A stretch of DNA of 64,000 nucleotides, from assembly GCA_035546575.1 (NCBI GenBank), contig DASZWN010000001.1, positions 212,875 to 276,874 of the forward strand. Direction: 5' to 3'. Below the pieces are notes generated by a model. The model ran no database searches and was not told the origin of the DNA. It saw only the letters and a list, made by a program, of their open reading frames with translations. Positions 1 to 64,000 of the stretch are shown here, one piece after another. Position 1 is the first letter of the stretch. The number at the start of each line of letters is the position of its first letter. The position numbers and the translations under genes are program-made. Origin of the DNA: Minisyncoccota bacterium (GTDB lineage Bacteria; Patescibacteriota; Minisyncoccia; Phycocordibacterales; SBAW01).

Positions 1-210
1 CAAGGATAATTGGCCCTAGTACGAACGCAACAACATACCAGAGCATATATCGCCTGTCCCATATCGCTCCGAGCATAATAAGGCCAAGTATGGCGAGTGA
101 AAGCACTATAAACTGCGGATGATCGAAAAAGACATACATGAGAAAAATAGACGCGGACCCCGAAATGAATACCAGAGCGGGCATACGCTGAAGCTTATAC
201 ATGGAATAAG
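1..210 (-). CDS. Putative multi-pass membrane protein, N-terminal 70 codons only (gene runs off window start)
   Basis: Open frame on minus strand from ATG at 208-210 (MYKLQRMPALVFISGSASIFLMYVFFDHPQFIV...) with hydrophobic helices; not in ORF track because it has no stop inside window. Confidence 0.3.
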
Positions 211-383
211 TTTAACACTTCTGAAACGGACAAGAGACGAGCTTGGCTTTCGGTCGCACTTTGCCGTCGCAAAGTTCGCCTGCAGCCCCGGCTCGCGGCC
301 CCACCAGTGTGGGGCATCGCTGTGCCGTTCAAGTCCCTTTGCAAGCAAAATTGTTTGCTTGCAACTCTCGCTTACGTAACAAA

Positions 384-405
384 AAAGCCCCGAAGGGCTT
401 TTATT
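384..405. terminator. Bidirectional intrinsic terminator-like hairpin (GCCCCGAAGGGGC flanked by A/T runs)
   Basis: aaaaaaGCCCCgaagGGGCttttatt directly downstream of the minus-strand tRNA-Asp. Confidence 0.5.
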
Positions 406-410
406 GTTCG

Positions 411-486
411 TGCGCGAGAGACGGGACTTGAACCCGCAACCTCTGCCGTGACAGGGCAGCGCTCTAACCAGTTGAGCTACTCCCGC
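411..486 (-). tRNA. tRNA-Asp (anticodon GTC)
   Basis: Reverse complement folds as cloverleaf: acceptor GCGGGAG/CTCTCGC, anticodon loop CTGTCAC, T-arm GGTTCAAGTCC. Confidence 0.85.
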
Positions 487-687
487 ATATATGCGGACAC
501 TGGGCCATTCTAGCCGAAATATGGCAAATTTCCAACATGCTATAATTTTTTGTATGGACCCTATTTCAAACTTGCTCCACCTCATACTCAACTTTCTTTT
601 GAGCTTTTTGCAACTCTTTATCGGATTTTTGATCCAAGCACTTAACTTGGTGTTGAGTTTTGCGCAGGCGATAGTTGGAACGGTGTC

Positions 688-1050
688 TTAGTGCTGGTGC
701 TCCTCCTTAAACTTTTTAAACTCGTCCTCCAGTTTGCTCATGCGCTCGTCGGTATCGTCCTCGATATCGATCAATTGGTTGTCGGCAGGGTCGAGCGCTT
801 TGATAAGCTCATCTAATTTCAGATGCGTTGCATGCGCGTCGCGGTTTTGAGTGTTTTGGATCAAAAACACCATCAAGAAGGTGACGATAGTGGTGCCTGT
901 GTTGATGACCAGCTGCCAGGTGTTTGAAAAGTTAAACAGCCAACCGGTGCCGGCCCACAGTGCAACAACACCTATGGCGATTAAAAACGCCCATGGCGAA
1001 CCCATGACCTTACTGGTTTTGTGCGCAATAACACGGAATAAATCGTTCAT
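688..1050 (-). CDS. Low-affinity iron permease family small membrane protein (Fet4-like bacterial family, 120 aa)
   Basis: MNDLF...WQLVINTGTTIVTFLMVFLIQNTQNRDAHATHLKLDELIKA motif typical of this family; the longer listed ORF (to 1452) would run through two tRNA genes so the internal ATG at 1050 is used. Confidence 0.7.
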   Translation of the reverse strand: MNDLFRVIAHKTSKVMGSPWAFLIAIGVVALWAGTGWLFNFSNTWQLVINTGTTIVTFLMVFLIQNTQNRDAHATHLKLDELIKALDPADNQLIDIEDDTDERMSKLEDEFKKFKEEHQH

Positions 1051-1116
1051 ACAGCTATAGTATACATCGTTAGTCTTTGGCGTTTTGGCCGTTTTTATTG
1101 TACTTTGTATCGATAA

Positions 1117-1189
1117 GCCGAAGTAGCTCAGATGGTAGAGCAACTCCATGGTAAGGAGTAGGTCGCCGGTTCGATTCCGGCCTTCGGCT
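1117..1189 (+). tRNA. tRNA-Thr (anticodon GGT)
   Basis: GCCGAAGTAGCTCAGATGGTAGAGC...anticodon loop ATGGTAA...GGTTCGATTCCGGCCTTCGGCT; perfect 7-bp acceptor. Confidence 0.85.
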
Positions 1190-1253
1190 CCCGCAAAAGT
1201 GGGGGCGCGTAAGCGTCCCGAGTTTTGCAAATCAAAAAGAATTTGTTTAACAA

Positions 1254-1326
1254 GCCGGAGTAGCTCAGTTGGTAGAGCGGCGGTATCGTAAACCGCAGGT
1301 CGCCGGTTCAATCCCGGCCTCCGGCT
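1254..1326 (+). tRNA. tRNA-Thr (anticodon CGT)
   Basis: GCCGGAGTAGCTCAGTTGGTAGAGC, anticodon stem GCGGT/ACCGC loop ATCGTAA, T-arm CCGGTTCAATCCCGG, acceptor 3' strand CTCCGGC. Confidence 0.85.
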
Positions 1327-1390
1327 CAAAAGAAAGAATTCCTGCCTTGTGCAGGAATTTTCTTTTGGCGGCCGGGATTGAACCGGGAGG
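1300..1390. repeat. Long imperfect inverted repeat (about 40-bp arms) spanning the tRNA-Thr(CGT) T-arm/3' end, centred on a terminator-like hairpin GAATTCCTGCcttgTGCAGGAATTttcttttgg
   Basis: 1303-1317 CCGGTTCAATCCCGG is mirrored by 1372-1386 CCGGGATTGAACCGG; inner hairpin 1336-1366. Confidence 0.5.
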
Positions 1391-1571
1391 GGTGAGAAAT
1401 CGCGGGGCGATTTCGCAAGACCTTTTGAGAGACTTTCGAAGAAAGTATCCAAAAGGTGTACTGCTCCTGTAAGGAGCGGGGAGGAACATGTGCCTCCCCG
1501 TGGAGGAATTCTTCAAAACCGTGGGTTTTGAAAGGCCGTCTTCAGTAGTATGCTACTGAAGACGGCCAGGA

Positions 1572-2474
1572 GTGAGATCCCGGCCTCCGGCTCAAGTGGA
1601 AAAGGAACACCTAGAAAAGCGTATCAAAGAGATAGAGGGCGCCATGACGGCGGCCGATTTTTGGAGCAACCCCGGGGAGGCCCAAAACATGATCAAAGAG
1701 CTGCAAGAGCTTAAGCTCCAGGCTGAAGGCGGCGGCAAGTACGACCTTGGCGGCGCCATTATGACAATCGTGGCCGGCGCGGGCGGAGACGATGCCGAGG
1801 ACTTTGCGCACATGCTCTTTGAGATGTATCGCAAATTTATCGAACGCTTTGGTTGGTCATACAAACTGCTTCACGAAAACCAGAACGACCATGGCGGCTA
1901 CCGCAACCTCTCAATCGAGATAGTAGGGAAGCGGGTGTACGGCACCCTCAAAAACGAATATGGAGTCCATAGGCTCGTGCGCATCTCGCCGTTTAACGCA
2001 AACCAAAAGCGCCAGACATCTTTTGTACTGGTGGAAGTATTGCCGGTGCTTGAGAAGGTGTCCGACATAGAGATCCCCGATGACGATTTGGAGATTACGG
2101 TGGCGCGCTCGGGCGGCCCCGGCGGGCAAAACGTCAACAAGCGCGAGACTGCGGTACGCGTGGTGCACAAGCCCACAGGTATCAGCGCGCACGTAGACGG
2201 CGAGCGTACGCAAGGTGCCAACAAAGAGAAGGCGCTCGCGATTGTCAAAGCAAAACTGCTCCACCAGATGGAAGAGGAGCGCAAAGAAAAGATTTCCGAC
2301 CTCTCGACAGCCTCCGGCAAGATAGAGTGGGGCAACCAGATCCGCTCCTATGTGCTCCACCCGTACAAACTGGTTAAAGACCACCGCACCGAGGTAGAGG
2401 TTCGCGATGCAGAGAGCGTGCTCGAGGGCAATATTGAGCCTTTCCTCCAAGGTGCAACGTCATTGACCGAATAG
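1572..2474 (+). CDS. prfB: Peptide chain release factor 2 (RF2), N-terminally short form; start uncertain (GTG 1572, GTG 1596 or ATG 1644)
   Basis: Conserved RF2 core: [16 protein letters not shown](SPF), [10 protein letters not shown](GGQ), WGNQIRSYV; no upstream CTT-TGA-C frameshift site and an in-frame TGA at 1557. Confidence 0.8.
1577..1594 (+). repeat. Exact 18-nt direct repeat of the tRNA-Thr(CGT) 3' end (ATCCCGGCCTCCGGCTCA; first copy 1311-1328)
   Basis: Identical 18-mer read directly from the sequence; the intervening 250 bp contains at least five perfect hairpins. Confidence 0.6.
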
Positions 2475-2527
2475 TTTCTATGGCCTAGTGTTCTTGTGGG
2501 TGAATACGTGCACAAGAGGAGGAGCCG

Positions 2528-3052
2528 GTGCGCATAGTATTTATTTGCGGGATATGGACATTCCATAATCCTATCTGGGACAACCTTAGGGTGCCGCTTA
2601 AATCGCGATTCCCGCATGCTGCTATATACGAAGAGGAAGTCTGGTACTCTCCGTGGGAAACCGAGAAGATCAGAACGTTTGGCGACTCGATCGTGGAAAA
2701 GTATGACGACGGCGTTGATGTTCTGCTGATCGGACACAGTATGGGCGGCCTGGTCGCATGTGCCATTGCACCCCAGTTCAGTCATAGTCGCGTGCGTGGT
2801 ATCGCGACACTCTTTTCTGGACATACATTTTTTGGAGGCCTTTTTGCCAGAATCGCAGGAGTACCGCAGGAAAGCTCAATACCTATCATTTCGTTTCAGG
2901 CAAAAATCGATCAGATAGTGTGGTGGGGTACGCGCCACCCAAGAGCGGTTGCGCACGTAGATTTGCTCTCGGATCATCTCTTTGGTATGGCATACGTCAA
3001 GCGATATGGCGAAGTGGTTGCCAAAACCATAGAAGAAAAGCTCTTTATCTAG
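2528..3052 (+). CDS. Alpha/beta-hydrolase fold esterase/lipase-like protein (GHSMGG nucleophile elbow)
   Basis: AGGAGG SD 7 nt upstream of GTG; LLIGHSMGGLVA GxSxG motif; followed by strong terminator. Confidence 0.6.
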   Translation: MRIVFICGIWTFHNPIWDNLRVPLKSRFPHAAIYEEEVWYSPWETEKIRTFGDSIVEKYDDGVDVLLIGHSMGGLVACAIAPQFSHSRVRGIATLFSGHTFFGGLFARIAGVPQESSIPIISFQAKIDQIVWWGTRHPRAVAHVDLLSDHLFGMAYVKRYGEVVAKTIEEKLFI

Positions 3053-3080
3053 GCCTGAGTGAATGCTCAGGCCTTTTTTT
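3052..3080 (+). terminator. Intrinsic terminator
   Basis: GGCCTGAGtgaatgCTCAGGCC followed by TTTTTTT. Confidence 0.7.
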
Positions 3081-3131
3081 GAGCTAATTTTGCACATTGC
3101 GCTAAAAGTAAGGTAAAATAGACAGGTTGAT

Positions 3132-3812
3132 ATGATCTACTACGACCGCGTATCCAAAATATACGCTGATAGCTCCGTTGCCTTAGACGACGTTAGCTTT
3201 TCGGTAGAGCCAGGCGAGTTTATCTCTATCGTCGGCCACTCCGGCGCCGGCAAGACGACGCTGGTTAAAATGCTCCTCGCGGAAGAAAAGCCCTCATCGG
3301 GCTCGGTCTTTTTTGAGTCGGTCAATGTGCACGACGTCCCATCGCGCCGCATCAACGACCTGCGCCGCAAGATAGGCACGGTGTTTCAAGATTTTAGGCT
3401 GCTTCCGCAGAAGACTGCGTACGAGAATGTCGCTTTCGCGATGGAGGCCGCAGGCCGCAGCGAGGAGGAGATAGCATCCGACGTGCCGCACGTGCTCGAC
3501 CTCGTTGACCTCACTGAAAAGGCAAATAATTTCCCAGACGAGCTCTCGGGCGGCGAGCAGCAGCGCGTTGCAATCGCGCGCGCCATTGTTAACCAGCCCG
3601 ATGTCATTGTTGCCGATGAGCCGACCGGTAATCTTGACCCGGTTAACACCTTTGAGGTGGTACAGATACTCAAAAAGATCAACGACCTCGGTACCACTAT
3701 TATCCTGACCACGCATAACAAGGGTGTGATCGACAGCCTCAAGAAGCGCGTGGTAACACTCGATAGAGGCAAGGTGATCCGGGACGACCGCGAGGGCAAG
3801 TACATACTATAG
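3132..3812 (+). CDS. ftsE: Cell division ATP-binding protein FtsE
   Basis: Walker A GHSGAGKTT, ABC signature [14 protein letters not shown], Walker [13 protein letters not shown]; followed by ftsX. Confidence 0.9.
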   Translation: MIYYDRVSKIYADSSVALDDVSFSVEPGEFISIVGHSGAGKTTLVKMLLAEEKPSSGSVFFESVNVHDVPSRRINDLRRKIGTVFQDFRLLPQKTAYENVAFAMEAAGRSEEEIASDVPHVLDLVDLTEKANNFPDELSGGEQQRVAIARAIVNQPDVIVADEPTGNLDPVNTFEVVQILKKINDLGTTIILTTHNKGVIDSLKKRVVTLDRGKVIRDDREGKYIL

Positions 3813-3822
3813 AATCAATCAT

Positions 3823-4755
3823 ATGGATCTTCTAAGCATACGGCGCGTGTTCAGGTCAGGTTTCATCAATTTTTGGAGAAACGGCTTTGTTTCGTTTGCA
3901 TCGGTGATGATGATGACCTTTACCCTTTTTGTGATCGGTCTCGCGATGTTTACGGGCGTGATACTCAACTCCACCTTGCAAGAGTTCCGCGATAAAGCAG
4001 ACATGAATGTCTACTTTACGACTGATGCGCCTGAGACCCGTATTGCGGATATTAAGACCTCGCTTGAGGCGCTGCCGCAAGTAGAGCAGGTTGAGTATAT
4101 TTCGCGCGACGAGGCGCTCGCTCAGTTTCGCGAGCGGCACCAAAACGACCAGCTAACGCTCCAAGCGCTCGATGAGCTTGGCGACAACCCGCTTGGGGCA
4201 GTGCTTAATGTAAAGGCGCGTGAGATTACCCAGTACGACAGCATTGCCAACTTCCTCCAGGGCCAAGATGCCTTAGCCTCCGGCACTCCGCAGATTATCG
4301 ACAAGATAAACTACTACGACCAGCAGCATCGCGACGCGATAGACCGCCTGGCTCAGATTACCGACTCGGCAACGTGGATCGGGCTTGTCATTATCGCGAT
4401 ATTCGTTTTGATCACGATCGCGATCTCGTTTAACACCCTGCGCCTTACCATCTACTCCTCGCGCGATGAGATCCAGGTGATGCGGCTCGTGGGTGCCGAC
4501 AAGACCTATATCCGGGCGCCGTTTATGGTTGAGGGTGTGCTCTACGGGCTCGTGGCCGCTGGTATAACGCTCCTGCTGTTTTACCCGCTCTCATGGTGGC
4601 TTGGCAGCTCGACGCAAAACTTCTTTGGCGGAGTCAATGTCTTCTACTATTACCTGAGCCACTTCCTCGTATTCTTTGGCATTATTGCCGGGTCAGGCAT
4701 TGTACTTGGAGCAGTGGCGAGCTTGCTCGCGGTGCGCCGATACCTTAAGATCTAG
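3823..4755 (+). CDS. ftsX: Cell division permease FtsX
   Basis: N-terminal TM, large periplasmic domain, C-terminal three-TM FtsX-type permease domain; immediately downstream of ftsE. Confidence 0.85.
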   Translation: MDLLSIRRVFRSGFINFWRNGFVSFASVMMMTFTLFVIGLAMFTGVILNSTLQEFRDKADMNVYFTTDAPETRIADIKTSLEALPQVEQVEYISRDEALAQFRERHQNDQLTLQALDELGDNPLGAVLNVKAREITQYDSIANFLQGQDALASGTPQIIDKINYYDQQHRDAIDRLAQITDSATWIGLVIIAIFVLITIAISFNTLRLTIYSSRDEIQVMRLVGADKTYIRAPFMVEGVLYGLVAAGITLLLFYPLSWWLGSSTQNFFGGVNVFYYYLSHFLVFFGIIAGSGIVLGAVASLLAVRRYLKI

Positions 4756-4761
4756 GAAAAT

Positions 4762-6390
4762 ATGCCCAAATATATTTTTGTCGTTGGCGGGGTGATGTCA
4801 GGCATAGGCAAGGGCATCGCCACCTCCGCCATTGGGCGTATCCTCAAGTCAAAAGGTTTTGCGGTTACGGCACTTAAGATCGACCCCTATATCAATGTCG
4901 ATGCCGGGACGATGAATCCGACCGAGCACGGCGAGGTGTTTGTGCTCGAAGACGGCGACGAGTGCGACCAGGACATGGGCAACTACGAGCGTTTCCTCGA
5001 CATTACGCTCACGCGCACCAATTACATGACCACCGGGCGCGTCTACCAGGAGGTGATCCGCCGCGAGCGCAATCTCGAGTACAAGGGCCGCAATGTGCAG
5101 GTAGTGCCCGACGTGCCAGCCGAGGTGATCCGCCGCATTAAAGAGGCACAAGCAAAAGCTAAGGCGGATGTCACTATTGTCGAGGTGGGCGGTACGGTAG
5201 GCGAGTACGAGAACATTCTATTTTTGGAAGCGGCGCGCATGCTCAAGCATGAGGCGCCTAAGGATGTTGCGATTGTAATGCTCTCGTATGTGCCGATCCC
5301 AAACAATATCGGCGAGATGAAGACAAAGCCGACGCAGCACGCCAGCCGTGAGCTCAACTCGGTAGGGCTCCAGGCTGACATTATCTTGGCCCGCGCCGAG
5401 GTGCCGCTTGACCAAAAGCGCAAAGAAAAGATCGCGCTGTTTTGCAACGTGTCTCCGGAGCGCGTTGTTTCGGCACCCGATGTTGAAAGTATCTACGATG
5501 TGCCGCTCAACTACGAGAACGACGGTCTGGGCGACACTATGTGCGATGTATTGGGGCTCGAGCGCAAAAAGAGCGACCTCTCCGAGTGGGCCCAATATGT
5601 AGCAAAGTCAAAAAGTGCCACCACTCCTATTAAGGTTGCGGTAGTAGGAAAATATTTTAAGTCAGGCGAGTATGTGCTCGCCGATGTCTACATTTCGGTA
5701 ATCGAGTCGATAAAAGCAGCCGCGTATCATCAGGATCGCAAACCAGAGATTTCATACATAGACTCAGAGGATTTTGAAACAGGCAAGATGAAGCTTGAGG
5801 AGCTCAGACAATATGACGGAGTCATTGTACCGGGCGGTTTTGGCGAGCGCGGGGTAGAGGGTTTGGTGCTCGCAATACAGTTTGTGCGCGAGAATAAGAT
5901 CCCGTACCTGGGCCTGTGTTATGGCATGCAGTGGCTCACGATAGAGTACGCGCGCAACAAGGCGGGGCTTGCGGGCGCTAACACGGCAGAGGTCAACGCG
6001 AGTGCTCCGCACCCGGTCATCGACATCATGCCCGACCAAAAAGAAAAGATTTCAAAACAAGACTATGGCGGCACGATGCGCTTAGGTACCTATATAGCAC
6101 ATATTAAAGAGGGAAGCGTTGCGCATGAGGCATACGGCAAAACAGAGATATATGAGCGCCACCGCCACCGCTACGAGGTTAACCCGGAATATATAGAGCA
6201 GTTAGAGAAAGCAGGGCTCGTGTTCTCGGGCAAGTCTCCCGACGGCCGCTTGATGGAAATTGCCGAGCTCCCGCGCGAGGTCCACCCATTTTTTATCGCG
6301 TCACAGTTCCACCCCGAGTTTCTTTCGCGCCCTCTCTCTCCGCACCCGCTGTTTTCGGCTTTTATACGTGCCGCAAGCAAGAAGAATTAA
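4762..6390 (+). CDS. pyrG: CTP synthase
   Basis: MPKYIFVVGGVMSGIGKGI N-terminus, glutamine amidotransferase domain with GLCYGMQ, 542 aa. Confidence 0.95.
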   Translation: MPKYIFVVGGVMSGIGKGIATSAIGRILKSKGFAVTALKIDPYINVDAGTMNPTEHGEVFVLEDGDECDQDMGNYERFLDITLTRTNYMTTGRVYQEVIRRERNLEYKGRNVQVVPDVPAEVIRRIKEAQAKAKADVTIVEVGGTVGEYENILFLEAARMLKHEAPKDVAIVMLSYVPIPNNIGEMKTKPTQHASRELNSVGLQADIILARAEVPLDQKRKEKIALFCNVSPERVVSAPDVESIYDVPLNYENDGLGDTMCDVLGLERKKSDLSEWAQYVAKSKSATTPIKVAVVGKYFKSGEYVLADVYISVIESIKAAAYHQDRKPEISYIDSEDFETGKMKLEELRQYDGVIVPGGFGERGVEGLVLAIQFVRENKIPYLGLCYGMQWLTIEYARNKAGLAGANTAEVNASAPHPVIDIMPDQKEKISKQDYGGTMRLGTYIAHIKEGSVAHEAYGKTEIYERHRHRYEVNPEYIEQLEKAGLVFSGKSPDGRLMEIAELPREVHPFFIASQFHPEFLSRPLSPHPLFSAFIRAASKKN

Positions 6391-6463
6391 AAAATAGTTG
6401 GGTTGAGATTTAAGGCAATTTCAGGTATCTTTTGTCTGTAATTGCCCTCGTGCAGTTAACTAT

Positions 6464-6534
6464 TGCCAGATCGTCTAATGGTAGGACAACGGACTCTGAA
6501 TCCGTTTATCTTGGTTCGAATCCAAGTCTGGCAG
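6464..6534 (+). tRNA. tRNA-Gln (anticodon CTG)
   Basis: TGCCAGA...anticodon loop CTCTGAA...T-arm CTTGGTTCGAATCCAAG...TCTGGCA; U1-A72 pair typical of bacterial tRNA-Gln. Confidence 0.85.
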
Positions 6535-6544
6535 CAAAATACCT

Positions 6545-6979
6545 ATGGCAGAACTAAAAACACAAGTTAATAAAGCAAACGTCGCAAAGTTTTTGGGCAG
6601 TATTAAAAATGAGCAGAAACGTGCCGACTGCATTGCGATTTCCAACATGATGGAGAAGGCAACCAAAACAAAGCCCGAAATGTGGGGCAAGTCTATCGTG
6701 GGCTTTGGCCGCGTAACGTACACCTACGCTAACGGCAAACAAGGCGAGTGGATGAAGATCGGTTTTGCTCCGCGCGCGCAAAACATCGCGCTCTACGGCT
6801 TGCTCATCTTTACCATGTCGGGTGGCGGTCTAAAAAAAGATAAAAAAGACAATAGCTTTCTACTGAAGCTGGGTAAGTATAAAGAAAGCGGAGGGTGCCT
6901 CTACATCAACAGACTCGCCGATGTCAGCATCAAAGAGCTTGAGAAAATTATTACACTTGCAGTAAAGCGCAAGAAATAG
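6545..6979 (+). CDS. DUF1801 domain protein (YdhG/YdeI-like)
   Basis: MAELKT..VAKFLGSI..RADC..MWGKSIVGFGRVTYTYANGKQGEW pattern typical of DUF1801. Confidence 0.6.
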   Translation: MAELKTQVNKANVAKFLGSIKNEQKRADCIAISNMMEKATKTKPEMWGKSIVGFGRVTYTYANGKQGEWMKIGFAPRAQNIALYGLLIFTMSGGGLKKDKKDNSFLLKLGKYKESGGCLYINRLADVSIKELEKIITLAVKRKK

Positions 6980-7003
6980 GAGTCGATAGGGTAGAATAGA
7001 CAC

Positions 7004-7555
7004 ATGAACCCTCGAAACTTTTTTGTAGGAAGAGCAATCGGTTTTATTGTCGTTCTTGTGCTTGTAGGAGGCTACTTCCTTTTTAACAGCTACATATACC
7101 AGCAAAAGCAGGGGCCCGTGCTCGATTATAAAAACACTACCTACACTGTGGAGGGAGAAGTAGTGCAGCTTACCAATGGCATGTCAGAGGTGGAGGCTGC
7201 ACCAGGCTCGGCTTCCAAAGTTACAACCAAATATTTTGGCAACGAGGCAAAGGGCGACTTAAATGCCGACGGCATTCCTGACATCGCATTTCTGCTCACC
7301 CAAAACTCCGGTGGGAGCGGAACGTTTTACTATGTAGTGGCATCGCTCCAGGACAAAGACAGCGGGTACCTTGGCACCAACGCGGTCTTATTGGGCGACC
7401 GGATTGCTCCTCAGACTACTGAGATCAAAGACGGAGAGATTATCGTTAATTATGCCAACCGCGCACCAGGCGACCCTATGACTGCGCCACCGTCAGTCGG
7501 CGTTTCAAAATATCTGCGGGTCGACAACGGAGTTCTGGTCGAGACGGTGCAGTAA
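7004..7555 (+). CDS. Hypothetical membrane-anchored exported protein
   Basis: N-terminal TM helix then soluble domain; no recognisable motifs. Confidence 0.5.
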   Translation: MNPRNFFVGRAIGFIVVLVLVGGYFLFNSYIYQQKQGPVLDYKNTTYTVEGEVVQLTNGMSEVEAAPGSASKVTTKYFGNEAKGDLNADGIPDIAFLLTQNSGGSGTFYYVVASLQDKDSGYLGTNAVLLGDRIAPQTTEIKDGEIIVNYANRAPGDPMTAPPSVGVSKYLRVDNGVLVETVQ

Positions 7556-7561
7556 GGGCGC

Positions 7562-7807
7562 ATGTATTTTGTGTACATTATCGAATGCGCCGACTTGTCT
7601 CTCTACACAGGCATCACGACTGATTTAAAGAGAAGGTTTGAGCAGCATAAAACCGGAAAGGGCGGGCATTATACCCGGGCTAAACAGGTCGTGCGTTTTG
7701 TATATACCGAGCAACACTCAGGCAGATCCTCAGCGTTAAAGCGCGAAGCAGAAATAAAAAGTTGGCCCAGAGAAAAGAAACTGGGTTTGATACGCGGACA
7801 CAAGTAG
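7562..7807 (+). CDS. GIY-YIG nuclease superfamily protein (UPF0213/YhbQ-like, 81 aa)
   Basis: YFVYIIECADLSLYTGITTDLKRRFEQH...ALKREAEIKSW = GIY-YIG signature. Confidence 0.7.
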   Translation: MYFVYIIECADLSLYTGITTDLKRRFEQHKTGKGGHYTRAKQVVRFVYTEQHSGRSSALKREAEIKSWPREKKLGLIRGHK

Positions 7808-7827
7808 TTTAGTGTAGTCTGTACGAT

Positions 7828-8604
7828 ATGGACCACAAAAGCAGCAAAACCTCCTGGGGCAAGGTTGCCGACTGGTACGGCGAGTATCTCGGGAATGAGG
7901 ACACGTATCAAGCAAAAGTGATTTTGCCTAATCTGTTGCGCGTGCTTAGCCTCAAGCCGGGAGAGAAGGTGCTCGACTTGGCCTGCGGGCAGGGATTCTT
8001 TGCGCGCGAGTTCGCAAAAGCGGGCGCACAGGTGGTGGGCGCCGACATTGCAAAGGAGCTTATTGCAGAAGCAAAGAAGGCCGGAGGACCTGTCGAGTAT
8101 TATGTCGCCCCCGCCTCACATCTGTCGTTTGCAAAAGATGCCGAGTTTGACGCGGTAGTGTGCGTGCTCGCGCTCCAAAATATGGAAGACATTAATGCAG
8201 TGTTTAAAGAAGTGCGCCGAGTGCTCAAGCCAGAAGGCCGGTTTGTGATAGTGCTCAACCACCCGGCGTTCCGTGTCCTCAAGCGCTCCGCTTGGGGCTG
8301 GGATGAGTCGGCCTCGGTGCAGTATAGGCGCATCGACGGCTACCTCTCCGCTGCAAAAATCTCAGTCGACATGCATCCGGGCGCTGCATCATCAACAAAA
8401 ACAATCTCGTACCACCGCTCGCTCCAGGACTTTTTTAAGGCGCTCAGAGGCGCCTCCTTTGCAGTCACGGCACTGGAGGAATGGACTTCGCACAAAACAA
8501 GCGAGAAAGGTCCGCGCCAGGCCGGAGAGGATGCTGCTCGGAAAGAAATCCCGCTCTTTATGCTCATAGAGGCGCAGCGATATGCGCAAAAAAGTGTAAA
8601 ATAA
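7828..8604 (+). CDS. Class I SAM-dependent methyltransferase (type 11-like)
   Basis: Motif I VLDLACGQGFF and acidic motif II, 258 aa. Confidence 0.75.
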   Translation: MDHKSSKTSWGKVADWYGEYLGNEDTYQAKVILPNLLRVLSLKPGEKVLDLACGQGFFAREFAKAGAQVVGADIAKELIAEAKKAGGPVEYYVAPASHLSFAKDAEFDAVVCVLALQNMEDINAVFKEVRRVLKPEGRFVIVLNHPAFRVLKRSAWGWDESASVQYRRIDGYLSAAKISVDMHPGAASSTKTISYHRSLQDFFKALRGASFAVTALEEWTSHKTSEKGPRQAGEDAARKEIPLFMLIEAQRYAQKSVK

Positions 8605-8609
8605 AAATA

Positions 8610-9173
8610 GTGATCAAAAAACGCCTCGCGCAAGGAATCTATCAGGACGCTGGGATAATACTCCTCAGCATTTTTATTGCATTCATGCTGGTCGAGAGCG
8701 ATATCCTTAGTCAGTTTCTGGCTTCGCTCCATGGGGCGACCTATATCGGCAGTTTTATTGCGGGATTATTTTTTACCTCGGTATTTACCACCGCGCCCGC
8801 GATAGCGGCGCTCGGAGAAATATCGCAGCACTACTCGGTCGTGCTCAACGCGCTCTTTGGCGCCTTGGGCGCTGCAGTGGGGGACATGTTGCTGTTTTTG
8901 TTTGTGCGCGATCGCTTTTCAGACCACCTATCCGAGCTCATCAATACCCAGGGCGGGGGTCGGCGGCTCATGAAACTGTTTCGTCGTAGGTCATTCCGTT
9001 GGCTCACGTTCATGGTCGGCGGGCTTATAATCGCTTCGCCGCTTCCGGACGAGCTTGGCGTGACACTGCTTGGCTTTTCCAAGATGAAAGCACGCGGCTT
9101 CATTATTCTTTCACTCGTTTTCAACTTTATTGGTATCCTGCTTGTTGGCCTTGCGGCGCACGCGCTTGCGTAG
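8610..9173 (+). CDS. Hypothetical multi-pass membrane protein
   Basis: 4-5 predicted TM helices; listed ORF start at 8481 overlaps the upstream gene, so GTG 8610 (or ATG 8688) is more plausible. Confidence 0.45.
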   Translation: MIKKRLAQGIYQDAGIILLSIFIAFMLVESDILSQFLASLHGATYIGSFIAGLFFTSVFTTAPAIAALGEISQHYSVVLNALFGALGAAVGDMLLFLFVRDRFSDHLSELINTQGGGRRLMKLFRRRSFRWLTFMVGGLIIASPLPDELGVTLLGFSKMKARGFIILSLVFNFIGILLVGLAAHALA

Positions 9174-9209
9174 GTACAATGACAGCATTATTTAAATAAT
9201 ACACAGACA

Positions 9210-9533
9210 ATGATATTTTTCTTGATTATCGGCATTGTATTGGGAGCGCTGCTCGTGGTCTTTATCCTCCAGAACATGATGGTGGTTACCGTGAGCTTCT
9301 TTGCGTGGCAGATGACCGCCAGCTTGGCACTGATCCTCTTTTTGGCGGTGCTATGCGGAGTCACGATCGCACTCCTGCTCCTCCTTCCGAATCTGATTCG
9401 CGACGACCTCCGGCTTTCTCGCGCCAACCGCCGTGCCAAAGAGCTCGAGAACGAGCTTGCCGACCAAAAAGCCGCTCATGTAGCCATTGCTGCAGCACCA
9501 ACCACCCCAGCCCTGGAGGAAACAGTTCTGTAA
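9210..9533 (+). CDS. LapA-domain (DUF1049, YciS-like) inner membrane protein
   Basis: Two N-terminal TM helices followed by charged coiled tail, family-typical architecture. Confidence 0.6.
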   Translation: MIFFLIIGIVLGALLVVFILQNMMVVTVSFFAWQMTASLALILFLAVLCGVTIALLLLLPNLIRDDLRLSRANRRAKELENELADQKAAHVAIAAAPTTPALEETVL

Positions 9534-9611
9534 ATAACTGCATGAAGGTGCTTCAGGATAGCTTCATGCAATAGGCGTACGCTGACTACATTAAAAGTTT
9601 ATTTAGCGCGT

Positions 9612-9764
9612 ATGTTATACACAATCGCAGTCATCTTGGTCGTTTTGTGGCTTTTGGGTCTGGTGACTTCGTACACCATCGGCGGCTTCATACATATTCT
9701 TCTTGTGATCGCGATCATCATGGTGCTCTTGCGCTTGATCCAAGGCCGCAATCCTATTCAGTAA
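9612..9764 (+). CDS. Small membrane protein (lmo0937-like, 50 aa)
   Basis: MLYTIAVILVVLWLLGLVTSYTIGGFIHILLVIAIIMVLLRLIQGRNPIQ; not in ORF track (below size cutoff) but matches a conserved small-protein family. Confidence 0.45.
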   Translation: MLYTIAVILVVLWLLGLVTSYTIGGFIHILLVIAIIMVLLRLIQGRNPIQ

Positions 9765-9785
9765 TTACAAACTTATCGGCAGCTT

Positions 9786-10277
9786 ATGAAAACATCTACC
9801 GTACTCGGCATCGTCGTAGTGATCCTGATTGTCTTAGGAGGCTGGTATTGGTGGGCACACATGCCTGCTTCTCCAACAACACCAGAGCAGGGGACAACGG
9901 TTAACACCAATCCAAACGGCTCCGACTATCAGCCGGGCAACTTGCTCCTCGGCACCGATGCAACAACAAGCCTCGGTACCTACCTTATTGCAAGCAACGG
10001 CATGACGCTCTACAGCTTTACCAAAGACGGCAATGCAAGCTCAACATGCTACGGCCAGTGTGCCGTAACGTGGCCGCCCTACACCGTTGGCGATGCAAGC
10101 TATCTCTCTAACATCCAGGCAGGTGTTGAGGGTGATGTCGGTTCGATCGTTCGCGCCGACGGCTCAACGCAGGTTACCTACAACGGCCACCCGCTCTACT
10201 TCTACGCGCAAGATGAGGCCTCCGGCGACACCAAAGGGCAGAACGTAAATAGCGCTTGGTTCGTGGTCAAACCATAG
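9786..10277 (+). CDS. Secreted COG4315-type lipoprotein repeat protein
   Basis: N-terminal TM/signal, two LY(S/F)F.(K/Q)D repeats (GMTLYSFTKDG, GHPLYFYAQDE). Confidence 0.6.
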   Translation: MKTSTVLGIVVVILIVLGGWYWWAHMPASPTTPEQGTTVNTNPNGSDYQPGNLLLGTDATTSLGTYLIASNGMTLYSFTKDGNASSTCYGQCAVTWPPYTVGDASYLSNIQAGVEGDVGSIVRADGSTQVTYNGHPLYFYAQDEASGDTKGQNVNSAWFVVKP

Positions 10278-10294
10278 CACGCCCGCCCTAATTA

Positions 10295-10323
10295 TTGACA
10301 AAAAGGGTAAAAAAGAGTATAAT
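10295..10323 (+). promoter_or_regulatory. Consensus sigma70-type promoter TTGACA-17-TATAAT upstream of rlmB
   Basis: Exact TTGACA (10295-10300), 17-nt spacer, exact TATAAT (10318-10323). Confidence 0.5.
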
Positions 10324-10333
10324 TAGTGGTATT

Positions 10334-11083
10334 GTGACGCAGGGAAAAATCTACATATATGGCAAACATGCCGTGGAGGAAGCTCTGCGGCATGTTCCGC
10401 ATATCGTGCGCAAAATCTACATCTCTCCGCGCATGGAGGACAGCAAGCTGCGCACGCTCATTAACCGCAGCGGTGTTGCTGCCGACACGCTCGATGAGCG
10501 TAAGGTCTCCTCGCAGGTGGAAGGGGGAGCCTCGCACCAGGGCATTATTGCCCTTATCTCGCTCTCGAGCCTCGTCATTCCTTTTGAAAAGTTTCTCGAT
10601 ACATTCGTGCCGACCCCGGACACCGCCATACTGTTTTTGAGCGAGGTGCAAGATCCGCACAACGTGGGTGCGGCAATACGCTCTGCTGCCGCTTTTGGCG
10701 CAGCTGCAGTGCTGATGCCCACGCACAAACAATCGCCGATCACCGGCGCTGTCGTAAAGTCTTCTGCAGGAATGGCGTTGCGTATACCACTTGTCTCGGT
10801 AGAAAATACGCAGCAGGCAATAGCGAGCCTCAAGAAAAGGGGCATGCGCGTGTACGGTCTTGCGGGCGAGGCAAAGCGCTCAATCCATGACGAGGCGTTT
10901 GCGGAGCCCGCACTTTTTATACTCGGCAACGAGGGGAGCGGTATCGCGCCGTCGGCAAAAGCATTGTGCGACGAAATGCTCTCGATACCAATGAGCCCGC
11001 GCGCGGAGTCGCTCAATGTCGCGGCCTCGGGCGCCGTAGCGCTCTTTGCGTGGAGTCGCAAACATCTCAGCGCGCTGAAATAA
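10334..11083 (+). CDS. rlmB: 23S rRNA (Gm2251) 2'-O-methyltransferase RlmB / TrmH-family SpoU methyltransferase
   Basis: IYGKHAVEEAL N-terminus, SpoU motifs (HNVGAAIRSAAAFG, LGNEGSGI, SLNVAASGAVALF); start placed at GTG 10334 because the listed ORF start (TTG 10295) is the -35 box. Confidence 0.75.
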   Translation: MTQGKIYIYGKHAVEEALRHVPHIVRKIYISPRMEDSKLRTLINRSGVAADTLDERKVSSQVEGGASHQGIIALISLSSLVIPFEKFLDTFVPTPDTAILFLSEVQDPHNVGAAIRSAAAFGAAAVLMPTHKQSPITGAVVKSSAGMALRIPLVSVENTQQAIASLKKRGMRVYGLAGEAKRSIHDEAFAEPALFILGNEGSGIAPSAKALCDEMLSIPMSPRAESLNVAASGAVALFAWSRKHLSALK

Positions 11084-11150
11084 TTTCTGTAAGCAGAGTG
11101 TAGTACAAGATGGAGGTGATCGTGCGGATAATATGCTGAGGAGCATGTAG

Positions 11151-11774
11151 GTGTACTATAGGCAGGTGGAGGAAGCACGTATCCAGCCAAGCGACCCATC
11201 TCGCTCAGCGCGAGCCGAGACGGACGAAGAGCTCGCACGCCGCGTACAAAGCGGCGACAAAGAAGTCTTCGGCGCTCTGATGGAGCGCTACGAACAAAAG
11301 CTATTGCGGTATGGCGCAAAGTTTTTGGCCACCCACGATGACATTGTCGACATCGTGCAGGATGTATTTATCCGCACCTACCAAAACATCCAGAGCTTCG
11401 ACACATCGCAGCGGTTTTCTCCCTGGATATACCGCATCGCCCATAACGCCTTTGTAAATGCGCTCAAGAGGAGATCTTACAATCCACTGACGCTTGTCGA
11501 TTTTGATACCTTTATCTCGCATGTGGCCTATGAGGATCCGGCTCCTAAAGAGCGTGAACGTAAAGAGATGCGAGCAATGATAGACAAAGGGCTCGAAGAG
11601 CTCCAACCTAAATACCGCGAAGTGCTCATACTCCACTACCTCGAAGATATGCCATACAAAGAAATAGCCGATATTTTACAGATACCTTCGGGTACCGTGG
11701 GTATCCGCATCAAGCGCGCAAAAGAGGCGCTTAAGGGCGTGTATCAAAAAATGAATTTGGACTATGGAGCATAA
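11151..11774 (+). CDS. ECF-type RNA polymerase sigma factor (sigma-70 family group 4)
   Basis: Region 2 (VQDVFIRTYQNIQSFD...FSPWIYRIAHNAFVNALKRR) and region 4 HTH (MPYKEIADILQIPSGTVGIRIKRAKEALK); GAGGAG SD before GTG. Confidence 0.8.
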   Translation: MYYRQVEEARIQPSDPSRSARAETDEELARRVQSGDKEVFGALMERYEQKLLRYGAKFLATHDDIVDIVQDVFIRTYQNIQSFDTSQRFSPWIYRIAHNAFVNALKRRSYNPLTLVDFDTFISHVAYEDPAPKERERKEMRAMIDKGLEELQPKYREVLILHYLEDMPYKEIADILQIPSGTVGIRIKRAKEALKGVYQKMNLDYGA

Positions 11775-12495
11775 CCCTCACACACAGAGTGTACGCGAAA
11801 GCGTGCTCAACAAAATCCGCACCAACGAGCTCACACAACGCCCACGAATCTTTTTTATGCTCAATGTGGCGGCGGTAGTCTTGGTGGCACTTGCAGTACT
11901 CGTACTCTCGGTGCTTATCTTCAACTTTATTTTGTTCATGCTGCGGATTAACAGCCACGACACTCTTTTGGGTTTTGGTCCGCGTGGCTTAGAGCTGTTT
12001 ATCTATGTGTTTCCATGGCCACTGTTCTTTATCGACGTATTTCTGGTCCTGGCGCTCGAGTGGTTGATCCGTAAGTTCCGCATCGGTTACAAGATACCGG
12101 CACTCTATTTGCTCCTCGGGCTTCTCTTGGCAACCGCCGCCGCCTCGTTCTATATTGATCGCGGTACCGACTTTAACGATAAGCTCCTTCACCGCGCAGA
12201 CCGGCACGAATTGTTTTTTGTAGGCACGTTTGTTGAAGGTGCGCGCCGCCCTATGCCGGGTAGCGGCGTATGCGTATGCACCATAACCGCCATAGCAGGG
12301 AATACTCTTACGGTTGCCGATACTCGCAGCGGCACTACTACCGAGCTCACGGTCCTTTTGCCGCTTGATGACCCTCGCGCCACCACCACCTCGCTCAAGG
12401 TGGGTGATAGAGTATTTATTGCGGGCGATGCCGTTAGCGGAGCACTACGTGCGTTCGGCGTGCGCAAGGTCCCGGTGCAATCGAAGGTGCGATAA
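11764..12495 (+). CDS. Putative anti-sigma factor / membrane protein, translationally coupled to the ECF sigma gene
   Basis: ATG overlaps sigma stop (ATGGAGCATAA); N-terminal cytoplasmic segment, several TM helices, C-terminal domain. Confidence 0.45.
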   Translation: MEHNPHTQSVRESVLNKIRTNELTQRPRIFFMLNVAAVVLVALAVLVLSVLIFNFILFMLRINSHDTLLGFGPRGLELFIYVFPWPLFFIDVFLVLALEWLIRKFRIGYKIPALYLLLGLLLATAAASFYIDRGTDFNDKLLHRADRHELFFVGTFVEGARRPMPGSGVCVCTITAIAGNTLTVADTRSGTTTELTVLLPLDDPRATTTSLKVGDRVFIAGDAVSGALRAFGVRKVPVQSKVR

Positions 12496-12522
12496 TAACC
12501 TTATGTGTAATGTAACCCACAT

Positions 12523-12927
12523 ATGAATCTAAAAATACTCGCAGGAATTATTCTAGCGTTCGTGGCGGTTGCAGGAGGTATATTGTTTTTTATTTCGCCG
12601 AGCGCGCCCGAGCAGGCTCCAACTACTGGAGAGCGGCAAGACCCTTCTCAGCAGGTGTCTACTTCCACCGGCGAAGCATCTTCATCATCCTCGATAAGTA
12701 TGGAGATGGTTGCGGGGCATAATTCTGCGGCAAGCTGCTGGAGCACTATAAACGGTAAAGTGTACGACCTCACTTCATGGATTAACCGCCATCCCGGCGG
12801 ACCGGACGCCATCCTTTCGCTATGCGGCAAAGACGGATCCTCCGCATTTAATGCTCAGCATGGCGGGCAATCTCGCCCCGCCAACGAGCTCGCAGGCTTC
12901 TATATAGGAGACGCTGCGACGCACTAA
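12523..12927 (+). CDS. Cytochrome b5-like heme-binding domain protein, membrane anchored
   Basis: N-terminal TM then GKVYDLTSWINRHPGGPDAI...NAQHG cyt-b5 signature. Confidence 0.65.
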   Translation: MNLKILAGIILAFVAVAGGILFFISPSAPEQAPTTGERQDPSQQVSTSTGEASSSSSISMEMVAGHNSAASCWSTINGKVYDLTSWINRHPGGPDAILSLCGKDGSSAFNAQHGGQSRPANELAGFYIGDAATH

Positions 12928-12931
12928 TCAG

Positions 12932-13366
12932 ATGAGCCTCTACACAGTTGTTTTTTATAGCCACTTAGCGTCGCTCGCGCTTGCTGCTGTGGGTGTGTTA
13001 TATGCCGACAAGCTCGGTTTTTCTTGGTTGCGCGGCAAACAGGAAACACTCCAAAAAATGCATCTTGTATGGGCACATTACCTAGTCTCATGCGCGCTCG
13101 TACTACTTATCCTTTCTGGGTTGTATCTGTTTTGGCCAATGCGCGTATACCTGCTTCATCAATGGCTCTTTTACGTTAAGATGGCGTTCGTGCTTGCGCT
13201 TATCGTAAACTCTTTTGCGATAGGAAAGTTAATGCACACCGCCACGCACACGCCGCATCACACGCTCTCGTGGAGTGAAAAGCTCCCGTTCTATATAAGC
13301 GGCATTGTGTCTATGGTATGTTGGGCGGGTGCCGGAGTAACCGCGCTCCTGCTGTTTTACTTTTAG
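12932..13366 (+). CDS. Hypothetical four-TM membrane protein
   Basis: Four hydrophobic helices, no motif. Confidence 0.45.
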   Translation: MSLYTVVFYSHLASLALAAVGVLYADKLGFSWLRGKQETLQKMHLVWAHYLVSCALVLLILSGLYLFWPMRVYLLHQWLFYVKMAFVLALIVNSFAIGKLMHTATHTPHHTLSWSEKLPFYISGIVSMVCWAGAGVTALLLFYF

Positions 13367-13416
13367 CGCAATGAAATAAAGCAGGCTCACCGGTTGTACT
13401 AAGGGCAAGCAGGCGC

Positions 13417-15252
13417 ATGCCGTTTTTATTATTTTCGACGCTTATAGATATGACACACAGCGCTAAGCAGCTTTATGGTGGGACGGCAAAACGCATTGGC
13501 GCCTGGTTTACCTCGGTTAAAAAGTACGCCTTTGCGCACAAATTTATCAGCGCAATCGTGATCGTCGTCCTGCTCGGGGGCGGGTGGTGGGTGTATGGCA
13601 AAGCAACTGCCGCGCACGCCGAGACGCGCTATGTGCTCGGCAACGTAGAGAAAGGGACGATCATCAGCACTGTTTCGGGTTCGGGCCAAGTGTCAGCGTC
13701 TCGTCAGCTTGATATAAAACCGGAAGTATCGGGTAAATTAATATACATCGGCGTTAAGCCAGGGCAGAAAGTGCAGCAAGGCGCGTTGATCGCTGAAGTA
13801 GATCCTACAAGCGCGCAAAAAGCATTGCGCGACGCGCAAAATAATTTGGAGACGGCAAAACTCACGCTTGAGAAGCTGCAAAAACCGGTAACGGGCCTTT
13901 CCCTGATACAAGCGCAAAATGCCGTAACAAGCGCGCAGGATTCGCTTACAAAAACCTACAGCGACAGCGAAAGCGATATCGTGGCTGCCTTCTTGGCATT
14001 GCCTGATATCATGAGCGGCCTGCAAAACATTGTTATCGGTACTACTGCCAGCCATGGCAGCCAATGGAATATCGACTACTACCGTGATGCCTCTGCCAAC
14101 TACGACAGTAAGGCATTTTCGTATCGTGACGATGCATACAACACCTATATCACTGCAAAAGCGGCGTACGACAAAACATTTGCCGACTACCAGGCCGCAG
14201 GCAACTCGCCGAGCACTGCAACGATAGAGTCGCTCGCTGCTGAGACCAATGACATGCTCAAGACAATTGCTGCAGCGCTCAAGAGCTCAAACTCATTTAT
14301 CCAATTCTATTCCGACACGATTACCAATCATAATCAGAATCCATCGAGTGTTGCGACTGCCGCTATAGCGTCGCTCGGTTCCTACATTAGCACCGCTACA
14401 AACCAGCTCTCGGCGCTCTCCGGCGACACCACAAGCATCAAGACCGGCAAACAAAATATCATTGAGAAGACTCAGTCGCTTGCAGATTTGACCGATGGCC
14501 CGGACGACCTCGATGTGCGCAGCGACCAGCTCACCATTCAGCAGCGCCAAGACGCAGTGACCGACGCGCAGGATACGCTTGCTAAGTATTATGTGCGTGC
14601 GCCGTTTGCGGGCACGATAACTGCGGTCAATGCATACGTAGGCGACGACGCGGGCACCGCTGCTGTCGCAAGCATCATCACCCCGCAGCAGATTGTCGAG
14701 CTCTCGCTCAACGAGGTTGATGCGGCAAAAGTAAAAGTCGGCAACAAGGCAACCCTTACGTTCGACGCTATCGACGACCTCTCGCTCACTGGGAGTGTGG
14801 CGCAAGTAGACTCGGTCGGTGCAGTGAGCCAGGGCGTAGTGAGCTACAAGGTACAGATCAGCCTCGACACCCAAGATGTGCGCGTAAAACCGGGCATGAC
14901 CGTTAACGCGAGCATCCAGACCGACGTGCATACTGATGTGCTTACCGTGCCATCGAGCGCGGTTAAGACGACAAACGGTGTAAGCGTAGTGCAGGTGTTT
15001 ACGCCGCCGCTTGCAGACACAGGCGGTACCGCAGGTGTTGTATCAAAGACGTTGCCTGTGCCTGTGCAAGTTACAACAGGCATTTCCGACGACACCAACA
15101 TCGAGATACTCTCCGGCCTGACAGAAGGAGAGCAGGTGGTGACCCGCACTATTTCCGGCACTGCGGCTGCAGCAACTACGCGCACTACCACTACCAACAG
15201 AGGCGGCTTTGGCGGCGGCGCAGCCCCGGCTGGAGCGGCGATACGACTCTAA
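13417..15252 (+). CDS. Efflux transporter periplasmic adaptor subunit (HlyD/MacA family) with long coiled-coil
   Basis: N-terminal TM, biotinyl/lipoyl-like beta hairpin (EVSGKLIYIGVKPGQKVQQGALIAEVD), long coiled coil, C-terminal beta-barrel; upstream of MacB-like ABC pair. Confidence 0.75.
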   Translation: MPFLLFSTLIDMTHSAKQLYGGTAKRIGAWFTSVKKYAFAHKFISAIVIVVLLGGGWWVYGKATAAHAETRYVLGNVEKGTIISTVSGSGQVSASRQLDIKPEVSGKLIYIGVKPGQKVQQGALIAEVDPTSAQKALRDAQNNLETAKLTLEKLQKPVTGLSLIQAQNAVTSAQDSLTKTYSDSESDIVAAFLALPDIMSGLQNIVIGTTASHGSQWNIDYYRDASANYDSKAFSYRDDAYNTYITAKAAYDKTFADYQAAGNSPSTATIESLAAETNDMLKTIAAALKSSNSFIQFYSDTITNHNQNPSSVATAAIASLGSYISTATNQLSALSGDTTSIKTGKQNIIEKTQSLADLTDGPDDLDVRSDQLTIQQRQDAVTDAQDTLAKYYVRAPFAGTITAVNAYVGDDAGTAAVASIITPQQIVELSLNEVDAAKVKVGNKATLTFDAIDDLSLTGSVAQVDSVGAVSQGVVSYKVQISLDTQDVRVKPGMTVNASIQTDVHTDVLTVPSSAVKTTNGVSVVQVFTPPLADTGGTAGVVSKTLPVPVQVTTGISDDTNIEILSGLTEGEQVVTRTISGTAAAATTRTTTTNRGGFGGGAAPAGAAIRL

Positions 15253-15974
15253 TGATAGAAATAAAAAACATTACCAAGACCTACGGCTCGGGAGAAAACG
15301 AGTTCCAAGCGCTTAAAGGGGTGTCGTTTACTATCGAAGACGGCGAGTTTGTCGCTATCATGGGCCCCTCGGGCTCGGGCAAGTCGACACTCATGCATAT
15401 CTTGGGCTGCCTCGACACGCCCACATCCGGCTCGTACCATCTCGACCATAAAGATGTATCTAAGTTAGACGACGAGGAGCTCGCGGAGATCCGCAAAGAC
15501 AAAATCGGATTCGTGTTCCAGTCGTTTAACCTGCTGCCGCGCACCACGGTGCTCCGCAACGTGATGCTGCCGCTTATATATGCGGGAGTGGGGGAAGGCG
15601 AGCGAGAAAAGCGTGCCATACAATCGCTGCTCTCGGCGGGCATGGTAGAGACGCACTTTTTGCACAAGAGCAACGAACTCTCGGGCGGCCAGATACAGCG
15701 CGTGGCTATCGCCCGCGCGCTGGTTAACGACCCGTCGCTTATTCTGGCCGACGAGCCGACCGGCAACCTCGACACGCGCACCGGCGAGATCGTACTCGGC
15801 ACGTTCCAAAAATTAAATAAGGAGCACGGCCGCACTATTGTGCTCATTACGCACGAGCAAGACGTTGCCGAGCACGCAAAGCGCATTATTGTGCTGCGCG
15901 ACGGCGTGATACTCTCCGACAAAAAACATCAGCAGAAAATCGCGCATATCCACAAAGAGGCACAAACATCATGA
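15252..15974 (+). CDS. ABC transporter ATP-binding protein (MacB/LolD type)
   Basis: [35 protein letters not shown]; TAATG overlap with adaptor gene. Confidence 0.9.
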
Positions 15975-17206
15975 CCCTCAAAGACACACTGCAAGAAACA
16001 TATGCCGCGCTCTCGGCCAACAAAGTGCGCTCGGGGCTCACCATCTTGGGCATTGTGATAGGCATCTCGTCGGTTATAGCAATGGTCTCGATCGGGAGCG
16101 GCGCCTCCAACTCGATCTCCTCGAGCATCAACTCGCTCGGCTCCAACTTGCTCCAGATTATGCCGGGTGCCATACGCGCAGTCGGCGGATTCTCGGTGTC
16201 GGCGGGTCGCGGGGGAGCAAAGACGCTCACGCAGGCCGATGCCGACGCGATACTCGCGCAAGTGGCCGATGTGCAGGCGGTGGCATCGGAAGTAACGGGC
16301 CGATATCAAATTACTGCAAAGGGCACCAATACCAACACGACCGTTGATGGCACTACCAGCGGTTATCCTGCAATCCGCAATGTCTCTGTGGCCGAGGGTT
16401 CGTTTATTAGCGACACTCAAAATGACTCTGCTGCAAAGGTTGCAGTACTCGGGCCCACCACGATGACAGACTTGTTTGGCGAGGACGCCGATGCTGCTTC
16501 AGTGGTGGGGCAAGCTATCCGTATCAAGGGCATGGAGTTTAAAGTGATAGGCATCACTGCGGCAAAAGGGGGGAGCGGTTTCAGTAATGCCGACGACATT
16601 ATTTATATTCCGGCAAAAAGCGCCCAGCGCTACCTTTCGGGCGATCAATACCTAACCTCCATAGACGTGCAGGCGGTTAATGCCGACAGCATGACGCAGG
16701 TACAGGCCGACATCACCGCGCTCTTGCTCGACAGGCACCATATCTCCGACGAGACGCAGGCCGACTTTAGCGTGCTCAACCAGGCGGACATCTTGGCCTC
16801 CGCCTCGAGCATCACCGCAACGCTCACGTATTTGCTTGCGGCTATTGGCGGTATCAGTTTGTTGGTGGGCGGCATCGGGATCATGAACATGATGCTCACC
16901 ACAGTGACCGAGCGCACGCGCGAGATAGGCTTGCGCAAAGCAATCGGTGCCAAAAAGAGCGACATCACCAAACAGTTTTTGATCGAGGCAATAGCGCTCA
17001 CGCTTGTAGGTGGCGCTATCGGTATCGCGCTTGGTTGGCTGATATCAGCCGCAGTTAACCTCACGGGGCTTGTCTCAACCAGTGTCTCGCTCACTTCTAT
17101 CCTCATTGCGTTCGGCGTGTCTGCCTTGATAGGCATCGTGTTCGGATACTATCCGGCGCGCCGGGCGGCAGGGCTGAACCCTATCGAGGCGTTAAGGTAC
17201 GAGTGA
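15971..17206 (+). CDS. ABC transporter permease (MacB/FtsX family)
   Basis: N-terminal TM, large periplasmic domain, C-terminal three-TM FtsX domain; 4-nt overlap with ATPase gene. Confidence 0.85.
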   Translation: MTLKDTLQETYAALSANKVRSGLTILGIVIGISSVIAMVSIGSGASNSISSSINSLGSNLLQIMPGAIRAVGGFSVSAGRGGAKTLTQADADAILAQVADVQAVASEVTGRYQITAKGTNTNTTVDGTTSGYPAIRNVSVAEGSFISDTQNDSAAKVAVLGPTTMTDLFGEDADAASVVGQAIRIKGMEFKVIGITAAKGGSGFSNADDIIYIPAKSAQRYLSGDQYLTSIDVQAVNADSMTQVQADITALLLDRHHISDETQADFSVLNQADILASASSITATLTYLLAAIGGISLLVGGIGIMNMMLTTVTERTREIGLRKAIGAKKSDITKQFLIEAIALTLVGGAIGIALGWLISAAVNLTGLVSTSVSLTSILIAFGVSALIGIVFGYYPARRAAGLNPIEALRYE

Positions 17207-17267
17207 ACAAATCTCCTTCGTAGAAGGAAGATTTTTCACAAATTAATAGAGAAAGATTTAAAAATAT

Positions 17268-17723
17268 ATGAGCAAAAACAATAAAATCATCGCAGCTGTA
17301 GTTGTAGTTGTGCTTATGGGCGCAAGTTTTTACGGCGGCATGGTCTATGCAAAAAGCGGTACTGGTGCGCGAGCTAACTTTGCCAATGGCACCACAGTTA
17401 CCTTTACCCGCGGCATGGGTGCGGGCGGCATGGCAGGCGGTCGCGGTTTTACGAGCGGCGGGTTTACGGCAGGCAAAATCATCTCGAACTCCGGCACCAG
17501 CATCTCGATCCAGCAGCAAAATGGCAGCAGCAGCGAGATAGTACTCATTAGCCCGTCAACGCAGATACTAAAATCGGCGTCTGGCACGGCGAGTGACCTT
17601 ACGGAGGGTACGCAAGTCACGGTTACGGGTACGACTAATAGCGATGGCAGCGTTACAGCGCAGTCCATCCAGATCCGCCCAGCGGGTGTGGGGTTTGAGG
17701 TACGCGGAGCACAGACACAATAG
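17268..17723 (+). CDS. Hypothetical exported Gly/Thr-rich protein
   Basis: TM anchor, GMGAGGMAGGRGFTSGGF glycine-rich segment, C-terminal beta-rich domain. Confidence 0.5.
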   Translation: MSKNNKIIAAVVVVVLMGASFYGGMVYAKSGTGARANFANGTTVTFTRGMGAGGMAGGRGFTSGGFTAGKIISNSGTSISIQQQNGSSSEIVLISPSTQILKSASGTASDLTEGTQVTVTGTTNSDGSVTAQSIQIRPAGVGFEVRGAQTQ

Positions 17724-17748
17724 GTCTTCATCGAAATTTAACTCGGGA

Positions 17749-17781
17749 GTAGCCATACTTACAGTATGGCTATCTTTTTTA
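17749..17781 (+). terminator. Intrinsic terminator
   Basis: GTAGCCATACttacaGTATGGCTAT followed by CTTTTTTATT. Confidence 0.6.
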
Positions 17782-17980
17782 TTGTCATGGGAGTGCTCGT
17801 GCTGGTGGTGTTTGGCCTGGGCCTGGCCCAGTGGGCAGAGGGCGCAGATGCTATTGATAAAGAAGAAAAGCAAAAAGTCCGAGCAGAAAGCCCGCGGTTA
17901 ATAATCCCTTCAGACAGTATCCGTATACTGAGTGAGGTCGAAGCAGATTACTCGCATATTCGCATCTAATCAATAAAAAT

Positions 17981-18118
17981 ATGACAAACGATAATCGCAA
18001 TACGTCGCAGGGCAGCAACAAAGATTCAAATCGCTCAGACACCTCTTCTCAAAACACCAACTCAACAGGCAGCCAGAGCGACAGCTCTCGCGGCTCGATG
18101 GATAACTCGCGAGAGTAA
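17981..18118 (+). CDS. Possible small Ser/Asn/Gln-rich disordered protein (45 aa)
   Basis: ATG-initiated ORF (MTNDNRNTSQGSNKDSNRSDTSSQNTNSTGSQSDSSRGSMDNSRE) followed 20 nt later by a strong terminator; no SD, low complexity. Confidence 0.25.
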   Translation: MTNDNRNTSQGSNKDSNRSDTSSQNTNSTGSQSDSSRGSMDNSRE

Positions 18119-18136
18119 ATCCTACAACATACTACA

Positions 18137-18178
18137 CACAGCACAGCGGGTCGCCCATGCGACCCGCTGTGCTGTTTG
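18137..18178 (+). terminator. Intrinsic terminator (17-bp perfect stem)
   Basis: ACAGCACAGCGGGTCGCccatGCGACCCGCTGTGCTGT followed by TT. Confidence 0.7.
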
Positions 18179-18311
18179 ATATATAAGAGTTTTTGATGTA
18201 TTATATAAGTATAGCTCGGGGCCAGCCCGGCTTCTTTTTATAGTCTAGCGAGTGAGAGAAAAGGAGGGGCTTTCCTTCCTTTTCCGAGCGAGCGACGATT
18301 ATATTCATAAT

Positions 18312-20075
18312 ATGGAAATTCGAAACATCGCTATTATTGCGCACGTGGACCACGGCAAGACAACCTTGACCGACGCTTTGCTTAAGCAAACGGGCGTCGC
18401 CGAGGAGGGTGTCTCGATGGACTCAAACACGCTCGAGCAGGAGCGCGGCATCACTATTTATGCCAAAAACGCCTCTATTCCGTACAAGGACGGCAAGATA
18501 AACATCGTCGACACGCCAGGCCACGCCGACTTTGGCTCCGAGGTGGAGCGCGTGCTGCGCTCTATCGACTCGGTGCTTTTGGTCGTGGACGCACAAGAGG
18601 GCCCAATGCCGCAGACTCGCTTTGTGCTCAAGAAGTCGCTCGAGCTCGGCCTCAAGCCGATTGTGGTTATCAACAAGATCGACAAGCCCGCTGCAAACCC
18701 GGCGCAATGCGAGGAGCAAGTACTCGAGCTCTTTTTGGAGCTTGGCGCCAACGACGAGCAGAGCAACTTTCCGGTTGTGTACGCTATTGGTCGCCAAGGC
18801 ATTGCAAAGCTCAAACTCACCGACGAGTCGACTGATCTTACGCCGCTTCTGGACACAATCATCAAGCACGTACCCTCCTCGGCAAAGGAGACTGCGGGCC
18901 AGGCATTGATGGCGCAGCCATTTAACCTCGGTTACGACAACTTTTTGGGCCGCCTCGCTATCGCGCGCGTATATGAGGGCGTCCTCAAAACTGGCGACGC
19001 AGTATTTGTAAAAAAGCCGAACGGCGAGACTCGCTCGGGCAAGATCACCAAACTCTTTACTTTTAAAGGGCTCCAGAAAATAGAGACACCAGAGGCTCCG
19101 GCGGGGGACATCGTGCTTGTGGCCGGCCTCACCGACATTTACATCGGCGAAACTATCACAAGCGACCAAAATGCGGCACCCCTTCCGGCTATCGCAATCG
19201 ACGAGCCAACCATTACGCTCGACTTTTTTGTTAACTCGTCGCCGTTTGCCGGCCGCGAAGGAAAATTTGTCACCTCGCGCCAAATCCGCGAGCGCCTTGA
19301 GCGCGAGCTCGAGGTCAATGTAGGGCTCAAGGTAGAGTTTGATGCCGGCGACATGTACCACGTGTCCGGCCGCGGCGAGCTCCACATCGCAATCCTCCTT
19401 GAAAACATGCGCCGCGAGGGCTACGAGATGCAGGTCTCGCAGCCGCACGTAATTTTGGAAGAGCGCGAGGGGCAAACCTACGAGCCGTTCGAGGAAATCG
19501 TTATCGACACGCCGTCTGAGTTCCAGGGCGCTATTATCGAAAAGCTCGGATTGCGCAAATGCATTCTTAAAGACGTGCGTCCCCACAGCGAGAGCGTGCG
19601 CATGCTCTTTGAGGGTCCGACGCGCGGGCTCCTGGGCTACCGCTCACAATTTGTGCTCGACACCAAGGGCGAGGGCATACTCTCAAGCCGTTTTATCGAG
19701 TTCCGCCCGTACGCGGGCGAGATAGTAAAGCGCGTTGTCGGCTCGATGATCTCGATGGCAACCGGCAAAGCGCTCGGCTTTTCTCTCTGGAACCTCCAGG
19801 ATCGCGGCGTACTCTACATATCTCCGGCCGTAGAAGTGTACGAGGGGCAGGTTATCGGCAACACCAGCAAAGGCGAGGAGATGGAGGTTAACCCGACCAA
19901 GGGCAAACAGCTCACCAACATGCGCGCATCGGGCTCGGACGAGGCTATTAACCTGGTGCCGCCGTATACACTCACCATCGAGCGCGGCCTCGAGGTGATG
20001 GCCGAGGATGAATATCTTGAAATAACTCCCAAGAATGTACGTCTGCGCAAAAAGCCGAAAGAAAAACGACGTTAG
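18312..20075 (+). CDS. typA: Translational GTPase TypA/BipA
   Basis: [38 protein letters not shown]; start at ATG 18312 rather than the upstream extension of the listed ORF. Confidence 0.9.
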
Positions 20076-20144
20076 CACGCATACTTATTTCCTGAAGACT
20101 TCATTTCTGCTACAGGTTGTATACAATAGAATAACTTTAAAAAT

Positions 20145-20597
20145 ATGGATACCACAAACGAACCAAAAAGCGGATACGGGGTCTCGGTTATTGTCGCGCT
20201 GCTTATCATCATCGGCCTCGGCGGATGGTTTGCATATTACATCTCGCACACGCAGCCGCTTGTCGACGACACGCTGCGCGACCAATTTGTCTGGCATATC
20301 ACTCCAGGGCAGCCGCTCCCCGACAAAATAGGCCCGCGTACAAAAGTAACGCTCCAGATTGCCGATGCAGTACTGCCGGTTGGCACCTACGATGGCAATT
20401 GCGAGCTGATCGACGCCAAAAAAACTTCGCTCATGACCGACGAACTCTCCGGCGTTATCTGCCGCAATGGCACCACCGGAATGGAGGTGGGCATCTTTAA
20501 GCAAAACGGAGAACTTTTGATCAAACAAGGTCCGATCAAGACCGAAAACGGCCGCGGACAAGACTTTGTCCCGGTCGTACAGCAAACCACCTCGTAA
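20145..20597 (+). CDS. Hypothetical membrane-anchored protein
   Basis: N-terminal TM, soluble domain without motifs. Confidence 0.5.
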   Translation: MDTTNEPKSGYGVSVIVALLIIIGLGGWFAYYISHTQPLVDDTLRDQFVWHITPGQPLPDKIGPRTKVTLQIADAVLPVGTYDGNCELIDAKKTSLMTDELSGVICRNGTTGMEVGIFKQNGELLIKQGPIKTENGRGQDFVPVVQQTTS

Positions 20598-20645
20598 TCT
20601 CCGTTGTAAGCAGGAGGCCGCTCTCGCGTCAGCTATACTAAAGGT

Positions 20646-21806
20646 ATGAAACCGCGATTCTTTTCCTATTTCTCAATACTTGCGCTCGGATTGCTTTTCC
20701 TATTGCCTTCGGCCGCATCTGCTGCGCCGCTTAAGAATACGCTTGAGGTCAGCGGCTGGATACCGTATTGGCGCGAGGCAACCGGTACCGCCGACGTGAT
20801 GCCCAATATAAAAAATCTCACCGCAATCCAGCCATTTGGTTACATTGTAAACTCCGACGGCATACTCACCGATGCGATGGGTATTGCCGACGAGCCATGG
20901 AAAAGCCTTCGCGCCGCCGCCAAAGCAAACAAGGTACGCTTTATTCCGACCGTGATGTGGAGCGATGGCGCCTCGATACAGCGCATACTTTCCAACCAGG
21001 CGACACGTATCGACCTTGAAGACAGGATCGCTCAGCTGGCAAAAGACGAGGGCTTTGACGGCATTGATATCGATTTTGAGGCAAAGTATGCGGAGACCAG
21101 GCCCTACTTCTCGCTGTTTTTGAAGGGCCTTTATCAGCGCATGGGTCCTAAGTGGGTGTATTGCTCGATAGAGTCGCGTACGCCGCTCGATTCGCGCTAC
21201 GAGGGCACGCCGCCCAAAGATGCGGGTATTTATGCCAACGACTTTGTCGAGATCAATAAATATTGCGATCGCGTACAGATCATGGCGTACGACCAGGGCT
21301 CGATCGATCTCAAACTTAATGCCTCGAATGCAGGCCCCTACGCGCCCATTGCCGACATTAACTGGGTGGAGAAGGTAATGAAGGTCGCCGCACAAACGAT
21401 CTCTAAGAAAAAGCTCGTGCTCGGTATCCCAACCTATGGCTACGAGTACGCGGTGACGCCACTCGCGCAGGAAGGGTATCGCTATGATTTGCTCTGGGCG
21501 TTTAACCAGCAGTATGCGTATGACATCGCAAAGCAATTTAATCTCACACCATATCGCTCAAGCGGGGGAGAGATGACCTTTACCTATATCCCAACCTCAA
21601 CTCCGACCACGGTGGGCGTACCAAACTCGGCAACCGCAGCGGGGCCGGTTGCCGCGCAAGTGCAGCCGTTTAATATCTTGACCTGGGACGACTCGCTCGC
21701 AATAGCTCAAAAGATAGCACTCGCAAAAAGACTCGGCCTCAAGGGTGTGGCGATATTTAAGTTCGACGGGGGCGAGGACCAAGCCTTTTGGAACTTAATT
21801 AAATAG
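20646..21806 (+). CDS. Secreted glycoside hydrolase family 18-like protein
   Basis: Signal peptide; DGIDIDFE matches GH18 catalytic DGxDxDxE motif. Confidence 0.6.
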   Translation: MKPRFFSYFSILALGLLFLLPSAASAAPLKNTLEVSGWIPYWREATGTADVMPNIKNLTAIQPFGYIVNSDGILTDAMGIADEPWKSLRAAAKANKVRFIPTVMWSDGASIQRILSNQATRIDLEDRIAQLAKDEGFDGIDIDFEAKYAETRPYFSLFLKGLYQRMGPKWVYCSIESRTPLDSRYEGTPPKDAGIYANDFVEINKYCDRVQIMAYDQGSIDLKLNASNAGPYAPIADINWVEKVMKVAAQTISKKKLVLGIPTYGYEYAVTPLAQEGYRYDLLWAFNQQYAYDIAKQFNLTPYRSSGGEMTFTYIPTSTPTTVGVPNSATAAGPVAAQVQPFNILTWDDSLAIAQKIALAKRLGLKGVAIFKFDGGEDQAFWNLIK

Positions 21807-21896
21807 CCTTGTGGTATACTCGACCAGGTTCTATTTCACTCATGAATCCTTCACGCCTGAGCGTGCACACTTACAAAGTTAGCTAACACTCTATAT

Positions 21897-22766
21897 ATGA
21901 AAACAAGCACAGCTGCAATTGTCGTTATTGTCCTTCTGCTCCTGATTGGCGGCGGCTGGTGGTATTATGCTGGCAAGGCGCCGGCAACTACGACGCCTCC
22001 CACAACGGAGACTCCGCTCGCAACAACCGCATTTGCTTGCGACGCAGGCAAATCTATTGGCGCAACGTTTTACACCGGGCGCGCCGACATTGTACTGAGC
22101 GATGGCCGCACGCTTTCACTCCCGCAAACACAATCAGGCTCCGGTATCCGCTATGCTGCTACCGATGAGTCGGTGATCTTTTGGGGCAAAGGCAACACGG
22201 CTTTTGTAGAGGAAGGGGCTGATCAGCGTCAGACGTATACCGGCTGCATTCTTGTCTCGCCAGACCCGTCAAACACACTCAGCCAAATTTACGCAACCTC
22301 GACGCTTGGGTTTAGTTTGCGTACTCCGGCTGGTTACATGCCGCTCGCATACACCTATCAAGCGCTCGGGCCAAACAAGGGAATTAAAGGTGTAAAGTTT
22401 ACTATCCCGGCAACCTCGGCAACTGGCACCAACCTTTCTAAAGACACCTACATCAGTGTAGAAGAGCTCCCAAATTCAACTACCTGCTTAGCATCTGAGT
22501 TCCTGGAACCGGGCGCAAAAGCGATTACGTTTACCGATGCGGGCGTCGACTACTCGGCAGCAACGTCAAGCGACGCGGGTGCGGGCAACCTCTACGATGA
22601 GGCCGTATTCTCTATCCCGGGCACCAGCCCGTGCATTGCCGTGCGCTACTTTATCCACTCAACGCAGTTTGCTAATTATCCGGCAGGCAGCGTTGTCGAG
22701 TTTAGCCGCGAGGCGGTCATCAACGAGTTCGACGCAATCCGCCGCAGTCTGGTAATCGGCCGCTAG
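21897..22766 (+). CDS. Membrane-anchored protein with N-terminal MliC-like (lysozyme-inhibitor fold) domain, paralog A
   Basis: AFACDAGKSIGATFYTG...SGSGIRYAATDESVIFWGKGNTAFV resembles MliC domain; paralogous to 23477..24343. Confidence 0.55.
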   Translation: MKTSTAAIVVIVLLLLIGGGWWYYAGKAPATTTPPTTETPLATTAFACDAGKSIGATFYTGRADIVLSDGRTLSLPQTQSGSGIRYAATDESVIFWGKGNTAFVEEGADQRQTYTGCILVSPDPSNTLSQIYATSTLGFSLRTPAGYMPLAYTYQALGPNKGIKGVKFTIPATSATGTNLSKDTYISVEELPNSTTCLASEFLEPGAKAITFTDAGVDYSAATSSDAGAGNLYDEAVFSIPGTSPCIAVRYFIHSTQFANYPAGSVVEFSREAVINEFDAIRRSLVIGR

Positions 22767-22808
22767 CCCGTCCAGGAAAAAGAAAGCGCGTAATAGTACA
22801 CTAGGTAG

Positions 22809-23459
22809 GTGAGCCAAAAGTATCTATATATCGCAGCTATAGCGGTACTCCTCGCACTCGCGACCTTTGTGGGCCTGTATCTCCGTATCCAGTTTGAGAC
22901 CAGGCAGTATATCTATTCAAGCGTCGAGAGCGCACCCACAACGCAAGTGGCGCTGGTGCTTGGAGCGTCGGTGATGCGCAACGGTACGCTCTCGCCGGTC
23001 CTTGAGGAGCGGGTCGACAAAGCAGTTGAGCTCTATCGCATGCATAAAGTATCCAAAATTTTGATGACCGGCGACAACAGCACCATTGCCCACAACGAGG
23101 TAGAGCCGGTGCGCCGTTACTTGCTTGCGGCAGATGTTCGGCCGGAGGATATCTTTTTGGACCATGCAGGGTTTGATACCTACTCAAGTATGTATCGCGC
23201 ACGCGATGTCTTTGCAGTGACCTCGGTCACCATTGTGACGCAACCGTTCCACCTGCCGCGCGCGGTATATATTGCTAGAGAGCTCGGGCTTAATGCGGTG
23301 GGTATCGAGGCGGGGGAGCCGGGTAAATATCTGTACAACTACGCGCGCGAGGCGCCAGCTTCTATCAAGGCTGAGCTCGACCTCCTGTTTTACCGAATCC
23401 CCAAGTATTTAGGCCCTCAATTCCCTATAACCGGTACCGGTACCACCACTTGGGAGTAG
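22809..23459 (+). CDS. SanA/YdcF (DUF218) family protein
   Basis: N-terminal TM then DUF218 core (VALVLGASV...KILMTGDNST...FDTYSSMYRAR). Confidence 0.65.
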   Translation: MSQKYLYIAAIAVLLALATFVGLYLRIQFETRQYIYSSVESAPTTQVALVLGASVMRNGTLSPVLEERVDKAVELYRMHKVSKILMTGDNSTIAHNEVEPVRRYLLAADVRPEDIFLDHAGFDTYSSMYRARDVFAVTSVTIVTQPFHLPRAVYIARELGLNAVGIEAGEPGKYLYNYAREAPASIKAELDLLFYRIPKYLGPQFPITGTGTTTWE

Positions 23460-23476
23460 CTGTTATACTTAAGGGT

Positions 23477-24343
23477 ATGAACTCGATTAATCTTCGCGTT
23501 ATCTTTATCGGACTGTTTGCGATATTAGTACTTGGAGTTGGTGGGTTTTATCTGTGGAACAAGCTCGGAGCGCGCACGGTGCCGCCGCTCTCGTCGGTTG
23601 CCTATACCTGCGATGCTGGCAAAACAATACAAGCGGACTTTTATGAAAAGAGCGTCAAAATCGTACTCAGCGACGGGCGCGAGTTCTCGCTCCCGCAGAT
23701 GGTCTCGAGCGTAGGCGACCGCTACACCAACGCAGAAAAATCGATCGTGTTTGAGCGCGACGGCGACACCGCGCATGTGGGCGAGGGCTCATCGGAGATA
23801 CCAACCTACAGTAACTGCACCGCGGCGGGCAGCGAGGCAGCCTCGATGGGCACCTATACCTCAACCGCAGCATCATCGACGCCGGGCTTTACTGTAAAAT
23901 ATCCAAAAACATTCTCGCTCAACAGTGCGTATGTGAACGAGACCTTCCCTAAAAAGCCTATCAGCGGCATCAAGCTCACTGTCCCGGAGACGATGGCTAC
24001 CGGTACAAACCTCTCCAGTGACACAGGCCTCTCGGTAGAGTGGCTTCCGAATGCTCGTAACTGTACCGGCGATATTTTTGTAGCCGAAAATGTTAAAGCA
24101 CAAAAAGTAACCGAAAACGGCGTCAGTTACTCGGTAGCCACGACAAGCGGTGCAGGTGCGGGCAACCTCTACGAGGAGACCGTGTATGCTATCTCGGGCT
24201 CCAAGCCATGCACTGCCGTGCGCTACTTTGTACACTCAGGCAATATCGGCAATTATCCTGCGGGCACCGTGACCGAGTTCGACAGGGCAGGGCTCATGGC
24301 CCAGTTCGACAAAATCCGCCAGTCGCTCACGCTCAGCAACTAA
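23477..24343 (+). CDS. Membrane-anchored protein with N-terminal MliC-like domain, paralog B
   Basis: YTCDAGKTIQADFYEKSVKIVLSDGREFSLPQ...VGDRYTNAEKSIVFERDGDTAHV; same architecture and C-terminal domain as 21897..22766. Confidence 0.55.
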   Translation: MNSINLRVIFIGLFAILVLGVGGFYLWNKLGARTVPPLSSVAYTCDAGKTIQADFYEKSVKIVLSDGREFSLPQMVSSVGDRYTNAEKSIVFERDGDTAHVGEGSSEIPTYSNCTAAGSEAASMGTYTSTAASSTPGFTVKYPKTFSLNSAYVNETFPKKPISGIKLTVPETMATGTNLSSDTGLSVEWLPNARNCTGDIFVAENVKAQKVTENGVSYSVATTSGAGAGNLYEETVYAISGSKPCTAVRYFVHSGNIGNYPAGTVTEFDRAGLMAQFDKIRQSLTLSN

Positions 24344-24360
24344 TTATAAAAAGTAGAAGG

Positions 24361-24386
24361 CCCCGCGCGGAATGGTCCGCGCGGGG
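24361..24386. terminator. GC-rich palindromic hairpin (CCCCGCGCGGaatggtCCGCGCGGGG) at left border of island
   Basis: Perfect 10-bp stem between convergent genes. Confidence 0.55.
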
Positions 24387-24402
24387 CTATTGTATTGATT
24401 GG

Positions 24403-24870
24403 TCAGATGTTGCCGTCGATCAGGTCGCGATGCAGGAACGTCAGCGCGTTGAAGCATGCGTTGCCGATCGACTTCCAGAACTTGCGCATCTTCTGCCGAC
24501 GGGCAAGCCGGAGCTCCTCGGCGGTTGGTATGTAGACCGTCGTCTTGCCCGAGATAATGTTCTCGCGAGTCCGACGCAGCACCTGCATGAGGTGCGAATG
24601 CGTCGTCTCCTTGGCATCGTTGAAGCTGGGGATGCTGTCGTAACGCAGCGGCCGGCCTTCGTTCGCTGTGGCGAGGATGGCCGGCCCCAGGTACATCACG
24701 CCCAGATTCCGCATGGTCTGCTCTGCGCAGGCCAGGTTGGGATTCCAGAAGTCACGGGCCCTGTATTGGAGCCAGTTGTCTTCGTTGCGGAGCTTGCCGA
24801 TGAGCTGGTCGATCTCGGCGAGCCCTGTCGGGGCAAAGGCGAGAACGGGGATAGTGCCGTCTGCAGCCAT
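24403..24870 (-). CDS. Hypothetical protein (155 aa) of unknown function
   Basis: AGGAGA SD 7 nt upstream of ATG at 24870; high GC; no recognisable motif. Confidence 0.5.
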   Translation of the reverse strand: MAADGTIPVLAFAPTGLAEIDQLIGKLRNEDNWLQYRARDFWNPNLACAEQTMRNLGVMYLGPAILATANEGRPLRYDSIPSFNDAKETTHSHLMQVLRRTRENIISGKTTVYIPTAEELRLARRQKMRKFWKSIGNACFNALTFLHRDLIDGNI

Positions 24871-24991
24871 GGATATTTCTCCTGTTTCGAGTTGCCGTTC
24901 AGTACAAAAAGTCTTGCTATACAGTACCGCAAAACGATGCAATGTCAATATATAGAAAATCCCGGCCGCTTGGTGTGCGGCCGGGGAAGGG

Positions 24992-25306
24992 TCATAAAAA
25001 ATTTTCGCTCGGTTTGTTTTTCTCCGACTCAGCCTTCAGCTTCTTGAGCATGGCCTGAGCCTTTTTCATTGCCGCCTCAAGGATCTTCATGGCCTCGTCG
25101 ACGACGGCTGCCGCCTGCTGGTAGGACATGTTGCCGCTGCTGCCGTAGGGCGCTTCGCCCCTTGCCTGGAGCAGATGGAACGCCCTCTGGCTGCTGTGCA
25201 AAAAGATGTCCTCAGCAGCCTGATCAATAAGATCGGGGCTTTGAACAACGAGCTCTTTGCCTGGCTTGGGTTTGTTGGGAAACAATTGGTAAACCTTCGC
25301 GCTCAC
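24992..25306 (-). CDS. Hypothetical protein (104 aa) with Lys/Ala-rich C-terminal helix
   Basis: GGAGG SD then GTG; C-terminus AMKILEAAMKKAQAMLKKLKAESEK predicted coiled. Confidence 0.4.
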   Translation of the reverse strand: MSAKVYQLFPNKPKPGKELVVQSPDLIDQAAEDIFLHSSQRAFHLLQARGEAPYGSSGNMSYQQAAAVVDEAMKILEAAMKKAQAMLKKLKAESEKNKPSENFL

Positions 25307-25379
25307 GATTCGCCTCCGTCTTACACTGTCTATTGTAGACAATACAGAAAAATATTCATGACGGCAAATAAAAAGTAGC

Positions 25380-25404
25380 CGCGCGAGGGAGTCCCTCGCG
25401 CGGT
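25380..25404 (-). terminator. Palindromic hairpin terminator (CCGCGCGAGGGAgtCCCTCGCGCGG) followed by T-run on minus strand
   Basis: Perfect 12-bp stem; serves the minus-strand genes 25406..25600 and upstream. Confidence 0.5.
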
Positions 25405-25405
25405 G

Positions 25406-25600
25406 TTACTGCTCTTCTACCCCAAAGATGAAGTAGAGTCCCTTTCGTGTCAGGTCGACCCAGATAACGAGCAGGGCGATCTGCAGGGCAACGATGCCCA
25501 CCTGTATGGCTGCTTCGCCCAAGCCCCAGGGGAGAGCCTGAGCCAGGTCTTGCTTGGTCTGCAAAACCTGCAGCCAAAAATAGTCCCATGCGTCGTTCAT
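25406..25600 (-). CDS. Small single-TM membrane protein (64 aa)
   Basis: GGGAGGAG SD before ATG; MNDAWDYFWLQV...VGIVALQIALLVIWV hydrophobic helix. Confidence 0.4.
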   Translation of the reverse strand: MNDAWDYFWLQVLQTKQDLAQALPWGLGEAAIQVGIVALQIALLVIWVDLTRKGLYFIFGVEEQ

Positions 25601-25713
25601 TGACTCCTCCCGATGTGCGTTCGATAGGCACTGTAGCAAAACTACAGTGATTTGCTACTAGGGTAGCAATTTGGCATAGTGCTCTGTGGAATAGTGGAGA
25701 AAAGGAGAGACGG

Positions 25714-26523
25714 ATGTACAACACAGCACACGTGTACGACCTGTCGTTCGTCGCTCCCACGCGGAAGCCACGGACAAAACCTCAGATCGTCTTTACGCTT
25801 GATGAGGAGCTCCTTAGCGAGCTCAATAACCGCCTACAACATCTGCTGCGCAGAGTAAACGCGGCAAGATACTGCGGAAGAGAGGTGCAGTTTTGGTATC
25901 CAACTCCAGACCTGTTCGGCCGCATCGAGTTTGGATTCGAGAAATGCGGATTAATGACCAAGCACGATGGCGATGTAAGCTTGCGGATCGAGTTGAGCGA
26001 GGAGATGCTATTCTGCTCTACTTTGACAATAAACCTGCTCGCGCATGCACTCATTGTGCCATTTGAGGGCCGCAAACTCTCAAACCGCCCTCAGCTGATC
26101 GACCTAGAGACTCTTTGCGATCGCGATCGGTTGCAAGGCTACGGCCATGACATAGGCGGCTATGTGTCGGGTGGAGTGAATGCCTGGCTCCGAAAGCAGG
26201 GAACGCAGGTTCCCGACGACAGGTACAGCATTCCTGTACCTGAGGAGGTTATTACCGCCATGCGCCACGCATGGTACGCGGTAGCAGCCGAGGATCAAAA
26301 ACGCTGGGCGAGCGAGTGCGGAGGGCGTATAGCAAACGACGGGCGCTTCATGCTCGAGTGCTTTGGGAATGCGTGCGACGTCGCAATCTATCCGGATAAT
26401 GCTGTCGCAGACGAGAAGGGTTCAGTCCCGTTCAGTTGCCACAACCTCGACCGCCCCGACCAGCAAATTACGCTGATCGCTGGCCTGGCAAAGTTGTGTG
26501 AGCTGGTTCGTAAAGAAGAGTAG
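25714..26523 (+). CDS. Hypothetical protein (269 aa)
   Basis: AAGGAGA SD 6 nt before ATG; Cys/His-containing, no family recognised. Confidence 0.55.
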   Translation: MYNTAHVYDLSFVAPTRKPRTKPQIVFTLDEELLSELNNRLQHLLRRVNAARYCGREVQFWYPTPDLFGRIEFGFEKCGLMTKHDGDVSLRIELSEEMLFCSTLTINLLAHALIVPFEGRKLSNRPQLIDLETLCDRDRLQGYGHDIGGYVSGGVNAWLRKQGTQVPDDRYSIPVPEEVITAMRHAWYAVAAEDQKRWASECGGRIANDGRFMLECFGNACDVAIYPDNAVADEKGSVPFSCHNLDRPDQQITLIAGLAKLCELVRKEE

Positions 26524-26532
26524 AAAATAACA

Positions 26533-26564
26533 GGCCGCCCTAGCGATAGGGCGGCCTTTCTTCT
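26533..26564. terminator. Bidirectional hairpin terminator (AGGCCGCCCtagcgatAGGGCGGCCT + TTCTTCT)
   Basis: Between convergent genes 25714..26523 and 26585..26881. Confidence 0.55.
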
Positions 26565-26584
26565 GCGGGGCAATTGTATGAACT

Positions 26585-26881
26585 TTAGTGCTTGCTCGGC
26601 GGCTGACCCCAGTCTTCCCCGAGTACGCCGCGAATAAACTCCTTCGTCCTGGCGAGCCGCATTGCGGTGCGGCCTTCCATCACGGCAACCTCAGCGGCGC
26701 TGAAGCCCCAGAATTCCCTCATGGCGTCGAGTTGCCGGCGCTGATGCTCGGCCGTGTCCTTGTGCCCAGCCTCTTCGTTGATAAGGTAGGCCGAGTAGTG
26801 GCTCATGTAATGATCCTCCTGCTCCTCAAGGGGCCAGGCCTTCATTTCCTTGAGAGTCACAAAACCTTGTGCGGTAGACAT
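26585..26881 (-). CDS. Hypothetical protein (98 aa)
   Basis: AAGGAG SD 7 nt before ATG at 26881. Confidence 0.5.
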   Translation of the reverse strand: MSTAQGFVTLKEMKAWPLEEQEDHYMSHYSAYLINEEAGHKDTAEHQRRQLDAMREFWGFSAAEVAVMEGRTAMRLARTKEFIRGVLGEDWGQPPSKH

Positions 26882-26950
26882 GCTGCGGCTCCTTTCGCTG
26901 CTCTAAACCCAATCTAGCAAAAACAGGGTGCTTTTGATAGGGTAGGAGCC

Positions 26951-27460
26951 ATGGACCCGGAAGCAATGCTAAAAGGGCGCATGGCCGAGGCTTTAGTTGA
27001 AGAGATGCTCAAAAAAGCGGGCAACACTGTGTATCGCTTTGGGTATGAATCTGTCATTCAAAATCTTGTACAAGCTGGCGAAGTATTTGACCGATATACA
27101 GAGGTGGGGGAGAAGCTTAGAGCCATTCCAGATTTTGTTGTAATCGACAAAAACGGTAGACCAGCGTTTGTAGAAGTAAAGTTCCGATGGAATTCTGAGA
27201 TCCACGCTGACGATGTGGCGCGCCTTGAAAAGATAGAAAAGTATTGGCGCGCCGCAGTAATCTTTGTTAATTGTATAGAAAAACCATTTTTTAGAATTTC
27301 AGAACCCCCGTATCTTTCAGCAGATAAGCTTCTGCAATTAAAACCGCTCACATCAATCTCAGGGTGGAATGTAACTCCTGAATTAATAGAAGAGTATGAA
27401 AGAGTGGCACAGAAATACTTTGCTCCGACGCTAGTTACTCCATCGCAGAAGGGAAAGTAG
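26951..27460 (+). CDS. PD-(D/E)xK nuclease superfamily protein (YraN/Mrr-cat/Hjc-like core)
   Basis: AEALVEEMLKKAGNTVYRF ... IPDFVVIDKNGRPAFVEVKFR = helix + D ... (E)VK catalytic pattern of YraN/Mrr-type endonucleases; AT-rich. Confidence 0.55.
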   Translation: MDPEAMLKGRMAEALVEEMLKKAGNTVYRFGYESVIQNLVQAGEVFDRYTEVGEKLRAIPDFVVIDKNGRPAFVEVKFRWNSEIHADDVARLEKIEKYWRAAVIFVNCIEKPFFRISEPPYLSADKLLQLKPLTSISGWNVTPELIEEYERVAQKYFAPTLVTPSQKGK

Positions 27461-27496
27461 TAAAATTCCCCGGATTTGATAGGGTAGAGACAAAAT

Positions 27497-28447
27497 ATGC
27501 TTGGAAAAGTGGAAAAAGTTGATCTACGTAAGGCGTGGCCTCATGAGGCCCTAGATTTTACACGCTGGCTTGCTGAAGAGGCAAATCTCCGCTTGCTCTC
27601 AGAAGAGCTTGGGATTGAATTGGTGCACCTTGAGACCGAGGCAGGTGTGGGACGTTACAATGTCGATATCTTGGCTGAGGAACTTGGATCAGGGAAAAAG
27701 ATTATTATTGAAAATCAACTAGAGATAACAAATCACGATCATTTGGGCAAATTGATCACTTATGCATCTGGATACGATGCAAATATGGTCATTTGGGTTG
27801 TACGGGATGCTCGCGAGGAACATAGACAAGCTATTGATTGGCTTAACGAGCATACCGACGAGAATCTCGCATTTTTCTTAGTACAGTTAGAGCTTTGGCA
27901 GATTGGGAATTCTCCTTTCGCGCCAAAATTCAATATTATTTCAAAACCTAATGATTGGGCAAAAGTGGTAAAACGTTCTTTTGAGGGAGGCGAAATAACG
28001 GAGACCAAAGCACAACAGCTTAGGTTCTGGAATGCCTTTCAAGAATATGCAAAGAAAGAGGGAGTTAATTTTAGGTTTGAAGAACCTCAACCTAAGCATT
28101 GGTTCAATATCTATCTCAGCACGCATTACGCTCTTATTTCTCTCTCCTTAAATTCTTTTGAGAGAGCAATCCGCACAGAGTTTTATATCCGCTCAAGTAA
28201 AGAACTATATACGTACCTCGAAGGACACCGCGAGACTATAGAAAAGGAGATAGGAGCAAAATTGGTGTGGATGCCACTTGAAGGGAAGAAAGCGAGTCGA
28301 ATAAAAATAGAACGTACGGGTGATATAGATGAAGAACGTAACTGGGAAGAGTATTTTGCATGGTGTTTAAAACAAGCTCAAGTATTTGCACGTGTATTTC
28401 CTAAATACATTAAGGAGTTTGATAAAAATAAGAAGTCTAGAAAATAA
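27497..28447 (+). CDS. Two-domain protein: N-terminal restriction-endonuclease-like domain (D...ENQLE) fused to C-terminal DUF4268
   Basis: GRYNVDILAEE...KKIIIENQLEITNHDHLGKLITYA then QQLRFWNAFQEYAKK...HWFNIYL...IKIERTGDIDEERNWEEYFAWCL matching DUF4268 pattern. Confidence 0.6.
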   Translation: MLGKVEKVDLRKAWPHEALDFTRWLAEEANLRLLSEELGIELVHLETEAGVGRYNVDILAEELGSGKKIIIENQLEITNHDHLGKLITYASGYDANMVIWVVRDAREEHRQAIDWLNEHTDENLAFFLVQLELWQIGNSPFAPKFNIISKPNDWAKVVKRSFEGGEITETKAQQLRFWNAFQEYAKKEGVNFRFEEPQPKHWFNIYLSTHYALISLSLNSFERAIRTEFYIRSSKELYTYLEGHRETIEKEIGAKLVWMPLEGKKASRIKIERTGDIDEERNWEEYFAWCLKQAQVFARVFPKYIKEFDKNKKSRK

Positions 28448-28995
28448 TGGACTTGCTAAAGAAGACCGGCACACATAGTGATAATCGAAGGAATGACAAC
28501 GCGGACAAGAAACAGCTTTTCCCCAAGGAAAAGCATCCGCATACTGCGAGCTACCATAAAGAACAGTGGGCTTTTATCTCTGACACCGGCTTGCGTGAGA
28601 ATATTGCTTACCAGATGCAGTACCTGGAGTTTTTAATTAACCTCTACAATGACTATCAGCTCTATCTCACACTCGAGTCTCTGCTATGCAAAGACATACT
28701 CGCCACAGTGGGCGGGGTAGTGGAGGCAGCACTTTTTGACATGCTCCAAGATGCCAAGACAAAAGCCGGTATGCCGATGGGTACAAGGACTGACTTCACC
28801 GCCCTCCTAGGGGAGGCGTATCACAGCTTTAACTTTATAGACAAAGATATGTGGCACTACTTCCACGAGCTGCGCAAAGTCCGCAATTACGTACACCTAA
28901 AAGCCGCTGATTTCCAAGAGCATACGGCCTATACAGTGGAAGAGGCCAACGAAGCCATAAAAAAGCTCGAACAGTTTCGGCAGCAATTTGTGTAG
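28447..28995 (+). CDS. Hypothetical protein (182 aa), start overlaps stop of upstream DUF4268 gene
   Basis: TAATGG overlap (operon with 27497..28447); no motif. Confidence 0.5.
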   Translation: MDLLKKTGTHSDNRRNDNADKKQLFPKEKHPHTASYHKEQWAFISDTGLRENIAYQMQYLEFLINLYNDYQLYLTLESLLCKDILATVGGVVEAALFDMLQDAKTKAGMPMGTRTDFTALLGEAYHSFNFIDKDMWHYFHELRKVRNYVHLKAADFQEHTAYTVEEANEAIKKLEQFRQQFV

Positions 28996-29058
28996 CGAAA
29001 AAACTCTGCCGGTGCTAGGCTAAATTCAAATTCCAAGCGTCCCATCCGATTTCCAAGT

Positions 29059-30690
29059 TTGAACCATATGAAAATCTCTAGAATAAAAGTAAAAAACTTT
29101 CGCTCTGTTAAGGAGGTAGAGATTACACCTTCGGACTTCAATGTTTTTGTTGGACAAAACAACCACGGTAAGACGAACTTCTTTGAGGCGTTAAACTGGT
29201 TTTTTAAAGGCCCCACCAAGGGCGAGGGACTTGATGTCATTCGCTATCGCGGTGCCAGTGAAGACGACGAAGTGATGGTTGAGGTTGAATTTTCCGGTGC
29301 ACAAGAGGGAGCACAGAAGATGAAGAATGAAGCGAACAAGACAAAAATCCTGGGCGTTGTCGGTGAAAGCGACACTATAACCGTGGTGCGTAGCAGTGCC
29401 ACAGATGCAAAAAAGCGGGTACTCTTAATCAATGGAGATGTGAAGAAAAATCCCACTGGATTTGATACTGCGCTCAATGATTTCTTGCCGTCATTTGAGT
29501 ACGTTAGTACACTGGCTAGTCCGCTTGACACCGTCAAGTACAAATCCAACACACCGATAGCGAACATGCTTTCGGGAGTACTATCGGCCATTCTTGAGCA
29601 AGACGAGAAATATGCTGAGTTCAAGAAGAAGTTTGATGAACTTTTTACCGATCCGGGTTCACGCGTCCACGTTGAACTCAATAAACTTAGTGGCGAAGTA
29701 AAGGCGTACCTTGTAAAACAGTTTCCTGACTGCGAAAAAGTGGTGTTCAGCGTTACAGCCCCTCTGTTTGAAGACCTCCTCAAGAGCTTTGACGCTGAGA
29801 TAGATGATGGCGTTTACACAACTGCGAGTGAAAAAGGAGACGGTATGCAGCGCGCGTTAATGCTCGCTATCATACAAACGTATGCCGATTTCCGACGCGA
29901 GCACGAAGAAACCAGCAAATACTTCCTTTTCTTCATTGACGAGGGAGAGCTTCATTTGCACCCGACGGCTCAAAGAAAACTCAAAAACGCCCTGTTTGAT
30001 CTTGCTCAGGGAGGTGATCAAATATTTCTCAATACCCATTCCTCCGTGCTTGTCTCTGAGGAAGCCGAGGGCCAGACAATTTATAAGGTGGAAAAAATGG
30101 ATAAACAGACGAGCATTATGCCCATCAAGACAGAAGAAAAGCCAAGTGTGGTGTACGAATTACTTGGCGGTAGCCCGGCAGATCTACTATTGCCGAGCAA
30201 CTTTCTAATCGTGGAGGGTAAAAGTGAGTATGAGTTTATTTCCCGTGTTACGTCACGTTTTTATAGCGGTCAAAAGCAAATACAGGTTATTTACGCGGAG
30301 GGCGACCACGGACGCCAGCGCGAATCAATGGACAGTATCAATAAGGCTTTTGTACCTCTTCATGCCAGTCCTGTCTACAAAGAACGGCTGGTGATCCTGT
30401 GCGATACACCGAACCGCACACGCACAGCTGACTTCGACGCCTTCAAGAGGGCATACAGCTATCTAGAGACGAACGAACAACTTTTTGTCATCCCCAATGA
30501 GCGTCTCGAAGAATACTATCCGGCGCCCTGGAAGAAGACTGTAGCGGAGAGCCAAGCCATGAACGGAGAAAAGAACAGGAAGCTTGATCTTGCCCGAGAA
30601 GTAGGAAGCAGCATCACAAAAGAGCAGTTTGAATCCGAAATGAGCATTATTTATGGTGCTCTTAAAGCATGTTGGAATAAGGCGTATTAA
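29059..30690 (+). CDS. OLD-family / AAA_15-type ABC ATPase with C-terminal Toprim-like domain (GajA/AriAB/class-1-OLD-like)
   Basis: MKISRIKVKNFRSV..FNVFVGQNNHGKTNFFEAL (Walker A), EKGDGMQRALMLA (signature), FLFFIDEGELHLHP (Walker B), LNTHSS (H-loop), C-terminal NFLIVEGKSEYEFI (Toprim Glu) and acidic patch LVILCDTP...ADFD. Confidence 0.65.
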   Translation: MNHMKISRIKVKNFRSVKEVEITPSDFNVFVGQNNHGKTNFFEALNWFFKGPTKGEGLDVIRYRGASEDDEVMVEVEFSGAQEGAQKMKNEANKTKILGVVGESDTITVVRSSATDAKKRVLLINGDVKKNPTGFDTALNDFLPSFEYVSTLASPLDTVKYKSNTPIANMLSGVLSAILEQDEKYAEFKKKFDELFTDPGSRVHVELNKLSGEVKAYLVKQFPDCEKVVFSVTAPLFEDLLKSFDAEIDDGVYTTASEKGDGMQRALMLAIIQTYADFRREHEETSKYFLFFIDEGELHLHPTAQRKLKNALFDLAQGGDQIFLNTHSSVLVSEEAEGQTIYKVEKMDKQTSIMPIKTEEKPSVVYELLGGSPADLLLPSNFLIVEGKSEYEFISRVTSRFYSGQKQIQVIYAEGDHGRQRESMDSINKAFVPLHASPVYKERLVILCDTPNRTRTADFDAFKRAYSYLETNEQLFVIPNERLEEYYPAPWKKTVAESQAMNGEKNRKLDLAREVGSSITKEQFESEMSIIYGALKACWNKAY

Positions 30691-30695
30691 AGGTC

Positions 30696-31964
30696 ATGGA
30701 TAAGAAAAAACTTAAAAAAATATTGAATGAAACAAAAGCCTGGTCAAATCAGTCTGACAGTCTTGTCGCTGTTCAAAAAACAGGAGGTGGATTAGAGAAG
30801 GATGTCCAAACAGCATTGGGTTGGAAAGGAGGTCGTGTCGTCTACGACCGTGTTAGAGGTTATAAAGTGCAAGTGGATGCAGCCTACCCAGACGTAAGTA
30901 GGCCTGAGGTGGTTGTATCTGTTACCTACACTGATCCGGACTTACGAGGTCATAGCAATGAAAATAAATTGCATCTGAAAGTGGGAGAGCTTGCCTTACT
31001 AAAATTTGCGCACCCTCATATAAAAGTCATTTTAGTTCTTGGAGGCTCTCAAGAGGCTTGGCTTGCCTATGTACTTAAGGCATTTGAATATTTTTTCGAC
31101 GAAGTAATTTGTCTATGGAGCGAGAACGGATTAGCTCGTCTAGCGGTTATTAAAGAAAATCACAAATCGGTAAAATTGAAACACGTCGATTTTTGGGAAC
31201 AGCTCAATATTGAATGGGGGAAAATTAAATTCTACACAGAAGCAGATTTTGTTATTCCCCACAGTCTCTTTCGATACAAGACGCTTGATGACTTTAGGAG
31301 CCAAAAACCAAAAGTTTTCCATCCTTCGTTAATAAAAAATGAAGTAGCCCGTCTATGTATGCAGAGGTCGAAAGATTATAGCGGTACCGAATGGGATTCA
31401 TACATCCAAGACCGATGGCATAACATTGAAATGTCGCGAAATTACTTTAACCCAATGGAGGCGTTGATAGAGATTTTGCTTACAGATTCCAAGTTAAAAT
31501 TTGAAGGAGGTGTGGCGCGAGATATTCCAGTTCCATCGTTTCTACACCAGCTTGGAATGAAGGGGACTCGTGTCTCGGAAGATTTTGTCCTTTTTTCCAA
31601 GAAGCTCAACAAGAAAGTTTATATTCAATGTAAATCATCTGGTGGCGGAAGAGAGCAACACGGTAAAAACATTCAAAATCGCACAAAAGAACAAATTACA
31701 CGTAGTATTCTATACAGAAGTTCGGTCAAAGAAGGAAAAATGTACCTAGAAGATAAGAATTTCTATTGGATTTCTATTTTAGATGGCAATTGGTCGATTA
31801 ACGGTAGGGAGCCTTTTAAATATATCCACATGTTGCAGATTGCTGGATACGACAAGATATACGGAGTCCAAGACTTAATCCTTGAGGATGGCTTGACTCC
31901 AAAAACAAAGAATAATCCCTTACTCGATCATCTAATAAATGATCTCGATTGTGAGTTAATTTAA
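30696..31964 (+). CDS. Putative nuclease (422 aa) with restriction-endonuclease-like PD-(D/E)xK motif in C-terminal half
   Basis: SEDFVLFSKKLNKKVYIQCKSS (D ... QCK as in Mrr-cat/type II REases); N-terminal half has a degenerate similar element (VQVDAAYPD...EVVVSVTY); 6 nt downstream of ATPase gene; converges on methyltransferase. Confidence 0.5.
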   Translation: MDKKKLKKILNETKAWSNQSDSLVAVQKTGGGLEKDVQTALGWKGGRVVYDRVRGYKVQVDAAYPDVSRPEVVVSVTYTDPDLRGHSNENKLHLKVGELALLKFAHPHIKVILVLGGSQEAWLAYVLKAFEYFFDEVICLWSENGLARLAVIKENHKSVKLKHVDFWEQLNIEWGKIKFYTEADFVIPHSLFRYKTLDDFRSQKPKVFHPSLIKNEVARLCMQRSKDYSGTEWDSYIQDRWHNIEMSRNYFNPMEALIEILLTDSKLKFEGGVARDIPVPSFLHQLGMKGTRVSEDFVLFSKKLNKKVYIQCKSSGGGREQHGKNIQNRTKEQITRSILYRSSVKEGKMYLEDKNFYWISILDGNWSINGREPFKYIHMLQIAGYDKIYGVQDLILEDGLTPKTKNNPLLDHLINDLDCELI

Positions 31965-34900
31965 GGTTTGCGAAATATTACGATAGACTCTCTGACTGGA
32001 ATTTTACCAAACTGCTTCATCTGTTGAGGACTATTTCCTTTCATTCTGGTAACGAATATTTTTTCTGCTTTGAATCCTACTTTTTCTGCAAGAAGAAGAA
32101 GTAAATGGTCAACAGGTACTACCACGCCGCCCCAGCGAGAGTTTCCGACCACAAAGGCTGCCTTCCCTCCCTTACGCATAACATCAAATATGTTTTTCAG
32201 GTTTTCCTCAAGGTCGGCAAAATAACCCGCAATCATTTGAGGTATTTTACTGTTGTTGCCATCAGTTAGTTCCATAGCAGAGATAAGCTTCTGTACTTCG
32301 GGTATAGACTCTGAAATATCGAGATCTAGGTCGCTATCCGTGTGAGATCTGAAAGTTGATCTAACAAGTGTCTTATATTCTTGTTGGCTTTTTACAAGCG
32401 ATAGTAAAGATAGCTCCGCTTTTTGTTGAGCTATATAGTTGTTTCTATTTAAATACGGAGGTGAGGTTATAACAAAGTCAATTGAATTTTTCTTAAGTTT
32501 GAATTTCTTCGCGTCTCCCAAGAATATTTGATGGCGGGAGTCGTTTCTCTTGGATTCTTTTGTCACAATTTCTATATCCTCAAGCATTTTGTTAATTTGC
32601 ACCTTAAATAACGGTAATATATCTGATCCAGGATTTACAATTTTTATATTTAATTTTTGGAGTCCTATACTATCTGGATTAAGCATGTAACGATAGTGCG
32701 ATCCATGTTTTCTAATTTGACTCACATCCTCCAATATTCCAATTAATCCCAAAAGAAGGAGATCCTGTTCCTGTCCTGAGAGAGCAGAATTGCTAATTTG
32801 ATCTTTAATTTGCTTGACTTGATTCCAGATCTGAAAAGAAAATGCCTTACTTAGGAACTCAGGGAAAAGATCTTCCTTTTTAGATTCTCTGCTTTCTACG
32901 TCTAAATTAGATAAGAACCCGTTTATTTTTTTGAAATTTTTTATATCCAAGGAAGATATTTTAATCTTGCTAACCCATATCATTAGCGGGGATATGTCAA
33001 AAGATATTGTATTAATATTTCTTTTTTTGCCTGTGAGTATGGTAGTTCCTGAACCTACAAAAGGATCAAGTATCGTAGCGTTTCTTTTTTTGTTTACGTT
33101 CAAGTGCTCTATAAGAAAATTTACCAATGGCTCAGAATAGCCTTGAGTGAAAGGAAACCACCGATGCACGGGTAGCTTTTTGTTTATTTGAAAAGTAACA
33201 GATCTGCGTAACTCCGGTTTATCTTCCTGCAGTTTTTGGTACTTCTTTATATCGATAGGGACAAATTTCTCTAGAGATGTTTTCTCACTTCCATACCTTT
33301 TTTCTTTTAAATTATTCTTAGTTGGTAAGGACTTTCTGTGAGAATTTGCAATATCATCTCTAATAAATTGATATTCTGTTGGGGAAAGTTTAAAGACTGA
33401 AGCCACAACATGGTCGAGCTTATCCCAACTCTTTTGATTTTCTGGATTTTTATATAGATCGGTAGTTATTTTTTGAGCTAAATTCCTTTGCTCACGATCA
33501 AACTGGGGCAGTCGAATTGATTGCAGATGATGTTTTAAGAGTCTAAACCAGCCACTATGGAGTTGTGTTCCGTTGTGTCGAAGTGCAAACTCCATTACTG
33601 GAGTGCTAAGTACTGCGCTCCAGAATTTTAGATCTGTTTCGCTCATTGCCCTATTGACCAAGGCGTAGCCGGAACCGATCGCAGTGTCTCCGGTTATGTC
33701 TGCCGCAAATTGAGAAGAAGGCATCATTTCTTTCACTAAGATTTTTGGTGTCTGAGGTAAATGTAAATTTTGGACTCGGCTAAACGCATACCAAGAGGCA
33801 TTTTTATCAAGATTCCTACCAGAGAGTAATTGCTTGTTAGATAATAAATATGCGTATATATTCGGAGCCATTTTTTTCAGGGTATTTTCTTCTATAACCT
33901 TAACTTTGCCCGTAGAAGAGATTTCATACGGATAAATTAACTTGTATTGTTCCCTTGAAATAAAGAGTCTTTTTATCTCCTCTCCTCCAACAAACGGCCT
34001 CAAAAGGTCTTGCTCTAAGTCTGTTTCGGCGTCTTTTTTCAACACAAAAACATCATTTTGGCCCGTGCGGAGACCTTGAAGAATGTTGGGGAATAAATGG
34101 CTAATTAAAGGAAGATTGGGGTTATTTATCTTTTGAATAATACTTTGAGCTTGATCGGTCGCTAAATTCCACGGAAACTTCTCTAAGATGTTAGTGTTTA
34201 AACTGAAAGTTTTGGATTTGTTTAGGTCGTTAGCAGATGTGATTCCTGTTGGAAAGTGGGTAACTGTAAACTTTTTTGCTGCCGGAAGCTTCGTAAAGGT
34301 AAGAACTGTGGTATAGGTTGTATGGTCTGGAAAGACTTGAGAATCTTTGAAGTCAATAATATTGAGTATTCTCACATCTTTTGCCAGTCGGGCGCATATA
34401 GCCTTTCCATATTCAGAATGCATGAATTTACTTGTGGTGATGTAACAACCAATTCCTCCATCAGTGAGACTTCTTATGGCATGTTCAATAAAAATTATAG
34501 ACAGGTCAAAATTCCCTGACGTTATATCCGGATACTTTTCCTTTATTAATCCGACGTAATTTTCTGATAGGTTCTGAGACCTAACATAGGGCGGATTTCC
34601 AATCAATATGTCGAACTTCTCGTTTTCGGATTCAGAGGAAAACAAAGACTCTTTTTGCAAAGAAAGCAGAGAATCAGAGTGTTGAATTTTAGCCTCCAGC
34701 TTAAGCGCATCATTCAATATTTTTGCAAACCTTGTCGATGTTTTGTCCACGTCATTTCCATGAAGAGATACGTCTTTACCAAAGAAGTCTCTTGCACTGG
34801 AAAGAAAAACTCCAGTACCACAAGCAATGTCTCCAACTTTCTGGACTTTTCGTCCTGTTCTGTGCAATTTATTCCAATGTTGCCACGCTGTTTGAGTAAC

Positions 34901-35152
34901 TTTGTCTGCCAGCCATTTTGGTGTGAATACTGCACCGGAATTTTTCTGTTCCTCACTAGACAACATTGATGTTCTCAGTGAAGCAAGGGCGTCTTCAATA
35001 CCGTGTATACTTATTAATTCTGAAAAGTTATTCAGATCTTGTTTGGATAGATCTTGTATTTCTCTTAACAGTCGAGGAGAAAGGCTCATCCCCTCTATAT
35101 TCGTTCGAGAGCTTTTAGGTCGATGGGGGAGGGTAGGAACGGATTTACTCAT
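31961..35152 (-). CDS. Two-module DNA methyltransferase: N-terminal gamma-class N6-adenine MTase with TaqI-like target-recognition domain, plus C-terminal second MTase module
   Basis: Module 1: VGDIACGTGVFL (motif I), ILIGNPPYV (motif IV), TaqI-C-like region (LLRPFVGGEEIKR..., WYAFSRVQNL). Module 2: ILDPFVGSGTTIL (FxGxG) and FVITSPPYLNR (SPPY). Start taken at ATG 35152 (TTG 35158 used by ORF track); TATAAT 7 nt upstream. Confidence 0.75.
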   Translation of the reverse strand: MSKSVPTLPHRPKSSRTNIEGMSLSPRLLREIQDLSKQDLNNFSELISIHGIEDALASLRTSMLSSEEQKNSGAVFTPKWLADKVTQTAWQHWNKLHRTGRKVQKVGDIACGTGVFLSSARDFFGKDVSLHGNDVDKTSTRFAKILNDALKLEAKIQHSDSLLSLQKESLFSSESENEKFDILIGNPPYVRSQNLSENYVGLIKEKYPDITSGNFDLSIIFIEHAIRSLTDGGIGCYITTSKFMHSEYGKAICARLAKDVRILNIIDFKDSQVFPDHTTYTTVLTFTKLPAAKKFTVTHFPTGITSANDLNKSKTFSLNTNILEKFPWNLATDQAQSIIQKINNPNLPLISHLFPNILQGLRTGQNDVFVLKKDAETDLEQDLLRPFVGGEEIKRLFISREQYKLIYPYEISSTGKVKVIEENTLKKMAPNIYAYLLSNKQLLSGRNLDKNASWYAFSRVQNLHLPQTPKILVKEMMPSSQFAADITGDTAIGSGYALVNRAMSETDLKFWSAVLSTPVMEFALRHNGTQLHSGWFRLLKHHLQSIRLPQFDREQRNLAQKITTDLYKNPENQKSWDKLDHVVASVFKLSPTEYQFIRDDIANSHRKSLPTKNNLKEKRYGSEKTSLEKFVPIDIKKYQKLQEDKPELRRSVTFQINKKLPVHRWFPFTQGYSEPLVNFLIEHLNVNKKRNATILDPFVGSGTTILTGKKRNINTISFDISPLMIWVSKIKISSLDIKNFKKINGFLSNLDVESRESKKEDLFPEFLSKAFSFQIWNQVKQIKDQISNSALSGQEQDLLLLGLIGILEDVSQIRKHGSHYRYMLNPDSIGLQKLNIKIVNPGSDILPLFKVQINKMLEDIEIVTKESKRNDSRHQIFLGDAKKFKLKKNSIDFVITSPPYLNRNNYIAQQKAELSLLSLVKSQQEYKTLVRSTFRSHTDSDLDLDISESIPEVQKLISAMELTDGNNSKIPQMIAGYFADLEENLKNIFDVMRKGGKAAFVVGNSRWGGVVVPVDHLLLLLAEKVGFKAEKIFVTRMKGNSPQQMKQFGKIPVRESIVIFRKP

Positions 35153-35381
35153 AGGCAAATTATACTACCTCTACCACGTTCGTGGGAACACGAAACTGTG
35201 GACATACTTAATTACTTGCTTTAGGATGAGAGGCGCATTGAACCGTCTCGGATTCTCTTTATGTATCTCCCTAAGCTTTTCGATTTCTGGTCCAATTATC
35301 GCAAACACCGTTTCAAACGAGGGGGAGATTAATCCTGCCTTAAGTCCAAGTCTGGACTTCTAAATTTGCTATACTAGTGGT

Positions 35382-35861
35382 ATGGCCATACACCCCGAAG
35401 TGCAGATCGGGCATGTGCACCTGACCGTCGGGGATCTGGAGCGGTCCCTCGCTTTTTATAGGGATCTTCTGGGATTTGAGGTTACGGCACGATACGGCGA
35501 TTCAGCCGTTTTTTTGTCCGCGGGAGGCTATCATCATCACATTGCGCTCAATACCTGGGCGGGGAAGGGCGCTACACCTCCGCCACCCGGGCACACCGGG
35601 CTCTATCACCACGCTATTTTGTATCCCTCGCGCAAGGAACTCGCAAAAGTTTTTAAACGGCTCGTTGATGCGGGCTACCCTATAACCGGCGCTGCGGACC
35701 ACGGAGTGTCAGAAGCAATTTATTTAAACGACCCGGACATGATAGGGGTGGAGCTGTATGCCGACAGGCCCCGTAAAGAGTGGAAGGTAAAGAACGACGG
35801 CCAGGTGGAGATGATCACCGAGCCGCTCGACCTCGACGCGCTTTTAGTCGAGGCTGAGTAG
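35382..35861 (+). CDS. VOC-family (glyoxalase/bleomycin-resistance/extradiol dioxygenase fold) protein
   Basis: IGHVHLTVGDLERSLAFYRDLLGFEV ... HHIAL ... GVELY pattern of VOC metal-binding modules. Confidence 0.7.
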   Translation: MAIHPEVQIGHVHLTVGDLERSLAFYRDLLGFEVTARYGDSAVFLSAGGYHHHIALNTWAGKGATPPPPGHTGLYHHAILYPSRKELAKVFKRLVDAGYPITGAADHGVSEAIYLNDPDMIGVELYADRPRKEWKVKNDGQVEMITEPLDLDALLVEAE

Positions 35862-35897
35862 GCAACTTTTCAGGGCTGATGTAGTTTTAAAAGACTT

Positions 35898-36686
35898 ATG
35901 AAAGCCCTTCGCAGTTTTGCTATCGAGTTTTTGGTTTTTGGGCTCAAGGAGGCCCAGGCCTGCATTTTTGCCGGCTCATTTTTTGCTATCCTTTTTCTCT
36001 CTAACCACATCCCGCTCTTTGGGCTGGCACGGTACGACTTTATATTCTTGGCGGCTGTCGCTATCCAGGCAGTGATGTACTTCACGAAGCTGGAGACAAA
36101 AGACGAGGTAAAGGTAATTTTTATGTTCCATATTATCGGCCTCGTGCTCGAGCTCTACAAAACAAGCGCGTTTGTGGGCTCGTGGAGCTACCCGGAAGAC
36201 GGCTTGTTTAAAATTGCGCAGGTGCCGCTGTACAGCGGCTTTATGTACGCGGCGGTGGGGAGCTACTTGGCCCAGGCGTGGAAGATACTGAAGGTTGAGA
36301 TGGAAGGCTACCGCAACTACAAGCTTATGATCGCGCTATGCGCGCTTATCTACCTGAACTTTTTTACCAACCACTTTATATACGATTTCCGCTGGTTTCT
36401 TATATTGGCAGTGTTCAGTATTTTCTGGCGTACAAAAATACACTTCACCGTCCTGCACCACGTGCGCACGATAAGCCTCAATCTCTCGTTTTTGCTGATA
36501 GCGTTTTTTATCTGGGTCGCGGAGAATATCTCCACCTACCTGGGCGCGTGGCAGTACCCAAACCAAGTGCACGTGTGGAGCATTGTCTCGACCCAAAAGA
36601 TAACCTCGTGGTTTCTGCTCGTGATAATCAGCTTTATCCTGGTGGCCTACCTTAAGCACTATAAAAAGGATGTATTAAAAGCCTAA
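35898..36686 (+). CDS. DUF817-family multi-pass membrane protein
   Basis: Seven or so TM helices, LELYKTSAFVGSWSYPEDG segment typical of DUF817. Confidence 0.55.
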   Translation: MKALRSFAIEFLVFGLKEAQACIFAGSFFAILFLSNHIPLFGLARYDFIFLAAVAIQAVMYFTKLETKDEVKVIFMFHIIGLVLELYKTSAFVGSWSYPEDGLFKIAQVPLYSGFMYAAVGSYLAQAWKILKVEMEGYRNYKLMIALCALIYLNFFTNHFIYDFRWFLILAVFSIFWRTKIHFTVLHHVRTISLNLSFLLIAFFIWVAENISTYLGAWQYPNQVHVWSIVSTQKITSWFLLVIISFILVAYLKHYKKDVLKA

Positions 36687-36689
36687 ACA

Positions 36690-36716
36690 AAAAAGCCCCT
36701 CGCGGGGCTTTTTGTT
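36690..36716. terminator. Bidirectional intrinsic terminator
   Basis: aaaaAGCCCCTCGCGGGGCTttttg. Confidence 0.6.
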
Positions 36717-36870
36717 ATTTATTGCTGTCGCCGCCGATCTGGATATTGAGGCCGCCGCCGTCTTTTGGAGCGCCCGGGCCGTAGGTCTGGTACCACCATA
36801 CGCCGCCGCCCACCAGCAGGACCAAGATTACGATCAGGATAATAGTATTGATAGGACTCGTGTTGTTCAT
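36715..36870 (-). CDS. Possible small membrane protein (51 aa: MNNTSPINTIILIVILVLLVGGGVWWYQTYGPGAPKDGGGLNIQIGGDSNK)
   Basis: ATG-initiated ORF ending at the terminator; one TM helix plus Gly-rich tail; below ORF-track cutoff. Confidence 0.35.
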   Translation of the reverse strand: MNNTSPINTIILIVILVLLVGGGVWWYQTYGPGAPKDGGGLNIQIGGDSNK

Positions 36871-36941
36871 TGTGTTACAGCCTTACTAATAAGGAGCACC
36901 TATGTATAATACACCTCATGCATATAACAATACCGCACAAG

Positions 36942-37208
36942 ATGTCGCAGGCGGCGGCCGTGGCACGCGTGACAAGAGCACTTAATGAGAACCGCGCACA
37001 AATAGCCCAACATGCCACTATTACTAAAGAGGAATGGGAGGGGAATACGCTCAGCTTTGTCGTATCGATACAGGGCAAAGAAATATCGGGTACACTCGAT
37101 GTCACTGAGGCCGATTACGTACTCGACGCCAAGCTGCCGTTGCTCTGGCGCATGTTCGAGGGCCGGATAGAGTCGCAAATAGCAGCAGAAATTAAAAAGA
37201 TGTCGTAA
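36942..37208 (+). CDS. Polyhydroxyalkanoic-acid-system family small protein (TIGR02610-like), 88 aa
   Basis: MSQAAAVARVTRALNENRAQIAQ...WEGNTLSFVVSIQGKEISGTLDVTEADYVLDAKLPLLWRMFEGRIESQI matches family pattern; internal ATG chosen over the longer listed ORF. Confidence 0.5.
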   Translation: MSQAAAVARVTRALNENRAQIAQHATITKEEWEGNTLSFVVSIQGKEISGTLDVTEADYVLDAKLPLLWRMFEGRIESQIAAEIKKMS

Positions 37209-37245
37209 CTCTGTACGCCCTCGGGCGTAGGAGTATACTTATAGT

Positions 37246-37563
37246 ATGTACACACAACACTTGCATGGGGCGGAGCATTTTATCAACGCTTCTGTTTGGG
37301 TGCCGGCGATACTGCTTGCCATAATGCCATTTATCCTCGTATTCGTACTCTGGACTATTGTCTGGAAGGGTCTCGCACTGTGGCATGCGGCGCGGCGCGG
37401 CGAATATTGGTGGTTTATGATCCTGCTTGTCGTGAACACGCTGGGGATCCTCGAGATTATCTATCTCTTCTTTGTCGCAAAAATCGGCTTCAACAACCTG
37501 TTCTCTAAAGACTCGCACGGTCATAGCGAGCACTCTCACGACCATCACGAGCACAATCACTAG
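37246..37563 (+). CDS. Membrane protein with His-rich C-terminus (HGHSEHSHDHHEHNH)
   Basis: Two TM helices, WHAARRGEYWWF motif, histidine-rich tail suggesting metal binding. Confidence 0.5.
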   Translation: MYTQHLHGAEHFINASVWVPAILLAIMPFILVFVLWTIVWKGLALWHAARRGEYWWFMILLVVNTLGILEIIYLFFVAKIGFNNLFSKDSHGHSEHSHDHHEHNH

Positions 37564-37568
37564 TATTT

Positions 37569-38285
37569 ATGGACAGATCGTTTCTGGTTATTATCCTGCC
37601 ATTGCTTATTATCTGTGTAGCGGGAGCAGTATGGTTTTTTGGCTTTAGCGGCGACGGCACTACCACGCAGCCGGTACAGACCACCGATGCCTACAGTACT
37701 ACTACGCCGCCGGACTCCGGGCAGGGTGGCCTTCCGCAGCAACTTTCGCCAGAGGCTATACAACACACGCAGGACATCTCGGGTACTACTAATACACAAC
37801 AACATATGACACAAGCAACACTGCACACCAACAAAGGAGATATCGTGATCCAGTTTGACGCAACAAACGCGCCTAACACGGTTGCCAACTTTATTAAGCT
37901 TGCCTCAAGCGGATTCTACGACGGCACCAAGTTCCACCGCGTCATCAAGGGCTTTATGATCCAGGGCGGCGACCCTCTTTCCAAAGACGACAGCATGATG
38001 GCGCGCTGGGGGACCGGCGGCCCGGGCTACCAGTTTGCCGACGAGATTTCGGCCAACAACCACGACGTGACCGGCACCATTGCGATGGCGAACTCAGGAC
38101 CAAACACCAACGGCTCGCAATTCTTTATCAATGTTGCGGACAACAACTTTCTCGATACTAAGCATACGGTGTTTGGCCACGTGACCATGGGCATGGACGT
38201 GGTACACGCTATAGAAAACACTCAAACCGGAGCGAATGATCGCCCTATAGAGCCCATGGTTATTACGAGTATTGCGCTGCAGTAG
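37569..38285 (+). CDS. ppiB: Cyclophilin-type peptidyl-prolyl cis-trans isomerase with N-terminal TM and low-complexity linker
   Basis: FHRVIKGFMIQGGDP, GTIAMANSGPNTNGSQFFI, HTVFGHV signatures. Confidence 0.85.
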   Translation: MDRSFLVIILPLLIICVAGAVWFFGFSGDGTTTQPVQTTDAYSTTTPPDSGQGGLPQQLSPEAIQHTQDISGTTNTQQHMTQATLHTNKGDIVIQFDATNAPNTVANFIKLASSGFYDGTKFHRVIKGFMIQGGDPLSKDDSMMARWGTGGPGYQFADEISANNHDVTGTIAMANSGPNTNGSQFFINVADNNFLDTKHTVFGHVTMGMDVVHAIENTQTGANDRPIEPMVITSIALQ

Positions 38286-38483
38286 CTACGCAGTCATTGG
38301 GACGACCTGGCGTACATCGTAGAGATCGGTCGGCATAATAGAGTAGCTACGCATGACACGCTCAGCGGTTTGCGGGTGCGCGCGCTTAACGTGGTTCCAC
38401 ATTACTATCTTGTTCATCAGCTCTTTTTGCGTAGAGCCCTGCGCTTGGTAGCTGCACTCGCTGCAATTGAGTATGACGTTCAT
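38286..38483 (-). CDS. DUF1059 family small protein (65 aa)
   Basis: MNVILNCSECSYQAQGSTQKELMNKIVMWNHVKRAHP pattern (Cys pair + conserved His) of DUF1059. Confidence 0.5.
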   Translation of the reverse strand: MNVILNCSECSYQAQGSTQKELMNKIVMWNHVKRAHPQTAERVMRSYSIMPTDLYDVRQVVPMTA

Positions 38484-38578
38484 AATAATTAGTCTAGTTA
38501 TATAAAGTTCTGCACCTACTCAGTATAAAAAAGAGCACCTGACGCCTGTATGAAGCCTACATTTAACCAATAGCCACA

Positions 38579-38917
38579 ATGCGCCGCGGCACCCGAGGTC
38601 ATTACCTGGCTAATAAAGAGGCGGCGCGTGCACTGGTGCACGTGCGGCTAGTCCACTACAACCGGCACTATGGCTACACGCTGCGGAAGGTGTTTATCAA
38701 GAACTTGCGCTCGCGCTGGGGTAGCGCCTCAAGCCGAGGCAACCTCAACTTTAATTACAAAGTAGTACTACTGCCGCCGGCACTCCAAGACTACGTGATA
38801 GTCCACGAGCTGTGCCACCTGGGCGAGTTTAACCACTCACCAAAGTTTTGGGCACTTGTGGCGCAAACCATACCCAACTACAAAAAACTCCGTAAAGCTT
38901 TGAGGGCAGTGCGATAG
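38579..38917 (+). pseudogene. YgjP/DUF45 (WLM-like metal-dependent hydrolase) C-terminal fragment; N-terminal half of the family is absent
   Basis: Contains only the C-terminal motif block WGSASSRGNLNFNYKVVLLPPALQDYVIVHELCHLGEFNHSPKFW (HEXXH-like HELCH); typical members are about 230-250 aa. Confidence 0.4.
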
Positions 38918-38919
38918 TT

Positions 38920-39972
38920 TTAAATTCTAACAATTTTCTCCCAAGGGCGACCCTCGACACCGAAGTGGCCGTACGCTGCGGTTTTTTGGAAGATCGGGCG
39001 GCGCAAGCCGAGGCGCTCGATAATCGCCTTGGGGCGGAAGTCGAAGTTTTTTGTAACGATCTCTGACAAATTTTTACCCTCGCCGTCGAACGCCTCGATC
39101 ATTACCGGTTCAACGCGGCCGATAGCGTAGGCCACGGAGACCAGCGCTTTTTTAGCATAGCCATTTGCCACCAGATTTTTAGCGGCAAAGCGCGCCATGT
39201 ATGCGGCCGAGCGGTCTACCTTTGTTGCGTCTTTGCCGGAAAAGGCCCCGCCGCCATGCGGCATGAGGCCGCCGTAGGTGTCGACCATGATCTTGCGGCC
39301 AGTGAGCCCTGCGTCGGCCTCGAACCCGCCCTGCACAAAGCGCCCGGTCGGGTTAACGAGTATCTCCACGCCAGCTAGGTCTCCCAATACCGGAGCAAAC
39401 AGGTGCTGTCGCAAACCCGCGCGGATTTCCTCGAGGCTAACCTCCTCGGCATGCTGGGTCGAAGTGAGCGCGGTTACTACTTTGCCGTTTTTAATCGTGA
39501 CCTGCGTTTTGCCGTCGGGGCGCAGCCAGGGGAGCGTGTTGGTGATGCGCAGCGTCTCGAGCAGACGCGCGAGCGCATGCGCTGTTACAACTCCTTGCGG
39601 TAAAAACTCTTTTGTCTCGTCGGTTGCGTAGCCGTACATGATGCCTTGGTCACCCGCGCCTCCGGTGTCGACACCTTGCGCAATGTCGCCCGACTGGCGC
39701 GCAACGCGTATCGCGATTTCTAGCGTGTCCGGATAGCCGATGCTCGTGTACACCCGGCGCGCTATCTTTTCAAGATCGATATCGGCGCTTGTCTTTATCT
39801 CGCCCGCAATAAGCATGGCACCATGGCTGCCCACTACCTCGATAGCAACGCGGCTCATCGGGTCCCCAGCGAGTGCGGCGTCTAAAATCGCGTCTGATAT
39901 CTGGTCGCACACTTTGTCTGGGTGTCCCGAGGTGACCGACTCTGTCGTATAGTACTCAAGCAAGTGGAACAT
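38920..39972 (-). CDS. metK: S-adenosylmethionine synthetase
   Basis: MFHLLEYYTTESVTSGHPDKVCDQISD, GAGDQGIMYGYA, DTYGG signatures; start at second Met (39972). Confidence 0.9.
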   Translation of the reverse strand: MFHLLEYYTTESVTSGHPDKVCDQISDAILDAALAGDPMSRVAIEVVGSHGAMLIAGEIKTSADIDLEKIARRVYTSIGYPDTLEIAIRVARQSGDIAQGVDTGGAGDQGIMYGYATDETKEFLPQGVVTAHALARLLETLRITNTLPWLRPDGKTQVTIKNGKVVTALTSTQHAEEVSLEEIRAGLRQHLFAPVLGDLAGVEILVNPTGRFVQGGFEADAGLTGRKIMVDTYGGLMPHGGGAFSGKDATKVDRSAAYMARFAAKNLVANGYAKKALVSVAYAIGRVEPVMIEAFDGEGKNLSEIVTKNFDFRPKAIIERLGLRRPIFQKTAAYGHFGVEGRPWEKIVRI

Positions 39973-40004
39973 AGGGAAAGAAAATAAATAGTAATCGCCC
40001 AAAA

Positions 40005-40140
40005 ACGAGACAATCTCCTGCGCGAGGAGATTCTAGAGAAAAGCATCTGCCCCAGCGGGGTTGGAGGGAGCACCGGGCTTCTTAGGGCTGGTTGCCGGCG
40101 GGTCGCAGAGCCAAATCTCTCGCCGCACTCTTGATACGCA
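40005..40140 (-). promoter_or_regulatory. SAM-I (S-box) riboswitch with terminator expression platform in metK leader
   Basis: Minus-strand RNA reads UAUCAAGAGUGCGGCGAGAGAUUUGGCUCUGCGACCCGCCGGCAACCAGCCCUAAGAAGCCCGGUGCUCCCUCC...GCAGAUGC, matching S-box consensus blocks; followed by AAUCUCCUcgcgcAGGAGAUU + UUUUUGG terminator. Confidence 0.6.
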
Positions 40141-40232
40141 CTATTCGATTGTCTCGGCTACTATAGCATTTGTATAAAAAAGAGAAATCCCCGCGGCACA
40201 TGCGCGTGCCGCGGGGTAATGGGTCTTGGAAC

Positions 40233-40664
40233 CTAGTGATGAACGACGATCACCGTGTCGGCCACCCGCTGCCGCACCAAGTTGTAGAGGATGCCGGCGT
40301 TTTGCGGGTGAAGCCGCACGCAGCCATGGCTGGCCGGCGTGCCGAGAGCAGCGATCTCCTTGGCGCCGACAATGCCGTGGATCGCGATATTACCGTTGAA
40401 GAATATCGCGTGCGGCATCGGTGCGCTGTTGTAGAGCGTGGAGTAGTGATCCGCGTCCATCGACTGGACGTGGTAGACACCCACCGGCGTTACCATGCCC
40501 GCGCGGGCGGTCGAGACCGACCACGAGTACGTGGGCACGCCGTCGACGATCACCTCCATGCGCTCGCTGTGAGCAGCCACCTTGATGTCGATCATCAGTT
40601 CTGCCTTGGCCGGAGCGGCGCAGGCTAAAACAAGGGCCGCAAGGCCCAGAAACAAAGCTTTCAT
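40233..40664 (-). CDS. Secreted L,D-transpeptidase (YkuD domain)
   Basis: Signal peptide; catalytic motif IHGIVGAKEIAALGTPASHGCVRL. Confidence 0.8.
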   Translation of the reverse strand: MKALFLGLAALVLACAAPAKAELMIDIKVAAHSERMEVIVDGVPTYSWSVSTARAGMVTPVGVYHVQSMDADHYSTLYNSAPMPHAIFFNGNIAIHGIVGAKEIAALGTPASHGCVRLHPQNAGILYNLVRQRVADTVIVVHH

Positions 40665-40773
40665 AGAACTTCTCCCCGAAATGCCGCAGATTGCGGCTGG
40701 CCAAACTAAAATATATTATACCCCCAAACAGGTAAAAAGTCAATAATCTATCCACAGCCTGTCGGCGGCGCTT

Positions 40774-41379
40774 TTACCGCAGTATAAAATCCTCGGGCAA
40801 GGTACGGAAGGTGATCGAGTACCTAAGCGTGCGTACCGGTGCCACAGAGTGTTGCCACTTCCACCGCACATCGCGCTGCATACTGTAGGCAGAGCGGGGT
40901 TCGAGTTCCATTGCAACCACTTGGTTTTTGTCGCCAATAGCACTTAAGGGTCTGAAACGCATGCGGCACCAGCCCGCGAGCGAGATACCGATTATCGACT
41001 CGAACTTTTCATTGTCGCGATGCCAGCCTATTGCAGAGCCCTGCGTGTACTCCTGCACAAGCGCCTCTACCACGCGCGCAGGGGAGATGCCGAGCCACTT
41101 TGCTATCTTGCGCTTGGCGGGCTGCAGGAACGTCGGAAGCGGCGGACCCTCTATAAGCCGCTCGCGCTCAAAGTCGTAGCTCCAGCCAAACGCGGCGAGG
41201 CGGCGCTTGGCCTCGTGCTCCTCAAACTTTGGATGCACCATCGGCAAGTTTTGAATATACGCGAGCAGCACCTCCTCTTCGCCGATTGTTAAAAAGTTTG
41301 GCCGGTACACCAGCCCGTTGGGGAGTGAGAGCGGCGTGTCAAAAAGTTTTCCTTGCGCTGCGTTTCGAGTGGGTTGCAT
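40774..41379 (-). CDS. alkB: Alpha-ketoglutarate-dependent dioxygenase AlkB (DNA/RNA alkylation repair)
   Basis: 2OG-Fe(II) oxygenase signature GWHRDNE ... H ... R.S.TFR; start at internal Met (41379), the long upstream extension overlaps lexA region antisense. Confidence 0.75.
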   Translation of the reverse strand: MQPTRNAAQGKLFDTPLSLPNGLVYRPNFLTIGEEEVLLAYIQNLPMVHPKFEEHEAKRRLAAFGWSYDFERERLIEGPPLPTFLQPAKRKIAKWLGISPARVVEALVQEYTQGSAIGWHRDNEKFESIIGISLAGWCRMRFRPLSAIGDKNQVVAMELEPRSAYSMQRDVRWKWQHSVAPVRTLRYSITFRTLPEDFILR

Positions 41380-41452
41380 AAGTTTTTGGTTATCCACATA
41401 TTTGTGTATATTGTGTATTGTACCAAGAAAGTATGTGTTATCATATACATAT

Positions 41453-42118
41453 ATGCAAAATCCACTAACAACTAAACAGCAGCGCGTGTACGCAGAGTTA
41501 AAAAAGAAGATGGACAAGCGCGGCGAGTCCCCAACACTCGACGAGTTGCGCGAAGCGCTCCGCCTTAAGTCGCTGCGCACGGTAGTGCAATATCTCGATG
41601 TACTTGAGCGCAAGGGGTACATCGTCCGTCGCAAGGGCATTAAGCGCAATATCGAGCTGCGCTCAGAAAACTCCGAAGGTGCAACCTCAACGGTGAGTAT
41701 TCCGGTTGTAGCAAATGTGGGCTGCGACGACCTGAGCCTCTTTGCGCAAGAGCAGTATGACGAGTTTTTGGAAGTAGATAAAACAATCGCGCAGCCTGCA
41801 TCAAGCGGCGAGTCCGGTATTGTAGCGGTACGCGCGGTGGGCGACTCGATGCAAGACGCGGGTATCAACCCGGGCGATTACGTGCTGATCCGTTTTACCG
41901 ACGAGGCGCAAAACGGCGACAGGGTAGCAGCTATTGTGGGAGATATGGTTACCGTAAAGCGCTACGAAAAGAAAGACGGCGTGACCATTCTGTACCCAGA
42001 ATCCAGAAATCCTAAATACAAACCGATTGTGCTCAGAGAAGACTTTAAAATTGCGGGCAAGGTATTGTGCGTGATCCCAAACCCGAATGCCGAAATAACC
42101 GAGGTAGTATATGGATAA
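41453..42118 (+). CDS. lexA: LexA repressor
   Basis: N-terminal winged HTH (LTTKQQRVYAELKKKM...SPTLDELREAL), Ala-Gly cleavage region, S24 peptidase Ser/Lys (GDSMQDAGI ... KRY). Confidence 0.85.
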   Translation: MQNPLTTKQQRVYAELKKKMDKRGESPTLDELREALRLKSLRTVVQYLDVLERKGYIVRRKGIKRNIELRSENSEGATSTVSIPVVANVGCDDLSLFAQEQYDEFLEVDKTIAQPASSGESGIVAVRAVGDSMQDAGINPGDYVLIRFTDEAQNGDRVAAIVGDMVTVKRYEKKDGVTILYPESRNPKYKPIVLREDFKIAGKVLCVIPNPNAEITEVVYG

Positions 42119-42572
42119 AGTACGCTATGAGTATAAGTATCAATTTTTAGCAAATCGTATGAATACGAACCAAAAAGACACGATGCCGCACGACGAGGAC
42201 GGCTGGAAGAAAAAGCTCACCCCCGAGCAATATGCGGTCTTGCGCGAAAAGGGTACTGAACCTGCATTCTCGGGCAAGCTCCTGCACGAGGACAAGGACG
42301 GCGTCTATAAATGCGCCGCGTGTGGCAACGCTCTCTTTTCTTCCGATGCCAAGTTCGACTCCGGCACCGGCTGGCCCTCGTTTGACCAAGCGCTCCCAGG
42401 GGCGGTTGAGTTTAAAGCGGACAACTCCTACGGTATGCATCGCACCGAAGTGCTGTGTGCCAATTGCGGCTCGCACTTGGGCCATATATTTGACGACGGC
42501 CCGACAGCAACCGGCAAGCGCTACTGCCTGAATTCCGTCTGTTTAGACCTCGAGACTGAAGATAAGGGGTAA
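42111..42572 (+). CDS. msrB: Peptide-methionine (R)-S-oxide reductase MsrB
   Basis: Two CxxC pairs (CAACGN..., CANCGSHLGHIFDDGP) and GWPSF motif; ATG overlaps lexA stop (operon). Confidence 0.85.
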   Translation: MDKVRYEYKYQFLANRMNTNQKDTMPHDEDGWKKKLTPEQYAVLREKGTEPAFSGKLLHEDKDGVYKCAACGNALFSSDAKFDSGTGWPSFDQALPGAVEFKADNSYGMHRTEVLCANCGSHLGHIFDDGPTATGKRYCLNSVCLDLETEDKG

Positions 42573-42678
42573 TAGAACCGCCAGAGGCCCGTCTTACTGG
42601 TAAGGCGGGTTTTTGCTTGTGTACTTGTGAGGTATACTAGCTCCATACCCAACAGTTAGTAATAAATGCTTCTATAAT

Positions 42679-42987
42679 ATGATGAAATGGCTTATCGGTT
42701 TAGTGCTAGTTGTTGTTGCCGGAGCGGGGCTTTGGTGGAGCGGTTTGCTCAATCAATATCTCCCGACGGCAAAACCTCAGGTTGCACAACAAACTGCAAC
42801 TACGACTCCGCAGCAGCAAACAACCCCAGCTCCAATTAACGATCTTCCAACCCAGACCTCGGATACTTCCGACGCTGCAATGGCGCAGGACACCGCGGCA
42901 GTAGATGCTCAGATGCAAGGGCTCCAAAATGATTCTGCAAGCATTGACCAAAGTTTTAACGATAAGGCGACAGCACAAGAATACTAA
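42679..42987 (+). CDS. Hypothetical secreted Gln/Thr-rich protein
   Basis: Signal/TM then low-complexity Q/T/A-rich region. Confidence 0.4.
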   Translation: MMKWLIGLVLVVVAGAGLWWSGLLNQYLPTAKPQVAQQTATTTPQQQTTPAPINDLPTQTSDTSDAAMAQDTAAVDAQMQGLQNDSASIDQSFNDKATAQEY

Positions 42988-42988
42988 T

Positions 42989-43861
42989 ATGAAAACCTAC
43001 TTCTCACTCCGCTCTCATATTGCAGGCGCACTCGGGCTCTCGCTCCTAGTGCCGGCTTTTGCGCTCGCCCAGATCGACTCCTCGGTTATCAACAATACTG
43101 CGGCAGCAGTAAACGCCGCGGGCTCCGCATCGGCACAAGCAAACACGCCGGTACGCACCAGCGCTCAAGTACAGGTATCTGCATCTACCACGGTAAGCAC
43201 TGCCGTTATGACTCGCGCCAAGACAAAGGCGGATACCGAGATCGATCGTCGCATCAAAGCGCTGGGCGATCTCAATACGCGCGTGCAGGCAATGACCAAG
43301 ATCACTGCTGACTTTAAGACAAACCTCAACACCAATATCCAAAATCAGATATCCGGACTCACTGCGCTTAAGGCAAAGATCGATGCCGATACCGAGGGTA
43401 GCGTGCTTAAGACCGACGTGCAGTCAGTCACCTCGTCGTATCGGATCTTTGCGCTTGTGATGCCGCAGGCGCGCATTGCAGCAGCGGCCGATCGCGAGGC
43501 AACTATCATTAATATGATGGCGGCACTCGGCGCTAAGCTCCAGGCGCGCGTGCAAGCCACACAGGCGGCTGGCGCAGATATAACCGCAGTGAACACGGCG
43601 CTTGTCGACATGGGCAACAAACTGCAGAGCGCACAGACGCACGCACAAGCGGCAGTAAGCGGCAGTGCGACCCTTACTCCTGACAAGGGCGAGAAGACGC
43701 TCATGGCTGCAAACGATGCCGCACTCAAGACTGCTCGCGCTGAGATAAAATCGGCGCAAACCGATCTTGTTGCCGCTCGCAAAGATGTGGATACCATATT
43801 GAAAGGTTTGCGCACGATCAGTGCAGCCGCTGCCGCCTCGAGTACGGTGCAAACACAGTAA
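42989..43861 (+). CDS. Hypothetical secreted Ala-rich coiled protein
   Basis: Signal peptide (MKTYFSLRSHIAGALGLSLLVPAFALAQ); A/Q/T-rich repeats. Confidence 0.5.
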   Translation: MKTYFSLRSHIAGALGLSLLVPAFALAQIDSSVINNTAAAVNAAGSASAQANTPVRTSAQVQVSASTTVSTAVMTRAKTKADTEIDRRIKALGDLNTRVQAMTKITADFKTNLNTNIQNQISGLTALKAKIDADTEGSVLKTDVQSVTSSYRIFALVMPQARIAAAADREATIINMMAALGAKLQARVQATQAAGADITAVNTALVDMGNKLQSAQTHAQAAVSGSATLTPDKGEKTLMAANDAALKTARAEIKSAQTDLVAARKDVDTILKGLRTISAAAAASSTVQTQ

Positions 43862-43868
43862 CCACTAC

Positions 43869-44588
43869 ATGCTTATAGCGATCGCAGTCGTCGCTTTTGT
43901 TTCCACGATGTTAGGCGGACTTTTTGCACTGCGTCTACGCGACCGTCTGCACTTGATACTGGGATTTAGCGCGGGAGCGATCATCGGTGTCGCATTCTTT
44001 GATTTGCTTCCAGAGGCAGTGGAGCTTGGAGGTGCATTGTACGAAGCGTCTGTACTACTTGCGGTCACCGCGCTCGGGTTTTTGATCTATTTGGCACTCG
44101 ATCGTCTAATCCTGCTCCATACGCATGACCACGACGGCGAGGACCATCACGCCGGTCGCGGTATTGTTGGCGCCTCGTCGCTCTCGTTCCACAGCCTGCT
44201 CGACGGCATCGGCATCGGGCTCGCGTTCCAGGTCTCGCCCGCGGTTGGTGTCGTCGTTGCGGCGGCTGTTTTGACCCATGACTTTTCCGACGGGATCAAT
44301 ACCGTCAATATGATCATCAAAAACGGGGGAGAGCGAGCACGAGCGCTCAAATGGCTCCTCGTAGATGCACTGGCTCCTGTCGCGGGCATACTTGCGACGC
44401 TCTTTTTCAGCATCAGCGATGCGCATCTTGGGCTTTTGCTCGCTTTGTTTGCGGGATTTTTTCTCTATATCGGCGCTTCAGACCTTGTTCCGGAGAGCCA
44501 TCACAAGCATCCGACATTTTGGACAACGGCTATGACCGTTGTAGGAGCAGCAGTGCTCTTTACTGCAATCCGCTTAGCCGGTGTATAG
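43869..44588 (+). CDS. ZIP family metal cation transporter (ZupT-like)
   Basis: HDHDGEDHH His-rich loop, HSLLDGIGIG and HDFSDG signature helices. Confidence 0.8.
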   Translation: MLIAIAVVAFVSTMLGGLFALRLRDRLHLILGFSAGAIIGVAFFDLLPEAVELGGALYEASVLLAVTALGFLIYLALDRLILLHTHDHDGEDHHAGRGIVGASSLSFHSLLDGIGIGLAFQVSPAVGVVVAAAVLTHDFSDGINTVNMIIKNGGERARALKWLLVDALAPVAGILATLFFSISDAHLGLLLALFAGFFLYIGASDLVPESHHKHPTFWTTAMTVVGAAVLFTAIRLAGV

Positions 44589-44595
44589 TAGTGTC

Positions 44596-44802
44596 ATGAA
44601 TGAACAGCTTGACCGCATAGAGATGAAGCAGCGCGAGCTCGAAGGCAAGCTCGACGCGGTATTCCAGTCTTCGGAGAAGATGCGTAAATATATGCTCTGG
44701 GGCTTTTGGATTACGGTCGGCGCTATCGCTTTGCCGCTCCTTGTACTGCCGCTTGTATTGCCGGCGTTTCTCTCCTCGCTCACTATTCCGGCTGGTTTTT
44801 AG
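44596..44802 (+). CDS. Small membrane protein with N-terminal coiled segment
   Basis: MNEQLDRIEMKQRELEGKLDAVFQ then two hydrophobic helices. Confidence 0.35.
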   Translation: MNEQLDRIEMKQRELEGKLDAVFQSSEKMRKYMLWGFWITVGAIALPLLVLPLVLPAFLSSLTIPAGF

Positions 44803-44933
44803 TTATCTGTCTCGGCGCCAGCCTCGACGTCTAGGCGGGCCAAGACGGATTGCGCTTTCAGAAAAAGAGGGTAGGATTGGAGCTAGGTCCAGCTCGCTTC
44901 ATTGCCCCTTTATTTACTTATTTCTTGACTGCT

Positions 44934-45590
44934 ATGAACCCAATCAAGCGCTCTTTGGTCGCGTTTCTGTCCGCCACTGCTCTGCTCGCTTCTTTCTTTG
45001 TGCCAGTTCTTGCCTCGGCACAGGTGTACTACAATACCAATTGTTATAACGGGTCAAACAGCTGGTATTGGGGTCAAAACTGCAATACAGGCAGCGTTAC
45101 TATCTACACACAGGTTAATAATCTATACGGATCGCAAAATCGCCAGGCATCTGACTTTACGTTTTATGTATCGGGCGCGATAAATGGCCAGCAGTATGTT
45201 GCAGGTTCGACCAGCGGCAAGTCGGTGTGGGTAAGCGGCACCTACTCGGTTTCTGTATACAACCAAGTGGGCTATACACCTTCATACTCCTCGGGCTGCT
45301 CGGGCACTATCACCAATTACAATCAGAACAACGTCTGCTACGTTACGCTGACGAGCGCGTACAACAATCAGTATCCCAATTACCCATACCAGTATCAGCC
45401 GTATCAGTACCAGTCATATATCTATACGCAACCTGTTACGGTAGTTGCTAAGTATGTTCCGACACTCCCAAACACCGGTTTTGAGCCAATCTCGTCGGCA
45501 CAGATAGCGTTTGCGGCAGTGCTCTTGCTTGCGGCACTCGCACTCATATTCCCTTATGTCAGAAAAGCCCTTGCTTCTATACTCGGCTAA
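44934..45590 (+). CDS. LPXTG-anchored surface protein (Tyr/Asn/Gly-rich, Cys-containing)
   Basis: Signal peptide; C-terminal LPNTG + hydrophobic stretch + RKA tail = sortase sorting signal. Confidence 0.6.
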   Translation: MNPIKRSLVAFLSATALLASFFVPVLASAQVYYNTNCYNGSNSWYWGQNCNTGSVTIYTQVNNLYGSQNRQASDFTFYVSGAINGQQYVAGSTSGKSVWVSGTYSVSVYNQVGYTPSYSSGCSGTITNYNQNNVCYVTLTSAYNNQYPNYPYQYQPYQYQSYIYTQPVTVVAKYVPTLPNTGFEPISSAQIAFAAVLLLAALALIFPYVRKALASILG

Positions 45591-46278
45591 AACGGGAGTG
45601 CTGAGTGACAATACATCAACTCGGCCCTCGCACTGGTGGCGCACTATTGCGCTTGGGCTCGGCGTGCTTGCTATCCTAGTTGGCGCTGCCGATGTGTTTG
45701 CGCGCATCTCTCGCGACGCGTTTGGAGAGAACGCATCATTTATGACGTTTGCTCCCGCTGCGGCTCTTGTGGACCCATCACTCCTTAATAACCCGCAGCC
45801 CGCAACTACGACGCAGACGGTCGCGGTTCCGATTATTCCCGCGCGCATTACTATCCCGGCGCTGGGTGTTGATGCGGGAGTAGAATCTGTTGGCAAAAAA
45901 GTAGATGGCTCGATGGGCACGCCGTCGAAATGGAATACGGTCGCCTGGTATAAGCCGGGCTCGAAGCCAGGAGGGCAGGGAAACGCGGTTTTTGCAGGGC
46001 ATGTAAACAACGCGCTTACGACCGCGGGGGTCTTTGAGCATCTCTCGCAAATTAAGATCGGAAATAGGATAGAAGTGAGCGACGCAGCGGGGCAAAAACT
46101 GGTGTATGAAGTGTCCGAGATCAACCAGTATTCCGTCAACGGAGCCCCAACTGGAGCCATTTTCTCGACCGAGGGTTCATCGCAGATTGTGCTTATAACC
46201 TGCGACGGCAATTGGGACGCCTCGGCGCATGAATTTGATAAGCGGCTGGTGGTGGTTGCACGGCTTCTGCCCCTGTGA
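45556..46278 (+). CDS. Sortase family transpeptidase
   Basis: N-terminal TM, conserved His (AGHV) and TLITC catalytic Cys motif (QIVLITCDG), Arg near C-terminus; adjacent to LPXTG substrate. Confidence 0.75.
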   Translation: MSEKPLLLYSAKTGVLSDNTSTRPSHWWRTIALGLGVLAILVGAADVFARISRDAFGENASFMTFAPAAALVDPSLLNNPQPATTTQTVAVPIIPARITIPALGVDAGVESVGKKVDGSMGTPSKWNTVAWYKPGSKPGGQGNAVFAGHVNNALTTAGVFEHLSQIKIGNRIEVSDAAGQKLVYEVSEINQYSVNGAPTGAIFSTEGSSQIVLITCDGNWDASAHEFDKRLVVVARLLPL

Positions 46279-46376
46279 TACGGTGAGGGCGTTCTACCGT
46301 AAGTTCTCCAGTGTGCCGTAAGGTATCGGAGGGTCGTCTTACAAAGAACTTAGTTACTTCATTGTATTTCGCGAAT

Positions 46377-46628
46377 ATGGCACGCAAACTGTTCGTGGGA
46401 GGGCTTCCGTACCGCACTACGGGCGACGAGTTGAAAGACGCGTTTGCTAAGGCGGGCGAGGTTGCTTCTGCGTCAATTGTGACCGATCGTGAGACTGGTC
46501 GCTCTCGTGGCTTCGGCTTCGTAGAGATGGCTGATGATGCTGGCGCCGATGCCGCTATTTCTATGTGGAATGGCAAAGACTTCGACGGCCGCACACTCAC
46601 GGTCTCCGATGCACGTCCGAAGGCATAA
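46377..46628 (+). CDS. RRM-domain RNA-binding protein (84 aa)
   Basis: RNP-2 KLFVGGL and RNP-1 RGFGFVEM motifs. Confidence 0.7.
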   Translation: MARKLFVGGLPYRTTGDELKDAFAKAGEVASASIVTDRETGRSRGFGFVEMADDAGADAAISMWNGKDFDGRTLTVSDARPKA

Positions 46629-46650
46629 TAGCCTCCGCTCGGCTCACTCA

Positions 46651-46680
46651 AAAATCTCCGCTTCGGCGGAGATTTTTGTT
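46651..46680 (+). terminator. Intrinsic terminator
   Basis: AAATCTCCGCttcgGCGGAGATTT + TTGTT. Confidence 0.65.
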
Positions 46681-46799
46681 ATGATGGCTCCAGCAAAAAG
46701 AGTCCTCAGGTCACCGGAATTTTCTTGCTAGAAAATTCCTATGTCTCGCGCCGTCGCGCTCGACTTATTGCCCTTCAAACTCTTTTTGCTTTCGCTCCT

Positions 46800-47585
46800 A
46801 TGCCTAGACTCCTTCGCGATCTTAAAAGCTTCTATAAAACGCAAAAGCGCGATCTGCCTTGGCGGCACACCCATGACCCGTACAAAATCTTGGTGTCTGA
46901 GATAATGCTCCAGCAGACACAGGCACTGCGGGTAATTCCAAAATATGAGGCTTTTATAAAAAAGTTCCCGACCCCACAAAGGCTCGCCAAAGCAAAACTC
47001 TCTGATGTGTTAAAGCTCTGGAGCGGTTTGGGCTATAACCGCCGGGCAAAATTTCTCCATGAGTCGGCCAAGATACTGGCGCGCGATGGTTGGACAGGGG
47101 AAAAGCTCCCGGGTGTGGGGCCTTACACTGCCGCAGCAGTAGAGGCCTTTGCGCATAACAAACCAACCACTTTTATAGAGACAAATATCCGCACTGTATT
47201 TATACACTACTGCTTTAAGCGGCGCGCCGATGTGCTGGTGCCCGATTTGCAGATTTTGCCGCTTATAGAAAAAGCGCTTAAACAATCTCGCATGCAGCCG
47301 CGAGATTTTTATGCCGCGCTTATGGACTACGGTTCCTACTTAAAGCAAAGGGGGATCAAACTAAATGCTCGCAGCAAGCATTACACCAAGCAGAGCAAGT
47401 TCAAGGGTTCGTACCGAGAGTTGCGTGGAGCGATCTTGCGTGCGGTGTTAGAAAAACCAAAGACTATAGATCAATTGGTTGATATAACACTCCGCAACCA
47501 GAGCGACGTGGTGCAGGCAGTCGCTAACTTAAGTACTGAGGGAGTAGTGAGCCTCAAAAACAAACGAGTGTTTGTTGCAGATTAA
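46800..47585 (+). CDS. HhH-GPD superfamily DNA glycosylase (MutY/Nth-like) apparently lacking the 4Fe-4S Cys cluster
   Basis: DLPWR...DPYKILVSEIMLQQTQ N-terminal signature and HhH-GPD (LPGVGPYTAAAV); no Cx6Cx2Cx5C motif. Confidence 0.65.
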   Translation: MPRLLRDLKSFYKTQKRDLPWRHTHDPYKILVSEIMLQQTQALRVIPKYEAFIKKFPTPQRLAKAKLSDVLKLWSGLGYNRRAKFLHESAKILARDGWTGEKLPGVGPYTAAAVEAFAHNKPTTFIETNIRTVFIHYCFKRRADVLVPDLQILPLIEKALKQSRMQPRDFYAALMDYGSYLKQRGIKLNARSKHYTKQSKFKGSYRELRGAILRAVLEKPKTIDQLVDITLRNQSDVVQAVANLSTEGVVSLKNKRVFVAD

Positions 47586-49501
47586 ACACCGAGCACAACC
47601 GGAATCACGATCGGGCGTTTGTTTGTTTTTTCGAAGAGGAATTTGGCTACCGCGTCGGTCACGTTGTTTTTGACAAAGTCAAAGTTAACCGGCTGCTGGT
47701 TTTTGGTCGTGTCCTCGATCGTCTTTTTAACAATCAGGCGAGCTTGCTGCAAAAGGTCTTGGCTTTCGCGCAAGTATACGAAGCCGCGCGAGATGATGTC
47801 GGGCGATTTGCGCAGGCGGCCGTTCTTTGGGTTAACCGTTGCGATGATCACGAACATGCCTTCTTGTGCGAGCACCGTGCGGTCGCGGATAACCACCTCC
47901 TGGATATCGCCGATTGAGAAGCCGTCTACGAGGCGCAAGCCGTTAGGCGCCATTTCTTTGAGTTTTACTATCTTGCTGCCTTCCTCGCGGATCTCGATGA
48001 TCGAGCTGTTGTCCGGAATAACCACCTCGTCTTCGCTGCGGCCGCAGGCCTTAGCGATGTCTGCGTGCACGCGGAGCATGTAGTGGTAGCCGTGCATAGG
48101 CATAAAGAAGCGCGGATTGATCTTCTGGTGGATCCAGAAAGTCTCGTCGCGGTTTGCATGACCGGAAGCATGGACGTCCATCGTGTCGCGGTGGATGATG
48201 CGCGCGCCTTGGCGGGAGAGATTGTCTTTAAGTTTTTGCACCGAGCGCTCGTTGCCTGGCACGATAGAAGAGGAGAGGACCACAGTGTCGCCCTTCTTGA
48301 TCTTTACGTATTTGTGCGTCTTCATCGCGATGCGCATGAGCGCGGCAAACTCGTCGCCCTGAGCGCCGGTAGCCAGGATCGCTATTTTGCTGTCGGGCAA
48401 ACTCTCGAGCTGATGTGCGTCTATAAATGTCTTCTCGTCTACCTTAAGTAAGCCAAGATGTTTTACTATCTCGATATTTACCTTCATGGAGCGGCCCTCA
48501 ATAAGGATCTTGCGGCCGACGCGCTCGGCTTGCTCGATCATGCGCATAAGGCGCTCGAGCTGGCTGGAGAACGTGCCGATAATGAGGCGGCCCGGAGTGG
48601 TGGCAATAATCTCGTCGAGATTCTTTTTAACGATGCGCTCAGGGAGAGAAAAGCCCGGGCGTTCGCAGTTGGTGGAGTCGGCGCCCAAGAGGAGCACTTT
48701 GCGGTCTTTAAACCACGAAAACTCTTTTTCCTCTGTCTCGGTCGGTACGCCGTCGATATGGTCCAATCGTAGATCGCCGGTAAAGACCAAGTCGCCATAC
48801 GGAGTCTCGATAACGATACCCATGGAGTCCGGGATGGTGTGATATACGGAGAAGAACTTTACGCGCAAATTGCCAACGCGCACGGTGTCGGCCTTTTCTA
48901 CCTCGTGGATATCCAAGGGCTTCAAGTTAGGAAACTCCTCCTGGCGCTTTTTGATCATGACGCTCGTGAGCGTGCGGGTGTAAATTGGCGGGTAACCGAT
49001 GCGGTCGATGATATAGGGGATACCGCCGATGTGGTCGAGGTGTCCGTGGGTAATAAACATGCCGCGGATCTTCTCTTGGCGGTCCTCGAGATATTTTGTG
49101 TTCGGGAGAATGTAGTCGATGCCCGGGGTGTCGTCCTCGCGGAATTGGAATCCGCAGTCAACAATAACAATGTCGTCGCCAAACTCGATAGCGGTCATGT
49201 TGCGGCCGATTTCCTCTACGCCTCCGAGCGGAATGATGCGAATGTTACCTGTCTCTAGCGGCGGGATTTTGTCTTCCTGCTGGCCATTTGCGGCGCTCAT
49301 GCCCGATGCGGGAACTTCGCGCGGCGGGTGCACCTGATGCGGGCGCGGTCCGCCTGAGCGTGGTCGGCCTTTGCCTCCGCGCCCTCCGAACCCGCCTTTG
49401 CCGAACGAGCGGCGATTCCCTCCGCGGCCTTGTTGCGTGCGCGGAGGTCTGTTGTGGCTCGTACCTCCGCGAGGGGCGGGCTGTGTTGTTTCTCCTTCCA
49501 T
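47582..49501 (-). CDS. rnj: Ribonuclease J with RGG/Gly-Arg-rich N-terminal extension
   Basis: Metallo-beta-lactamase HGHLDHIGG motif, beta-CASP region, C-terminal domain; about 60-aa N-terminal RG-rich tail. Confidence 0.9.
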   Translation of the reverse strand: MEGETTQPAPRGGTSHNRPPRTQQGRGGNRRSFGKGGFGGRGGKGRPRSGGPRPHQVHPPREVPASGMSAANGQQEDKIPPLETGNIRIIPLGGVEEIGRNMTAIEFGDDIVIVDCGFQFREDDTPGIDYILPNTKYLEDRQEKIRGMFITHGHLDHIGGIPYIIDRIGYPPIYTRTLTSVMIKKRQEEFPNLKPLDIHEVEKADTVRVGNLRVKFFSVYHTIPDSMGIVIETPYGDLVFTGDLRLDHIDGVPTETEEKEFSWFKDRKVLLLGADSTNCERPGFSLPERIVKKNLDEIIATTPGRLIIGTFSSQLERLMRMIEQAERVGRKILIEGRSMKVNIEIVKHLGLLKVDEKTFIDAHQLESLPDSKIAILATGAQGDEFAALMRIAMKTHKYVKIKKGDTVVLSSSIVPGNERSVQKLKDNLSRQGARIIHRDTMDVHASGHANRDETFWIHQKINPRFFMPMHGYHYMLRVHADIAKACGRSEDEVVIPDNSSIIEIREEGSKIVKLKEMAPNGLRLVDGFSIGDIQEVVIRDRTVLAQEGMFVIIATVNPKNGRLRKSPDIISRGFVYLRESQDLLQQARLIVKKTIEDTTKNQQPVNFDFVKNNVTDAVAKFLFEKTNKRPIVIPVVLGV

Positions 49502-49559
49502 ATCTATCTAAATAATCTATAAATTATCGTCCTCTGTTTAATTGATCTTTCCCAGATAA

Positions 49560-51329
49560 TTATTTGGAAAAGATAGGCCACACGTAGTCAGTCTCTCTGT
49601 GCCACATGGGGGCGGAGAGGAAACGGTCGCTCGGTGTACCTATAAAGCCAAGGTCGAGGCCCTGGATGTCTTTAGGGATACTATACACGAAATCGGGCGC
49701 ATAGAGAAATACGGCAGGAATGTCGGCATTGAGCTCGGAGAGAAAGTCGTTATAGAGATCCTGGCGCTTGCTGTTGTCGGCGGTAGTGCGCAGCGCCTCA
49801 AGCGCTTTGTCTGCCGCCGAGTTTGCATACAGAGCGACGTTGAGGCCCGGATCGTTGCGCTGGCTCGAGTGCCAAAATGCAAACAGATCGAACTCGCGCC
49901 CGACGACCTCGCCGAAGAGAAGCGCGTCGTACTTGCGAGGGCGGATAACATTCTGCGAGAGGTCGCCTTGGTCAAAAATCTTAATATCCACAGATGCGCC
50001 AAGCGCGGTCCACTGCCGGCGCAAGTAATCTGCGGCCGCACGCAACTCCGGTACATTGCCGGTCGAAAGCGAGAAAGAAAGTGTAACTGTTTTGGCGTCT
50101 TTTCCTTTGCCGGTTGTCTTAGTGAGGATTCCGTCTGGTCCAATCGTCCAGCCTTTTGCAAGCAACTTTTGCTGAGCGGCGAGCGCAACATCACCTGTCG
50201 CCGGCTGTATTGCTGTAGACGAGGTTGAGTCTTTGTCGATAGTCGCCAGTATCTGAGGCGGTACGGGCCCGCTCAGTGCTGTGCCGTAGCCGCCGAGTAC
50301 TTGCTCTACCAGTTTATTTTGGTCGACAGAGTCGGCGAGTGCCTGGCGGACATCGTGGTCGCGCAATACTTCTGACTGGTTTTGGTTAAAGAAGACGCCG
50401 AACACTCGGTTAAGCGCTGAGCGATCGACGTTTTTCTCGGGCATGTCTGCGAGCATCGCCGGAGAAAGCCCGCTTGCCGCCTCTACGTCGCCATTTTTGA
50501 GCGCATCGGCGAGTGCCTGTTCGCTCTGGTAAAACTGCAGCGTAAAGCTGGAGAGAAACGGCTCACCGAGGGCATACTTTGCAAATGCTCTGAGCTGGTA
50601 TGAAGAGGGGATACCGGAAGGCGTGCGTGAAATGCTGCCAACCGTAAACGGTCCGGAGCCGACCGGAGAGGTGTTGAGGTCGCTGAAGGGAAACTCTTCG
50701 TCAGTAACGCTCGCCCACAAATGTTTTGGCAGAATCCCGGTGGTTAAGTTTTCGATAAACGGAGCATAGGCGCTCTTAAGCGTAAAGCGCACGGTGCCCG
50801 AGTCGACAGCCTCTACAGTGACGCCGTTCCAATTTGCTTTAAGCGGACTTTTTACCGCCGCGTCCTGAATCTTGCTGATCGTGTACACAATATCGTCGGC
50901 AGTGACTCTTGTGCCGTCGTGGAACGTCGCGCTCGGCCGCAAAATAAAAGTATATATAGTGCCGTCGCTCGAGACAGTGTAGCTTTGCGCCAAGTCCGGC
51001 ACATACTCGCCTTCGGGCGTGGCGCGCAAAAGGCCGGAGTAGATAAGTATAGAGAGATCATGATCGGCGTCTGATGTTGCCAAAACGGGGTTGATAAAGC
51101 GAGGCGCTCCGACAATACCCTCCGAGAGATTGCCGCCATAGCCCGGAACGGCGGTAATGAGTGATGCGTTTAAAAGATATACAAGCCCGACTGCGCTTAT
51201 AACAAGTACTGTGGCTAGAAAAAGAAACAACGCGCGGCTTGTGCGCGAGAAAGAACGATACGTATCATCGGCCCGATCAACAATCGGGATATATACCGGC
51301 CTGAGGAGAGTACGCCAAGGTGAACGCAT
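49560..51329 (-). CDS. ABC transporter substrate-binding protein, family 5 (peptide/nickel type), membrane anchored
   Basis: N-terminal TM, SBP_bac_5-like fold length (589 aa) and motifs. Confidence 0.8.
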   Translation of the reverse strand: MRSPWRTLLRPVYIPIVDRADDTYRSFSRTSRALFLFLATVLVISAVGLVYLLNASLITAVPGYGGNLSEGIVGAPRFINPVLATSDADHDLSILIYSGLLRATPEGEYVPDLAQSYTVSSDGTIYTFILRPSATFHDGTRVTADDIVYTISKIQDAAVKSPLKANWNGVTVEAVDSGTVRFTLKSAYAPFIENLTTGILPKHLWASVTDEEFPFSDLNTSPVGSGPFTVGSISRTPSGIPSSYQLRAFAKYALGEPFLSSFTLQFYQSEQALADALKNGDVEAASGLSPAMLADMPEKNVDRSALNRVFGVFFNQNQSEVLRDHDVRQALADSVDQNKLVEQVLGGYGTALSGPVPPQILATIDKDSTSSTAIQPATGDVALAAQQKLLAKGWTIGPDGILTKTTGKGKDAKTVTLSFSLSTGNVPELRAAADYLRRQWTALGASVDIKIFDQGDLSQNVIRPRKYDALLFGEVVGREFDLFAFWHSSQRNDPGLNVALYANSAADKALEALRTTADNSKRQDLYNDFLSELNADIPAVFLYAPDFVYSIPKDIQGLDLGFIGTPSDRFLSAPMWHRETDYVWPIFSK

Positions 51330-51358
51330 ACAGCGTAGGAGAACAATTACGAATTAAT

Positions 51359-51589
51359 TTATTGCAAGAGAAGCGTGACAAATGACGACACGGCAAGAAG
51401 GCAACCAAGCGCTATGGTTGCGTAGAAGAGCACTTTCTCTGAGCCGCGGCGCGTATGGTAACCGGCGCTGAAGTTGTCTCCGCCGAACGCACCGCCCATC
51501 GAGGCGCCGGTTTGCTGCAACAGTATGCAGATAACGAGCAGCACCGAAAGCACTATCTGTATGTACGGGAGCATCCCGCTTATCATCAT
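51359..51589 (-). CDS. secG: Preprotein translocase subunit SecG
   Basis: Two TM helices flanking Gly-rich loop (LLQQTGASMGGAFGGDNFSAG). Confidence 0.7.
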   Translation of the reverse strand: MMISGMLPYIQIVLSVLLVICILLQQTGASMGGAFGGDNFSAGYHTRRGSEKVLFYATIALGCLLAVSSFVTLLLQ

Positions 51590-51712
51590 TACTCATACCT
51601 TACCACACCATAAAAACCTCCGCAATTGGTGTCCGAATATGTAAGAACAATTGAAACCCATCACGTCAAGTGTACAAACTACGCGACGCGACTATAATGC
51701 CAGCATAAAACT

Positions 51713-52102
51713 ATGAAAAAGAAAGCTAAAGCAACCAAGAGTAAAACAAAGCCTAAAACAAAAGCAGTAAAAACCGTACTTAAATCTTCTGCTAACAAAT
51801 CCGGTATCCAGCCGCTCAACGACCGCGTGCTTGTGCGCCCGCTTACGGCAGAGGAGATGGGCCGCACGACTGCCTCGGGCATTATCATTCCGGAAACTGT
51901 CGACAAAAAGAAGCCCGACCAGGGCATGGTGGTAGCGGTAGGTCCTGGCAAGCGCAACGAAAAGGGCGAACGTGTTGCCCTGAGCGTGGTACCCGGTGAC
52001 CGCGTATATTTTGCTAAACCCTGGGACGAGCCGCAAAAAATCGATGGCGTTGAGTATTACTTTATCTCCGAGAACGACATCCTTGCAGTGATCAAAAAAT
52101 AA
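51713..52102 (+). CDS. groES: Co-chaperonin GroES with about 30-aa Lys-rich N-terminal extension
   Basis: IQPLNDRVLVRP...GIIIPE...GMVVAVGPG core; immediately upstream of groEL. Confidence 0.85.
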   Translation: MKKKAKATKSKTKPKTKAVKTVLKSSANKSGIQPLNDRVLVRPLTAEEMGRTTASGIIIPETVDKKKPDQGMVVAVGPGKRNEKGERVALSVVPGDRVYFAKPWDEPQKIDGVEYYFISENDILAVIKK

Positions 52103-52135
52103 ACCGCTCGATTATTCAGTAAGACCTTAACGACA

Positions 52136-53797
52136 ATGGCAAAACAAATCCTTTTTAACGAACGAGCTCGCAGAACGCTGAAAAACGGTATCGACAAGGC
52201 GGCAAATGCGGTCAAAATCACGCTCGGTCCGCGCGGCCGCAATGTCGCTCTTGATAAAGGCTACGGCGGCCCGACCATTACTAACGACGGCGTCTCGATC
52301 GCTAAAGAAATCTCCTTTAGCAACAAGTTTGAGAATATGGGCGCCGAGATCGTTAAAGAAGTGGCAAGCAAAACCAACGATATCGCGGGCGACGGTACCA
52401 CCACCTCTGTTGTTTTGCTCCAAGCAATTGTCGAGGAAGGGATGAAGCATACCGAGGCCGGCCTCAACGCCATGGGCGTGCGCGCGGGCATTGAGCGCGC
52501 AGCTGCAGAGGCGGTTGTGGCACTCCGCTCGCTCGCTAAAAAGATCCAGAACGACGACGAGATTTTGCAGGTTGCCACTATTTCGGCCGAGTCTCCGGAA
52601 ATTGGTGCGATTATTGCAGATACCATTAAAGAGGTAGGCAAGGACGGCGTCGTAACGGTGGAGGAAAGCCAGGCGCTCGGTATCGAAAAGGAGATTGTCG
52701 AGGGTATGGAGTTTGATCGCGGGTACATCTCTGCATACATGATCACCGATGCAAGCCGCATGGAGGCTGCGCTTAAAGACCCGATGATTCTTGTGACTGA
52801 CAAAAAGATTGCAAGTATTCAGGAAATCCTTCCAATACTTGAGAAGGTCGCGCAAAGCGGCAAAAAAGAGCTCGTGATTATTGCCGACGATATCGAGGGC
52901 GAGGCTCTTACTACGTTTGTGGTTAACAGACTCCAGGGCCGCTTTAATGTGCTTGGTATCAAGGCTCCTGGGTATGGCGATAGAAAAAAGGAGATGCTTG
53001 AGGACATTGCGATTATGACCGGAGCGCAAGTAATCTCTGACTCCCTTGGCATCAAGTTTGAAGGAGTGACGCTTGAGATGCTTGGCAAGGCAAACCGGGT
53101 AGTGGCAACCAAAGACTCGACCGTTATCGTGGGTGGCAAGGGCGCTAAAAAAGAGATCGACTCGCGTATCGCTCAGCTGCGCAAGCAAATCGCCGACACC
53201 ACGAGCAAGTTTGATAAAGAAAATCTTGAGAAGCGCCTCGCCAAGATGGCGGGCGGCGTTGCGGTGATCCGCGTAGGCGCTGCAACCGAAACCGAGATGA
53301 AGTATCTCAAGCTCAAAATTGAGGACGCAGTGAATGCTACTAAGGCAGCGATCGAGGAGGGTATTGTGCCGGGCGGCGGAACCTCGCTTGTTAAGGCTGC
53401 ACAGAAAGTTGCAGAAGGGTTTGCAAAAAATCGCGACAAGATGGATGTGAACGCGCGCGTCGGCTACGAGGTGGTGCTCAAGGCACTCGAGCAGCCGTTG
53501 CGCCAGATTGCCATGAACACGGGCGTTGATGCTGGCGTTGTTGTGATGAAAGTAATGGAAGCAAAGGGTAACGCGGGTTACGACGCAGTTAAAAACGAGG
53601 TTGTACCGGACATGATAGCGGCAGGTATTGTCGACCCGGTTAAAGTTGCACGCACCGGGCTAGAGCGTGCAGCGTCGGCAGCGGCAATACTTCTCACGAC
53701 CGAGGCTGCAATAGCAGAAGAGCCAAAAGAAGAAAAATCTCCAGCAATGCCGGGAGGCATGGGAGGAATGGGCATGGGCGACGACATGGACTACTAG
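52136..53797 (+). CDS. groEL: Chaperonin GroEL
   Basis: MAKQILFNERAR...GDGTTT...C-terminal GGM repeats (MPGGMGGMGMGDDMDY). Confidence 0.95.
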   Translation: MAKQILFNERARRTLKNGIDKAANAVKITLGPRGRNVALDKGYGGPTITNDGVSIAKEISFSNKFENMGAEIVKEVASKTNDIAGDGTTTSVVLLQAIVEEGMKHTEAGLNAMGVRAGIERAAAEAVVALRSLAKKIQNDDEILQVATISAESPEIGAIIADTIKEVGKDGVVTVEESQALGIEKEIVEGMEFDRGYISAYMITDASRMEAALKDPMILVTDKKIASIQEILPILEKVAQSGKKELVIIADDIEGEALTTFVVNRLQGRFNVLGIKAPGYGDRKKEMLEDIAIMTGAQVISDSLGIKFEGVTLEMLGKANRVVATKDSTVIVGGKGAKKEIDSRIAQLRKQIADTTSKFDKENLEKRLAKMAGGVAVIRVGAATETEMKYLKLKIEDAVNATKAAIEEGIVPGGGTSLVKAAQKVAEGFAKNRDKMDVNARVGYEVVLKALEQPLRQIAMNTGVDAGVVVMKVMEAKGNAGYDAVKNEVVPDMIAAGIVDPVKVARTGLERAASAAAILLTTEAAIAEEPKEEKSPAMPGGMGGMGMGDDMDY

Positions 53798-53866
53798 TGG
53801 AAAGATCCCGCTACGGCGGGATTTTTTGCACCCTTGCAATCTGGGTGAAAGTAGTACAATTACTCT

Positions 53867-54427
53867 ATGACAATCTTCTATATATTGCTGGGGCTTATTG
53901 TAATAGCCATCATCTGGGTGGTTGCCTCTTATAACCGCTTTGTTACGCTTATCCAGCGTGCAAAGGAGGCCTGGGCCGATATCGATGTGCAGCTCAAGCG
54001 CCGCTATGACCTTATCCCGAACTTGGTTGAGACAGTTAAAGGCTACGCTACGCACGAAAAGGAAGCGTTTGAGAATGTTACCCGCGCACGTGCAGCCGCA
54101 ATGAACGCAGGCGGTGTAGAGGCAAAAGGTCAGGCAGAAAACATGCTTAGCGGTGCACTCAAGAGTCTGTTTGCAGTTGCCGAAGCCTATCCCGACCTCA
54201 AGGCAAACCAAAACTTTTTGAGCCTGCAGACCGAACTCTCCGACACCGAAAACAAAATCCAGGCAGCGCGCCGCTTCTACAATGGCAATGTGCGCGACCT
54301 CAACACAGGCCTGCAGTCATTCCCGGGCAATGTTATCGCAGGGTTCTTCCACTTTGAGCCAAAGGATTACTTTGAGTTGGGCGATGCTGATGCGGCTGCC
54401 CGCGAGCCAGTCAAAGTTTCTTTTTAG
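53867..54427 (+). CDS. lemA: LemA family protein
   Basis: N-terminal TM, YNRFVTLIQRAKEAWADIDVQLKRRYDLIPNLV signature; upstream of htpX (conserved pair). Confidence 0.8.
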   Translation: MTIFYILLGLIVIAIIWVVASYNRFVTLIQRAKEAWADIDVQLKRRYDLIPNLVETVKGYATHEKEAFENVTRARAAAMNAGGVEAKGQAENMLSGALKSLFAVAEAYPDLKANQNFLSLQTELSDTENKIQAARRFYNGNVRDLNTGLQSFPGNVIAGFFHFEPKDYFELGDADAAAREPVKVSF

Positions 54428-54547
54428 TGCTAGTTCGTTACACAAAAAGAGCCTGAAGGAGTCGCATAATTTTCTGCTGAAAATTTGCTGTATCTCGGCC
54501 CGTCGGCTTGCGAAACACTCCTTCAAACTCTTTTTGCTTCACTAACC

Positions 54548-55450
54548 ATGGCAACACTCTATACTCATAAAGACGAAAATATAGCAAAGACATGGGTACT
54601 CATGGGGATTTTTCTGTGCACGGTCATCGGTATTGGCTGGGCGGTCTCTTTCTATTTTAATAACCCTGGTATTTTGGTATTTGCCGTTATTTTAGCAATC
54701 GTGATGAATATCACGAGTTACTGGTTCTCGGACAAGATTGTTGTCTCGATGGCTGGGGCTCGGCCTGCCGAAGACGCCGAGTTTCCGGAGCTGCATAACA
54801 TTGTCGAAAACTTGGCTATTACCGCCGGCCTGCCAAAGCCAAAAATTTATATCATCACCGACCCGGCGCCAAACGCGTTTGCCACCGGGCGTAATGCCGA
54901 GCATGCGGTCGTTGCGGTTACAACGGGGTTGCTCGCAATGCTCAACCGCACTGAGCTTGAGGGTGTTATCGCGCACGAGCTCAGCCACGTGGGAAACCGC
55001 GATATGCTTGTCTCAACTGTTGCTGTGGTACTTGTTGGGTTTGTTACACTCATCTCCGATTTCTTTCTGCGCACGAGTTTGTTTGGCAGGGGAGGCGACC
55101 GCGATAATAAAAACCCAGTACTCGCAATTATCGCAGTGGCGCTTATAGTGCTAGCGCCGATTGTAGCCACCTTGCTGCAGCTCGCGATCTCTCGCAAGCG
55201 CGAGTTTTTGGCCGATGCATCGGGCGCACTGCTGACACGTTACCCGGAGGGTTTGGCAAATGCACTGCGCAAAATCGGCGCGTACCAAGCGCCCATGAAG
55301 CGGGCTAACAATGCAACCGCACATCTCTACATTGCAAACCCGTTTGGCGCTCGCGCTAGCATGAGCGGCCTCGCCAAACTTTTTATGACACATCCGCCTA
55401 TCGAGGAGCGCATCAAGGCGCTTGTGGGCGACTCGCGGGTTGCTGGTTGA
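54548..55450 (+). CDS. htpX: Zinc metalloprotease HtpX (M48 family)
   Basis: HELSHVGNRD zinc-binding HExxH, four TM helices; start at ATG 54548. Confidence 0.85.
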   Translation: MATLYTHKDENIAKTWVLMGIFLCTVIGIGWAVSFYFNNPGILVFAVILAIVMNITSYWFSDKIVVSMAGARPAEDAEFPELHNIVENLAITAGLPKPKIYIITDPAPNAFATGRNAEHAVVAVTTGLLAMLNRTELEGVIAHELSHVGNRDMLVSTVAVVLVGFVTLISDFFLRTSLFGRGGDRDNKNPVLAIIAVALIVLAPIVATLLQLAISRKREFLADASGALLTRYPEGLANALRKIGAYQAPMKRANNATAHLYIANPFGARASMSGLAKLFMTHPPIEERIKALVGDSRVAG

Positions 55451-55528
55451 TAAACCCTATAAAGTACGATATATACTTTATTGCTGTAGATGTTCAGTAG
55501 GGAACATCTCAAACGGAGGAAAGTACGA

Positions 55529-55699
55529 ATGAACGGTACTCCCAGCCGCTCAAAGTGGAGGAAGCCTGCAGTCAATAAGGCACCGAAGAAAAAGGTGCGC
55601 CCAGCGCCAAAGGTGTCGGTGATAGGCCAATCGGCCAAGTCTGGGCGCGAGCGGTTCCAGGATCGCTACGGGACGTTTCTTTCGGGTATGGGCAGCTAA
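55529..55699 (+). CDS. Small basic hypothetical protein (56 aa, Lys/Arg-rich)
   Basis: GGAGG SD 9 nt upstream of ATG; followed by terminator; MNGTPSRSKWRKPAVNKAPKKKVRPAPKV... Confidence 0.4.
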   Translation: MNGTPSRSKWRKPAVNKAPKKKVRPAPKVSVIGQSAKSGRERFQDRYGTFLSGMGS

Positions 55700-55721
55700 T
55701 CTTGCTCCTTCAGGAGCATTG

Positions 55722-55757
55722 GGCGGTCGAGGAATCCTCGACCGCCTTTTCTTTTTA
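55722..55757 (+). terminator. Intrinsic terminator
   Basis: GGCGGTCGAGGaatcCTCGACCGCC + TTTTCTTTTT. Confidence 0.6.
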
Positions 55758-55785
55758 ATCCTCACAGTGTACTTTTGTAACTATT

Positions 55786-55870
55786 GGAGGGTTCGCATAG
55801 TGGTCTAGTGCGCACGCTTGGAAAGCGTGTGTGGGGCAACCCACCAGGAGTTCGAATCTCCTACCCTCCG
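55786..55870 (+). tRNA. tRNA-Ser (anticodon GGA), type II with long variable arm
   Basis: GGAGGGT acceptor, anticodon stem CACGC/GCGTG loop TTGGAAA, variable arm TGTGGGGCAACCCACC, T-arm AGGAGTTCGAATCTCCT, 3' ACCCTCCG. Confidence 0.85.
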
Positions 55871-55987
55871 CAAAATAATGAGCATGCGAATATATTTTGC
55901 GAGAGGGCACTACAGTACCAATGTACTGTAGTGGGAGATTCGAACGCCGGAGCGATGTTTCGCGAGCACGCGAAACCGTGAGGCGGT
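55871..55987 (+). repeat. 117-bp structured repeat unit, copy 1 (second copy 56777..56893, 3 substitutions, two of them compensatory in a hairpin)
   Basis: caaaataatgagcatgcgaatatattttgcgagagggcActacagtaccaatgtactgtagTgggagattcgaacgccggagcgatgtttcgcgagcacgcgaaaccg...; contains perfect hairpins CACTACAGTACcaatGTACTGTAGTG and GTTTCGCGagcaCGCGAAAC. Confidence 0.7.
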
Positions 55988-56032
55988 GCCCAGACAAAAC
56001 TTTTTGACGAAAAAGTTTTAGTCGCGGGCGAA

Positions 56033-56046
56033 CTCCTACCCTCCGC
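56033..56046 (+). repeat. Direct repeat of tRNA-Ser 3' end (CTCCTACCCTCCGC), copy 2 of 3 (copy 1 = 55858..55871 inside tRNA; copy 3 = 56940..56952)
   Basis: Exact 14-mer repeated; each extra copy preceded by degenerate T-loop-like sequence. Confidence 0.6.
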
Positions 56047-56171
56047 CCGAAGTTTTTAGTATCGGACGTATGCGGACGCCGATGGCTCCGATGTGACGTT
56101 AATGGCCAAAAAGAAATCCGCAGCCATATTTCAGACTGCGGAAATTCTGACGCCGGCGTCGTCATATTATG

Positions 56172-56609
56172 TTATGCGGCCGCGCGCAAACCTTCGAATA
56201 GCTTCTTGTTGAAGCGCTCCATGACACCGTGCAGCACGTGGCTCACCGGCGTGTCGCGGTCGAGGTGTACGGCTTCTTGCGCGAACGGGATCATGCCGAC
56301 CTGGATCGTGACTTCCGTGTGATCCATCTGTGGGTTGAGCGGAAGCAGACGAACATCGCGCACTTCCACTGGCCACGCCTTGTGCCACGAGTCCATGAGC
56401 GCCTGCTCGAGCTGGGCGACAATGCCGACGCATGTGGTCGACGCGACCTTTTCGCGGCCGGAGAGCGAGTAATGGATCTCGTCCTTGTACTCGTCGGCGA
56501 CCCACTTGCGATTGTGGTCGTCCTCGCTTCGCGGCTCACTGCAAAGCGCCGACTTGAATGCCTCGATGATAATTCTTCCATTGATGGGCTTCGAGAGATG
56601 GATTTTCAT
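56172..56609 (-). CDS. Hypothetical protein (145 aa) located between tRNA-Ser 3'-end repeats
   Basis: AGGAAGGA SD 8 nt before ATG at 56609; no recognised motif. Confidence 0.5.
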   Translation of the reverse strand: MKIHLSKPINGRIIIEAFKSALCSEPRSEDDHNRKWVADEYKDEIHYSLSGREKVASTTCVGIVAQLEQALMDSWHKAWPVEVRDVRLLPLNPQMDHTEVTIQVGMIPFAQEAVHLDRDTPVSHVLHGVMERFNKKLFEGLRAAA

Positions 56610-56776
56610 AGCCTGTCCTTCCTTTCATCTGGCCGACTTCCGATGTGGAAAGTACCGCTGTTGCCCAACTAAGTCAACTAAAGTCGGCCGATGTCGATGG
56701 CTCGATTAGCTGCTCCAAAGCCTACCTAGAAACCCTTACGGTGTCTCACCGAGAAAGTTCGAACTGCCAACAGCCC

Positions 56777-56893
56777 GCAAAATAATGAGCATGCGAATAT
56801 ATTTTGCGAGAGGGCGCTACAGTACCAATGTACTGTAGCGGGAGATTCGAACGCCGGAGCGATGTTTCGCGAGCACGCGAAACCGCGAGGCGG
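56777..56893 (+). repeat. 117-bp structured repeat unit, copy 2, preceded by a degenerate tRNA-Ser 3' half (56735..56775)
   Basis: Near-identical to 55871..55987; hairpin stem changes A-T to G-C pair (CGCTACAGTAC...GTACTGTAGCG). Confidence 0.7.
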
Positions 56894-56939
56894 TGGCTAG
56901 CCCGAGGTGAGGGACGACGAACCGAGAGGCGAAGCCGAA

Positions 56940-56952
56940 TCCTACCCTCCGC
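56940..56952 (+). repeat. Direct repeat of tRNA-Ser 3' end (TCCTACCCTCCGC), copy 3
   Basis: 13/14 identity to tRNA 3' end; marks right edge of repeat-flanked segment. Confidence 0.55.
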
Positions 56953-56990
56953 AGATTGCATAAAGTAAGAGGTATAATCACATACTGCAT

Positions 56991-57413
56991 ATGACAACAA
57001 TCAATCCATATATTAACTTCAATGGAAATGCCGAAGAAGCATTTAATTTTTACAAATCAGTATTTGGCGGAGAGTTCGGAAAAATAATCCGCTTTAAAGA
57101 TATTGCGACCGCCGAGTTTCCGGTATCGGATGCTGATGCAGAAAAAATAATGCGCATCGCTCTGCCTATCGGCAACACTATATTGATAGCTAATGATGTC
57201 CCGGAGAGTATGGGTCGAGTGAACGAGAATGAAAACAGGTCAAAGATAGCTGTCATTGCCGACACTAAAGAAGAAGCCGAAAGGATATTCAAAGGCCTTT
57301 CAGAAGGAGGTACAGTAGAAATGCCGATGGATCAAAGCCCTTGGGGCACGTATTTTGCTATGTTCAGAGATAAGTACGGCATCGAGTGGACAGTAGAGTG
57401 CGAACAAAACTAA
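56991..57413 (+). CDS. PhnB-like VOC-fold protein (3-demethylubiquinone-9 3-methyltransferase-domain family)
   Basis: INPYINFNGNAEEAFNFYKSVFGGE ... PWGTYFAMFRDKYGIEWTV family pattern; AT-rich gene immediately right of tRNA-Ser repeat copy 3. Confidence 0.6.
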   Translation: MTTINPYINFNGNAEEAFNFYKSVFGGEFGKIIRFKDIATAEFPVSDADAEKIMRIALPIGNTILIANDVPESMGRVNENENRSKIAVIADTKEEAERIFKGLSEGGTVEMPMDQSPWGTYFAMFRDKYGIEWTVECEQN

Positions 57414-57481
57414 AGACCCACCCTCCTCCCTACAGGTGTATACTTTCGGCAGGTCTTTATTAGTAGATAGTCTTATTTTGC

Positions 57482-57895
57482 ATGGACATTCCAATCAATT
57501 ATCTCGCGGTCGTAGCCTCGGCTCTTATCCCAATGACGTTAGGGTTCTTTTGGTATGGGCCGATGTTTGGCAAACAATGGGCGCATCTCACCGGCATCTC
57601 GATGGACAGTATGCAAAAGGCCCCACCGCTTAACTACGCGATCATGTTTGTGGGCGCATTGTTGATGGCGTTCGGTCTCGACCACTCGCTTATTTTTGCC
57701 AGCACCTATTTGCGCATGGAAGGGGTTTCGGCCGGACTCCAGGCAGGTATTTGGACCACGGTGAGTTTTGTTGCACCTGTTATGCTCGGCGTAGTGTTGT
57801 GGGAGGGCAAGTCGTGGAAGTTGTGGGGGATTAACGTCGGCTACTACCTTGTCTCACTGTCTCTCATGGGTGTTTTGCTCGCACTTTGGCGGTAG
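57482..57895 (+). CDS. DUF1761 family membrane protein
   Basis: Four TM helices with FFWYGPMFGKQW motif. Confidence 0.55.
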   Translation: MDIPINYLAVVASALIPMTLGFFWYGPMFGKQWAHLTGISMDSMQKAPPLNYAIMFVGALLMAFGLDHSLIFASTYLRMEGVSAGLQAGIWTTVSFVAPVMLGVVLWEGKSWKLWGINVGYYLVSLSLMGVLLALWR

Positions 57896-58366
57896 ATGAA
57901 AACACTCGCGACCCTTCTCCTGGTGTGCGCGGCTGCTGGGGGCGGATTGTTTCTCTACTATATTGCCCAGAACATGCACCTGACTGAAACGCTCACAGCC
58001 AAAAATACAAAACAAATTAAAGTTGGTACGACGACCATTGCCGCAGAAGTGGTCGACAACCAGGCTGCGCGCGAAAAGGGGCTGTCAGGCCGTACATCGC
58101 TACCGGAGGGGAGCGGTATGCTGTTTGTGTTTGAGCACAACGGCGATTGGGGCATCTGGATGAAGGACATGCAGTTTCCTATAGATATACTTTTTATTTC
58201 GGAGACAGGGCAGGTTGTCTCGATCAATGCGAATGTGTCGCCGGATACGTATCCCGAGGCATTTTATCCGCCACTGGCTGTGCGCTACGTCCTAGAGCTG
58301 CCCGCCGGATACGCAAAAAAACAGAATATTACTACCCAAAGCAGATTTGACCTCTCATCTATATAG
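57896..58366 (+). CDS. DUF192 domain protein, membrane anchored
   Basis: GLSGRTSLPEGSGMLFVFE...GIWMKDMQFPIDILFI pattern of DUF192. Confidence 0.6.
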   Translation: MKTLATLLLVCAAAGGGLFLYYIAQNMHLTETLTAKNTKQIKVGTTTIAAEVVDNQAAREKGLSGRTSLPEGSGMLFVFEHNGDWGIWMKDMQFPIDILFISETGQVVSINANVSPDTYPEAFYPPLAVRYVLELPAGYAKKQNITTQSRFDLSSI

Positions 58367-58432
58367 ATATAGACGCGTCCGCCTTGGCGTCGAGACAGGC
58401 AAATCCCGCCTTGTAAGGCGGGATTCACATCT

Positions 58433-58749
58433 AGCGCGCGTATCTGTAAGCCGAATTCTGTCCTGCCTGCCGGTAGGCAGGCGTGAGTCGCAATTTATCT
58501 GGGACCACAGTCGCCTGCGGCCTCAAGCGGCACTCATCGGGATTGCTCCCGAAGCACGGCCTTGCACTTGGGTAGGGATTTAGCCGTTTCACTCCCGCTA
58601 AAGGGATTCGTCACTGTTCGCACCCCTTTTGCCCGCCAGGAGCAAATGACAGGGATTACCTGCTACCTTTGCCACGCATTGCTGCGCGGCCAAGTGTTCG
58701 GACTTTCCTCTATAATCTTTCGACTACAGCTGCTACTCAATACGCTTCC
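58433..58749 (-). ncRNA. rnpB: RNase P RNA (bacterial type A)
   Basis: Minus strand carries CR-I GGAAAGUCCGAAC, CR-V GACAGAAUUCGGCUUACAG, P1 pairing GCGUAU/AUACGC, P4 with bulged U, GCAAGGCC...CUUGAGG P15-P18 region; lies in a 490-bp ORF-free gap. Confidence 0.75.
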
Positions 58750-58752
58750 TAT

Positions 58753-58781
58753 ATTATACCACACTTTTTACCTGTGGGTAA
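58753..58781 (-). promoter_or_regulatory. Candidate rnpB promoter with extended -10 (TGTGGTATAAT) and TTACCC -35-like element
   Basis: Minus-strand TTACCC-17-TGG-TATAAT located 7-10 nt upstream of predicted RNase P RNA 5' end. Confidence 0.4.
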
Positions 58782-58866
58782 CTCAGCTCGCAAACCTATA
58801 AAAGGGCTATACTTACAGAGGTTCTTATTAATAAGGAGGCATTGTGCCTCTGTAACATTATTGTGT

Positions 58867-61233
58867 ATGTATTCACGACTCATGGAGTGGTCGCGATACG
58901 TGTACTTGGCCGGCATTGTGCTGGCATTGGTGCTCGTAATCCCGACCGCATGGTTCCCGTTCCAATTAGCAAAGATCGCGGTGTTTGCGTTGGTGCTCAT
59001 TGTGGCAATGATTCTCTTTGCTGCAGGCGGTGGAGCAAAAGAGTTGCTCCGCGCACACGGGTTCAAACTCGCAGCGCTCACAGCACTTTTGCCGCTCTCG
59101 TATCTGGTCTCGTATCTCTTCGCAGCCGACAAGACGCTCTCAATAATCGGCTCAAATGCCGAGACAGACACGGTGGTATTTGCTGTGGTAGCGTGTTTGG
59201 CGTTTCTCGCATCGTTCGTGCTCTTCCGCACATTGCGGACAGTCTCGTTGCTACTTAAGGTTGTGTTTGTAACGCTCGTGGTCGCAGTGGTCTTTCAGTG
59301 GATTCTTGTTATCTTTGGCACCTCGCTTATCCCGTTCCAAATATTCTCCGACCGCTCAATCAACCTGATAGGGAAATGGAATGATCTAGGTATCTTGGTT
59401 AGCTTGCTCGGCATGTTTATACTTGTTCGCGCGGAGCTTACCCGCAGCACTATGCTGTGGCGCGGTATATGGATAGCGGGGCTTGTAGCGCTCGCAGTGC
59501 TGCTGGGCATAATCAACTTTGCCGTAGCCTGGGGCTTTGTGCTCGTGTTCTCTATTGTTCTTGCTGCAATCAAATTCCTAACTCAAAAAGTCGAGGAACC
59601 AGCGGCCCAAGACGTATATGCAGGCCCCGCTTCGCGCTCAATGATAGAGCGTATGCCGTGGTTCGCTATCGCTGGTGCGGTAGTCGCCATATTATTTCTC
59701 TTCTTTGGGTCTTCCCTTAACGCCGCGCTTACAAATATCTTCCCGGTCTCTTCGCTTGAGGTGCGCCCATCGTATGCTTCTACGATGCAGATTATCACTG
59801 CCGCGCGCGGCGGGTCTGGCGAACATCTGCTTGTTGGTACTGGGCCAAATACCTTTGGCGACTCATGGCTCCTTAATAAACCGACAGAAGTCAACCAATC
59901 AGTCTTCTGGAATCTCGACTTTAACGTCGGCTTCTCGACATTCATCACAGCGCTCGGTACCGTTGGCCTCTTGGGTATTATCGCGTGGCTTGTGCCGATT
60001 ATCCTTGTACTTGCGGCGCTTATACGCGCAATACGCCTTGGGGTACTCAGCCGCGATGAACGCATCGCAACAACTACTATCGGCATAGGCAGTCTGCTCT
60101 TGTTCGCAGCGCTCATAGTGTACGTACCGAGCCAAAACAGCGTACTCCTGGCCCTCACGCTTGGTGGCGCGGCGTTTGGATTCCTCTGGCGACAAGGCCG
60201 CTCGAATCAGGGTGGAGAAGAAACCTCGCCATCACGCATGGGATTTATGGGCGCACAGGCGGCAATGCTAGGCATATTGCTCCTTGCACTCTGGAGTGGG
60301 TTCATAACCACGCGCCATCTTATCGCACAAGCTGATGTCGGCCGCGGCGCCGCCGCTCTCCAAAGCGGCAATACAGATGATGCAATAACATTTGCTACCA
60401 AAGCTTCGCATCTCGAGAAAAACAGCGACGCATTGCGTCTTGCCGTTACTGCTGGGACCACCAAATTACAGACTATAGCCTCGACACAGACAGCACCGAG
60501 CGCCGATGTACAGACGCAGTTTACCAATCTGACCCAGCAGGTAGTAGTACAGGGCCAGGATCTCGCCGCACAGTATCCGACAGACTACCGCTCGCATCTC
60601 TTGCTTGGCCAGGTGTACGACCTCCTTGCTTCGCTTAAGATAGCGGGTGCGTACGAAAAAGCTGCAGAATCATATACAAACGCTCAGAAATACAACCCGA
60701 CCAATCCGCAGATTCCGCTGATGCTTGCACGGCTTGAGGCGACACAGGCAAATCATGCCCCACAAGTACAAAAGTATCTGACGCAATCGCTCACGCTTAA
60801 ATCAAACTACACCGACGCGATCCTATTCTTGGTACAGCTCAATGTAGCCAACAACGACCTGCCAAACGCTATCAAGGCAGCTCAGGCAGCGGTACAGTCG
60901 GCTCCTGGAGTAGCCTCAATCTGGTTCGAACTCGGTCTCTTGTACTACTCTGGCGGCGACACTAAAAACGCAATACAACCGCTTGAGCAATCAATCACTC
61001 TTGTGCCAGACTATGCGAATGCCAAGTATTTCCTAGGCCTTTCGTATGCGGCGCAGAGCCGCAGCGCAGACGCTATCAAACAGTTCGAAGATCTCGCAAA
61101 GAGCAATCCTGACAGCGCCGAGGTGCAGACCATACTTGCTAATTTGCGCGCGGGCAAGGCTCCTTTTGACGGAGCAGTTCCGCCGGCTACTACTCCTCCA
61201 CAAGACAGAACTACCGCTCCGATCAACCAATAA
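58867..61233 (+). CDS. O-antigen ligase-like (Wzy_C type) polytopic membrane protein with C-terminal TPR repeat domain
   Basis: About 12 TM helices followed by about 300-aa TPR region; start placed at ATG 58867 because the listed ORF start (58669) overlaps rnpB. Confidence 0.55.
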   Translation: MYSRLMEWSRYVYLAGIVLALVLVIPTAWFPFQLAKIAVFALVLIVAMILFAAGGGAKELLRAHGFKLAALTALLPLSYLVSYLFAADKTLSIIGSNAETDTVVFAVVACLAFLASFVLFRTLRTVSLLLKVVFVTLVVAVVFQWILVIFGTSLIPFQIFSDRSINLIGKWNDLGILVSLLGMFILVRAELTRSTMLWRGIWIAGLVALAVLLGIINFAVAWGFVLVFSIVLAAIKFLTQKVEEPAAQDVYAGPASRSMIERMPWFAIAGAVVAILFLFFGSSLNAALTNIFPVSSLEVRPSYASTMQIITAARGGSGEHLLVGTGPNTFGDSWLLNKPTEVNQSVFWNLDFNVGFSTFITALGTVGLLGIIAWLVPIILVLAALIRAIRLGVLSRDERIATTTIGIGSLLLFAALIVYVPSQNSVLLALTLGGAAFGFLWRQGRSNQGGEETSPSRMGFMGAQAAMLGILLLALWSGFITTRHLIAQADVGRGAAALQSGNTDDAITFATKASHLEKNSDALRLAVTAGTTKLQTIASTQTAPSADVQTQFTNLTQQVVVQGQDLAAQYPTDYRSHLLLGQVYDLLASLKIAGAYEKAAESYTNAQKYNPTNPQIPLMLARLEATQANHAPQVQKYLTQSLTLKSNYTDAILFLVQLNVANNDLPNAIKAAQAAVQSAPGVASIWFELGLLYYSGGDTKNAIQPLEQSITLVPDYANAKYFLGLSYAAQSRSADAIKQFEDLAKSNPDSAEVQTILANLRAGKAPFDGAVPPATTPPQDRTTAPINQ

Positions 61234-61238
61234 CCGGC

Positions 61239-62921
61239 ATGGTGCGCTCCTTCCTACTCTCTGTCGTGAATCGCGAAGTTCGGGGGATGCATCAAGCAGC
61301 GTATGTGCTCGCAGGGTTTGCACTAGGCTCGCAGCTATTGGCGCTGGTAAGGGACAGACTCCTCGCCAGCGCTTTTGGCGCGGGTCATACGCTCGACGTC
61401 TACTACGCGGCATTCCGCATGCCGGATTTTTTGTTTGCGACTGTTGCATCGCTCCTGTCGCTCTACGCGTTGCTCCCGGTCCTCTCCAAGTTGGAAGCAA
61501 AGCACCCCAGCCTGGTCATAGCTCTACTGCGTCAAACACTGCTTATATTTTTTGTCGCGATGGGTGCAGTTGCAGGCATAACGTTTTTGCTAGCGCCGGA
61601 AATTGTCGCGCTTATTGCGCCGGGTATAGCGCATAGCGACTCCGGCAGCCTTATCATGCTTACGCGGATTTTGCTCCTGCAGCCGATACTTTTGGGCATC
61701 TCAAACCTCTTTGCCAATCTAACGCAATTAAGGCACCGATTCCTTTTATATTCGATCAGTCCGCTCCTCTACAATCTTGGTATTATTGTGGGCATTTTGT
61801 TTTTATATCCAAGGATCGGGTTGGTTGGTTTAGGGTGGGGAGTAGTAATAGGAGCAGCGCTCCATGCGCTTGTGCAAGCGCCATTCTTTTTTGGAGAAAA
61901 GCTCGATCAGAAAATATCGCTCAGAGAGACGCTTACCATATTGCGCGAGGTGCTTGCGCTTTCTGTCCCGCGCACGTTCTCGCTTGCCGCAGGACAGCTC
62001 GCGCTTCTGGGGATTATCGCGATAGCCTCGTTCCTCTCGGTCGGTTCCATCTCGATCTTTACATTTGCCAGCAACCTCCAGGCTGTACCACTTACGATTA
62101 TCGGTGTTTCATACTCCGTTGCCGCGTTCCCAACGCTTTCGCGATTTTTTGCAGGCGGACACCGTGCCGAGTTTATCCAGCATATAGAAACAGCGCTGCG
62201 CCACGTTATCTTCTGGTCGCTCCCGGCCACAGTGCTTATTATCGTGTTGCGCGCGCACATGGTGCGCGCGATCCTAGGTGCCGGAGCGTTTGACTGGTCG
62301 GCAACGCGTCTCACTGCGGCTGCACTCGCACTTTTCGTACTCTCACTATTAGCACAAGCACTCTTTTTGCTTATTGCGCGCGCATATTACGCCTCTGGCA
62401 ACACCAGCAAGCCGCTCGTGCTTGGCATTATCAATATTATCGTATCGGTCGCTTCTGCATTATGGCTGCTATCGTTCTTTAAGAGCAACGACCTTTTCCG
62501 GAGTTTTGTTGAGTCGCTTCTGCGCGTGACCGACGTGCCGGGCACGCCGGTCTTGATGTTGGCGCTTGGTGTTACTCTTGGCTCTATTGTGCAATGCCTG
62601 GCAGGGGTTATACTGCTTTCGCGCGACTTCTCTATGCCGCTGCGCGGTCTGGGGAGGCTGTTCTTCCAGAGCTTTTGTGCCTCGGTTATCGGCGGGGCAT
62701 GTGCCTATGGCACGCTACTGTTTTTTGAGCCGCTTCTCGACACCACCACGCTTCTGGGTATCGTCTCTCAGGGTGGGGCAGCAGGAGTAATAGGCTTGGC
62801 CGCAACCGCAGGGATACTCTTCCTCCTCGGTAGCCAAGAGCTCAGTGAGATTATAGGATCTCTTAGTAAGCGCCTAAAGGCAGCCAGCCGGGTTGCCGTC
62901 GAGCCGAGCGACGTCGCGTAA
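61239..62921 (+). CDS. murJ: Lipid II flippase MurJ (MviN)
   Basis: 14 TM MOP-superfamily topology, N-terminal ALVRDRLLASAFGAGHTLDVYYAAFRMPDF motif typical of MurJ. Confidence 0.8.
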   Translation: MVRSFLLSVVNREVRGMHQAAYVLAGFALGSQLLALVRDRLLASAFGAGHTLDVYYAAFRMPDFLFATVASLLSLYALLPVLSKLEAKHPSLVIALLRQTLLIFFVAMGAVAGITFLLAPEIVALIAPGIAHSDSGSLIMLTRILLLQPILLGISNLFANLTQLRHRFLLYSISPLLYNLGIIVGILFLYPRIGLVGLGWGVVIGAALHALVQAPFFFGEKLDQKISLRETLTILREVLALSVPRTFSLAAGQLALLGIIAIASFLSVGSISIFTFASNLQAVPLTIIGVSYSVAAFPTLSRFFAGGHRAEFIQHIETALRHVIFWSLPATVLIIVLRAHMVRAILGAGAFDWSATRLTAAALALFVLSLLAQALFLLIARAYYASGNTSKPLVLGIINIIVSVASALWLLSFFKSNDLFRSFVESLLRVTDVPGTPVLMLALGVTLGSIVQCLAGVILLSRDFSMPLRGLGRLFFQSFCASVIGGACAYGTLLFFEPLLDTTTLLGIVSQGGAAGVIGLAATAGILFLLGSQELSEIIGSLSKRLKAASRVAVEPSDVA

Positions 62922-62927
62922 GTATGC

Positions 62928-64000
62928 ATGAAACACATCAGAAATTTCTCAATCATTGCCCATATAGACCACGGCAAGTCAACGCTTGCTGACCGGTTTC
63001 TTGAGGTTACCCATACTATAGAGGCGCGTCAGATGCGCGACCAGGTGCTCGACTCGATGGAGCTCGAGCGTGAGCGCGGCATCACTATTAAGATGCAGCC
63101 CGTCAAAATGATTTATAATTTTGACAATCAAGGAGAGCATGTGTCTTACGAGCTCAACCTCATAGATACGCCTGGTCACATCGATTTTTCGTACGAGGTC
63201 TCGCGTGCGCTTACTGCAGTAGAAGGCGCGATACTGCTTGTTGACGCAACACAAGGCGTCCAGGCGCAGACGCTCACCACACTACGTAGCGCACGCGAGC
63301 TGGGACTCGTGATCATTCCGGCAATTTCCAAGATCGACTCACCGCTTGCAGATGTTGAGGCCGTTAAGGTGCAAGTAACAAAATTACTCGACATTTCTCC
63401 TGAGGATATTGTGCTGTGCTCCGGCCGCACGGGCGAGGGCGTCGCCGACTTGCTGCGCGCAGTGATTGAGCGCGTGCCACCACCGAAAGGATCTTCCGAT
63501 GGAACCGGAGATCCTCAACAAGCGCTCATCTTCGACTTTCAATATTCCGACCATCAGGGAGTGATTGTGTATCTGCGCATGTTTAGCGGCGCTATTAAAA
63601 AAGGCGACGCACTCGAGTTTGCAGCAAGCGGGAAGCGCTTTCAAGCGCTTGAGGTCGGAACGTTTTCTCCCAAACCAATTCAAGCTGCACAGCTTGGCGC
63701 AGGTTCGATCGGCTACATCGTGACCGGCATCAAAGAGCCGGGTGTCGCGCGCGTCGGCGACACGATCCGCGCACGCGCATCAAACACGCCGCCGCTCGCC
63801 GGATATGCCGAGCCCAAGCCCGTGGTGTGGGCGAGTATCTACCCGGAGTCGCAAGACGATTTTACACAACTCAAACAATCGCTTTCGCGGTTGCGACTCT
63901 CCGACTCCTCTCTTTCGTTTGAGGAAGAAGCAAGCGGAATGCTGGGTAGGGGATTCCGCTGCGGCCTGCTTGGCATGCTCCATCTCGAAATTATCACCGA
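62928..64000 (+). CDS. lepA: Elongation factor 4 (LepA), 5' portion; continues beyond window end
   Basis: MKHIRNFSIIAHIDHGKSTLADRFLE, DTPGHIDFSYEVSR, GTPase then domain II. Confidence 0.9.
   Translation, partial: MKHIRNFSIIAHIDHGKSTLADRFLEVTHTIEARQMRDQVLDSMELERERGITIKMQPVKMIYNFDNQGEHVSYELNLIDTPGHIDFSYEVSRALTAVEGAILLVDATQGVQAQTLTTLRSARELGLVIIPAISKIDSPLADVEAVKVQVTKLLDISPEDIVLCSGRTGEGVADLLRAVIERVPPPKGSSDGTGDPQQALIFDFQYSDHQGVIVYLRMFSGAIKKGDALEFAASGKRFQALEVGTFSPKPIQAAQLGAGSIGYIVTGIKEPGVARVGDTIRARASNTPPLAGYAEPKPVVWASIYPESQDDFTQLKQSLSRLRLSDSSLSFEEEASGMLGRGFRCGLLGMLHLEIIT

Follow-up and report, generated by a model that had tools for sequence, protein, structure and literature searches.

A 266-nt insertion between a tRNA-Thr gene and prfB, one of a widespread, apparently undescribed family of small non-coding tRNA-flank elements in Patescibacteria

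Positions 1330-1595 of the window (the whole 64,000-nt stretch of DNA analysed here) are a clean insertion of 266 nt that separates tRNA-Thr(CGT) from the start codon of prfB. The insert is a member of a widespread, apparently undescribed family of small non-coding tRNA-flank elements in Patescibacteria. The arms of these elements copy the 3' end of the local tRNA, a hint that tRNA genes are targeted in an unknown way. In syntenic relatives the two genes touch. In alignment A3, four relatives (L029, L021, L005 and L030) show a 266-nt gap exactly between the tRNA 3' end and prfB, and in 15-17 relatives tRNA-Thr ends -1 to +6 nt from the prfB start codon. The terminator-like hairpin H0 came with the insertion, because it is missing in relatives. 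Some of the presence and absence among the relatives could be due to loss by repeat-mediated deletion and not to gain. The parts of the locus are listed below.

1116..1192, plus strand: tRNA-Thr(GGT), first of the tRNA pair, with no element behind it (ARAGORN, Rfam)
1254..1327, plus strand: tRNA-Thr(CGT), the target tRNA (ARAGORN; Rfam 68.1 bits)
1311..1329, plus strand: direct repeat copy 1, from T-loop A58 to the tRNA 3' end, plus trailer CAA
1328..1366, plus strand: H0, terminator-like hairpin, AAAAGAAAGAATTCCTGC cttgt GCAGGAATTTTCTTTT
1367..1386, plus strand: left arm, repeating the local T-loop, T-stem and part of the acceptor 3' strand in inverted orientation
1387..1393, plus strand: core-1 5' junction GAGGGGT (family consensus RRGGGGT|CGGG)
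1394..1477, plus strand: nested 84-nt module (core-4b) of three hairpins, the last with a UGUAA loop
1477..1500, plus strand: hairpin A of core-1, CGGGGAGG aacatgtg CCTCCCCG
1501..1511, plus strand: conserved single-stranded linker TGGAGGAATTC (consensus TGGAGGAAATTA; window copy 1 nt shorter)
1512..1532, plus strand: hairpin B of core-1, TTCAAAACC gtg GGTTTTGAA, the best-conserved part of the family
1534..1567, plus strand: hairpin C, a perfect 15-bp stem at the position of the family's variable 3' module
1568..1576, plus strand: 3' junction AGGAGTGAG (family consensus GAGCAGTGAGAT)
1577..1595, plus strand: right arm, direct repeat copy 2, abutting prfB as the tRNA does in relatives
1596..2474, plus strand: prfB (RF2, 292 aa), with SPF and GGQ motifs, PCRF and RF-1 domains and a GTG start

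The target tRNA-Thr(CGT), already called in the preliminary description of this DNA, is intact, and its 3' end is the first copy of an exact direct repeat, ATCCCGGCCTCCGGCTCAA (1311-1329 = 1577-1595). The repeat had been given as 18 nt and proves to be one longer, 19 nt. Since this 3' end exists in two copies, the tRNA is preserved. The T-arm is mirrored around the terminator-like hairpin (1328-1366), as had been noticed: 1303-1322 and 1367-1386 are inverted copies over 20 nt with 95% complementarity. The left arm has two pairing options: it can join the tRNA 3' half in a long hairpin with H0 at the tip, or join the right arm in a 12-bp closing helix. The four hairpins listed before lie at 1396-1414, 1463-1477, 1477-1500 and 1534-1567, and two more (1421-1456 and 1512-1532) had been overlooked. 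The folding energy of segment 1328-1600 is -138 kcal/mol, where shuffles give -88.5 +/- 5.2 (z = -9.6), and its minus strand has a folding z of -12.1 against shuffles.

The preliminary description would have counted it against its own reading if relatives carried the same sequence as ordinary intergenic DNA. They carry none at all at the tRNA-Thr/prfB junction, and conservation of the hairpins is seen in other places, beside other tRNAs. Presence of the repeat in a second assembly could be followed in part. A Logan contig of SRR12170516 (L123) matches the window letter for letter from 1447 through prfB and so contains the second repeat copy; its reads are possibly shared with the window's metagenome-assembled genome (MAG). 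A second assembly of the element's left half was sought and not found.

The family was met with 45 times in metagenomes and MAGs. A single metagenome pattern scan gave 42 loci and MAGs gave 2 more; the scan pattern was fixed on hairpin B, so the diversity of that hairpin is under-sampled. The elements are about 110-270 nt long, lack an ORF and share a conserved, covarying core. An upstream tRNA or tmRNA lies 53-174 nt away on the same strand in 27 of the 39 non-redundant copies and on the opposite strand in none, and the targets of these 27 are 14 tRNA types plus tmRNA. The layout runs from the tRNA through a terminator-like hairpin, an inverted local T-loop/T-stem and the core to the local tRNA 3' end once more, in direct orientation. 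Within core-1 the order is GGGGT, hairpin A, a GGAGGAA linker, hairpin B (..AAACC GNG GGTTT..) and a variable 3' module. The window copy fits this definition (model R1, 61.6 bits, E = 4e-16, 1467-1536; arms at 1367-1386 and 1577-1595), and the family covariance model scores it as full length.

These data bear directly on the origin of the repeat. A direct repeat from the T-loop to the 3' end of a tRNA is a hallmark of tyrosine-integrase islands, and it is present here; the preliminary description had proposed an att-site duplication left by a decayed element. The first half of that proposal stands, as an att- or target-type duplication does surround a structured insert. The decayed remnant does not, the insert being a full-length member, by the model, of an ORF-less family. 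That the two repeats are attL and attR of a larger integrase-encoding island decayed to 250 nt is thus very unlikely: the same short layout and core recur at 14 tRNA types plus tmRNA, an integrase remnant is found in 0/45 copies, and independent decay to the same 110-270 nt is implausible. The insert itself holds no integrase gene (266 nt without a conserved ORF), and no integrase-like ORF was confirmed in the window.

The arms follow the local tRNA closely. The direct repeat begins in the T-loop, ends 0-6 nt past the tRNA and is exact over up to 30 nt; the T-loop-to-end pattern of the window recurs in 20+ family members. Its length is variable: the exact match covers 7-30 nt, and L043 reaches 83 nt. 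The left arm repeats the T-loop variant of the local tRNA exactly, in inverted orientation (e.g. GATTGAA/TTCAATC, ACTCGAA/TTCGAGT), and it also copies the tRNA trailer, which lies outside the mature tRNA. Its pairing with the real tRNA is better than that with the right arm. Cores of 60 nt are identical beside tRNA-Leu, tRNA-Phe and tRNA-Pro, with arms that match their own tRNA each time, and cores beside Lys, Trp and Gly are 1-2 edits apart. The family is mobile, because identical cores adjoin different tRNAs with matching arms. Tandem or nested copies occur in L100, in L043 (the perfect 83-nt repeat) and in the window's nested module. Some copies lie away from tRNAs: L120 is flanked by a 16-19-nt duplication of its own, and L082, L101, L103 and L115 show no clear duplication. 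Most tRNAs have no element.

Structure is conserved along with sequence. Of 733 pair cells, 97.4% are paired and 95 carry compensatory double changes, values reached in 0/500 shuffles. This strong covariation would speak for a structured RNA, yet G-U pairs occupy only 2/733 pair cells. Strand assignment by G-U counts was uninformative (5 vs 2). The near-absence of G-U and the copying of the trailer by the left arm hint at the DNA level. In sister families, H1 hairpins lie within the left arms, and the acceptor-like part of the left arm is separated by a hairpin from the T-stem-like part, which gives a tRNA-like three-way junction.

With moderate confidence, 1330-1595 can be read as a copy of a small, ORF-less insertion family of tRNA and tmRNA flanks whose hairpins fold and insert at the T-loop with the help of an enzyme acting in trans. 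The element would move as DNA, and the enzyme would be supplied from elsewhere. Insertion would be site-specific, with junctions at both ends of the T-loop, and the arm pair may form a folded attachment site, a duplex imitating the 3' half of the tRNA gene. Known parallels for such a site are integron attC cassettes and phage CTXphi, whose sites are single-stranded hairpins. Neither in the window nor in linkage with the elements could a recombinase, transposase or reverse transcriptase be identified, and motif matches were false leads; a local search of the window for enzyme motifs gave one ABC ATPase and unannotated ORFs only. No excised form or circle junction was seen. Hairpin attachment alone leaves the new tRNA-specific arms and the new H0 at each tRNA unexplained, and an extra step would be needed, either module exchange at conserved T-loop-like junctions or copying from the target. 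Moreover, the conserved unpaired nucleotides and the strict sense orientation would suit an expressed RNA equally well.

Movement through RNA would account for several of these features. In a SINE-like scheme, the element, co-transcribed with the tRNA, would anneal through a T-loop-like 3' end, GAGAUUCC, where the T-loop of a tRNA gene is nicked, and would be copied by target-primed reverse transcription; a staggered second nick would make the variable duplication, and snap-back priming from the terminator hairpin would make the inverted left arm. Duplications of 7-30 nt exact, and of 83 nt in L043, are as expected in target-primed retrotransposition, the arms are re-templated at every tRNA, and orientation is always sense. 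In the right arm, the T-loop half belongs to the element and meets local sequence at T-loop position 59/60 in a microhomology-like manner. The scheme is nevertheless unlikely. No reverse transcriptase was found near any copy, and the near lack of G-U in strongly covarying helices is unusual for a structure-selected RNA intermediate. In addition, the window's H0 is not local sequence and H1 lies inside sister left arms, and simple snap-back yields neither.

A functional non-coding RNA or processing signal is similarly improbable. Here the arm helix would mimic the neighbouring tRNA in its T-stem and the inner part of its acceptor stem, tRNA-processing enzymes such as RNase P and RNase Z would cut the polycistronic transcript and release the core RNA, and in the window the cut would make the 5' end of a leaderless prfB mRNA. 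The core is indeed conserved, with invariant unpaired nucleotides and compensatory helices. Copies sit within transcription units, where only a few nt separate the right arm from the next tRNA or gene start; prfB is leaderless in the clade and the right arm keeps its junction; and the three-way junction of the sister families' left arms is tRNA-like. Against this, the closing helix of the window copy is only 12 bp with GGCU unpaired, a poor substrate mimic for RNase Z or RNase P, and an exact mimic was judged unconvincing for this copy. The left arm reverse-complements the trailer and T-loop, which a tRNA mimic does not need, and prefers the real tRNA over the right arm. Identical cores at different tRNAs and nested copies require mobility in any case, and most tRNAs do without the element.

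Several known RNA classes and elements were also compared with the insert and set aside. The preliminary rejection of tmRNA holds: ARAGORN finds neither a tmRNA nor a permuted tmRNA, and Rfam gives only a 17-nt chance match on the other tRNA (E = 5.5). The Rfam scan that had been suggested for the hairpin segment matched no family; at Rfam 15 gathering thresholds only tRNAs pass in the window and 10 canonical loci, and E-value scans return chance miRNA or sRNA matches only, with no ribozyme or known RNA. The left arm is not the 5' half of a degenerate second tRNA, as its T-loop part reverse-complements the local T-loop variant. Nor is it a retrovirus-like primer-binding site, since it lacks the complement of the last acceptor nucleotides and CCA and includes the trailer. 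A retron or other RT-linked ncRNA was rejected as well, the neighbours being prfB and tRNAs, with no YxDD-containing ORF in the window. Regarding phage or plasmid origin, there was no pattern match in viral contigs and no BLAST match in phages or plasmids. The core sequence was found in no paper, a keyword search of the literature gave nothing relevant, and a genome-language-model preprint makes no mention of the element.

Among described systems, attC cassettes and CTXphi-type elements (IMEX) share an imperfect palindromic structured site of 60-160 nt, most of whose hairpin stands at one end of the insert after insertion and a short part at the other. Their helices are Watson-Crick only, and arrays are possible, as at the window's tRNA-Ser (site, ORFan gene, site). 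Unlike them, the present elements target the T-loop and 3' end of tRNA genes rather than attI or dif, lack the R''/R' consensus of attC (RYYYAAC / GTTRRRY), show no IntI and no XerCD link, and have stems that copy the local tRNA, most units being gene-free. An integron attC cassette proper was therefore rejected: the imperfect palindrome is present, but its arms end in TCGAAC(C) and GAGATTCC, and no intI was found in the window.

Islands and prophages in tRNA genes (tyrosine integrases, T-loop sublocation class) likewise make a direct repeat that starts in the T-loop and extends a few nt past the 3' end of the tRNA, keep the tRNA intact and also use tmRNA. They differ in that the elements here have no integrase or any ORF, measure only 110-270 nt, add an inverted target copy beside the tRNA, and place one core family at at least 14 tRNAs. 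Casposons and Cas1 spacer integration resemble them in site-specific insertion at the 3' ends of tRNA genes and in a long target or repeat duplication (14-37 bp), which arises when the two strands are attacked at staggered positions. However, there is no casposase, PolB or Cas1 here, the duplication varies from 14 to 83 nt, and the terminal inverted sequence is target-derived rather than element-borne.

MITEs, REPINs and class C group II introns are, like these elements, small, non-autonomous, hairpin-rich and multi-copy, and often lie just behind a terminator-like stem-loop; class C group II introns insert after terminator hairpins. Unlike MITEs, the elements here have no fixed short target duplication and no parent IS, and a MITE was rejected because the arms vary with the neighbouring tRNA and the duplication is long and variable (14-83 nt), not a fixed 2-10 bp. 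No RAYT link is known for them, in contrast to REPINs, and compared with group II introns they are far too small, without domain V or an Rfam match.

The window holds further elements of this kind. Removing the nested module at 1394-1477 restores the core-1 consensus, and its core-4b homologues are found at 1936-2020 of L040 and as stand-alone tRNA-flank elements in L043, L045 and L117. Three related elements lie elsewhere in the window:

230..411, minus strand: core-3 element behind tRNA-Asp (412-486, minus strand), related, with a different core
55872..56046, plus strand: element A (core-2), a related element behind tRNA-Ser(GGA) (55786-55871)
56780..56952, plus strand: element B, with its first ~121 nt ~97% identical to element A and a different 3' half

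The core-3 element has H0 at 383-402, an inverted acceptor copy, a hairpin and an inverted T-loop copy (325-338); its core ends at 241-259 and its right arm is decayed. Element A has a left arm at 55934-55945 and a right arm, a 14-nt repeat, at 56033-56046. Ahead of element B stands a pseudo tRNA 3' end, and behind it comes a third copy of TCCTACCCTCCGC. The space between elements A and B holds an ORFan gene (56172-56609, minus strand), which makes a cassette-like array at tRNA-Ser; homologues of this gene were sought and none was found. It is possible, and is offered only tentatively, that all of these form a class of unrecognised mobile non-coding elements in Patescibacteria. The class would have at least four core families with a common arm logic, core-4 apparently with a variant, 4b. 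Its members would re-template an inverted and a direct arm at each new tRNA, attach through the resulting hairpin, a duplex mimic of the 3' half of the tRNA gene, and be able to build integron-like cassette arrays such as the one at the window's tRNA-Ser.

If this targeting is real, a 110-270-nt non-coding unit lands at at least 14 tRNAs plus tmRNA with arms matching each. The insertion chemistry would then have to copy its target, or else a recombinase directed to the T-loop would have to be very general. Both routes would be of interest for mobile-element mechanisms and for programmable insertion tools. Patescibacteria have reduced genomes that are otherwise poor in classical transposons, and the family offers a handle on gene flow in them. 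For annotation, the elements would account for many partial tRNA fragments, long palindromes and assembly breaks by tRNA genes in MAGs of the candidate phyla radiation (CPR).

The start of prfB also deserves attention. The gene begins straight after the second repeat copy, close to where the preliminary description had placed its apparent start, and its GTG at 1596 aligns with the ATG or GTG of relatives. The 23-codon ORF noted before does exist (1488-1559, in the prfB frame, with TGA 1557-1559 between); the leader-peptide role proposed for it does not hold, as the ORF sits on core hairpins A and B and a 1-nt deletion breaks its frame relative to the family. This indel, GGAGGAATTC in the window vs GGAGGAAATTA in the family consensus, also rules against a protein-coding core, and the shifted frame means that conservation acts at the nucleotide and not the peptide level. 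A regulatory leader for RF2 autoregulation, with the ORF as leader peptide, stop-codon sensor or readthrough/frameshift device, could draw on its UGA stop, which is RF2-specific, in the prfB frame and 36 nt upstream of the start. Such a device is so improbable as to be nearly negligible: relatives have no leader or upstream ORF, hairpins A and B recur in elements at unrelated loci where the frame is not conserved, and prfB homology begins at GTG 1596. The programmed frameshift site (CUU-UGA-C) is absent, and the ORF that begins at 1488 shares frame 0 with prfB.

In the clade, prfB is leaderless and either abuts tRNA-Thr or lies 4-11 nt behind a -10 box. The right arm recreates the junction between tRNA 3' end and GTG, so prfB would still be releasable from the tRNA co-transcript, and such release would yield a near-leaderless prfB mRNA. 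A leaderless message starting 0-3 nt after a tRNA amounts to mitochondrion-like tRNA punctuation in a bacterium.

The junction between tRNA-Thr(CGT) and prfB, the gene for RF2, is occupied in the window by a structured insert (the Thr element), in the following setting:

1116–1192: tRNA-Thr(GGT) (ARAGORN, Rfam)
1254–1327: tRNA-Thr(CGT) (ARAGORN, Rfam)
1328–1366: terminator-like hairpin (H0), between the two copies of the tRNA 3'-end repeat

The exact 19-nt direct repeat ATCCCGGCCTCCGGCTCAA is found at 1311–1329 and again at 1577–1595, and an inverted copy of the tRNA-Thr(CGT) T-arm lies at 1367–1386 (20 nt, 95% complementarity). Six more hairpins besides H0 are all located between the two repeat copies. 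The repeated tRNA 3' end and the hairpin-dense segment before prfB, as given in the preliminary description, are confirmed, with a repeat of 19 rather than 18 nt. The folding energy of 1328–1600 is −138 kcal/mol, against −88.5 ± 5.2 for shuffled sequences (z = −9.6); the minus strand reaches z = −12.1. In the predicted fold, a 12-bp helix (1367–1378 with 1577–1588) encloses the entire segment. Logan contig L123 (run SRR12170516), which may share reads with the window MAG, is identical to the window from 1447 through prfB, repeat copy 2 included.

The 80 related loci retrieved with the RF2 protein are all from Patescibacteria (Paceibacteria/Adlerbacteria-like MAGs). Four of them (L029, L021, L005, L030) have the same tRNA pair with the prfB start codon directly abutting tRNA-Thr, and relative to these the window carries a single clean, gap-free insertion of 266 nt (alignment A3). 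BLAST against the 80 loci places homologous pieces of the insert next to tRNA-Thr in L019 and L015, with differing stem sequences. The earlier idea of an att-site duplication left by a decayed integrative element is right in part: the duplication stands, and the decayed island is unsupported.

Among the 56 relatives with a readable N-terminus, tRNA-Thr ends −1 to +6 nt from the prfB start in 15–17, and in about 28 a TAnnnT box (often TGnTATACT, a -10 box) ends 4–11 nt upstream of it. With a tRNA or a -10 box so near the start codon, prfB is leaderless in this clade. Many Paceibacteria have only 0–3 nt between the tRNA-Thr 3' end and the prfB start, as seen in the window (1577–1598) and in L002, L005, L006, L011, L016, L017, L019, L021, L026, L029, L030, L031 and L055. 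The window prfB starts at GTG 1596, immediately after repeat copy 2, and encodes a short RF2 (domains PCRF and RF-1); no frameshift site is present in it. Where prfB is tRNA-linked, its 5' end would come from tRNA 3' processing, in a manner resembling mitochondrial tRNA punctuation. A purely RNA-level role of the insert is possible: the arms form a tRNA-like helix at which RNase P or RNase Z could be guided to cut, and the 5' end of the leaderless message would thereby be kept here; however, tRNA mimicry is imperfect in the window copy, and mobility would still be needed. The 23-codon ORF at 1488 (same frame as prfB, terminated by TGA 1557), previously suggested as a possible leader peptide, overlaps conserved hairpins, and compared with other family members its frame is altered by an indel of 1 nt; it is not a leader peptide.

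The junction is an insertion hot spot. In the closest relative (L001, RF2 92% identical) it holds another insert of ~370 nt with a small ORF (2628–3000), and prfB there has its own -10 box. In L004 (1–126) the short insert has been reduced to a hairpin, AGGAGCGAGAT and the decayed remains of a right arm (GATCCTCCC); it probably arose by deletion from a member of the Thr-element family.

The anatomy of the element was derived from alignments A1 and A2. The order is: tRNA, often H0, left arm, a purine-rich junction ending in GGGGT, hairpin A, a linker (TGGAGGAAATTA), hairpin B (TTCAAAACC GTG GGTTTTGAA), a variable 3' module, and right arm. The left arm matches, exactly and in reverse complement, the T-loop variant of the local tRNA together with its 3' T-stem strand and some of its acceptor strand, often also its trailer; in every case it forms a single long hairpin with the tRNA 3' half and H0. 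The right arm is a direct copy of the local tRNA that begins at T-loop position ~59–61 and reaches 0–6 nt beyond the tRNA end; GAGAT, just before it, is element-borne. Type-2 3' modules of L090, L106, L112, L113, L117 and L109 share a recurrent TAGCGAAGCG insert, placed where the right arm copies the T-loop. The sequence GCGAAGC is known to form a DNA mini-hairpin of unusual stability.

A covariance model of the conserved centre, core-1 (R1), scores the window copy at 61.6 bits and also matches diverged copies, in which hairpin B carries compensatory changes, e.g. CTAAAAACC/GGTTTTTAG and TCGGAAACC/GGTTTCCGA. Across 42 distinct sequences, 97.4% of the 733 pair cells form pairs and 95 show changes on both sides, values attained by none of 500 shuffles. 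In alignment A4 (43 family members) only 2 of the 733 cells are G-U pairs, though the helices covary heavily; RNA families seldom show such scarcity, which hints at a constraint on the DNA or on both strands.

A search with a degenerate pattern covering linker and hairpin B yields 42 loci in metagenomes and none on viral contigs. After removal of duplicates, a same-strand tRNA or tmRNA ends 53–174 nt upstream in 27 of 39 copies, and in none of the 39 is it in the opposite orientation. The upstream genes are Thr, Leu, Ser, Met, Gln, Gly, Phe, Pro, Lys, Trp, Ile, Glu and Arg tRNAs and tmRNA, with Tyr added by the model search. Copies without a detected upstream tRNA are mostly truncated by contig ends or lie 3' of an intron-containing tRNA. 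Interrupted tRNA genes (L024 ~2700–2950, minus; L040 2060–2300, minus; L104, upstream of the element) carry ~190–230-nt inserts in the anticodon region that look like group I introns; an E-value scan of L040 gave no match to the Rfam group I model.

Five copies (L120, L115, L101, L103, L082) occupy non-tRNA sites: that of L120 lies inside a dehydrogenase-like gene, at the 3' end, and has a 16–19-nt duplication of its own, that of L115 lies between rplE and rpsN, and that of L101 lies 12 nt before an rplJ-like start. The L101, L103 and L115 copies (L101 3033–3103, minus; L103 8523–8593; L115 11782–11852) each closely precede a ribosomal protein gene and have a common left flank, TAATATAATTGAATCTGGAA, a fossil left arm that can also be read as a -10 box. 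Some non-tRNA copies may be a source of promoters or leaders.

Several observations speak for mobility. An identical 60-nt core is found at tRNA-Leu (L081), tRNA-Phe (L092) and tRNA-Pro (L095), and one 1–2 edits away at Lys, Trp, Gly and another Pro; the arms and H0 around these near-identical cores are wholly different, each matching its own tRNA. One tRNA bears two successive insertions (L100), and in L043 a perfect 83-nt repeat (tRNA 3' part, H0, left arm) flanks a 51-nt core on both sides. The window Thr element itself contains an 84-nt module nested between GGGGT and CGGGG, whose removal restores the consensus. This module belongs to a separate family, core-4, which in L043, L045, L040 and L117 stands alone between left and right arm after tRNA-Asp, tRNA-Met and tRNA-Arg; in its terminal hairpin the stems covary and the loop is always UGUAA. 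Core-4 copies are:

Window 1394–1477: module nested in the Thr element
L040 1936–2020: orientation opposite to its tRNA
L043 2516–2566
L045
L117

Two further families with the same arm layout, core-3 and core-2, follow tRNA-Asp and tRNA-Ser in the window:

230–411, minus strand: core-3 element, downstream of tRNA-Asp (412–486)
56172–56609, minus strand: ORFan gene (145 aa), flanked by two core-2 copies
~56758–56779: pseudo tRNA 3' end

After tRNA-Asp come H0, an inverted acceptor copy, a hairpin, an inverted T-loop copy and core-3 (..GAGCCGGGGCTGCAGGCGAA..GTGCGACCGAAAGCCAAGC). The right arm of the window copy is decayed; intact elements occur in L009, L030, L040 and L045, and the 14-nt repeat is intact in L009. 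The core-2 element also has a 14-nt repeat. Within 55786–56952 the tRNA-Ser 3' end is present in three copies: the first core-2 element is followed by the ORFan gene, the pseudo tRNA 3' end, a second element copy (~97% identical to the first over the initial ~121 nt) and the third tRNA-Ser 3' end. The 145-aa protein has no homologue among 5.8 billion proteins. The region is a cassette-like array, and its layout resembles an integron-like one placed at a tRNA. In the sister families, a conserved hairpin separates the acceptor-complementary and T-stem-complementary parts of the left arm.

The data show insertion beside tRNA genes that is site-specific, oriented and repeatedly used; the arms match the target, and the structured core is conserved. 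No Rfam family and no phage or plasmid record matches the element, and no paper on it was found in the literature. Like integrase islands and casposons it has a repeat of the tRNA 3' end; like integron cassettes and CTXphi it has a palindromic site that folds, and it forms arrays; and like MITEs it is small. Each of these, however, has a defining feature that the element lacks. We place it among the site-specific non-autonomous mobile elements as a new variant, and there is a substantial chance that its mechanism is new in kind.

The element probably moves in the form of DNA and would rely on an enzyme provided in trans. The inverted copy stops at ~position 53 and the direct copy begins at ~59–61, i.e. 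at both borders of the 7-nt T-loop, from which we infer an event centred on this loop. For tyrosine integrases of tRNA-targeting islands, the 7-nt T-loop is the overlap region. In a single-stranded circle (right arm, H0, left arm, core), the arms would fold into a duplex identical to the 3' half of the tRNA gene. A single strand exchange between circle and tRNA gene would then yield tRNA, H0, left arm, core, right arm and the original downstream DNA, the observed order; CTXphi and folded attC sites act in this manner. Such a folded circle would account for the foreign H0 in the window, downstream terminators that differ from H0, array formation and Watson-Crick-only stems. What it leaves unexplained is how a single core receives new arms at each tRNA. 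A target-copying step, by staggered cuts with snap-back synthesis or by reverse transcription, is a serious alternative. GCGAC and GAGCGA motifs are repeatedly present in all four cores.

Follow-up and report, generated by a model that had tools for sequence, protein, structure and literature searches.

Gene content and composition of the region

The region lies in a 64,000-nucleotide stretch of chromosome from an ultra-small Patescibacteria bacterium (Paceibacteria, CPR), which was analysed as a whole and is referred to here as the window. Five small orphan genes are followed by an AT-rich part encoding a PD-(D/E)xK nuclease-like protein (p169), a nuclease-DUF4268 protein (S11), a HEPN-fold protein (p182), an OLD-family ATPase, a 422-aa endonuclease (p422) and a fused double DNA methyltransferase. 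The gene content given in outline by the first-pass annotation was recovered, with the DUF4268 protein, the OLD-like protein, the 422-aa protein and the double methyltransferase all present. Its description of a dense run of defence-type functions agrees with the PADLOC matches to PDC-S11 and Old and with the presence of a Type II R-M pair, and the AT-richness that it assigned by eye to 26.95–35.4 kb was confirmed by computation. Between 26,950 and 35,300, the mean GC is 0.408 (range 0.338–0.48 in 500-bp windows) versus 0.528 (sd 0.031) in the rest of the window, corresponding to z = -3.85; GC falls below 0.47 in 30 of the 32 windows within this part, versus 8 of 209 outside it. Measured against the remainder of the window, the tetranucleotide L1 distance rises to z = 6–16 at 27–35 kb, and its maximum outside the AT-rich part is below 2.1. 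Codon usage deviates together with these measures rather than being uniform: GC3 is 0.34–0.39 in p169 (0.39), S11 (0.36), p422 (0.36) and the methyltransferase (0.34), 0.50 in the OLD gene and 0.59 in the HEPN gene, with 0.57–0.70 in the flanking host genes. The AT-rich block comprises at least three compositional classes.

The left 2.6 kb had been described as GC-rich and compositionally distinct, forming one half of a bipartite 11-kb island. This description does not hold, as 24,350–26,950 is host-like (GC 0.55–0.556, z = +0.7; tetranucleotide z 0.7–2.2; GC3 0.64–0.76) and carries no defence signature. Only 26.95–35.3 kb (about 8.4 kb) is compositionally foreign. The GC-palindromic terminators noted earlier in the left part are indeed there, as four hairpins with 9–13 bp stems. 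The first, a GC-rich bidirectional terminator at 24359–24388 between the MliC-domain gene and o181, has a 13-bp stem with 11 GC pairs and was detected on both strands; it coincides with the left edge of the region marked in the first pass. The others lie at 24961–24985, 25379–25403 and 26532–26557.

Five small ORFs without family matches occupy this part, in keeping with the four or five small unknown genes reported before. The o181 ORF (24403–24948, minus strand, 181 aa, GC3 0.76) has a terminator directly downstream and yielded only sub-threshold matches to DUF6197 and phrog_762; one homolog (34% identity) lies near sanA in a related locus (L015). Its composition is host-like, and a defence role is not shown. 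The o116 ORF (24992–25342, minus strand, 116 aa) has its own terminator at 24961–24985 and gave no match in family searches. The o77 ORF (25406–25639, minus strand, 77 aa) is favoured over an overlapping 134-aa ORF because the terminator at 25379–25403 follows the o77 stop and falls within the longer frame. For o269 (25714–26523, plus strand, 269 aa), a gene also called in an independent assembly, no match was found in Pfam, NCBIfam, PHROG or PADLOC and no phage match was obtained; a related locus (L034) has a homolog of 55% identity at 5 kb from sanA. The o98 ORF (26585–26881, minus strand, 98 aa, GC3 0.74), called in the Logan assembly L001, shares the hairpin at 26532–26557 with o269. It is the final host-like gene ahead of the composition break. 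Across 80 related sanA loci, o181 and o269 each have one homolog and the others none. These five genes form a variable, lineage-specific stretch whose membership in the defence cluster is not demonstrable.

At the right border (35090–35381), an intergenic segment before the VOC gene, GC returns from 0.42 to the host level of 0.52 over 35,000–35,500, and no repeat matches the left border. As had been stated earlier, neither an integrase or transposase nor a convincing flanking direct repeat was found: the region gave no recombinase/integrase family match, its borders showed no such repeat, and it contains no tRNA gene either. For SanA, the closest relatives (60–65%) come from MAGs of Kaiser-, Adler- and Nomurabacteria/Paceibacterota; in the relatives used for sanA and flank comparison, the flank proteins are 50–86% identical and gene order is shuffled. 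Since no empty-site relative was found among them, the insertion boundaries are placed by composition.

Nuclease-type genes and a probably resident HEPN gene

The first AT-rich gene, p169 (26951–27460, plus strand, 169 aa), encodes a small VRR-NUC/YraN-like protein with the sequence motif PDFVV...FVEVK. The earlier reading of a YraN/Mrr-like PD-(D/E)xK nuclease agrees with the PD...EVK motif; the matches to UPF0102/YraN and VRR_NUC are weak and sub-threshold. A homolog with 60% identity (L044; VRR_NUC E 9e-4) has host-like composition and overlaps a GTPase gene. Because p169 is foreign-like here but its homolog is host-like there, it could be either a defence or a housekeeping nuclease. S11 (27497–28447, plus strand, 316 aa) matches PDC-S11 of PADLOC over its full length (E 7e-119), a family that is itself only a candidate for defence. 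It shares with PDC-S11 a nuclease domain at the N-terminus, in which acidic residues are invariant, joined to a C-terminal DUF4268 domain (E 1.5e-25); E48, D57 and E72-N-Q74-L-E76 are invariant across 72 homologs. S11-type genes occur in variable neighbourhoods in bacteria and archaea, plasmids included. In 80 metagenomic loci the S11 homologs stand alone among heterogeneous neighbours, with neither p169 nor a HEPN gene next to any of them.

The HEPN gene p182 (28447–28995, plus strand, 182 aa) belongs to an unannotated family. Its product has a four-helix HEPN fold with an invariant Arg/Asn/His motif, a conserved Glu upstream and a conserved N-terminal extension of 45 residues, and no Pfam HEPN family was matched. 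The motif spacing is atypical, reading R146-N-x-x-H150 with three residues between R and H; the only Rx6H is R143...H150, in which the residue after R143 is K, not N/D/H. The family is found in Patescibacteria in every source giving an organism name and is absent from IMG/VR. Among about 140 family loci, seven distinct contexts were surveyed, and in each the HEPN gene directly adjoins a nuclease-type or nuclease-candidate gene: S11, NYN (twice), DUF2779, PDDEXK_1, DUF2130 (a nuclease candidate) and PDDEXK_4. HEPN genes also occur among MmeI, MvaI/BcnI, GmrSD, OLD-like and methyltransferase-helicase genes. The GC of the HEPN gene follows its host locus over genomes of GC 0.33–0.52. The order MliC, HEPN, DUF5652, YgjP-like is collinear with that in a related locus (L168), where the intervening genes differ, and the HEPN proteins of the two syntenic relatives are 81–83% identical to p182. 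Judged from composition and synteny with these two relatives, p182 is probably a resident backbone gene, although it may have been exchanged between CPR genomes that are alike in GC. Within the AT-rich block, it appears as an interruption with host-like GC3.

Could S11 and the HEPN gene constitute one obligate two-gene system, acting either as nuclease and RNase effectors or as a toxin with its regulator? Their junction is suggestive, as the p182 start overlaps the S11 stop by 1 nt (TAATG), and in two other HEPN loci the upstream gene is likewise overlapped or abutted (PDDEXK_1 by 11 nt, DUF2130 with a 2-nt gap). However, the remaining four contexts show no overlap: where NYN or DUF2779 precedes the HEPN gene the gap is 157–179 nt, and where a lipase gene does (L179) it is 35 nt. 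Moreover, tblastn at 1e-3 found a HEPN family member in none of the 80 S11-homolog loci, S11 occurs in none of the six other HEPN contexts, and GC3 differs between the two genes (0.36 versus 0.59). Such an obligate pair is consequently unlikely.

The AT-rich part is a mosaic of four independent modules

Downstream of p182, the OLD-family gene (29068–30690, plus strand, 540–543 aa) encodes a stand-alone, Class 1-like protein. It matches PADLOC Old (E 3e-62) and AAA_15 (E 6e-35), and its best annotated match is phage P2 Old (28% over aa 1–387, E 7e-32). Both Walker A and Walker B motifs were found, and the alignment with GajA extends through LIVEGKSE. In the divergent, Toprim-like C-terminal domain, E383 is conserved in at least 90% of the subfamily, and D446, E481 and K505 are invariant. 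The DxD motif reads D-T-P, and D-(K/T)-P across this small subfamily of about 20 representative clusters; searches of Pfam (OLD-like_TOPRIM included) and of PDB sequences gave no Toprim match for this domain. Because the second Asp is missing and no Toprim match was obtained, nuclease competence is uncertain.

The endonuclease p422 (30696–31964, plus strand, 422 aa) has two PD-(D/E)xK-like alpha/beta domains, and a restriction-endonuclease fold is supported; searches returned no sequence-family match, no Pfam family and no sequence-detectable relative among solved structures. The convergent methyltransferase (31961–35089, minus strand) was called as 1042 aa, its ORF being open to 35158 (1042–1065 aa), and a promoter-like site lies at 35188–35159. 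Its N-terminal half is of the Eco57I/N6_Mtase type (NPPY at 188) and its C-terminal half of the N6_N4_Mtase type (FVGSG at 700, SPPY at 899), and PADLOC MTase_II models give two adjacent full-length matches. Homologs of p422 (56–78% identical) were found in three unrelated contexts: one locus is from Hymenobacter (L083), in another (L084) a serine recombinase is the neighbour, and in the third (L085/86) the p422 homolog follows a ThrRS-like gene. Each time, the homolog is convergent with a 1013–1114-aa Eco57I + N6_N4 methyltransferase that is 41–46% identical to the present one over its full length; the endonuclease is thus better conserved than the methyltransferase. As p422 and the methyltransferase are consistently paired and never accompanied by OLD, they make up a Type II R-M module of two convergent genes.

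Four modules may accordingly be distinguished: p169 with S11 (A), HEPN (B), the solitary Old-type gene (C) and p422 with the fused methyltransferase (D). A single horizontally acquired 11-kb island (24.35–35.38 kb), arriving together and later losing its mobility genes, would account for a contiguous cluster between housekeeping-type genes, for left-hand orphans with few homologs and for the clearly foreign character of the AT-rich part. It is nonetheless improbable, because the left 2.6 kb are host-like (z 0.7), GC3 divides the AT-rich part into three classes or more, S11, OLD and the R-M pair are each encountered elsewhere without the others, and an integrase, a tRNA gene and a direct repeat are all absent. 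The single-unit idea also conflicts with the central HEPN gene, which is host-like (GC3 0.59) and holds its position relative to MliC, DUF5652 and YgjP in relatives with different flanking genes.

A functional link between OLD and p422 would make them a two-gene system like GajA-GajB and leave the methyltransferase solitary. The p422 start follows the OLD stop at a distance of only 5 nt, and Class 2 OLD proteins act with a downstream partner (PMC7049728). This reading is highly improbable and already contradicted: p422 belongs with the methyltransferase in the three unrelated contexts, equally tight spacing is seen behind the ThrRS-like gene in L085, the p422 fold is that of a restriction endonuclease rather than a UvrD-type helicase, and its GC3 (0.36) resembles that of the methyltransferase (0.34) and not that of OLD (0.50). 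An assembly or binning artefact, with the AT-rich segment joined from another organism, is scarcely credible: the source is a metagenome-assembled genome and GC changes abruptly by about 12 points, but independent assemblies from two runs match at 100% identity, with L001 (window 25382–38042) spanning both block ends and L002 (34328–37337) the right junction, a 287-kb NCBI 'Candidatus Paceibacterota' MAG contig encodes identical p422 and HEPN proteins, and the block contains the host-like HEPN gene.

Proposed functions and comparison with known systems

The region is therefore likely a defence-gene accumulation site built from several separate acquisitions, with mechanisms proposed from homology. 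In this mosaic, p422 would cut unmodified incoming DNA, and the fused methyltransferase would modify an asymmetric site on both of its strands. S11, by analogy with MdgA, MdgB and GmrSD-DUF4268 fusions, might cut DNA whose modified bases allow it to evade R-M. The OLD protein may act as an infection-triggered ATP-dependent nuclease, in the manner of P2 Old and further members of Class 1. The HEPN protein would be a metal-independent RNase serving as a suicide or dormancy backstop, possibly under the control of the neighbouring nuclease, much as EcoprrI restrains PrrC, and encoded by a probably resident gene that in related genomes is flanked by other nuclease and R-M genes. The earlier expectation of a poorly characterised anti-phage system applies to the PDC-S11 candidate and the HEPN protein alone, the remaining genes being of familiar kinds. 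Overall, this is a fairly ordinary defence island in which mostly familiar anti-virus genes (an R-M pair, an Old-type nuclease and a DUF4268 nuclease) surround a probably resident HEPN gene, and this previously unannotated ribonuclease-like gene is the only modestly new component.

In Type IIS-like R-M systems for asymmetric sites, two methyltransferase activities reside in one polypeptide, as in the FokI and Mva1269I types. Module D may be closest to these, and differs in that p422 belongs to no Pfam family and has no solved relative detectable by sequence. The OLD protein resembles P2 Old and other Class 1 proteins (Ts OLD; Vibrio cholerae) in being an ABC-ATPase of about 540 aa with Walker A and B motifs, encoded by a single gene with no adjacent UvrD-type helicase, in the Toprim glutamate motif VEGxSE and in conserved equivalents of the E, S/E and K/R sites; unlike them, it has a divergent C-terminal domain with the DxD replaced, and its host is a CPR bacterium. 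S11 is, like MdgA and MdgB, a single-gene combination of nuclease and DUF4268, the likeness to MdgA being drawn from its description. DUF4268 occurs in both of these experimentally shown modification-dependent anti-phage nucleases (PMC12366544) and in GmrSD fusions (PMC4619093). As MdgA was reported without homology to PADLOC and DefenseFinder models (PMC12366544), S11 and MdgA may represent different nuclease-DUF4268 families. Links to R-M systems have been described for at least 16 HEPN clades, with a PrrC-like model proposed (PMC3710099). In fold and motif, p182 resembles these RNases (PrrC, RloC, DUF4145-type; PMC3710099) and HEPN-MNT toxins, and like the former it is found repeatedly beside DNases and R-M genes, not methyltransferases alone. 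It differs from PrrC and RloC in lacking an ABC-ATPase or anticodon-nuclease N-domain, from HEPN-MNT systems in having no MNT partner, and from known HEPN RNases in behaving as a resident gene, with the defence genes varying around it.

Composition, borders and origin of the region

The region between the sanA/MliC cluster and the VOC gene contains a defence cluster, a mosaic of known kinds of modules. Its AT-rich block (26.95-35.3 kb) stands apart from the rest of the window: in 500-bp windows, mean GC was 0.408 across 26,950-35,300 (minimum 0.338, z -3.85), against 0.528 (sd 0.031) outside the region, and GC fell below 0.47 in 30 of 32 windows of the block versus 8 of 209 outside. Tetranucleotide distance to the remaining window gave z values of 6-16 at 27-35 kb and of 0.7-2.2 at 24-27 kb. 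The first-pass annotation, which had proposed a bipartite 11-kb island with a GC-rich left half, was right about the AT-rich segment, distinct in GC, tetranucleotides and GC3 (0.34-0.50), and wrong about the left part (24,350-26,950), where mean GC is 0.55-0.556 and z only +0.7. GC3 per gene divides the block into classes: 0.39 in p169, a small nuclease-like gene (26951-27460, + strand); 0.36 in S11, which encodes a nuclease-DUF4268 protein (27497-28447, +); 0.59 in the gene of a 182-aa HEPN protein (28447-28995, +); 0.50 in OLD (29068-30690, +); 0.36 in the endonuclease gene p422 (30696-31964, +); and 0.34 in the fused double methyltransferase (MTase) gene (31961-35089, - strand). Host genes on the flanks have a GC3 of 0.57-0.70.

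An assembly chimera is unlikely because independent Logan assemblies reproduce the junctions: one, at 100% identity, corresponds to window positions 25382-38042 and matches both junctions of the AT-rich block, and a second (34328-37337) matches the right junction. Furthermore, p422 and the HEPN protein have identical copies on a 287-kb contig of an NCBI 'Candidatus Paceibacterota' MAG. The closest relatives of SanA (22809-23459) are 60-65% identical and belong to Kaiser-, Adler- and Nomurabacteria/Paceibacterota MAGs, and the left flank had no match in an E. coli genome collection; the enterobacterial framing that the names sanA and MliC had implied is inapplicable.

In the left part, the GC-rich hairpin terminators noted at first reading were confirmed (24359-24388, 24961-24985, 25379-25403 and 26532-26557). 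They bound five monocistronic orphan genes (o181, o116, o77, o269 and o98), none of which had an above-threshold family match in the libraries scanned for each; o181 gave sub-threshold matches to phrog_762 and DUF6197 only. One homolog each of o181 and o269 was found near sanA in two other MAGs, and o269 had no match in phages.

No ORF of the region matched an integrase, transposase or recombinase family, and no direct repeats were found at either border, in agreement with the first-pass annotation. The five tRNA genes of the window lie within 412-6535 (Asp, two Thr, Gln) and at 55786-55871 (Ser), so that those closest to the region are at 6.5 and 55.8 kb and none is at an island border. The mobility signatures of a genomic island (recombinase, tRNA target, flanking repeats) are absent. 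The search for an empty site was limited by the available relatives: 80 SanA loci from GTDB species were too distant to map borders and had shuffled gene order, contigs with the exact VOC protein carried identical island copies only, and the closest VOC homologs (85-86%) lay in unrelated neighbourhoods only. One locus (L014) holds sanA, phaGR and VOC inside 3 kb, without the island genes.

An exact 13-nt repeat, TTTGATAGGGTAG, occurs at 26933-26945 and 27475-27487, 5-9 nt 5' of the starts of p169 and S11. As an insertion scar around p169 it was rejected, given that chance alone would yield about one such pair in 13.4 kb. For the same reason, its placement before the two genes is the one ground for suggesting a promoter, 5' UTR or operator common to both.

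The restriction-modification cassette

The p422 and MTase genes form a predicted self-contained Type II R-M cassette, a reading that draws on their conserved convergent pairing, their motifs and a familiar enzyme design. The p422 protein (422 aa) has 241 homologs at 50-85% identity in several phyla, including Hymenobacter and cyanobacteria, and none in plasmids; the Hymenobacter homolog carries the UniRef name 'Restriction endonuclease'. In the contexts compared, namely Hymenobacter (L083), a contig that also encodes a serine recombinase (L084), and a position after a ThrRS-like gene (L085/86), the p422 homolog is always convergent with a 1013-1114-aa Eco57I/N6_Mtase plus N6_N4_Mtase protein that is 41-46% identical to the window MTase over its full length. 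A separate endonuclease gene is therefore conserved beside the methyltransferase, as expected of Type II R-M systems. OLD never adjoins p422 homologs in these loci, and on this genomic context OLD and p422 were rejected as a single system.

The MTase matches Eco57I, N6_Mtase and N6_N4_Mtase, and two PADLOC MTase_II models align to it full length, side by side. Both AdoMet-binding and (D/N/S)PP(Y/F) catalytic motifs are present, with NPPY at 188 in a gamma-type N-terminal half and FVGSG at 700 followed by SPPY at 899 in the C-terminal half. Asymmetric sites are usually served by two methyltransferases fused in one protein plus an endonuclease of its own gene, and the cassette is probably IIS-like, judging from this design. 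Sequence and profile searches of the PDB with p422 returned nothing. Structure prediction, which covered p422 and the HEPN protein, places the invariant residues D296, Q311-x-K313 and E332 of p422 on strands 2-3 and the next helix of a C-terminal alpha/beta domain; D296...K313...E332 is what we take to be a D...xK...E catalytic arrangement, on the model of the Cfr10I/NgoMIV-type active site. A PD-(D/E)xK-like fold occurs a second time, in the N-terminal domain.

Two further features of the pair were observed. Endonucleases are usually less conserved than their methyltransferases; here the order is reversed, with p422 homologs of L083, L084 and L085 being 78%, 59% and 56% identical to the window protein versus 46%, 46% and 41% for the methyltransferases. 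A target-recognition-domain swap was considered as the cause of the low MTase conservation and set aside, since the divergence is evenly spread and no swap is apparent. Additionally, p422 starts 5 nt past the OLD stop codon (30688-30698), and its L085 homolog 4-5 nt past the ThrRS-like gene (7996-8001). Because this tight spacing recurs behind an unrelated gene, it suggests that the cassette is promoter-less for p422 and that the endonuclease gene seemingly depends on read-through.

S11, p169 and OLD

The S11 protein (316 aa) contains a DUF4268 domain and matches the PADLOC model of the candidate single-gene defence family PDC-S11 (PDLC04911, E 7e-119) essentially from end to end (residues 2-307 of 316, model positions 5-314 of 318). 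Sequence and profile searches of the PDB gave nothing. E48, D57 and E72-N-Q74-L-E76 are invariant across 72 homologs and are consistent with a PD-(D/E)xK-type site. DUF4268 is carried by MdgA and MdgB, nucleases shown to protect against T4 and not against cytosine-T4 (PMC12366544), and occurs in GmrSD fusions (PMC4619093). Because of this shared domain, S11 is most likely a modification-dependent nuclease. Its family is also found on bacterial and archaeal plasmids. The 80 metagenomic loci with 50-64% S11 homologs have heterogeneous neighbours, and neither a p169 nor a HEPN homolog was present in any of them (0/80); S11 with HEPN, its 'coupled partner' at first reading, or with p169 was accordingly rejected as a conserved operon. 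In two of the 80 loci (L109, 6001-8900; L110, 4918-7800), the S11 homolog is followed by a 651-653-aa OLD-like ATPase across a 2-nt gap or a 10-nt overlap, an adjacency that recalls the proximity of S11 and OLD in the window.

The motif PDFVV...FVEVK and weak VRR_NUC and UPF0102 matches support p169 as a putative small PD-(D/E)xK nuclease that may serve either defence or housekeeping. The L044 homolog, 60% identical, is host-like in composition, overlaps a GTPase gene and lies 1.5 kb from sanA, adjoining a type I R-M insertion.

OLD (540 aa) matches the PADLOC Old model (E 3e-62) and AAA_15 (E 6e-35). Among annotated proteins in phage records, P2 Old matches it best (E 7e-32, 28% identity across residues 1-387), and it was not found in IMG/VR viral contigs. 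Like Class 1 OLD proteins, it has an N-terminal ABC-type ATPase with Walker A, Walker B and H-loop (GQNNHGKT at 32, FFIDEGE at 290, THSS) and stands alone. Its neighbours are the HEPN gene upstream, across a 72-nt gap, and p422 of the R-M pair downstream; because no UvrD-like helicase, retron or AriB gene adjoins, OLD is classed as Class 1-like, a putative nuclease by its sequence. Pfam Toprim and PDB sequence searches gave no match over residues 390-540; LIVEGKSE, the Toprim start, was aligned with GajA structures, and a whole-library HMMER search aligned about 20 representative clusters to OLD over its full length. In this subfamily, E383 is kept in at least 90% of members and D446, E481 and K505 are invariant, with a spacing roughly like that of E377, D431, E480 and R487 in Ts OLD (PMC7049728). 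The Toprim DxD motif reads D-(K/T)-P in the subfamily and D-T-P in the window (residues 440-450, alignment A3); DGD is kept in the more distant members P0381 and P0391.

The HEPN family and a possible defence hotspot

The S11 stop codon and the HEPN start codon overlap by one base (TAATG). The HEPN product was recognised by none of the libraries scanned (no model in Pfam, PADLOC or NCBIfam), and neither a profile search of the PDB nor a search of IMG/VR for the family found anything. The predicted structure is the all-alpha four-helix fold of the HEPN superfamily, and about 140 related clusters exist at 44-83% identity, from Patescibacteria wherever a source names the organism. R143, R146, N147, H150, E77, K82 and E93 are invariant. 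Counted from R143, which precedes a K, the motif is Rx6H; counted from R146, which precedes an N, it is Rx3H. It is near and not identical to the canonical RNase motif Rx4-6H, with a polar residue after R and an acidic residue upstream (PMC3710099), and its spacing is atypical. A HEPN-MNT toxin-antitoxin pair, which needs a minimal nucleotidyltransferase antitoxin, was rejected, as none of the seven contexts of HEPN, the window included, has a nucleotidyltransferase-domain gene beside it.

In all seven distinct contexts, HEPN directly adjoins a nuclease-type or nuclease-candidate gene: S11 in the window; NYN, then a 272-aa gene and MmeI (L167/168); DUF2779 (L169/170); HNH and PDDEXK_1, with an OLD-like gene nearby (L171); GmrSD and the nuclease candidate DUF2130 (L173-175); NYN, then a 769-aa methyltransferase and a SWI2/SNF2 protein (L176-178); and PDDEXK_4, a DEAD helicase and an MvaI/BcnI R-M pair (L179). 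The GC of HEPN tracks that of its host locus, ranging from 0.26 to 0.46 as the locus ranges from 0.33 to 0.52. Furthermore, the window and L168 share a collinear backbone of MliC297, HEPN, DUF5652 and a YgjP-like gene (38579-38917) with different intervening cargo, and L179 likewise runs from MliC to HEPN. From this GC pattern and the collinearity with L168, HEPN is read as a resident gene, with foreign DNA inserted on either side (26.95-28.45 and 29.0-35.3 kb).

A bolder and rather unlikely extension is that the family anchors a CPR defence hotspot with swapped DNases and acts as a partner-agnostic, PrrC-like RNase backstop. Neighbouring nucleases and R-M systems would be exchanged around the resident anchor in CPR chromosomes, and the HEPN RNase would be guarded by, or sense the failure of, whichever DNase adjoins. 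HEPN would then be a generic second line of immunity in organisms largely without CRISPR.

The area near sanA and MliC seems to gather defence genes in several Paceibacteria, as suggested by the window, the type I R-M locus of L044, MmeI in L168 and MvaI/BcnI in L179. In the Paceibacteria-type MAG L044 (6575-15255), the R-M locus follows sanA within 4 kb. There, a DUF4917 gene separates hsdM from a second hsdS, and this part has a low GC3 (0.41-0.45 versus about 0.6); it represents another defence insertion close to sanA, unlike that of the window. In the window, at 20646-24343, MliC-domain paralogs lie on either side of sanA (21897-22766 and 23450-24343, 47% identical), with an adjoining GH18 glycosyl hydrolase gene, and the HEPN-centred defence clusters of L168 and L179 likewise come after an MliC gene.

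CPR/Patescibacteria are a large, mostly uncultured share of bacterial diversity with tiny genomes, and four defence-type modules here lie within about 8 kb of one such genome. The cluster expected at first reading to house a poorly characterised anti-phage system is real and compositionally foreign, and it proved a mosaic rather than one new system. It offers as candidates the PDC-S11 nuclease-DUF4268 protein and, as the parts worth pursuing, the unannotated, nuclease-tied HEPN family and the widely conserved, uncharacterised p422 endonuclease family with its fused double methyltransferase. Their worth lies in cataloguing and enzyme discovery, and current understanding is not overturned. Few immune systems beyond R-M are recognised in CPR/Patescibacteria, where genomic islands with R-M systems have already been described (PMC12455944). 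The HEPN family fits the R-M-linked theme of Anantharaman et al., whose work connected no fewer than 16 HEPN clades with R-M systems and put forward a guarding model like that of PrrC (PMC3710099).

Follow-up and report, generated by a model that had tools for sequence, protein, structure and literature searches.

The locus considered here raises the question whether three consecutive genes, together covering positions 26,951 to 28,995 of the window (the whole stretch of 64,000 nucleotides that was analysed), act as one nuclease-based defence system or as neighbours with separate functions. An earlier note had interpreted them as a three-gene cluster composed of a small endonuclease (gene A), a nuclease-DUF4268 fusion (gene B) and a translationally coupled protein (gene C), possibly extended by OLD-like genes downstream. 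Here, the locus is read with moderate confidence as part of a mosaic island which would feature an autonomous restriction nuclease (B), a HEPN-like add-on (C) and a separate nuclease (A).

Gene layout and setting of the island

All three open reading frames were found as previously described on the plus strand: gene A at 26,951-27,460 (169 aa; small stand-alone PD-(D/E)xK nuclease-fold protein), gene B at 27,497-28,447 (316 aa; PDC-S11-type nuclease with DUF4268) and gene C at 28,447-28,995 (182 aa; all-helical HEPN-like protein). Judged by their homologues, of which 149 were detected for A, more than 7,800 for B and 140 for C, they are real genes and not chance reading frames. The proposed overlap of B and C is confirmed by the plus-strand junction TAATG (28,445-28,449), in which the stop codon TAA of B (28,445-28,447) and the start codon ATG of C (28,447-28,449) have one base in common, and C is thus read as the distal cistron.

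Upstream of A and B, identical copies of a 13-nt element, TTTGATAGGGTAG, occur on the plus strand at 26,933-26,945, ending 5 nt before the ATG of A, and at 27,475-27,487, ending 9 nt before the ATG of B, which suggests a separate start signal for each gene. The same element is also found in front of an unrelated membrane protein gene (at 7004), and it is not conserved ahead of the relatives of A. A common operator of A and B was therefore rejected, and a start signal of the host is more likely.

The three genes open a low-GC island (26,951-35,158), which additionally contains an OLD-family ATPase (29,059-30,690; PADLOC Old, E = 3e-62), a 422-aa protein with no assignment (30,696-31,964) and, on the minus strand, a two-domain DNA methyltransferase (31,961-35,158; PADLOC MTase_II; Pfam Eco57I, N6_Mtase and N6_N4_Mtase). 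All six island genes (26.95-35.2 kb) feature a GC content of 0.38-0.475, compared with 0.53-0.59 in the flanking genes. With OLD-like and restriction-modification genes downstream, the assumed defence-island setting holds. At the island borders, where integrase genes were sought as well, neither a convincing pair of flanking direct repeats nor an adjacent tRNA was found. In the preferred reading, the segment forms the left portion of a low-GC defence island that a Candidatus Paceibacterota genome acquired horizontally, and its genes are independently mobile modules rather than a single system.

Nuclease-fold proteins encoded by genes A and B

The family of A occurs mostly in bacteria of the candidate phyla radiation (CPR). 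Across 28 of its sequences, E13, P60-D61 and E75-V-K77 are invariant, the last motif being continued by F-R79; the PD...FVEVKFR core previously recognized in A is thus real. As far as can be told from sequence, the protein conforms to the PD-(D/E)xK pattern, i.e., a conserved E in helix 1, D in strand 2 and ExK in strand 3. The previous classification as YraN/Mrr-like stands with regard to this core and fails with regard to membership in YraN/UPF0102, as A reaches 15.5 bits against a Pfam cut-off of 23.6 and 13 against 81 for the NCBIfam YraN model. Sub-threshold matches of the family within the PD-(D/E)xK clan comprise VRR_NUC in 15 of the 28 sequences (best 2.5e-5), TnsA-N in nine, UPF0102 in three and Hjc in one; relatives of A thus match VRR_NUC and TnsA-N more often than UPF0102. 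With YraN/UPF0102, VRR-NUC, TnsA-N and Hjc, the protein shares the E...PD...ExK core at minimal size along with these weak matches, but it remains below every curated threshold, has a conserved C-terminal extension (about 60 residues) and belongs to a family largely confined to CPR bacteria. Searches of the PDB with the sequences of A, B and C and with the profiles A1, A4 and A6 gave no meaningful match; beta-trefoil entries hit by A were short and attributed to chance. The gene neighbourhoods of A are variable (73-80 loci), with neighbours as different as ribosomal protein S7, PolA and ArsR-type regulators. On this reading, A would be a small PD-(D/E)xK nuclease that works separately, under a start signal of its own and without a set partner.

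The description of B as a nuclease-DUF4268 fusion with a D...ENQLE motif was corroborated. DUF4268 (PF14088) covers aa 174-305 (Pfam; 90.2 bits against a gathering cut-off of 27, E = 1.5e-25), and the invariant residues of the family are E17, E48, D57 and E72-N73-Q74, followed by L-E76. The AlphaFold2 model (pLDDT 80.6) consists of two domains, the first of which (approximately aa 1-150) is predicted to contain the elements H18-38, E42-51, E54-62, E68-74, H81-92 and E95-102, matching the alpha-beta-beta-beta-alpha-beta core fold of the PD-(D/E)xK superfamily. Foldseek relates this domain to SfsA (4dav), EcoT38I (7edb) and Can2 (8bao), each at a probability of about 1.0, and the DUF4268 domain to the ExsC, YbjN and CesT-like chaperone folds. 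The lysine position of the D...(D/E)xK motif is occupied by the invariant Q74; K85, conserved in at least 90% of the sequences, could act as a substitute.

Moreover, B matched three PADLOC models of the candidate system PDC-S11 over the full length (E = 7e-119 to 3e-81), the best being PDLC04911 (E = 7.2e-119; residues 2-307 of 316 aligned to profile positions 5-314 of 318). The earlier note named no assigned function for the pairing of B and C; B itself already bears the label of a single-gene candidate. The status as a single gene agrees with 85 sampled loci of B relatives, all with variable neighbours and without C or A. Like most sampled members of PDC-S11, a candidate for which a published mechanism was not found, B is located among restriction-modification genes, but it differs from the 85 other family loci by the overlapping HEPN-like gene behind it.

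Nucleases of comparable layout have been described. MdgA and MdgB are DUF4268 nucleases which act as single-gene defences against modified phage DNA, are widespread across phyla and, in the case of MdgA, were stated to lack homology to known defences and to depend on the catalytic glutamate E77 (PMC12366544). Compared by description and not by sequence, B has the arrangement of nuclease domain and DUF4268 in common with them (PMC12366544), and its invariant E72 would bear the number E76-E77 in relatives with 4-5 additional residues at the N-terminus. DUF4268 also occurs fused to GmrSD (PMC4619093). Since neither DUF262 (GmrS) nor DUF1524 (GmrD) was found in B by Pfam, the likeness to GmrSD type IV enzymes is limited to this accessory domain. 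By analogy, B probably acts autonomously as a restriction nuclease of the PDC-S11 type, whose PD-(D/E)xK domain (D57, E72-x-Q74) would cut DNA, while DUF4268, with its secretion-chaperone/YbjN-like fold, most likely provides target recognition. As inferred from MdgA, MdgB and the GmrSD-DUF4268 fusions, the enzyme probably performs type IV-like restriction of DNA that is modified or foreign in some other way.

The helical protein encoded by gene C

C had been described as a protein with no recognizable domain. This applies to sequence models, as no match was obtained in Pfam, NCBIfam, PADLOC, PHROGs or the PDB sequences, but not to structure prediction, which was proposed at the time and revealed a HEPN-like fold with a conserved R-N-x-x-H motif. 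The AlphaFold2 model is all-helical (pLDDT 86.9), and 28 of the 29 top Foldseek matches in the PDB are annotated as HEPN or as HEPN-MNT/HepT toxin-antitoxin entries, with probabilities of up to 1.0, target-normalised TM scores of 0.4-0.63 and weak E-values of 0.07-1. The 140 homologues were extended by a profile search to 463 clusters (50%-identity representatives).

The candidate active-site motif of HEPN type, R143-K-V-R146-N147-Y-V-H150, is encoded at 28,873-28,896 on the plus strand and was delimited by conservation. In 25 close homologues, R143, R146, N147 and H150 are invariant; among 75 divergent relatives, H150 is kept throughout, with R146 and E93 each conserved in at least 90%. The spacing of three residues in R146-N147-x-x-H150 lies outside the canonical Rx4-6H (criterion of PMC3710099), whereas the alternative R143-x6-H150 fits it with an arginine that is kept among close homologues only. 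E93 constitutes a second conserved residue, acidic and upstream of the motif, as in the HEPN superfamily. Sequence matches to DUF4145 were obtained for two of the 25 close homologues (0.018) and four of the 75 divergent relatives (2.3e-5), and to HepT-like and HepT-like_2 for one relative each; the protein of the window itself matched no HEPN-clan sequence model, and a profile search of the PDB returned nothing.

Links to restriction-modification systems have been described for at least 16 HEPN clades, with PrrC as the proposed analogy (PMC3710099). With such restriction-linked HEPN proteins, e.g., DUF4145-like clades and PrrC/RloC, C shares the helical HEPN-like fold, a conserved R-N followed by H, the upstream acidic residue, the vicinity of restriction nucleases and weak DUF4145/HepT-like matches of its divergent members, but its family is covered by no model and features an R-to-H spacing of 3 instead of 4-6 (PMC3710099). 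Compared with PrrC/RloC, it is a stand-alone protein of 182 aa without ATPase or anticodon-nuclease N-terminal part. The best structural matches of the C model belong to the HEPN-MNT (HepT-MntA) group (8yuf, 7bxo, 7ae8 and 5yep; probabilities 0.9-1.0), to which sequence similarity is undetectable. No nucleotidyltransferase antitoxin was found in the genes flanking C, among the immediate neighbours of its relatives or in the Pfam-annotated metagenome loci. Panacea/PanA antitoxins are hyper-promiscuous partner domains, i.e., conserved small proteins beside many unrelated toxic partners. C is likewise found beside many partners, but it bears a catalytic-looking HEPN-like motif and no antitoxin fold, so that the likeness is an analogy only. 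An anti-defence or phage origin is unsupported, since no credible match emerged from Foldseek among viral structures and relatives of C were absent from 2.9 million viral contigs. As the last cistron behind B, this HEPN-like protein most likely forms a second line of defence as a metal-independent RNase acting via E93, R146, N147 and H150, in keeping with the PrrC model. We infer this function, as every other biochemical activity of A, B and C and any cross-talk between B and C.

Linkage of the three genes and competing readings

Homologues of A, B and C occur scattered and show no conserved linkage, an outcome which the earlier note had itself named as speaking against its proposal. Neither the three-gene cluster nor a dedicated pair of B and C is therefore preferred. 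None of the 85 loci of B relatives (loci of its three nearest relatives and 80 viral-contig loci) contains a relative of C or A. Genes for 180-190 aa downstream of viral B relatives were considered as divergent analogues of C and dismissed, because their sequences look unrelated and even an unfiltered search at E = 10 gave no match to the C profile. Conversely, none of the 32 genome loci of C adjoins a B or A relative, and in the roughly 40 C loci other than that of the window a B-family gene was found directly upstream only once (L200/L201; 53% identical to B, followed by a C relative of 80% identity, without A). Whether the C family always follows nuclease-DUF4268 proteins is thus answered in the negative, as the pair recurs once and with a different B lineage. 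In one of the same roughly 40 loci (L013), a distant A-like gene (29% identity), a GmrSD gene and C follow each other. C relatives were missing from all 80 A loci, two of which contain a B-family gene (L081/L082); given their identical match statistics, these two probably stem from one sequence sampled twice. Recurrence is thus partial throughout: B-family gene with C (L200/L201), A with B-family gene (L081/L082), and A-like gene, GmrSD and C (L013). DNA similarity to other loci stays inside each reading frame and never extends across a gene junction. Likewise, no link of A, B and C to the OLD gene downstream was found, with OLD relatives in none of the 32 genome C loci and in two of the 80 A loci; one metagenome C locus features an AAA_15 ATPase two genes upstream. 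As a side observation, L200/L201 and L013 show that the arrangement in the window is not entirely unique.

Instead of B, the partners of C comprise nucleases of PDDEXK_1 (five), GmrSD (seven) and NYN (three) type as well as NERD, TdeIII, ResIII/RE_endonuc, PDDEXK_4 and DUF2779. Of 32 C loci, 8 feature a GmrSD-like gene, compared with none of the 80 A loci, which served as the comparison set from similar metagenomes (Fisher p = 2e-5). The end of the preceding gene lies at most 3 nt from C in 10 of 31 loci, and junctions as tight as TAATG also connect homologues of C with unrelated genes upstream. Some relatives have no adjacent nuclease or follow an ABC transporter or a lipase. With 44-83% identity among relatives, C is far more conserved than its partners. 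As far as sequence comparison and the fold model tell, C is a promiscuous HEPN-like add-on.

These neighbourhoods leave some room for a true two-component module, in which C, as a promiscuous partner, would bind and control many nucleases, whether in the role of antitoxin, immunity protein, regulator or sensor, in the manner of hyper-promiscuous antitoxin domains, keeping B silent until infection or directing it. The one-base overlap, the abutment to unrelated nucleases, the enrichment beside GmrSD, the single recurrence of a DUF4268-C pair and the high conservation of C relative to its partners agree with such a module. It is nevertheless considered rather unlikely, given that C is absent beside the B family in all 85 sampled loci and PADLOC lists this family as a single-gene candidate, that some C genes have no nuclease beside them or follow an ABC transporter or lipase, that a single fold binding such varied partners is hard to picture and that its conserved R/N/H/E set resembles a catalytic site rather than a binding surface. 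Less probable still is a C functionally unrelated to its neighbours, i.e., a selfish or hitch-hiking gene or a helical protein borrowing upstream expression. The extreme variety of partners, non-defence genes included, and the end of DNA similarity at the borders of the reading frames would suit this, but the strong purifying selection on catalytic-looking residues across 463 clusters, neighbourhoods significantly richer in defence nucleases than A loci of similar metagenomes, the absence from all viral contigs searched and the lack of any transposase-type features seen argue against it.

A single three-gene system of A, B and C, or of A, a variable nuclease and C, appears highly improbable. 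The genes are co-directional and closely spaced, A and B have the 13-nt element in common, and L013 repeats the order; still, C is missing from the A loci, B occurs there as probably one sequence, A relatives are found in one of about 40 C loci and otherwise beside genes as varied as those for ribosomal protein S7, PolA and ArsR-type regulators, the pair in L200/L201 does without A, and the element also precedes the membrane protein gene. The mosaic island with an autonomous B, an added C and a separate A is hence preferred, against which stand Q74 at the lysine site, the spacing of 3 in C, the weak Foldseek E-values and the recurrences in L200/L201 and L013.

With this reading, a three-gene nuclease system that looks plausible is not added to the list of new defence systems. 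Its middle gene B is already catalogued as the single-gene candidate PDC-S11, which is hereby connected with the notion, backed by experiments, that modified phage DNA is restricted by DUF4268 nucleases. C offers the useful new starting point, as an unannotated HEPN-like family which is mainly found in CPR bacteria and repeatedly lies directly behind unrelated restriction nucleases. Tentatively, the family might represent a new and widespread accessory module with an atypical R-N-x-x-H motif, placed behind GmrSD, PDC-S11/DUF4268, PDDEXK_1, NERD and ResIII nucleases, which couples DNA restriction to a back-up or checkpoint at the RNA level and at times, as in the window and L013, includes an A-like third component. 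If C acts as an RNase back-up or regulator, the layered restriction-plus-HEPN prediction of 2013 would extend to CPR bacteria and type IV-like enzymes, and annotation pipelines would gain a family that is currently missed.

Linkage of the three genes

The three ORFs claimed by the earlier note were found at exactly its coordinates and in one direction, namely gene A for a PD-(D/E)xK protein (26951-27460, 169 aa), gene B for a nuclease-DUF4268 fusion (27497-28447, 316 aa) and gene C (28447-28995, 182 aa), with the TAA stop of B and the ATG of C overlapping by one base in a TAATG junction (28445-28449). The numbers of homologues in databases (149 for A, more than 7,800 for B and 140 for C) mark all three as real genes. 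Their proposed linkage as one nuclease cluster largely did not hold up. None of the 32 genome loci with C relatives featured a relative of B or A directly upstream (tblastn, profile HMM); L004 contains a B relative 6 kb off, and L013 a distant A-like gene. Eight further contexts of the closest C relatives revealed one B-family/C pair (L200/L201), with no A present, which is the single recurrence found when checking whether C always lies downstream of nuclease-DUF4268. The DUF4268 protein of this pair is 53% identical to B and its C relative 80% identical to C. As the nearest B relatives (63-64% identity) occur without C, simple vertical inheritance of one operon does not account for the pair. 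As for B, its three nearest relatives adjoin restriction-modification genes, with neither C nor A present in these loci. Likewise, searches of 80 viral-contig B loci for C and A and of 80 A loci for C gave no match. B relatives were present in 2 of the 80 A loci (L081/L082) with identical match statistics, and these are probably one sequence from two samples. Moreover, at the DNA level the window resembles each of the other loci only up to the ORF borders. These surveys from all three sides, together with the borders of similarity, lead to the conclusion that the homologues are scattered, essentially without conserved linkage.

That A, B and C constitute a three-gene system is accordingly considered very improbable. 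Such a system would be in line with the gene order in L013 (445-3590), where an A-like PD-(D/E)xK gene that retains the motifs at 29% identity, a gene for a 598-aa GmrSD protein and a relative of C parallel the order in the window with another central nuclease, and, as the sole further support, with a 13-nt element upstream of both A and B. This element, (T)TGATAGGGTAG, is located at 26933-26945, 27475-27487 and 6983-6994 and ends 4-9 nt 5' of the ATG of A, B and an unrelated membrane protein gene (7004-7555), respectively. In other genomes of the candidate phyla radiation (CPR), it also precedes, again by 4-9 nt, two genes that lie 5' of C relatives (L001 7122-7133; L014 7273-7284). The element may represent a leaderless-transcript promoter, as TAGGGT conforms to TANNNT, or else a signal for ribosome binding in this lineage.

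The predicted nucleases A and B

B is a full-length match to the PADLOC models of PDC-S11, a candidate single-gene phage defence (E = 7e-119), with Pfam DUF4268 at residues 174-305. The AlphaFold model (pLDDT 80.6) features two domains connected by a disordered linker (153-166). In Foldseek searches, the N-terminal domain resembled PD-(D/E)xK nucleases (SfsA 4dav, EcoT38I 7edb, Can2 8bao), and the DUF4268 part (168-316) the type III secretion chaperone/YbjN fold (ExsC 3kxy, YbjN 6vu7, AmyR, CesT, CdiI immunity protein). Invariant in the B family are E17, E48, D57 and E72-N73-Q74, with Q74 in place of the usual lysine; the "D...ENQLE" noticed previously is thereby a family signature. Fusions of DUF4268 exist in GmrSD type IV enzymes (PMC4619093). 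The nuclease-DUF4268 proteins MdgA and MdgB each protect E. coli as a single gene from T4 but give no protection from the unmodified T4-GT7, and purified MdgA degrades modified T4 DNA, an activity that its E77A mutant lacks (PMC12366544). As judged by their shared layout, a nuclease domain plus DUF4268, kinship of B and MdgA is a lead, not a result. B-family genes are often carried by viral or prophage contigs (IMG/VR, L118-L197; at least 80 loci, 31-58% identity).

For A, the earlier assignment to a PD-(D/E)xK core is borne out by 28 aligned family members, in which E13 of the first helix, P60-D61 and E75-V-K77, i.e., the classic set, are invariant. Matches of the window protein to YraN/UPF0102 remained below threshold (Pfam 15.5 bits, cut-off 23.6; NCBIfam 13, cut-off 81), and the commonest weak matches across the family were VRR_NUC (15/28, best 2.5e-5) and TnsA-N (9/28), followed by UPF0102 (3) and Hjc (1). 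A is thus, as far as its residues and profile scores indicate, a small protein with the nuclease fold of this superfamily and not a YraN member. The neighbours of its relatives are highly variable (80 metagenome loci). Their largest cluster, a protein of about 88 aa in 10 of 73 loci and directly downstream in 7, probably corresponds to the ArsR-type winged-helix matches, the commonest in Pfam (7/104); others include ribosomal protein S7, PolA, methyltransferases and conjugation proteins.

C as a HEPN-like distal cistron

C had been described as a protein with no recognisable domain, which agrees with the lack of matches in the sequence-family libraries searched but not with its predicted structure. 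The proposed structure prediction gave a confident all-helical model (pLDDT 86.9, pTM 0.84), and 28 of the 29 best PDB matches in Foldseek are annotated HEPN or HEPN-MNT/HepT toxin-antitoxin proteins (8yuf, 7bxo, 7ae8, 5yep), with probabilities up to 1.0, target-normalised TM-scores of 0.4-0.63 and E-values of only 0.07-1. Close homologues share invariant R143, R146, N147 and H150 (LRKVRNxVH), E93 and the block 52-82, among other residues. When 1.84 billion representatives were searched with a profile, 463 related clusters emerged; 75 divergent relatives all retain H150, with conservation of at least 90% for both R146 and E93, and a few members match HEPN-clan models (DUF4145, best 2.3e-5; HepT-like; HepT-like_2). 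The published signature comprises Rx4-6H, a polar N/D/H following R and an acidic residue upstream (PMC3710099). C fits the latter two but not the spacing, as three residues separate R146 from H150, and R143, with six, is kept in close relatives only. Agreeing with the signature except for this spacing, C is termed HEPN-like, a putative RNase of a predicted new family within a known superfamily.

Directly upstream of C relatives, genes for PDDEXK_1 (5 loci), GmrSD (3), NYN (3) and AAA_21 ATPases (3) were found, besides NERD, TdeIII, Fic, NucS-C, YhcG-C, a methyltransferase-type protein and an ABC transporter, while GmrSD (4), SF1 helicases, HsdM and HNH follow directly downstream. The closest relatives add ResIII/RE_endonuc, PDDEXK_4, DUF2779 and GmrSD-HNH. 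GmrSD-like genes occurred in 8/32 C loci vs. 0/80 A loci of comparable total length (Fisher p = 2e-5), and were likewise lacking from all 80 B loci on viral contigs. The gene preceding C terminates no more than 3 nt from the C start codon in 10 of 31 loci, frequently in a TAATG or TAAATG junction. Given these varied nucleases and tight junctions, C is a conserved small gene that repeatedly forms the distal cistron after unrelated DNA nucleases. The same pattern was reported for restriction-linked HEPN genes, which were read by analogy with PrrC (PMC3710099). No C relatives were found in 2.9 million viral contigs.

On balance, we favour a reading in which B would act alone as a restriction-type DNA nuclease, C would serve as RNase-type back-up and A would be a small nuclease unrelated to both, started by a signal of its own; this is considered probable, with appreciable reservation. 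The DUF4268 domain of B would mediate target recognition; with MdgA/MdgB and the GmrSD fusions as analogues, the favoured mode would be type IV-like and modification-dependent. Co-expressed with B, C would function as this back-up or as abortive-infection effector, its activity possibly being restrained or triggered by the neighbouring nuclease. The main rival explanation, C as a promiscuous regulator or immunity partner of nucleases, is rated as rather unlikely.

The island and its surroundings

A, B, C and the next three genes feature a GC content of 0.38-0.475, compared to 0.53-0.59 in flanking genes. Due to this low GC and the defence-type content, the region of about 26.95-35.2 kb is an acquired island of defence-type genes. 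It is ordinary in kind, as PDC-S11 is already catalogued and knowledge of the link between HEPN and restriction genes dates back to 2013. New are the unannotated HEPN-like family with its atypical R-N-x-x-H motif, the preference that this family shows in CPR genomes for nucleases, type IV-like ones and others, and the predicted chaperone-like fold of DUF4268.

After C follow an OLD-family gene (29059-30690) of the ATPase-Toprim type (PADLOC Old, E = 3e-62) and, 5 nt later, the gene of a 422-aa protein (30696-31964) with no match in any library. The latter converges, with a 4-nt overlap, on a minus-strand gene (31961-35158) for a 1065-aa Alw26I/Eco31I-like protein with two methyltransferase domains (Eco57I/N6_Mtase and N6_N4_Mtase), and its product is probably the restriction enzyme that pairs with this methyltransferase, or alternatively a partner of OLD. 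The OLD protein has a relative of 45% identity in L098 (5549-9814), which is encoded directly downstream of an A relative and inserted between the HsdM and HsdS genes of type I restriction-modification.

Just left of the island, 24403-26881 contains four ORFs, none above threshold in Pfam or NCBIfam; three have weak matches only (DUF6197, RecC_C, phrog_762, phrog_1378), and a 269-aa ORF lacks even these. A perfect 11-bp bidirectional terminator-like hairpin is located at 26532-26557. This stretch could be a mobile-element remnant. Further left, 21897-22766 and 23450-24343 encode paralogous secreted or membrane-anchored proteins of 289 and 297 aa, with a 216-aa gene in between, whose common layout comprises an anchor at the N-terminus, the motif CDAGK...VLSDGR...LPQ and C-terminal halves that resemble each other.
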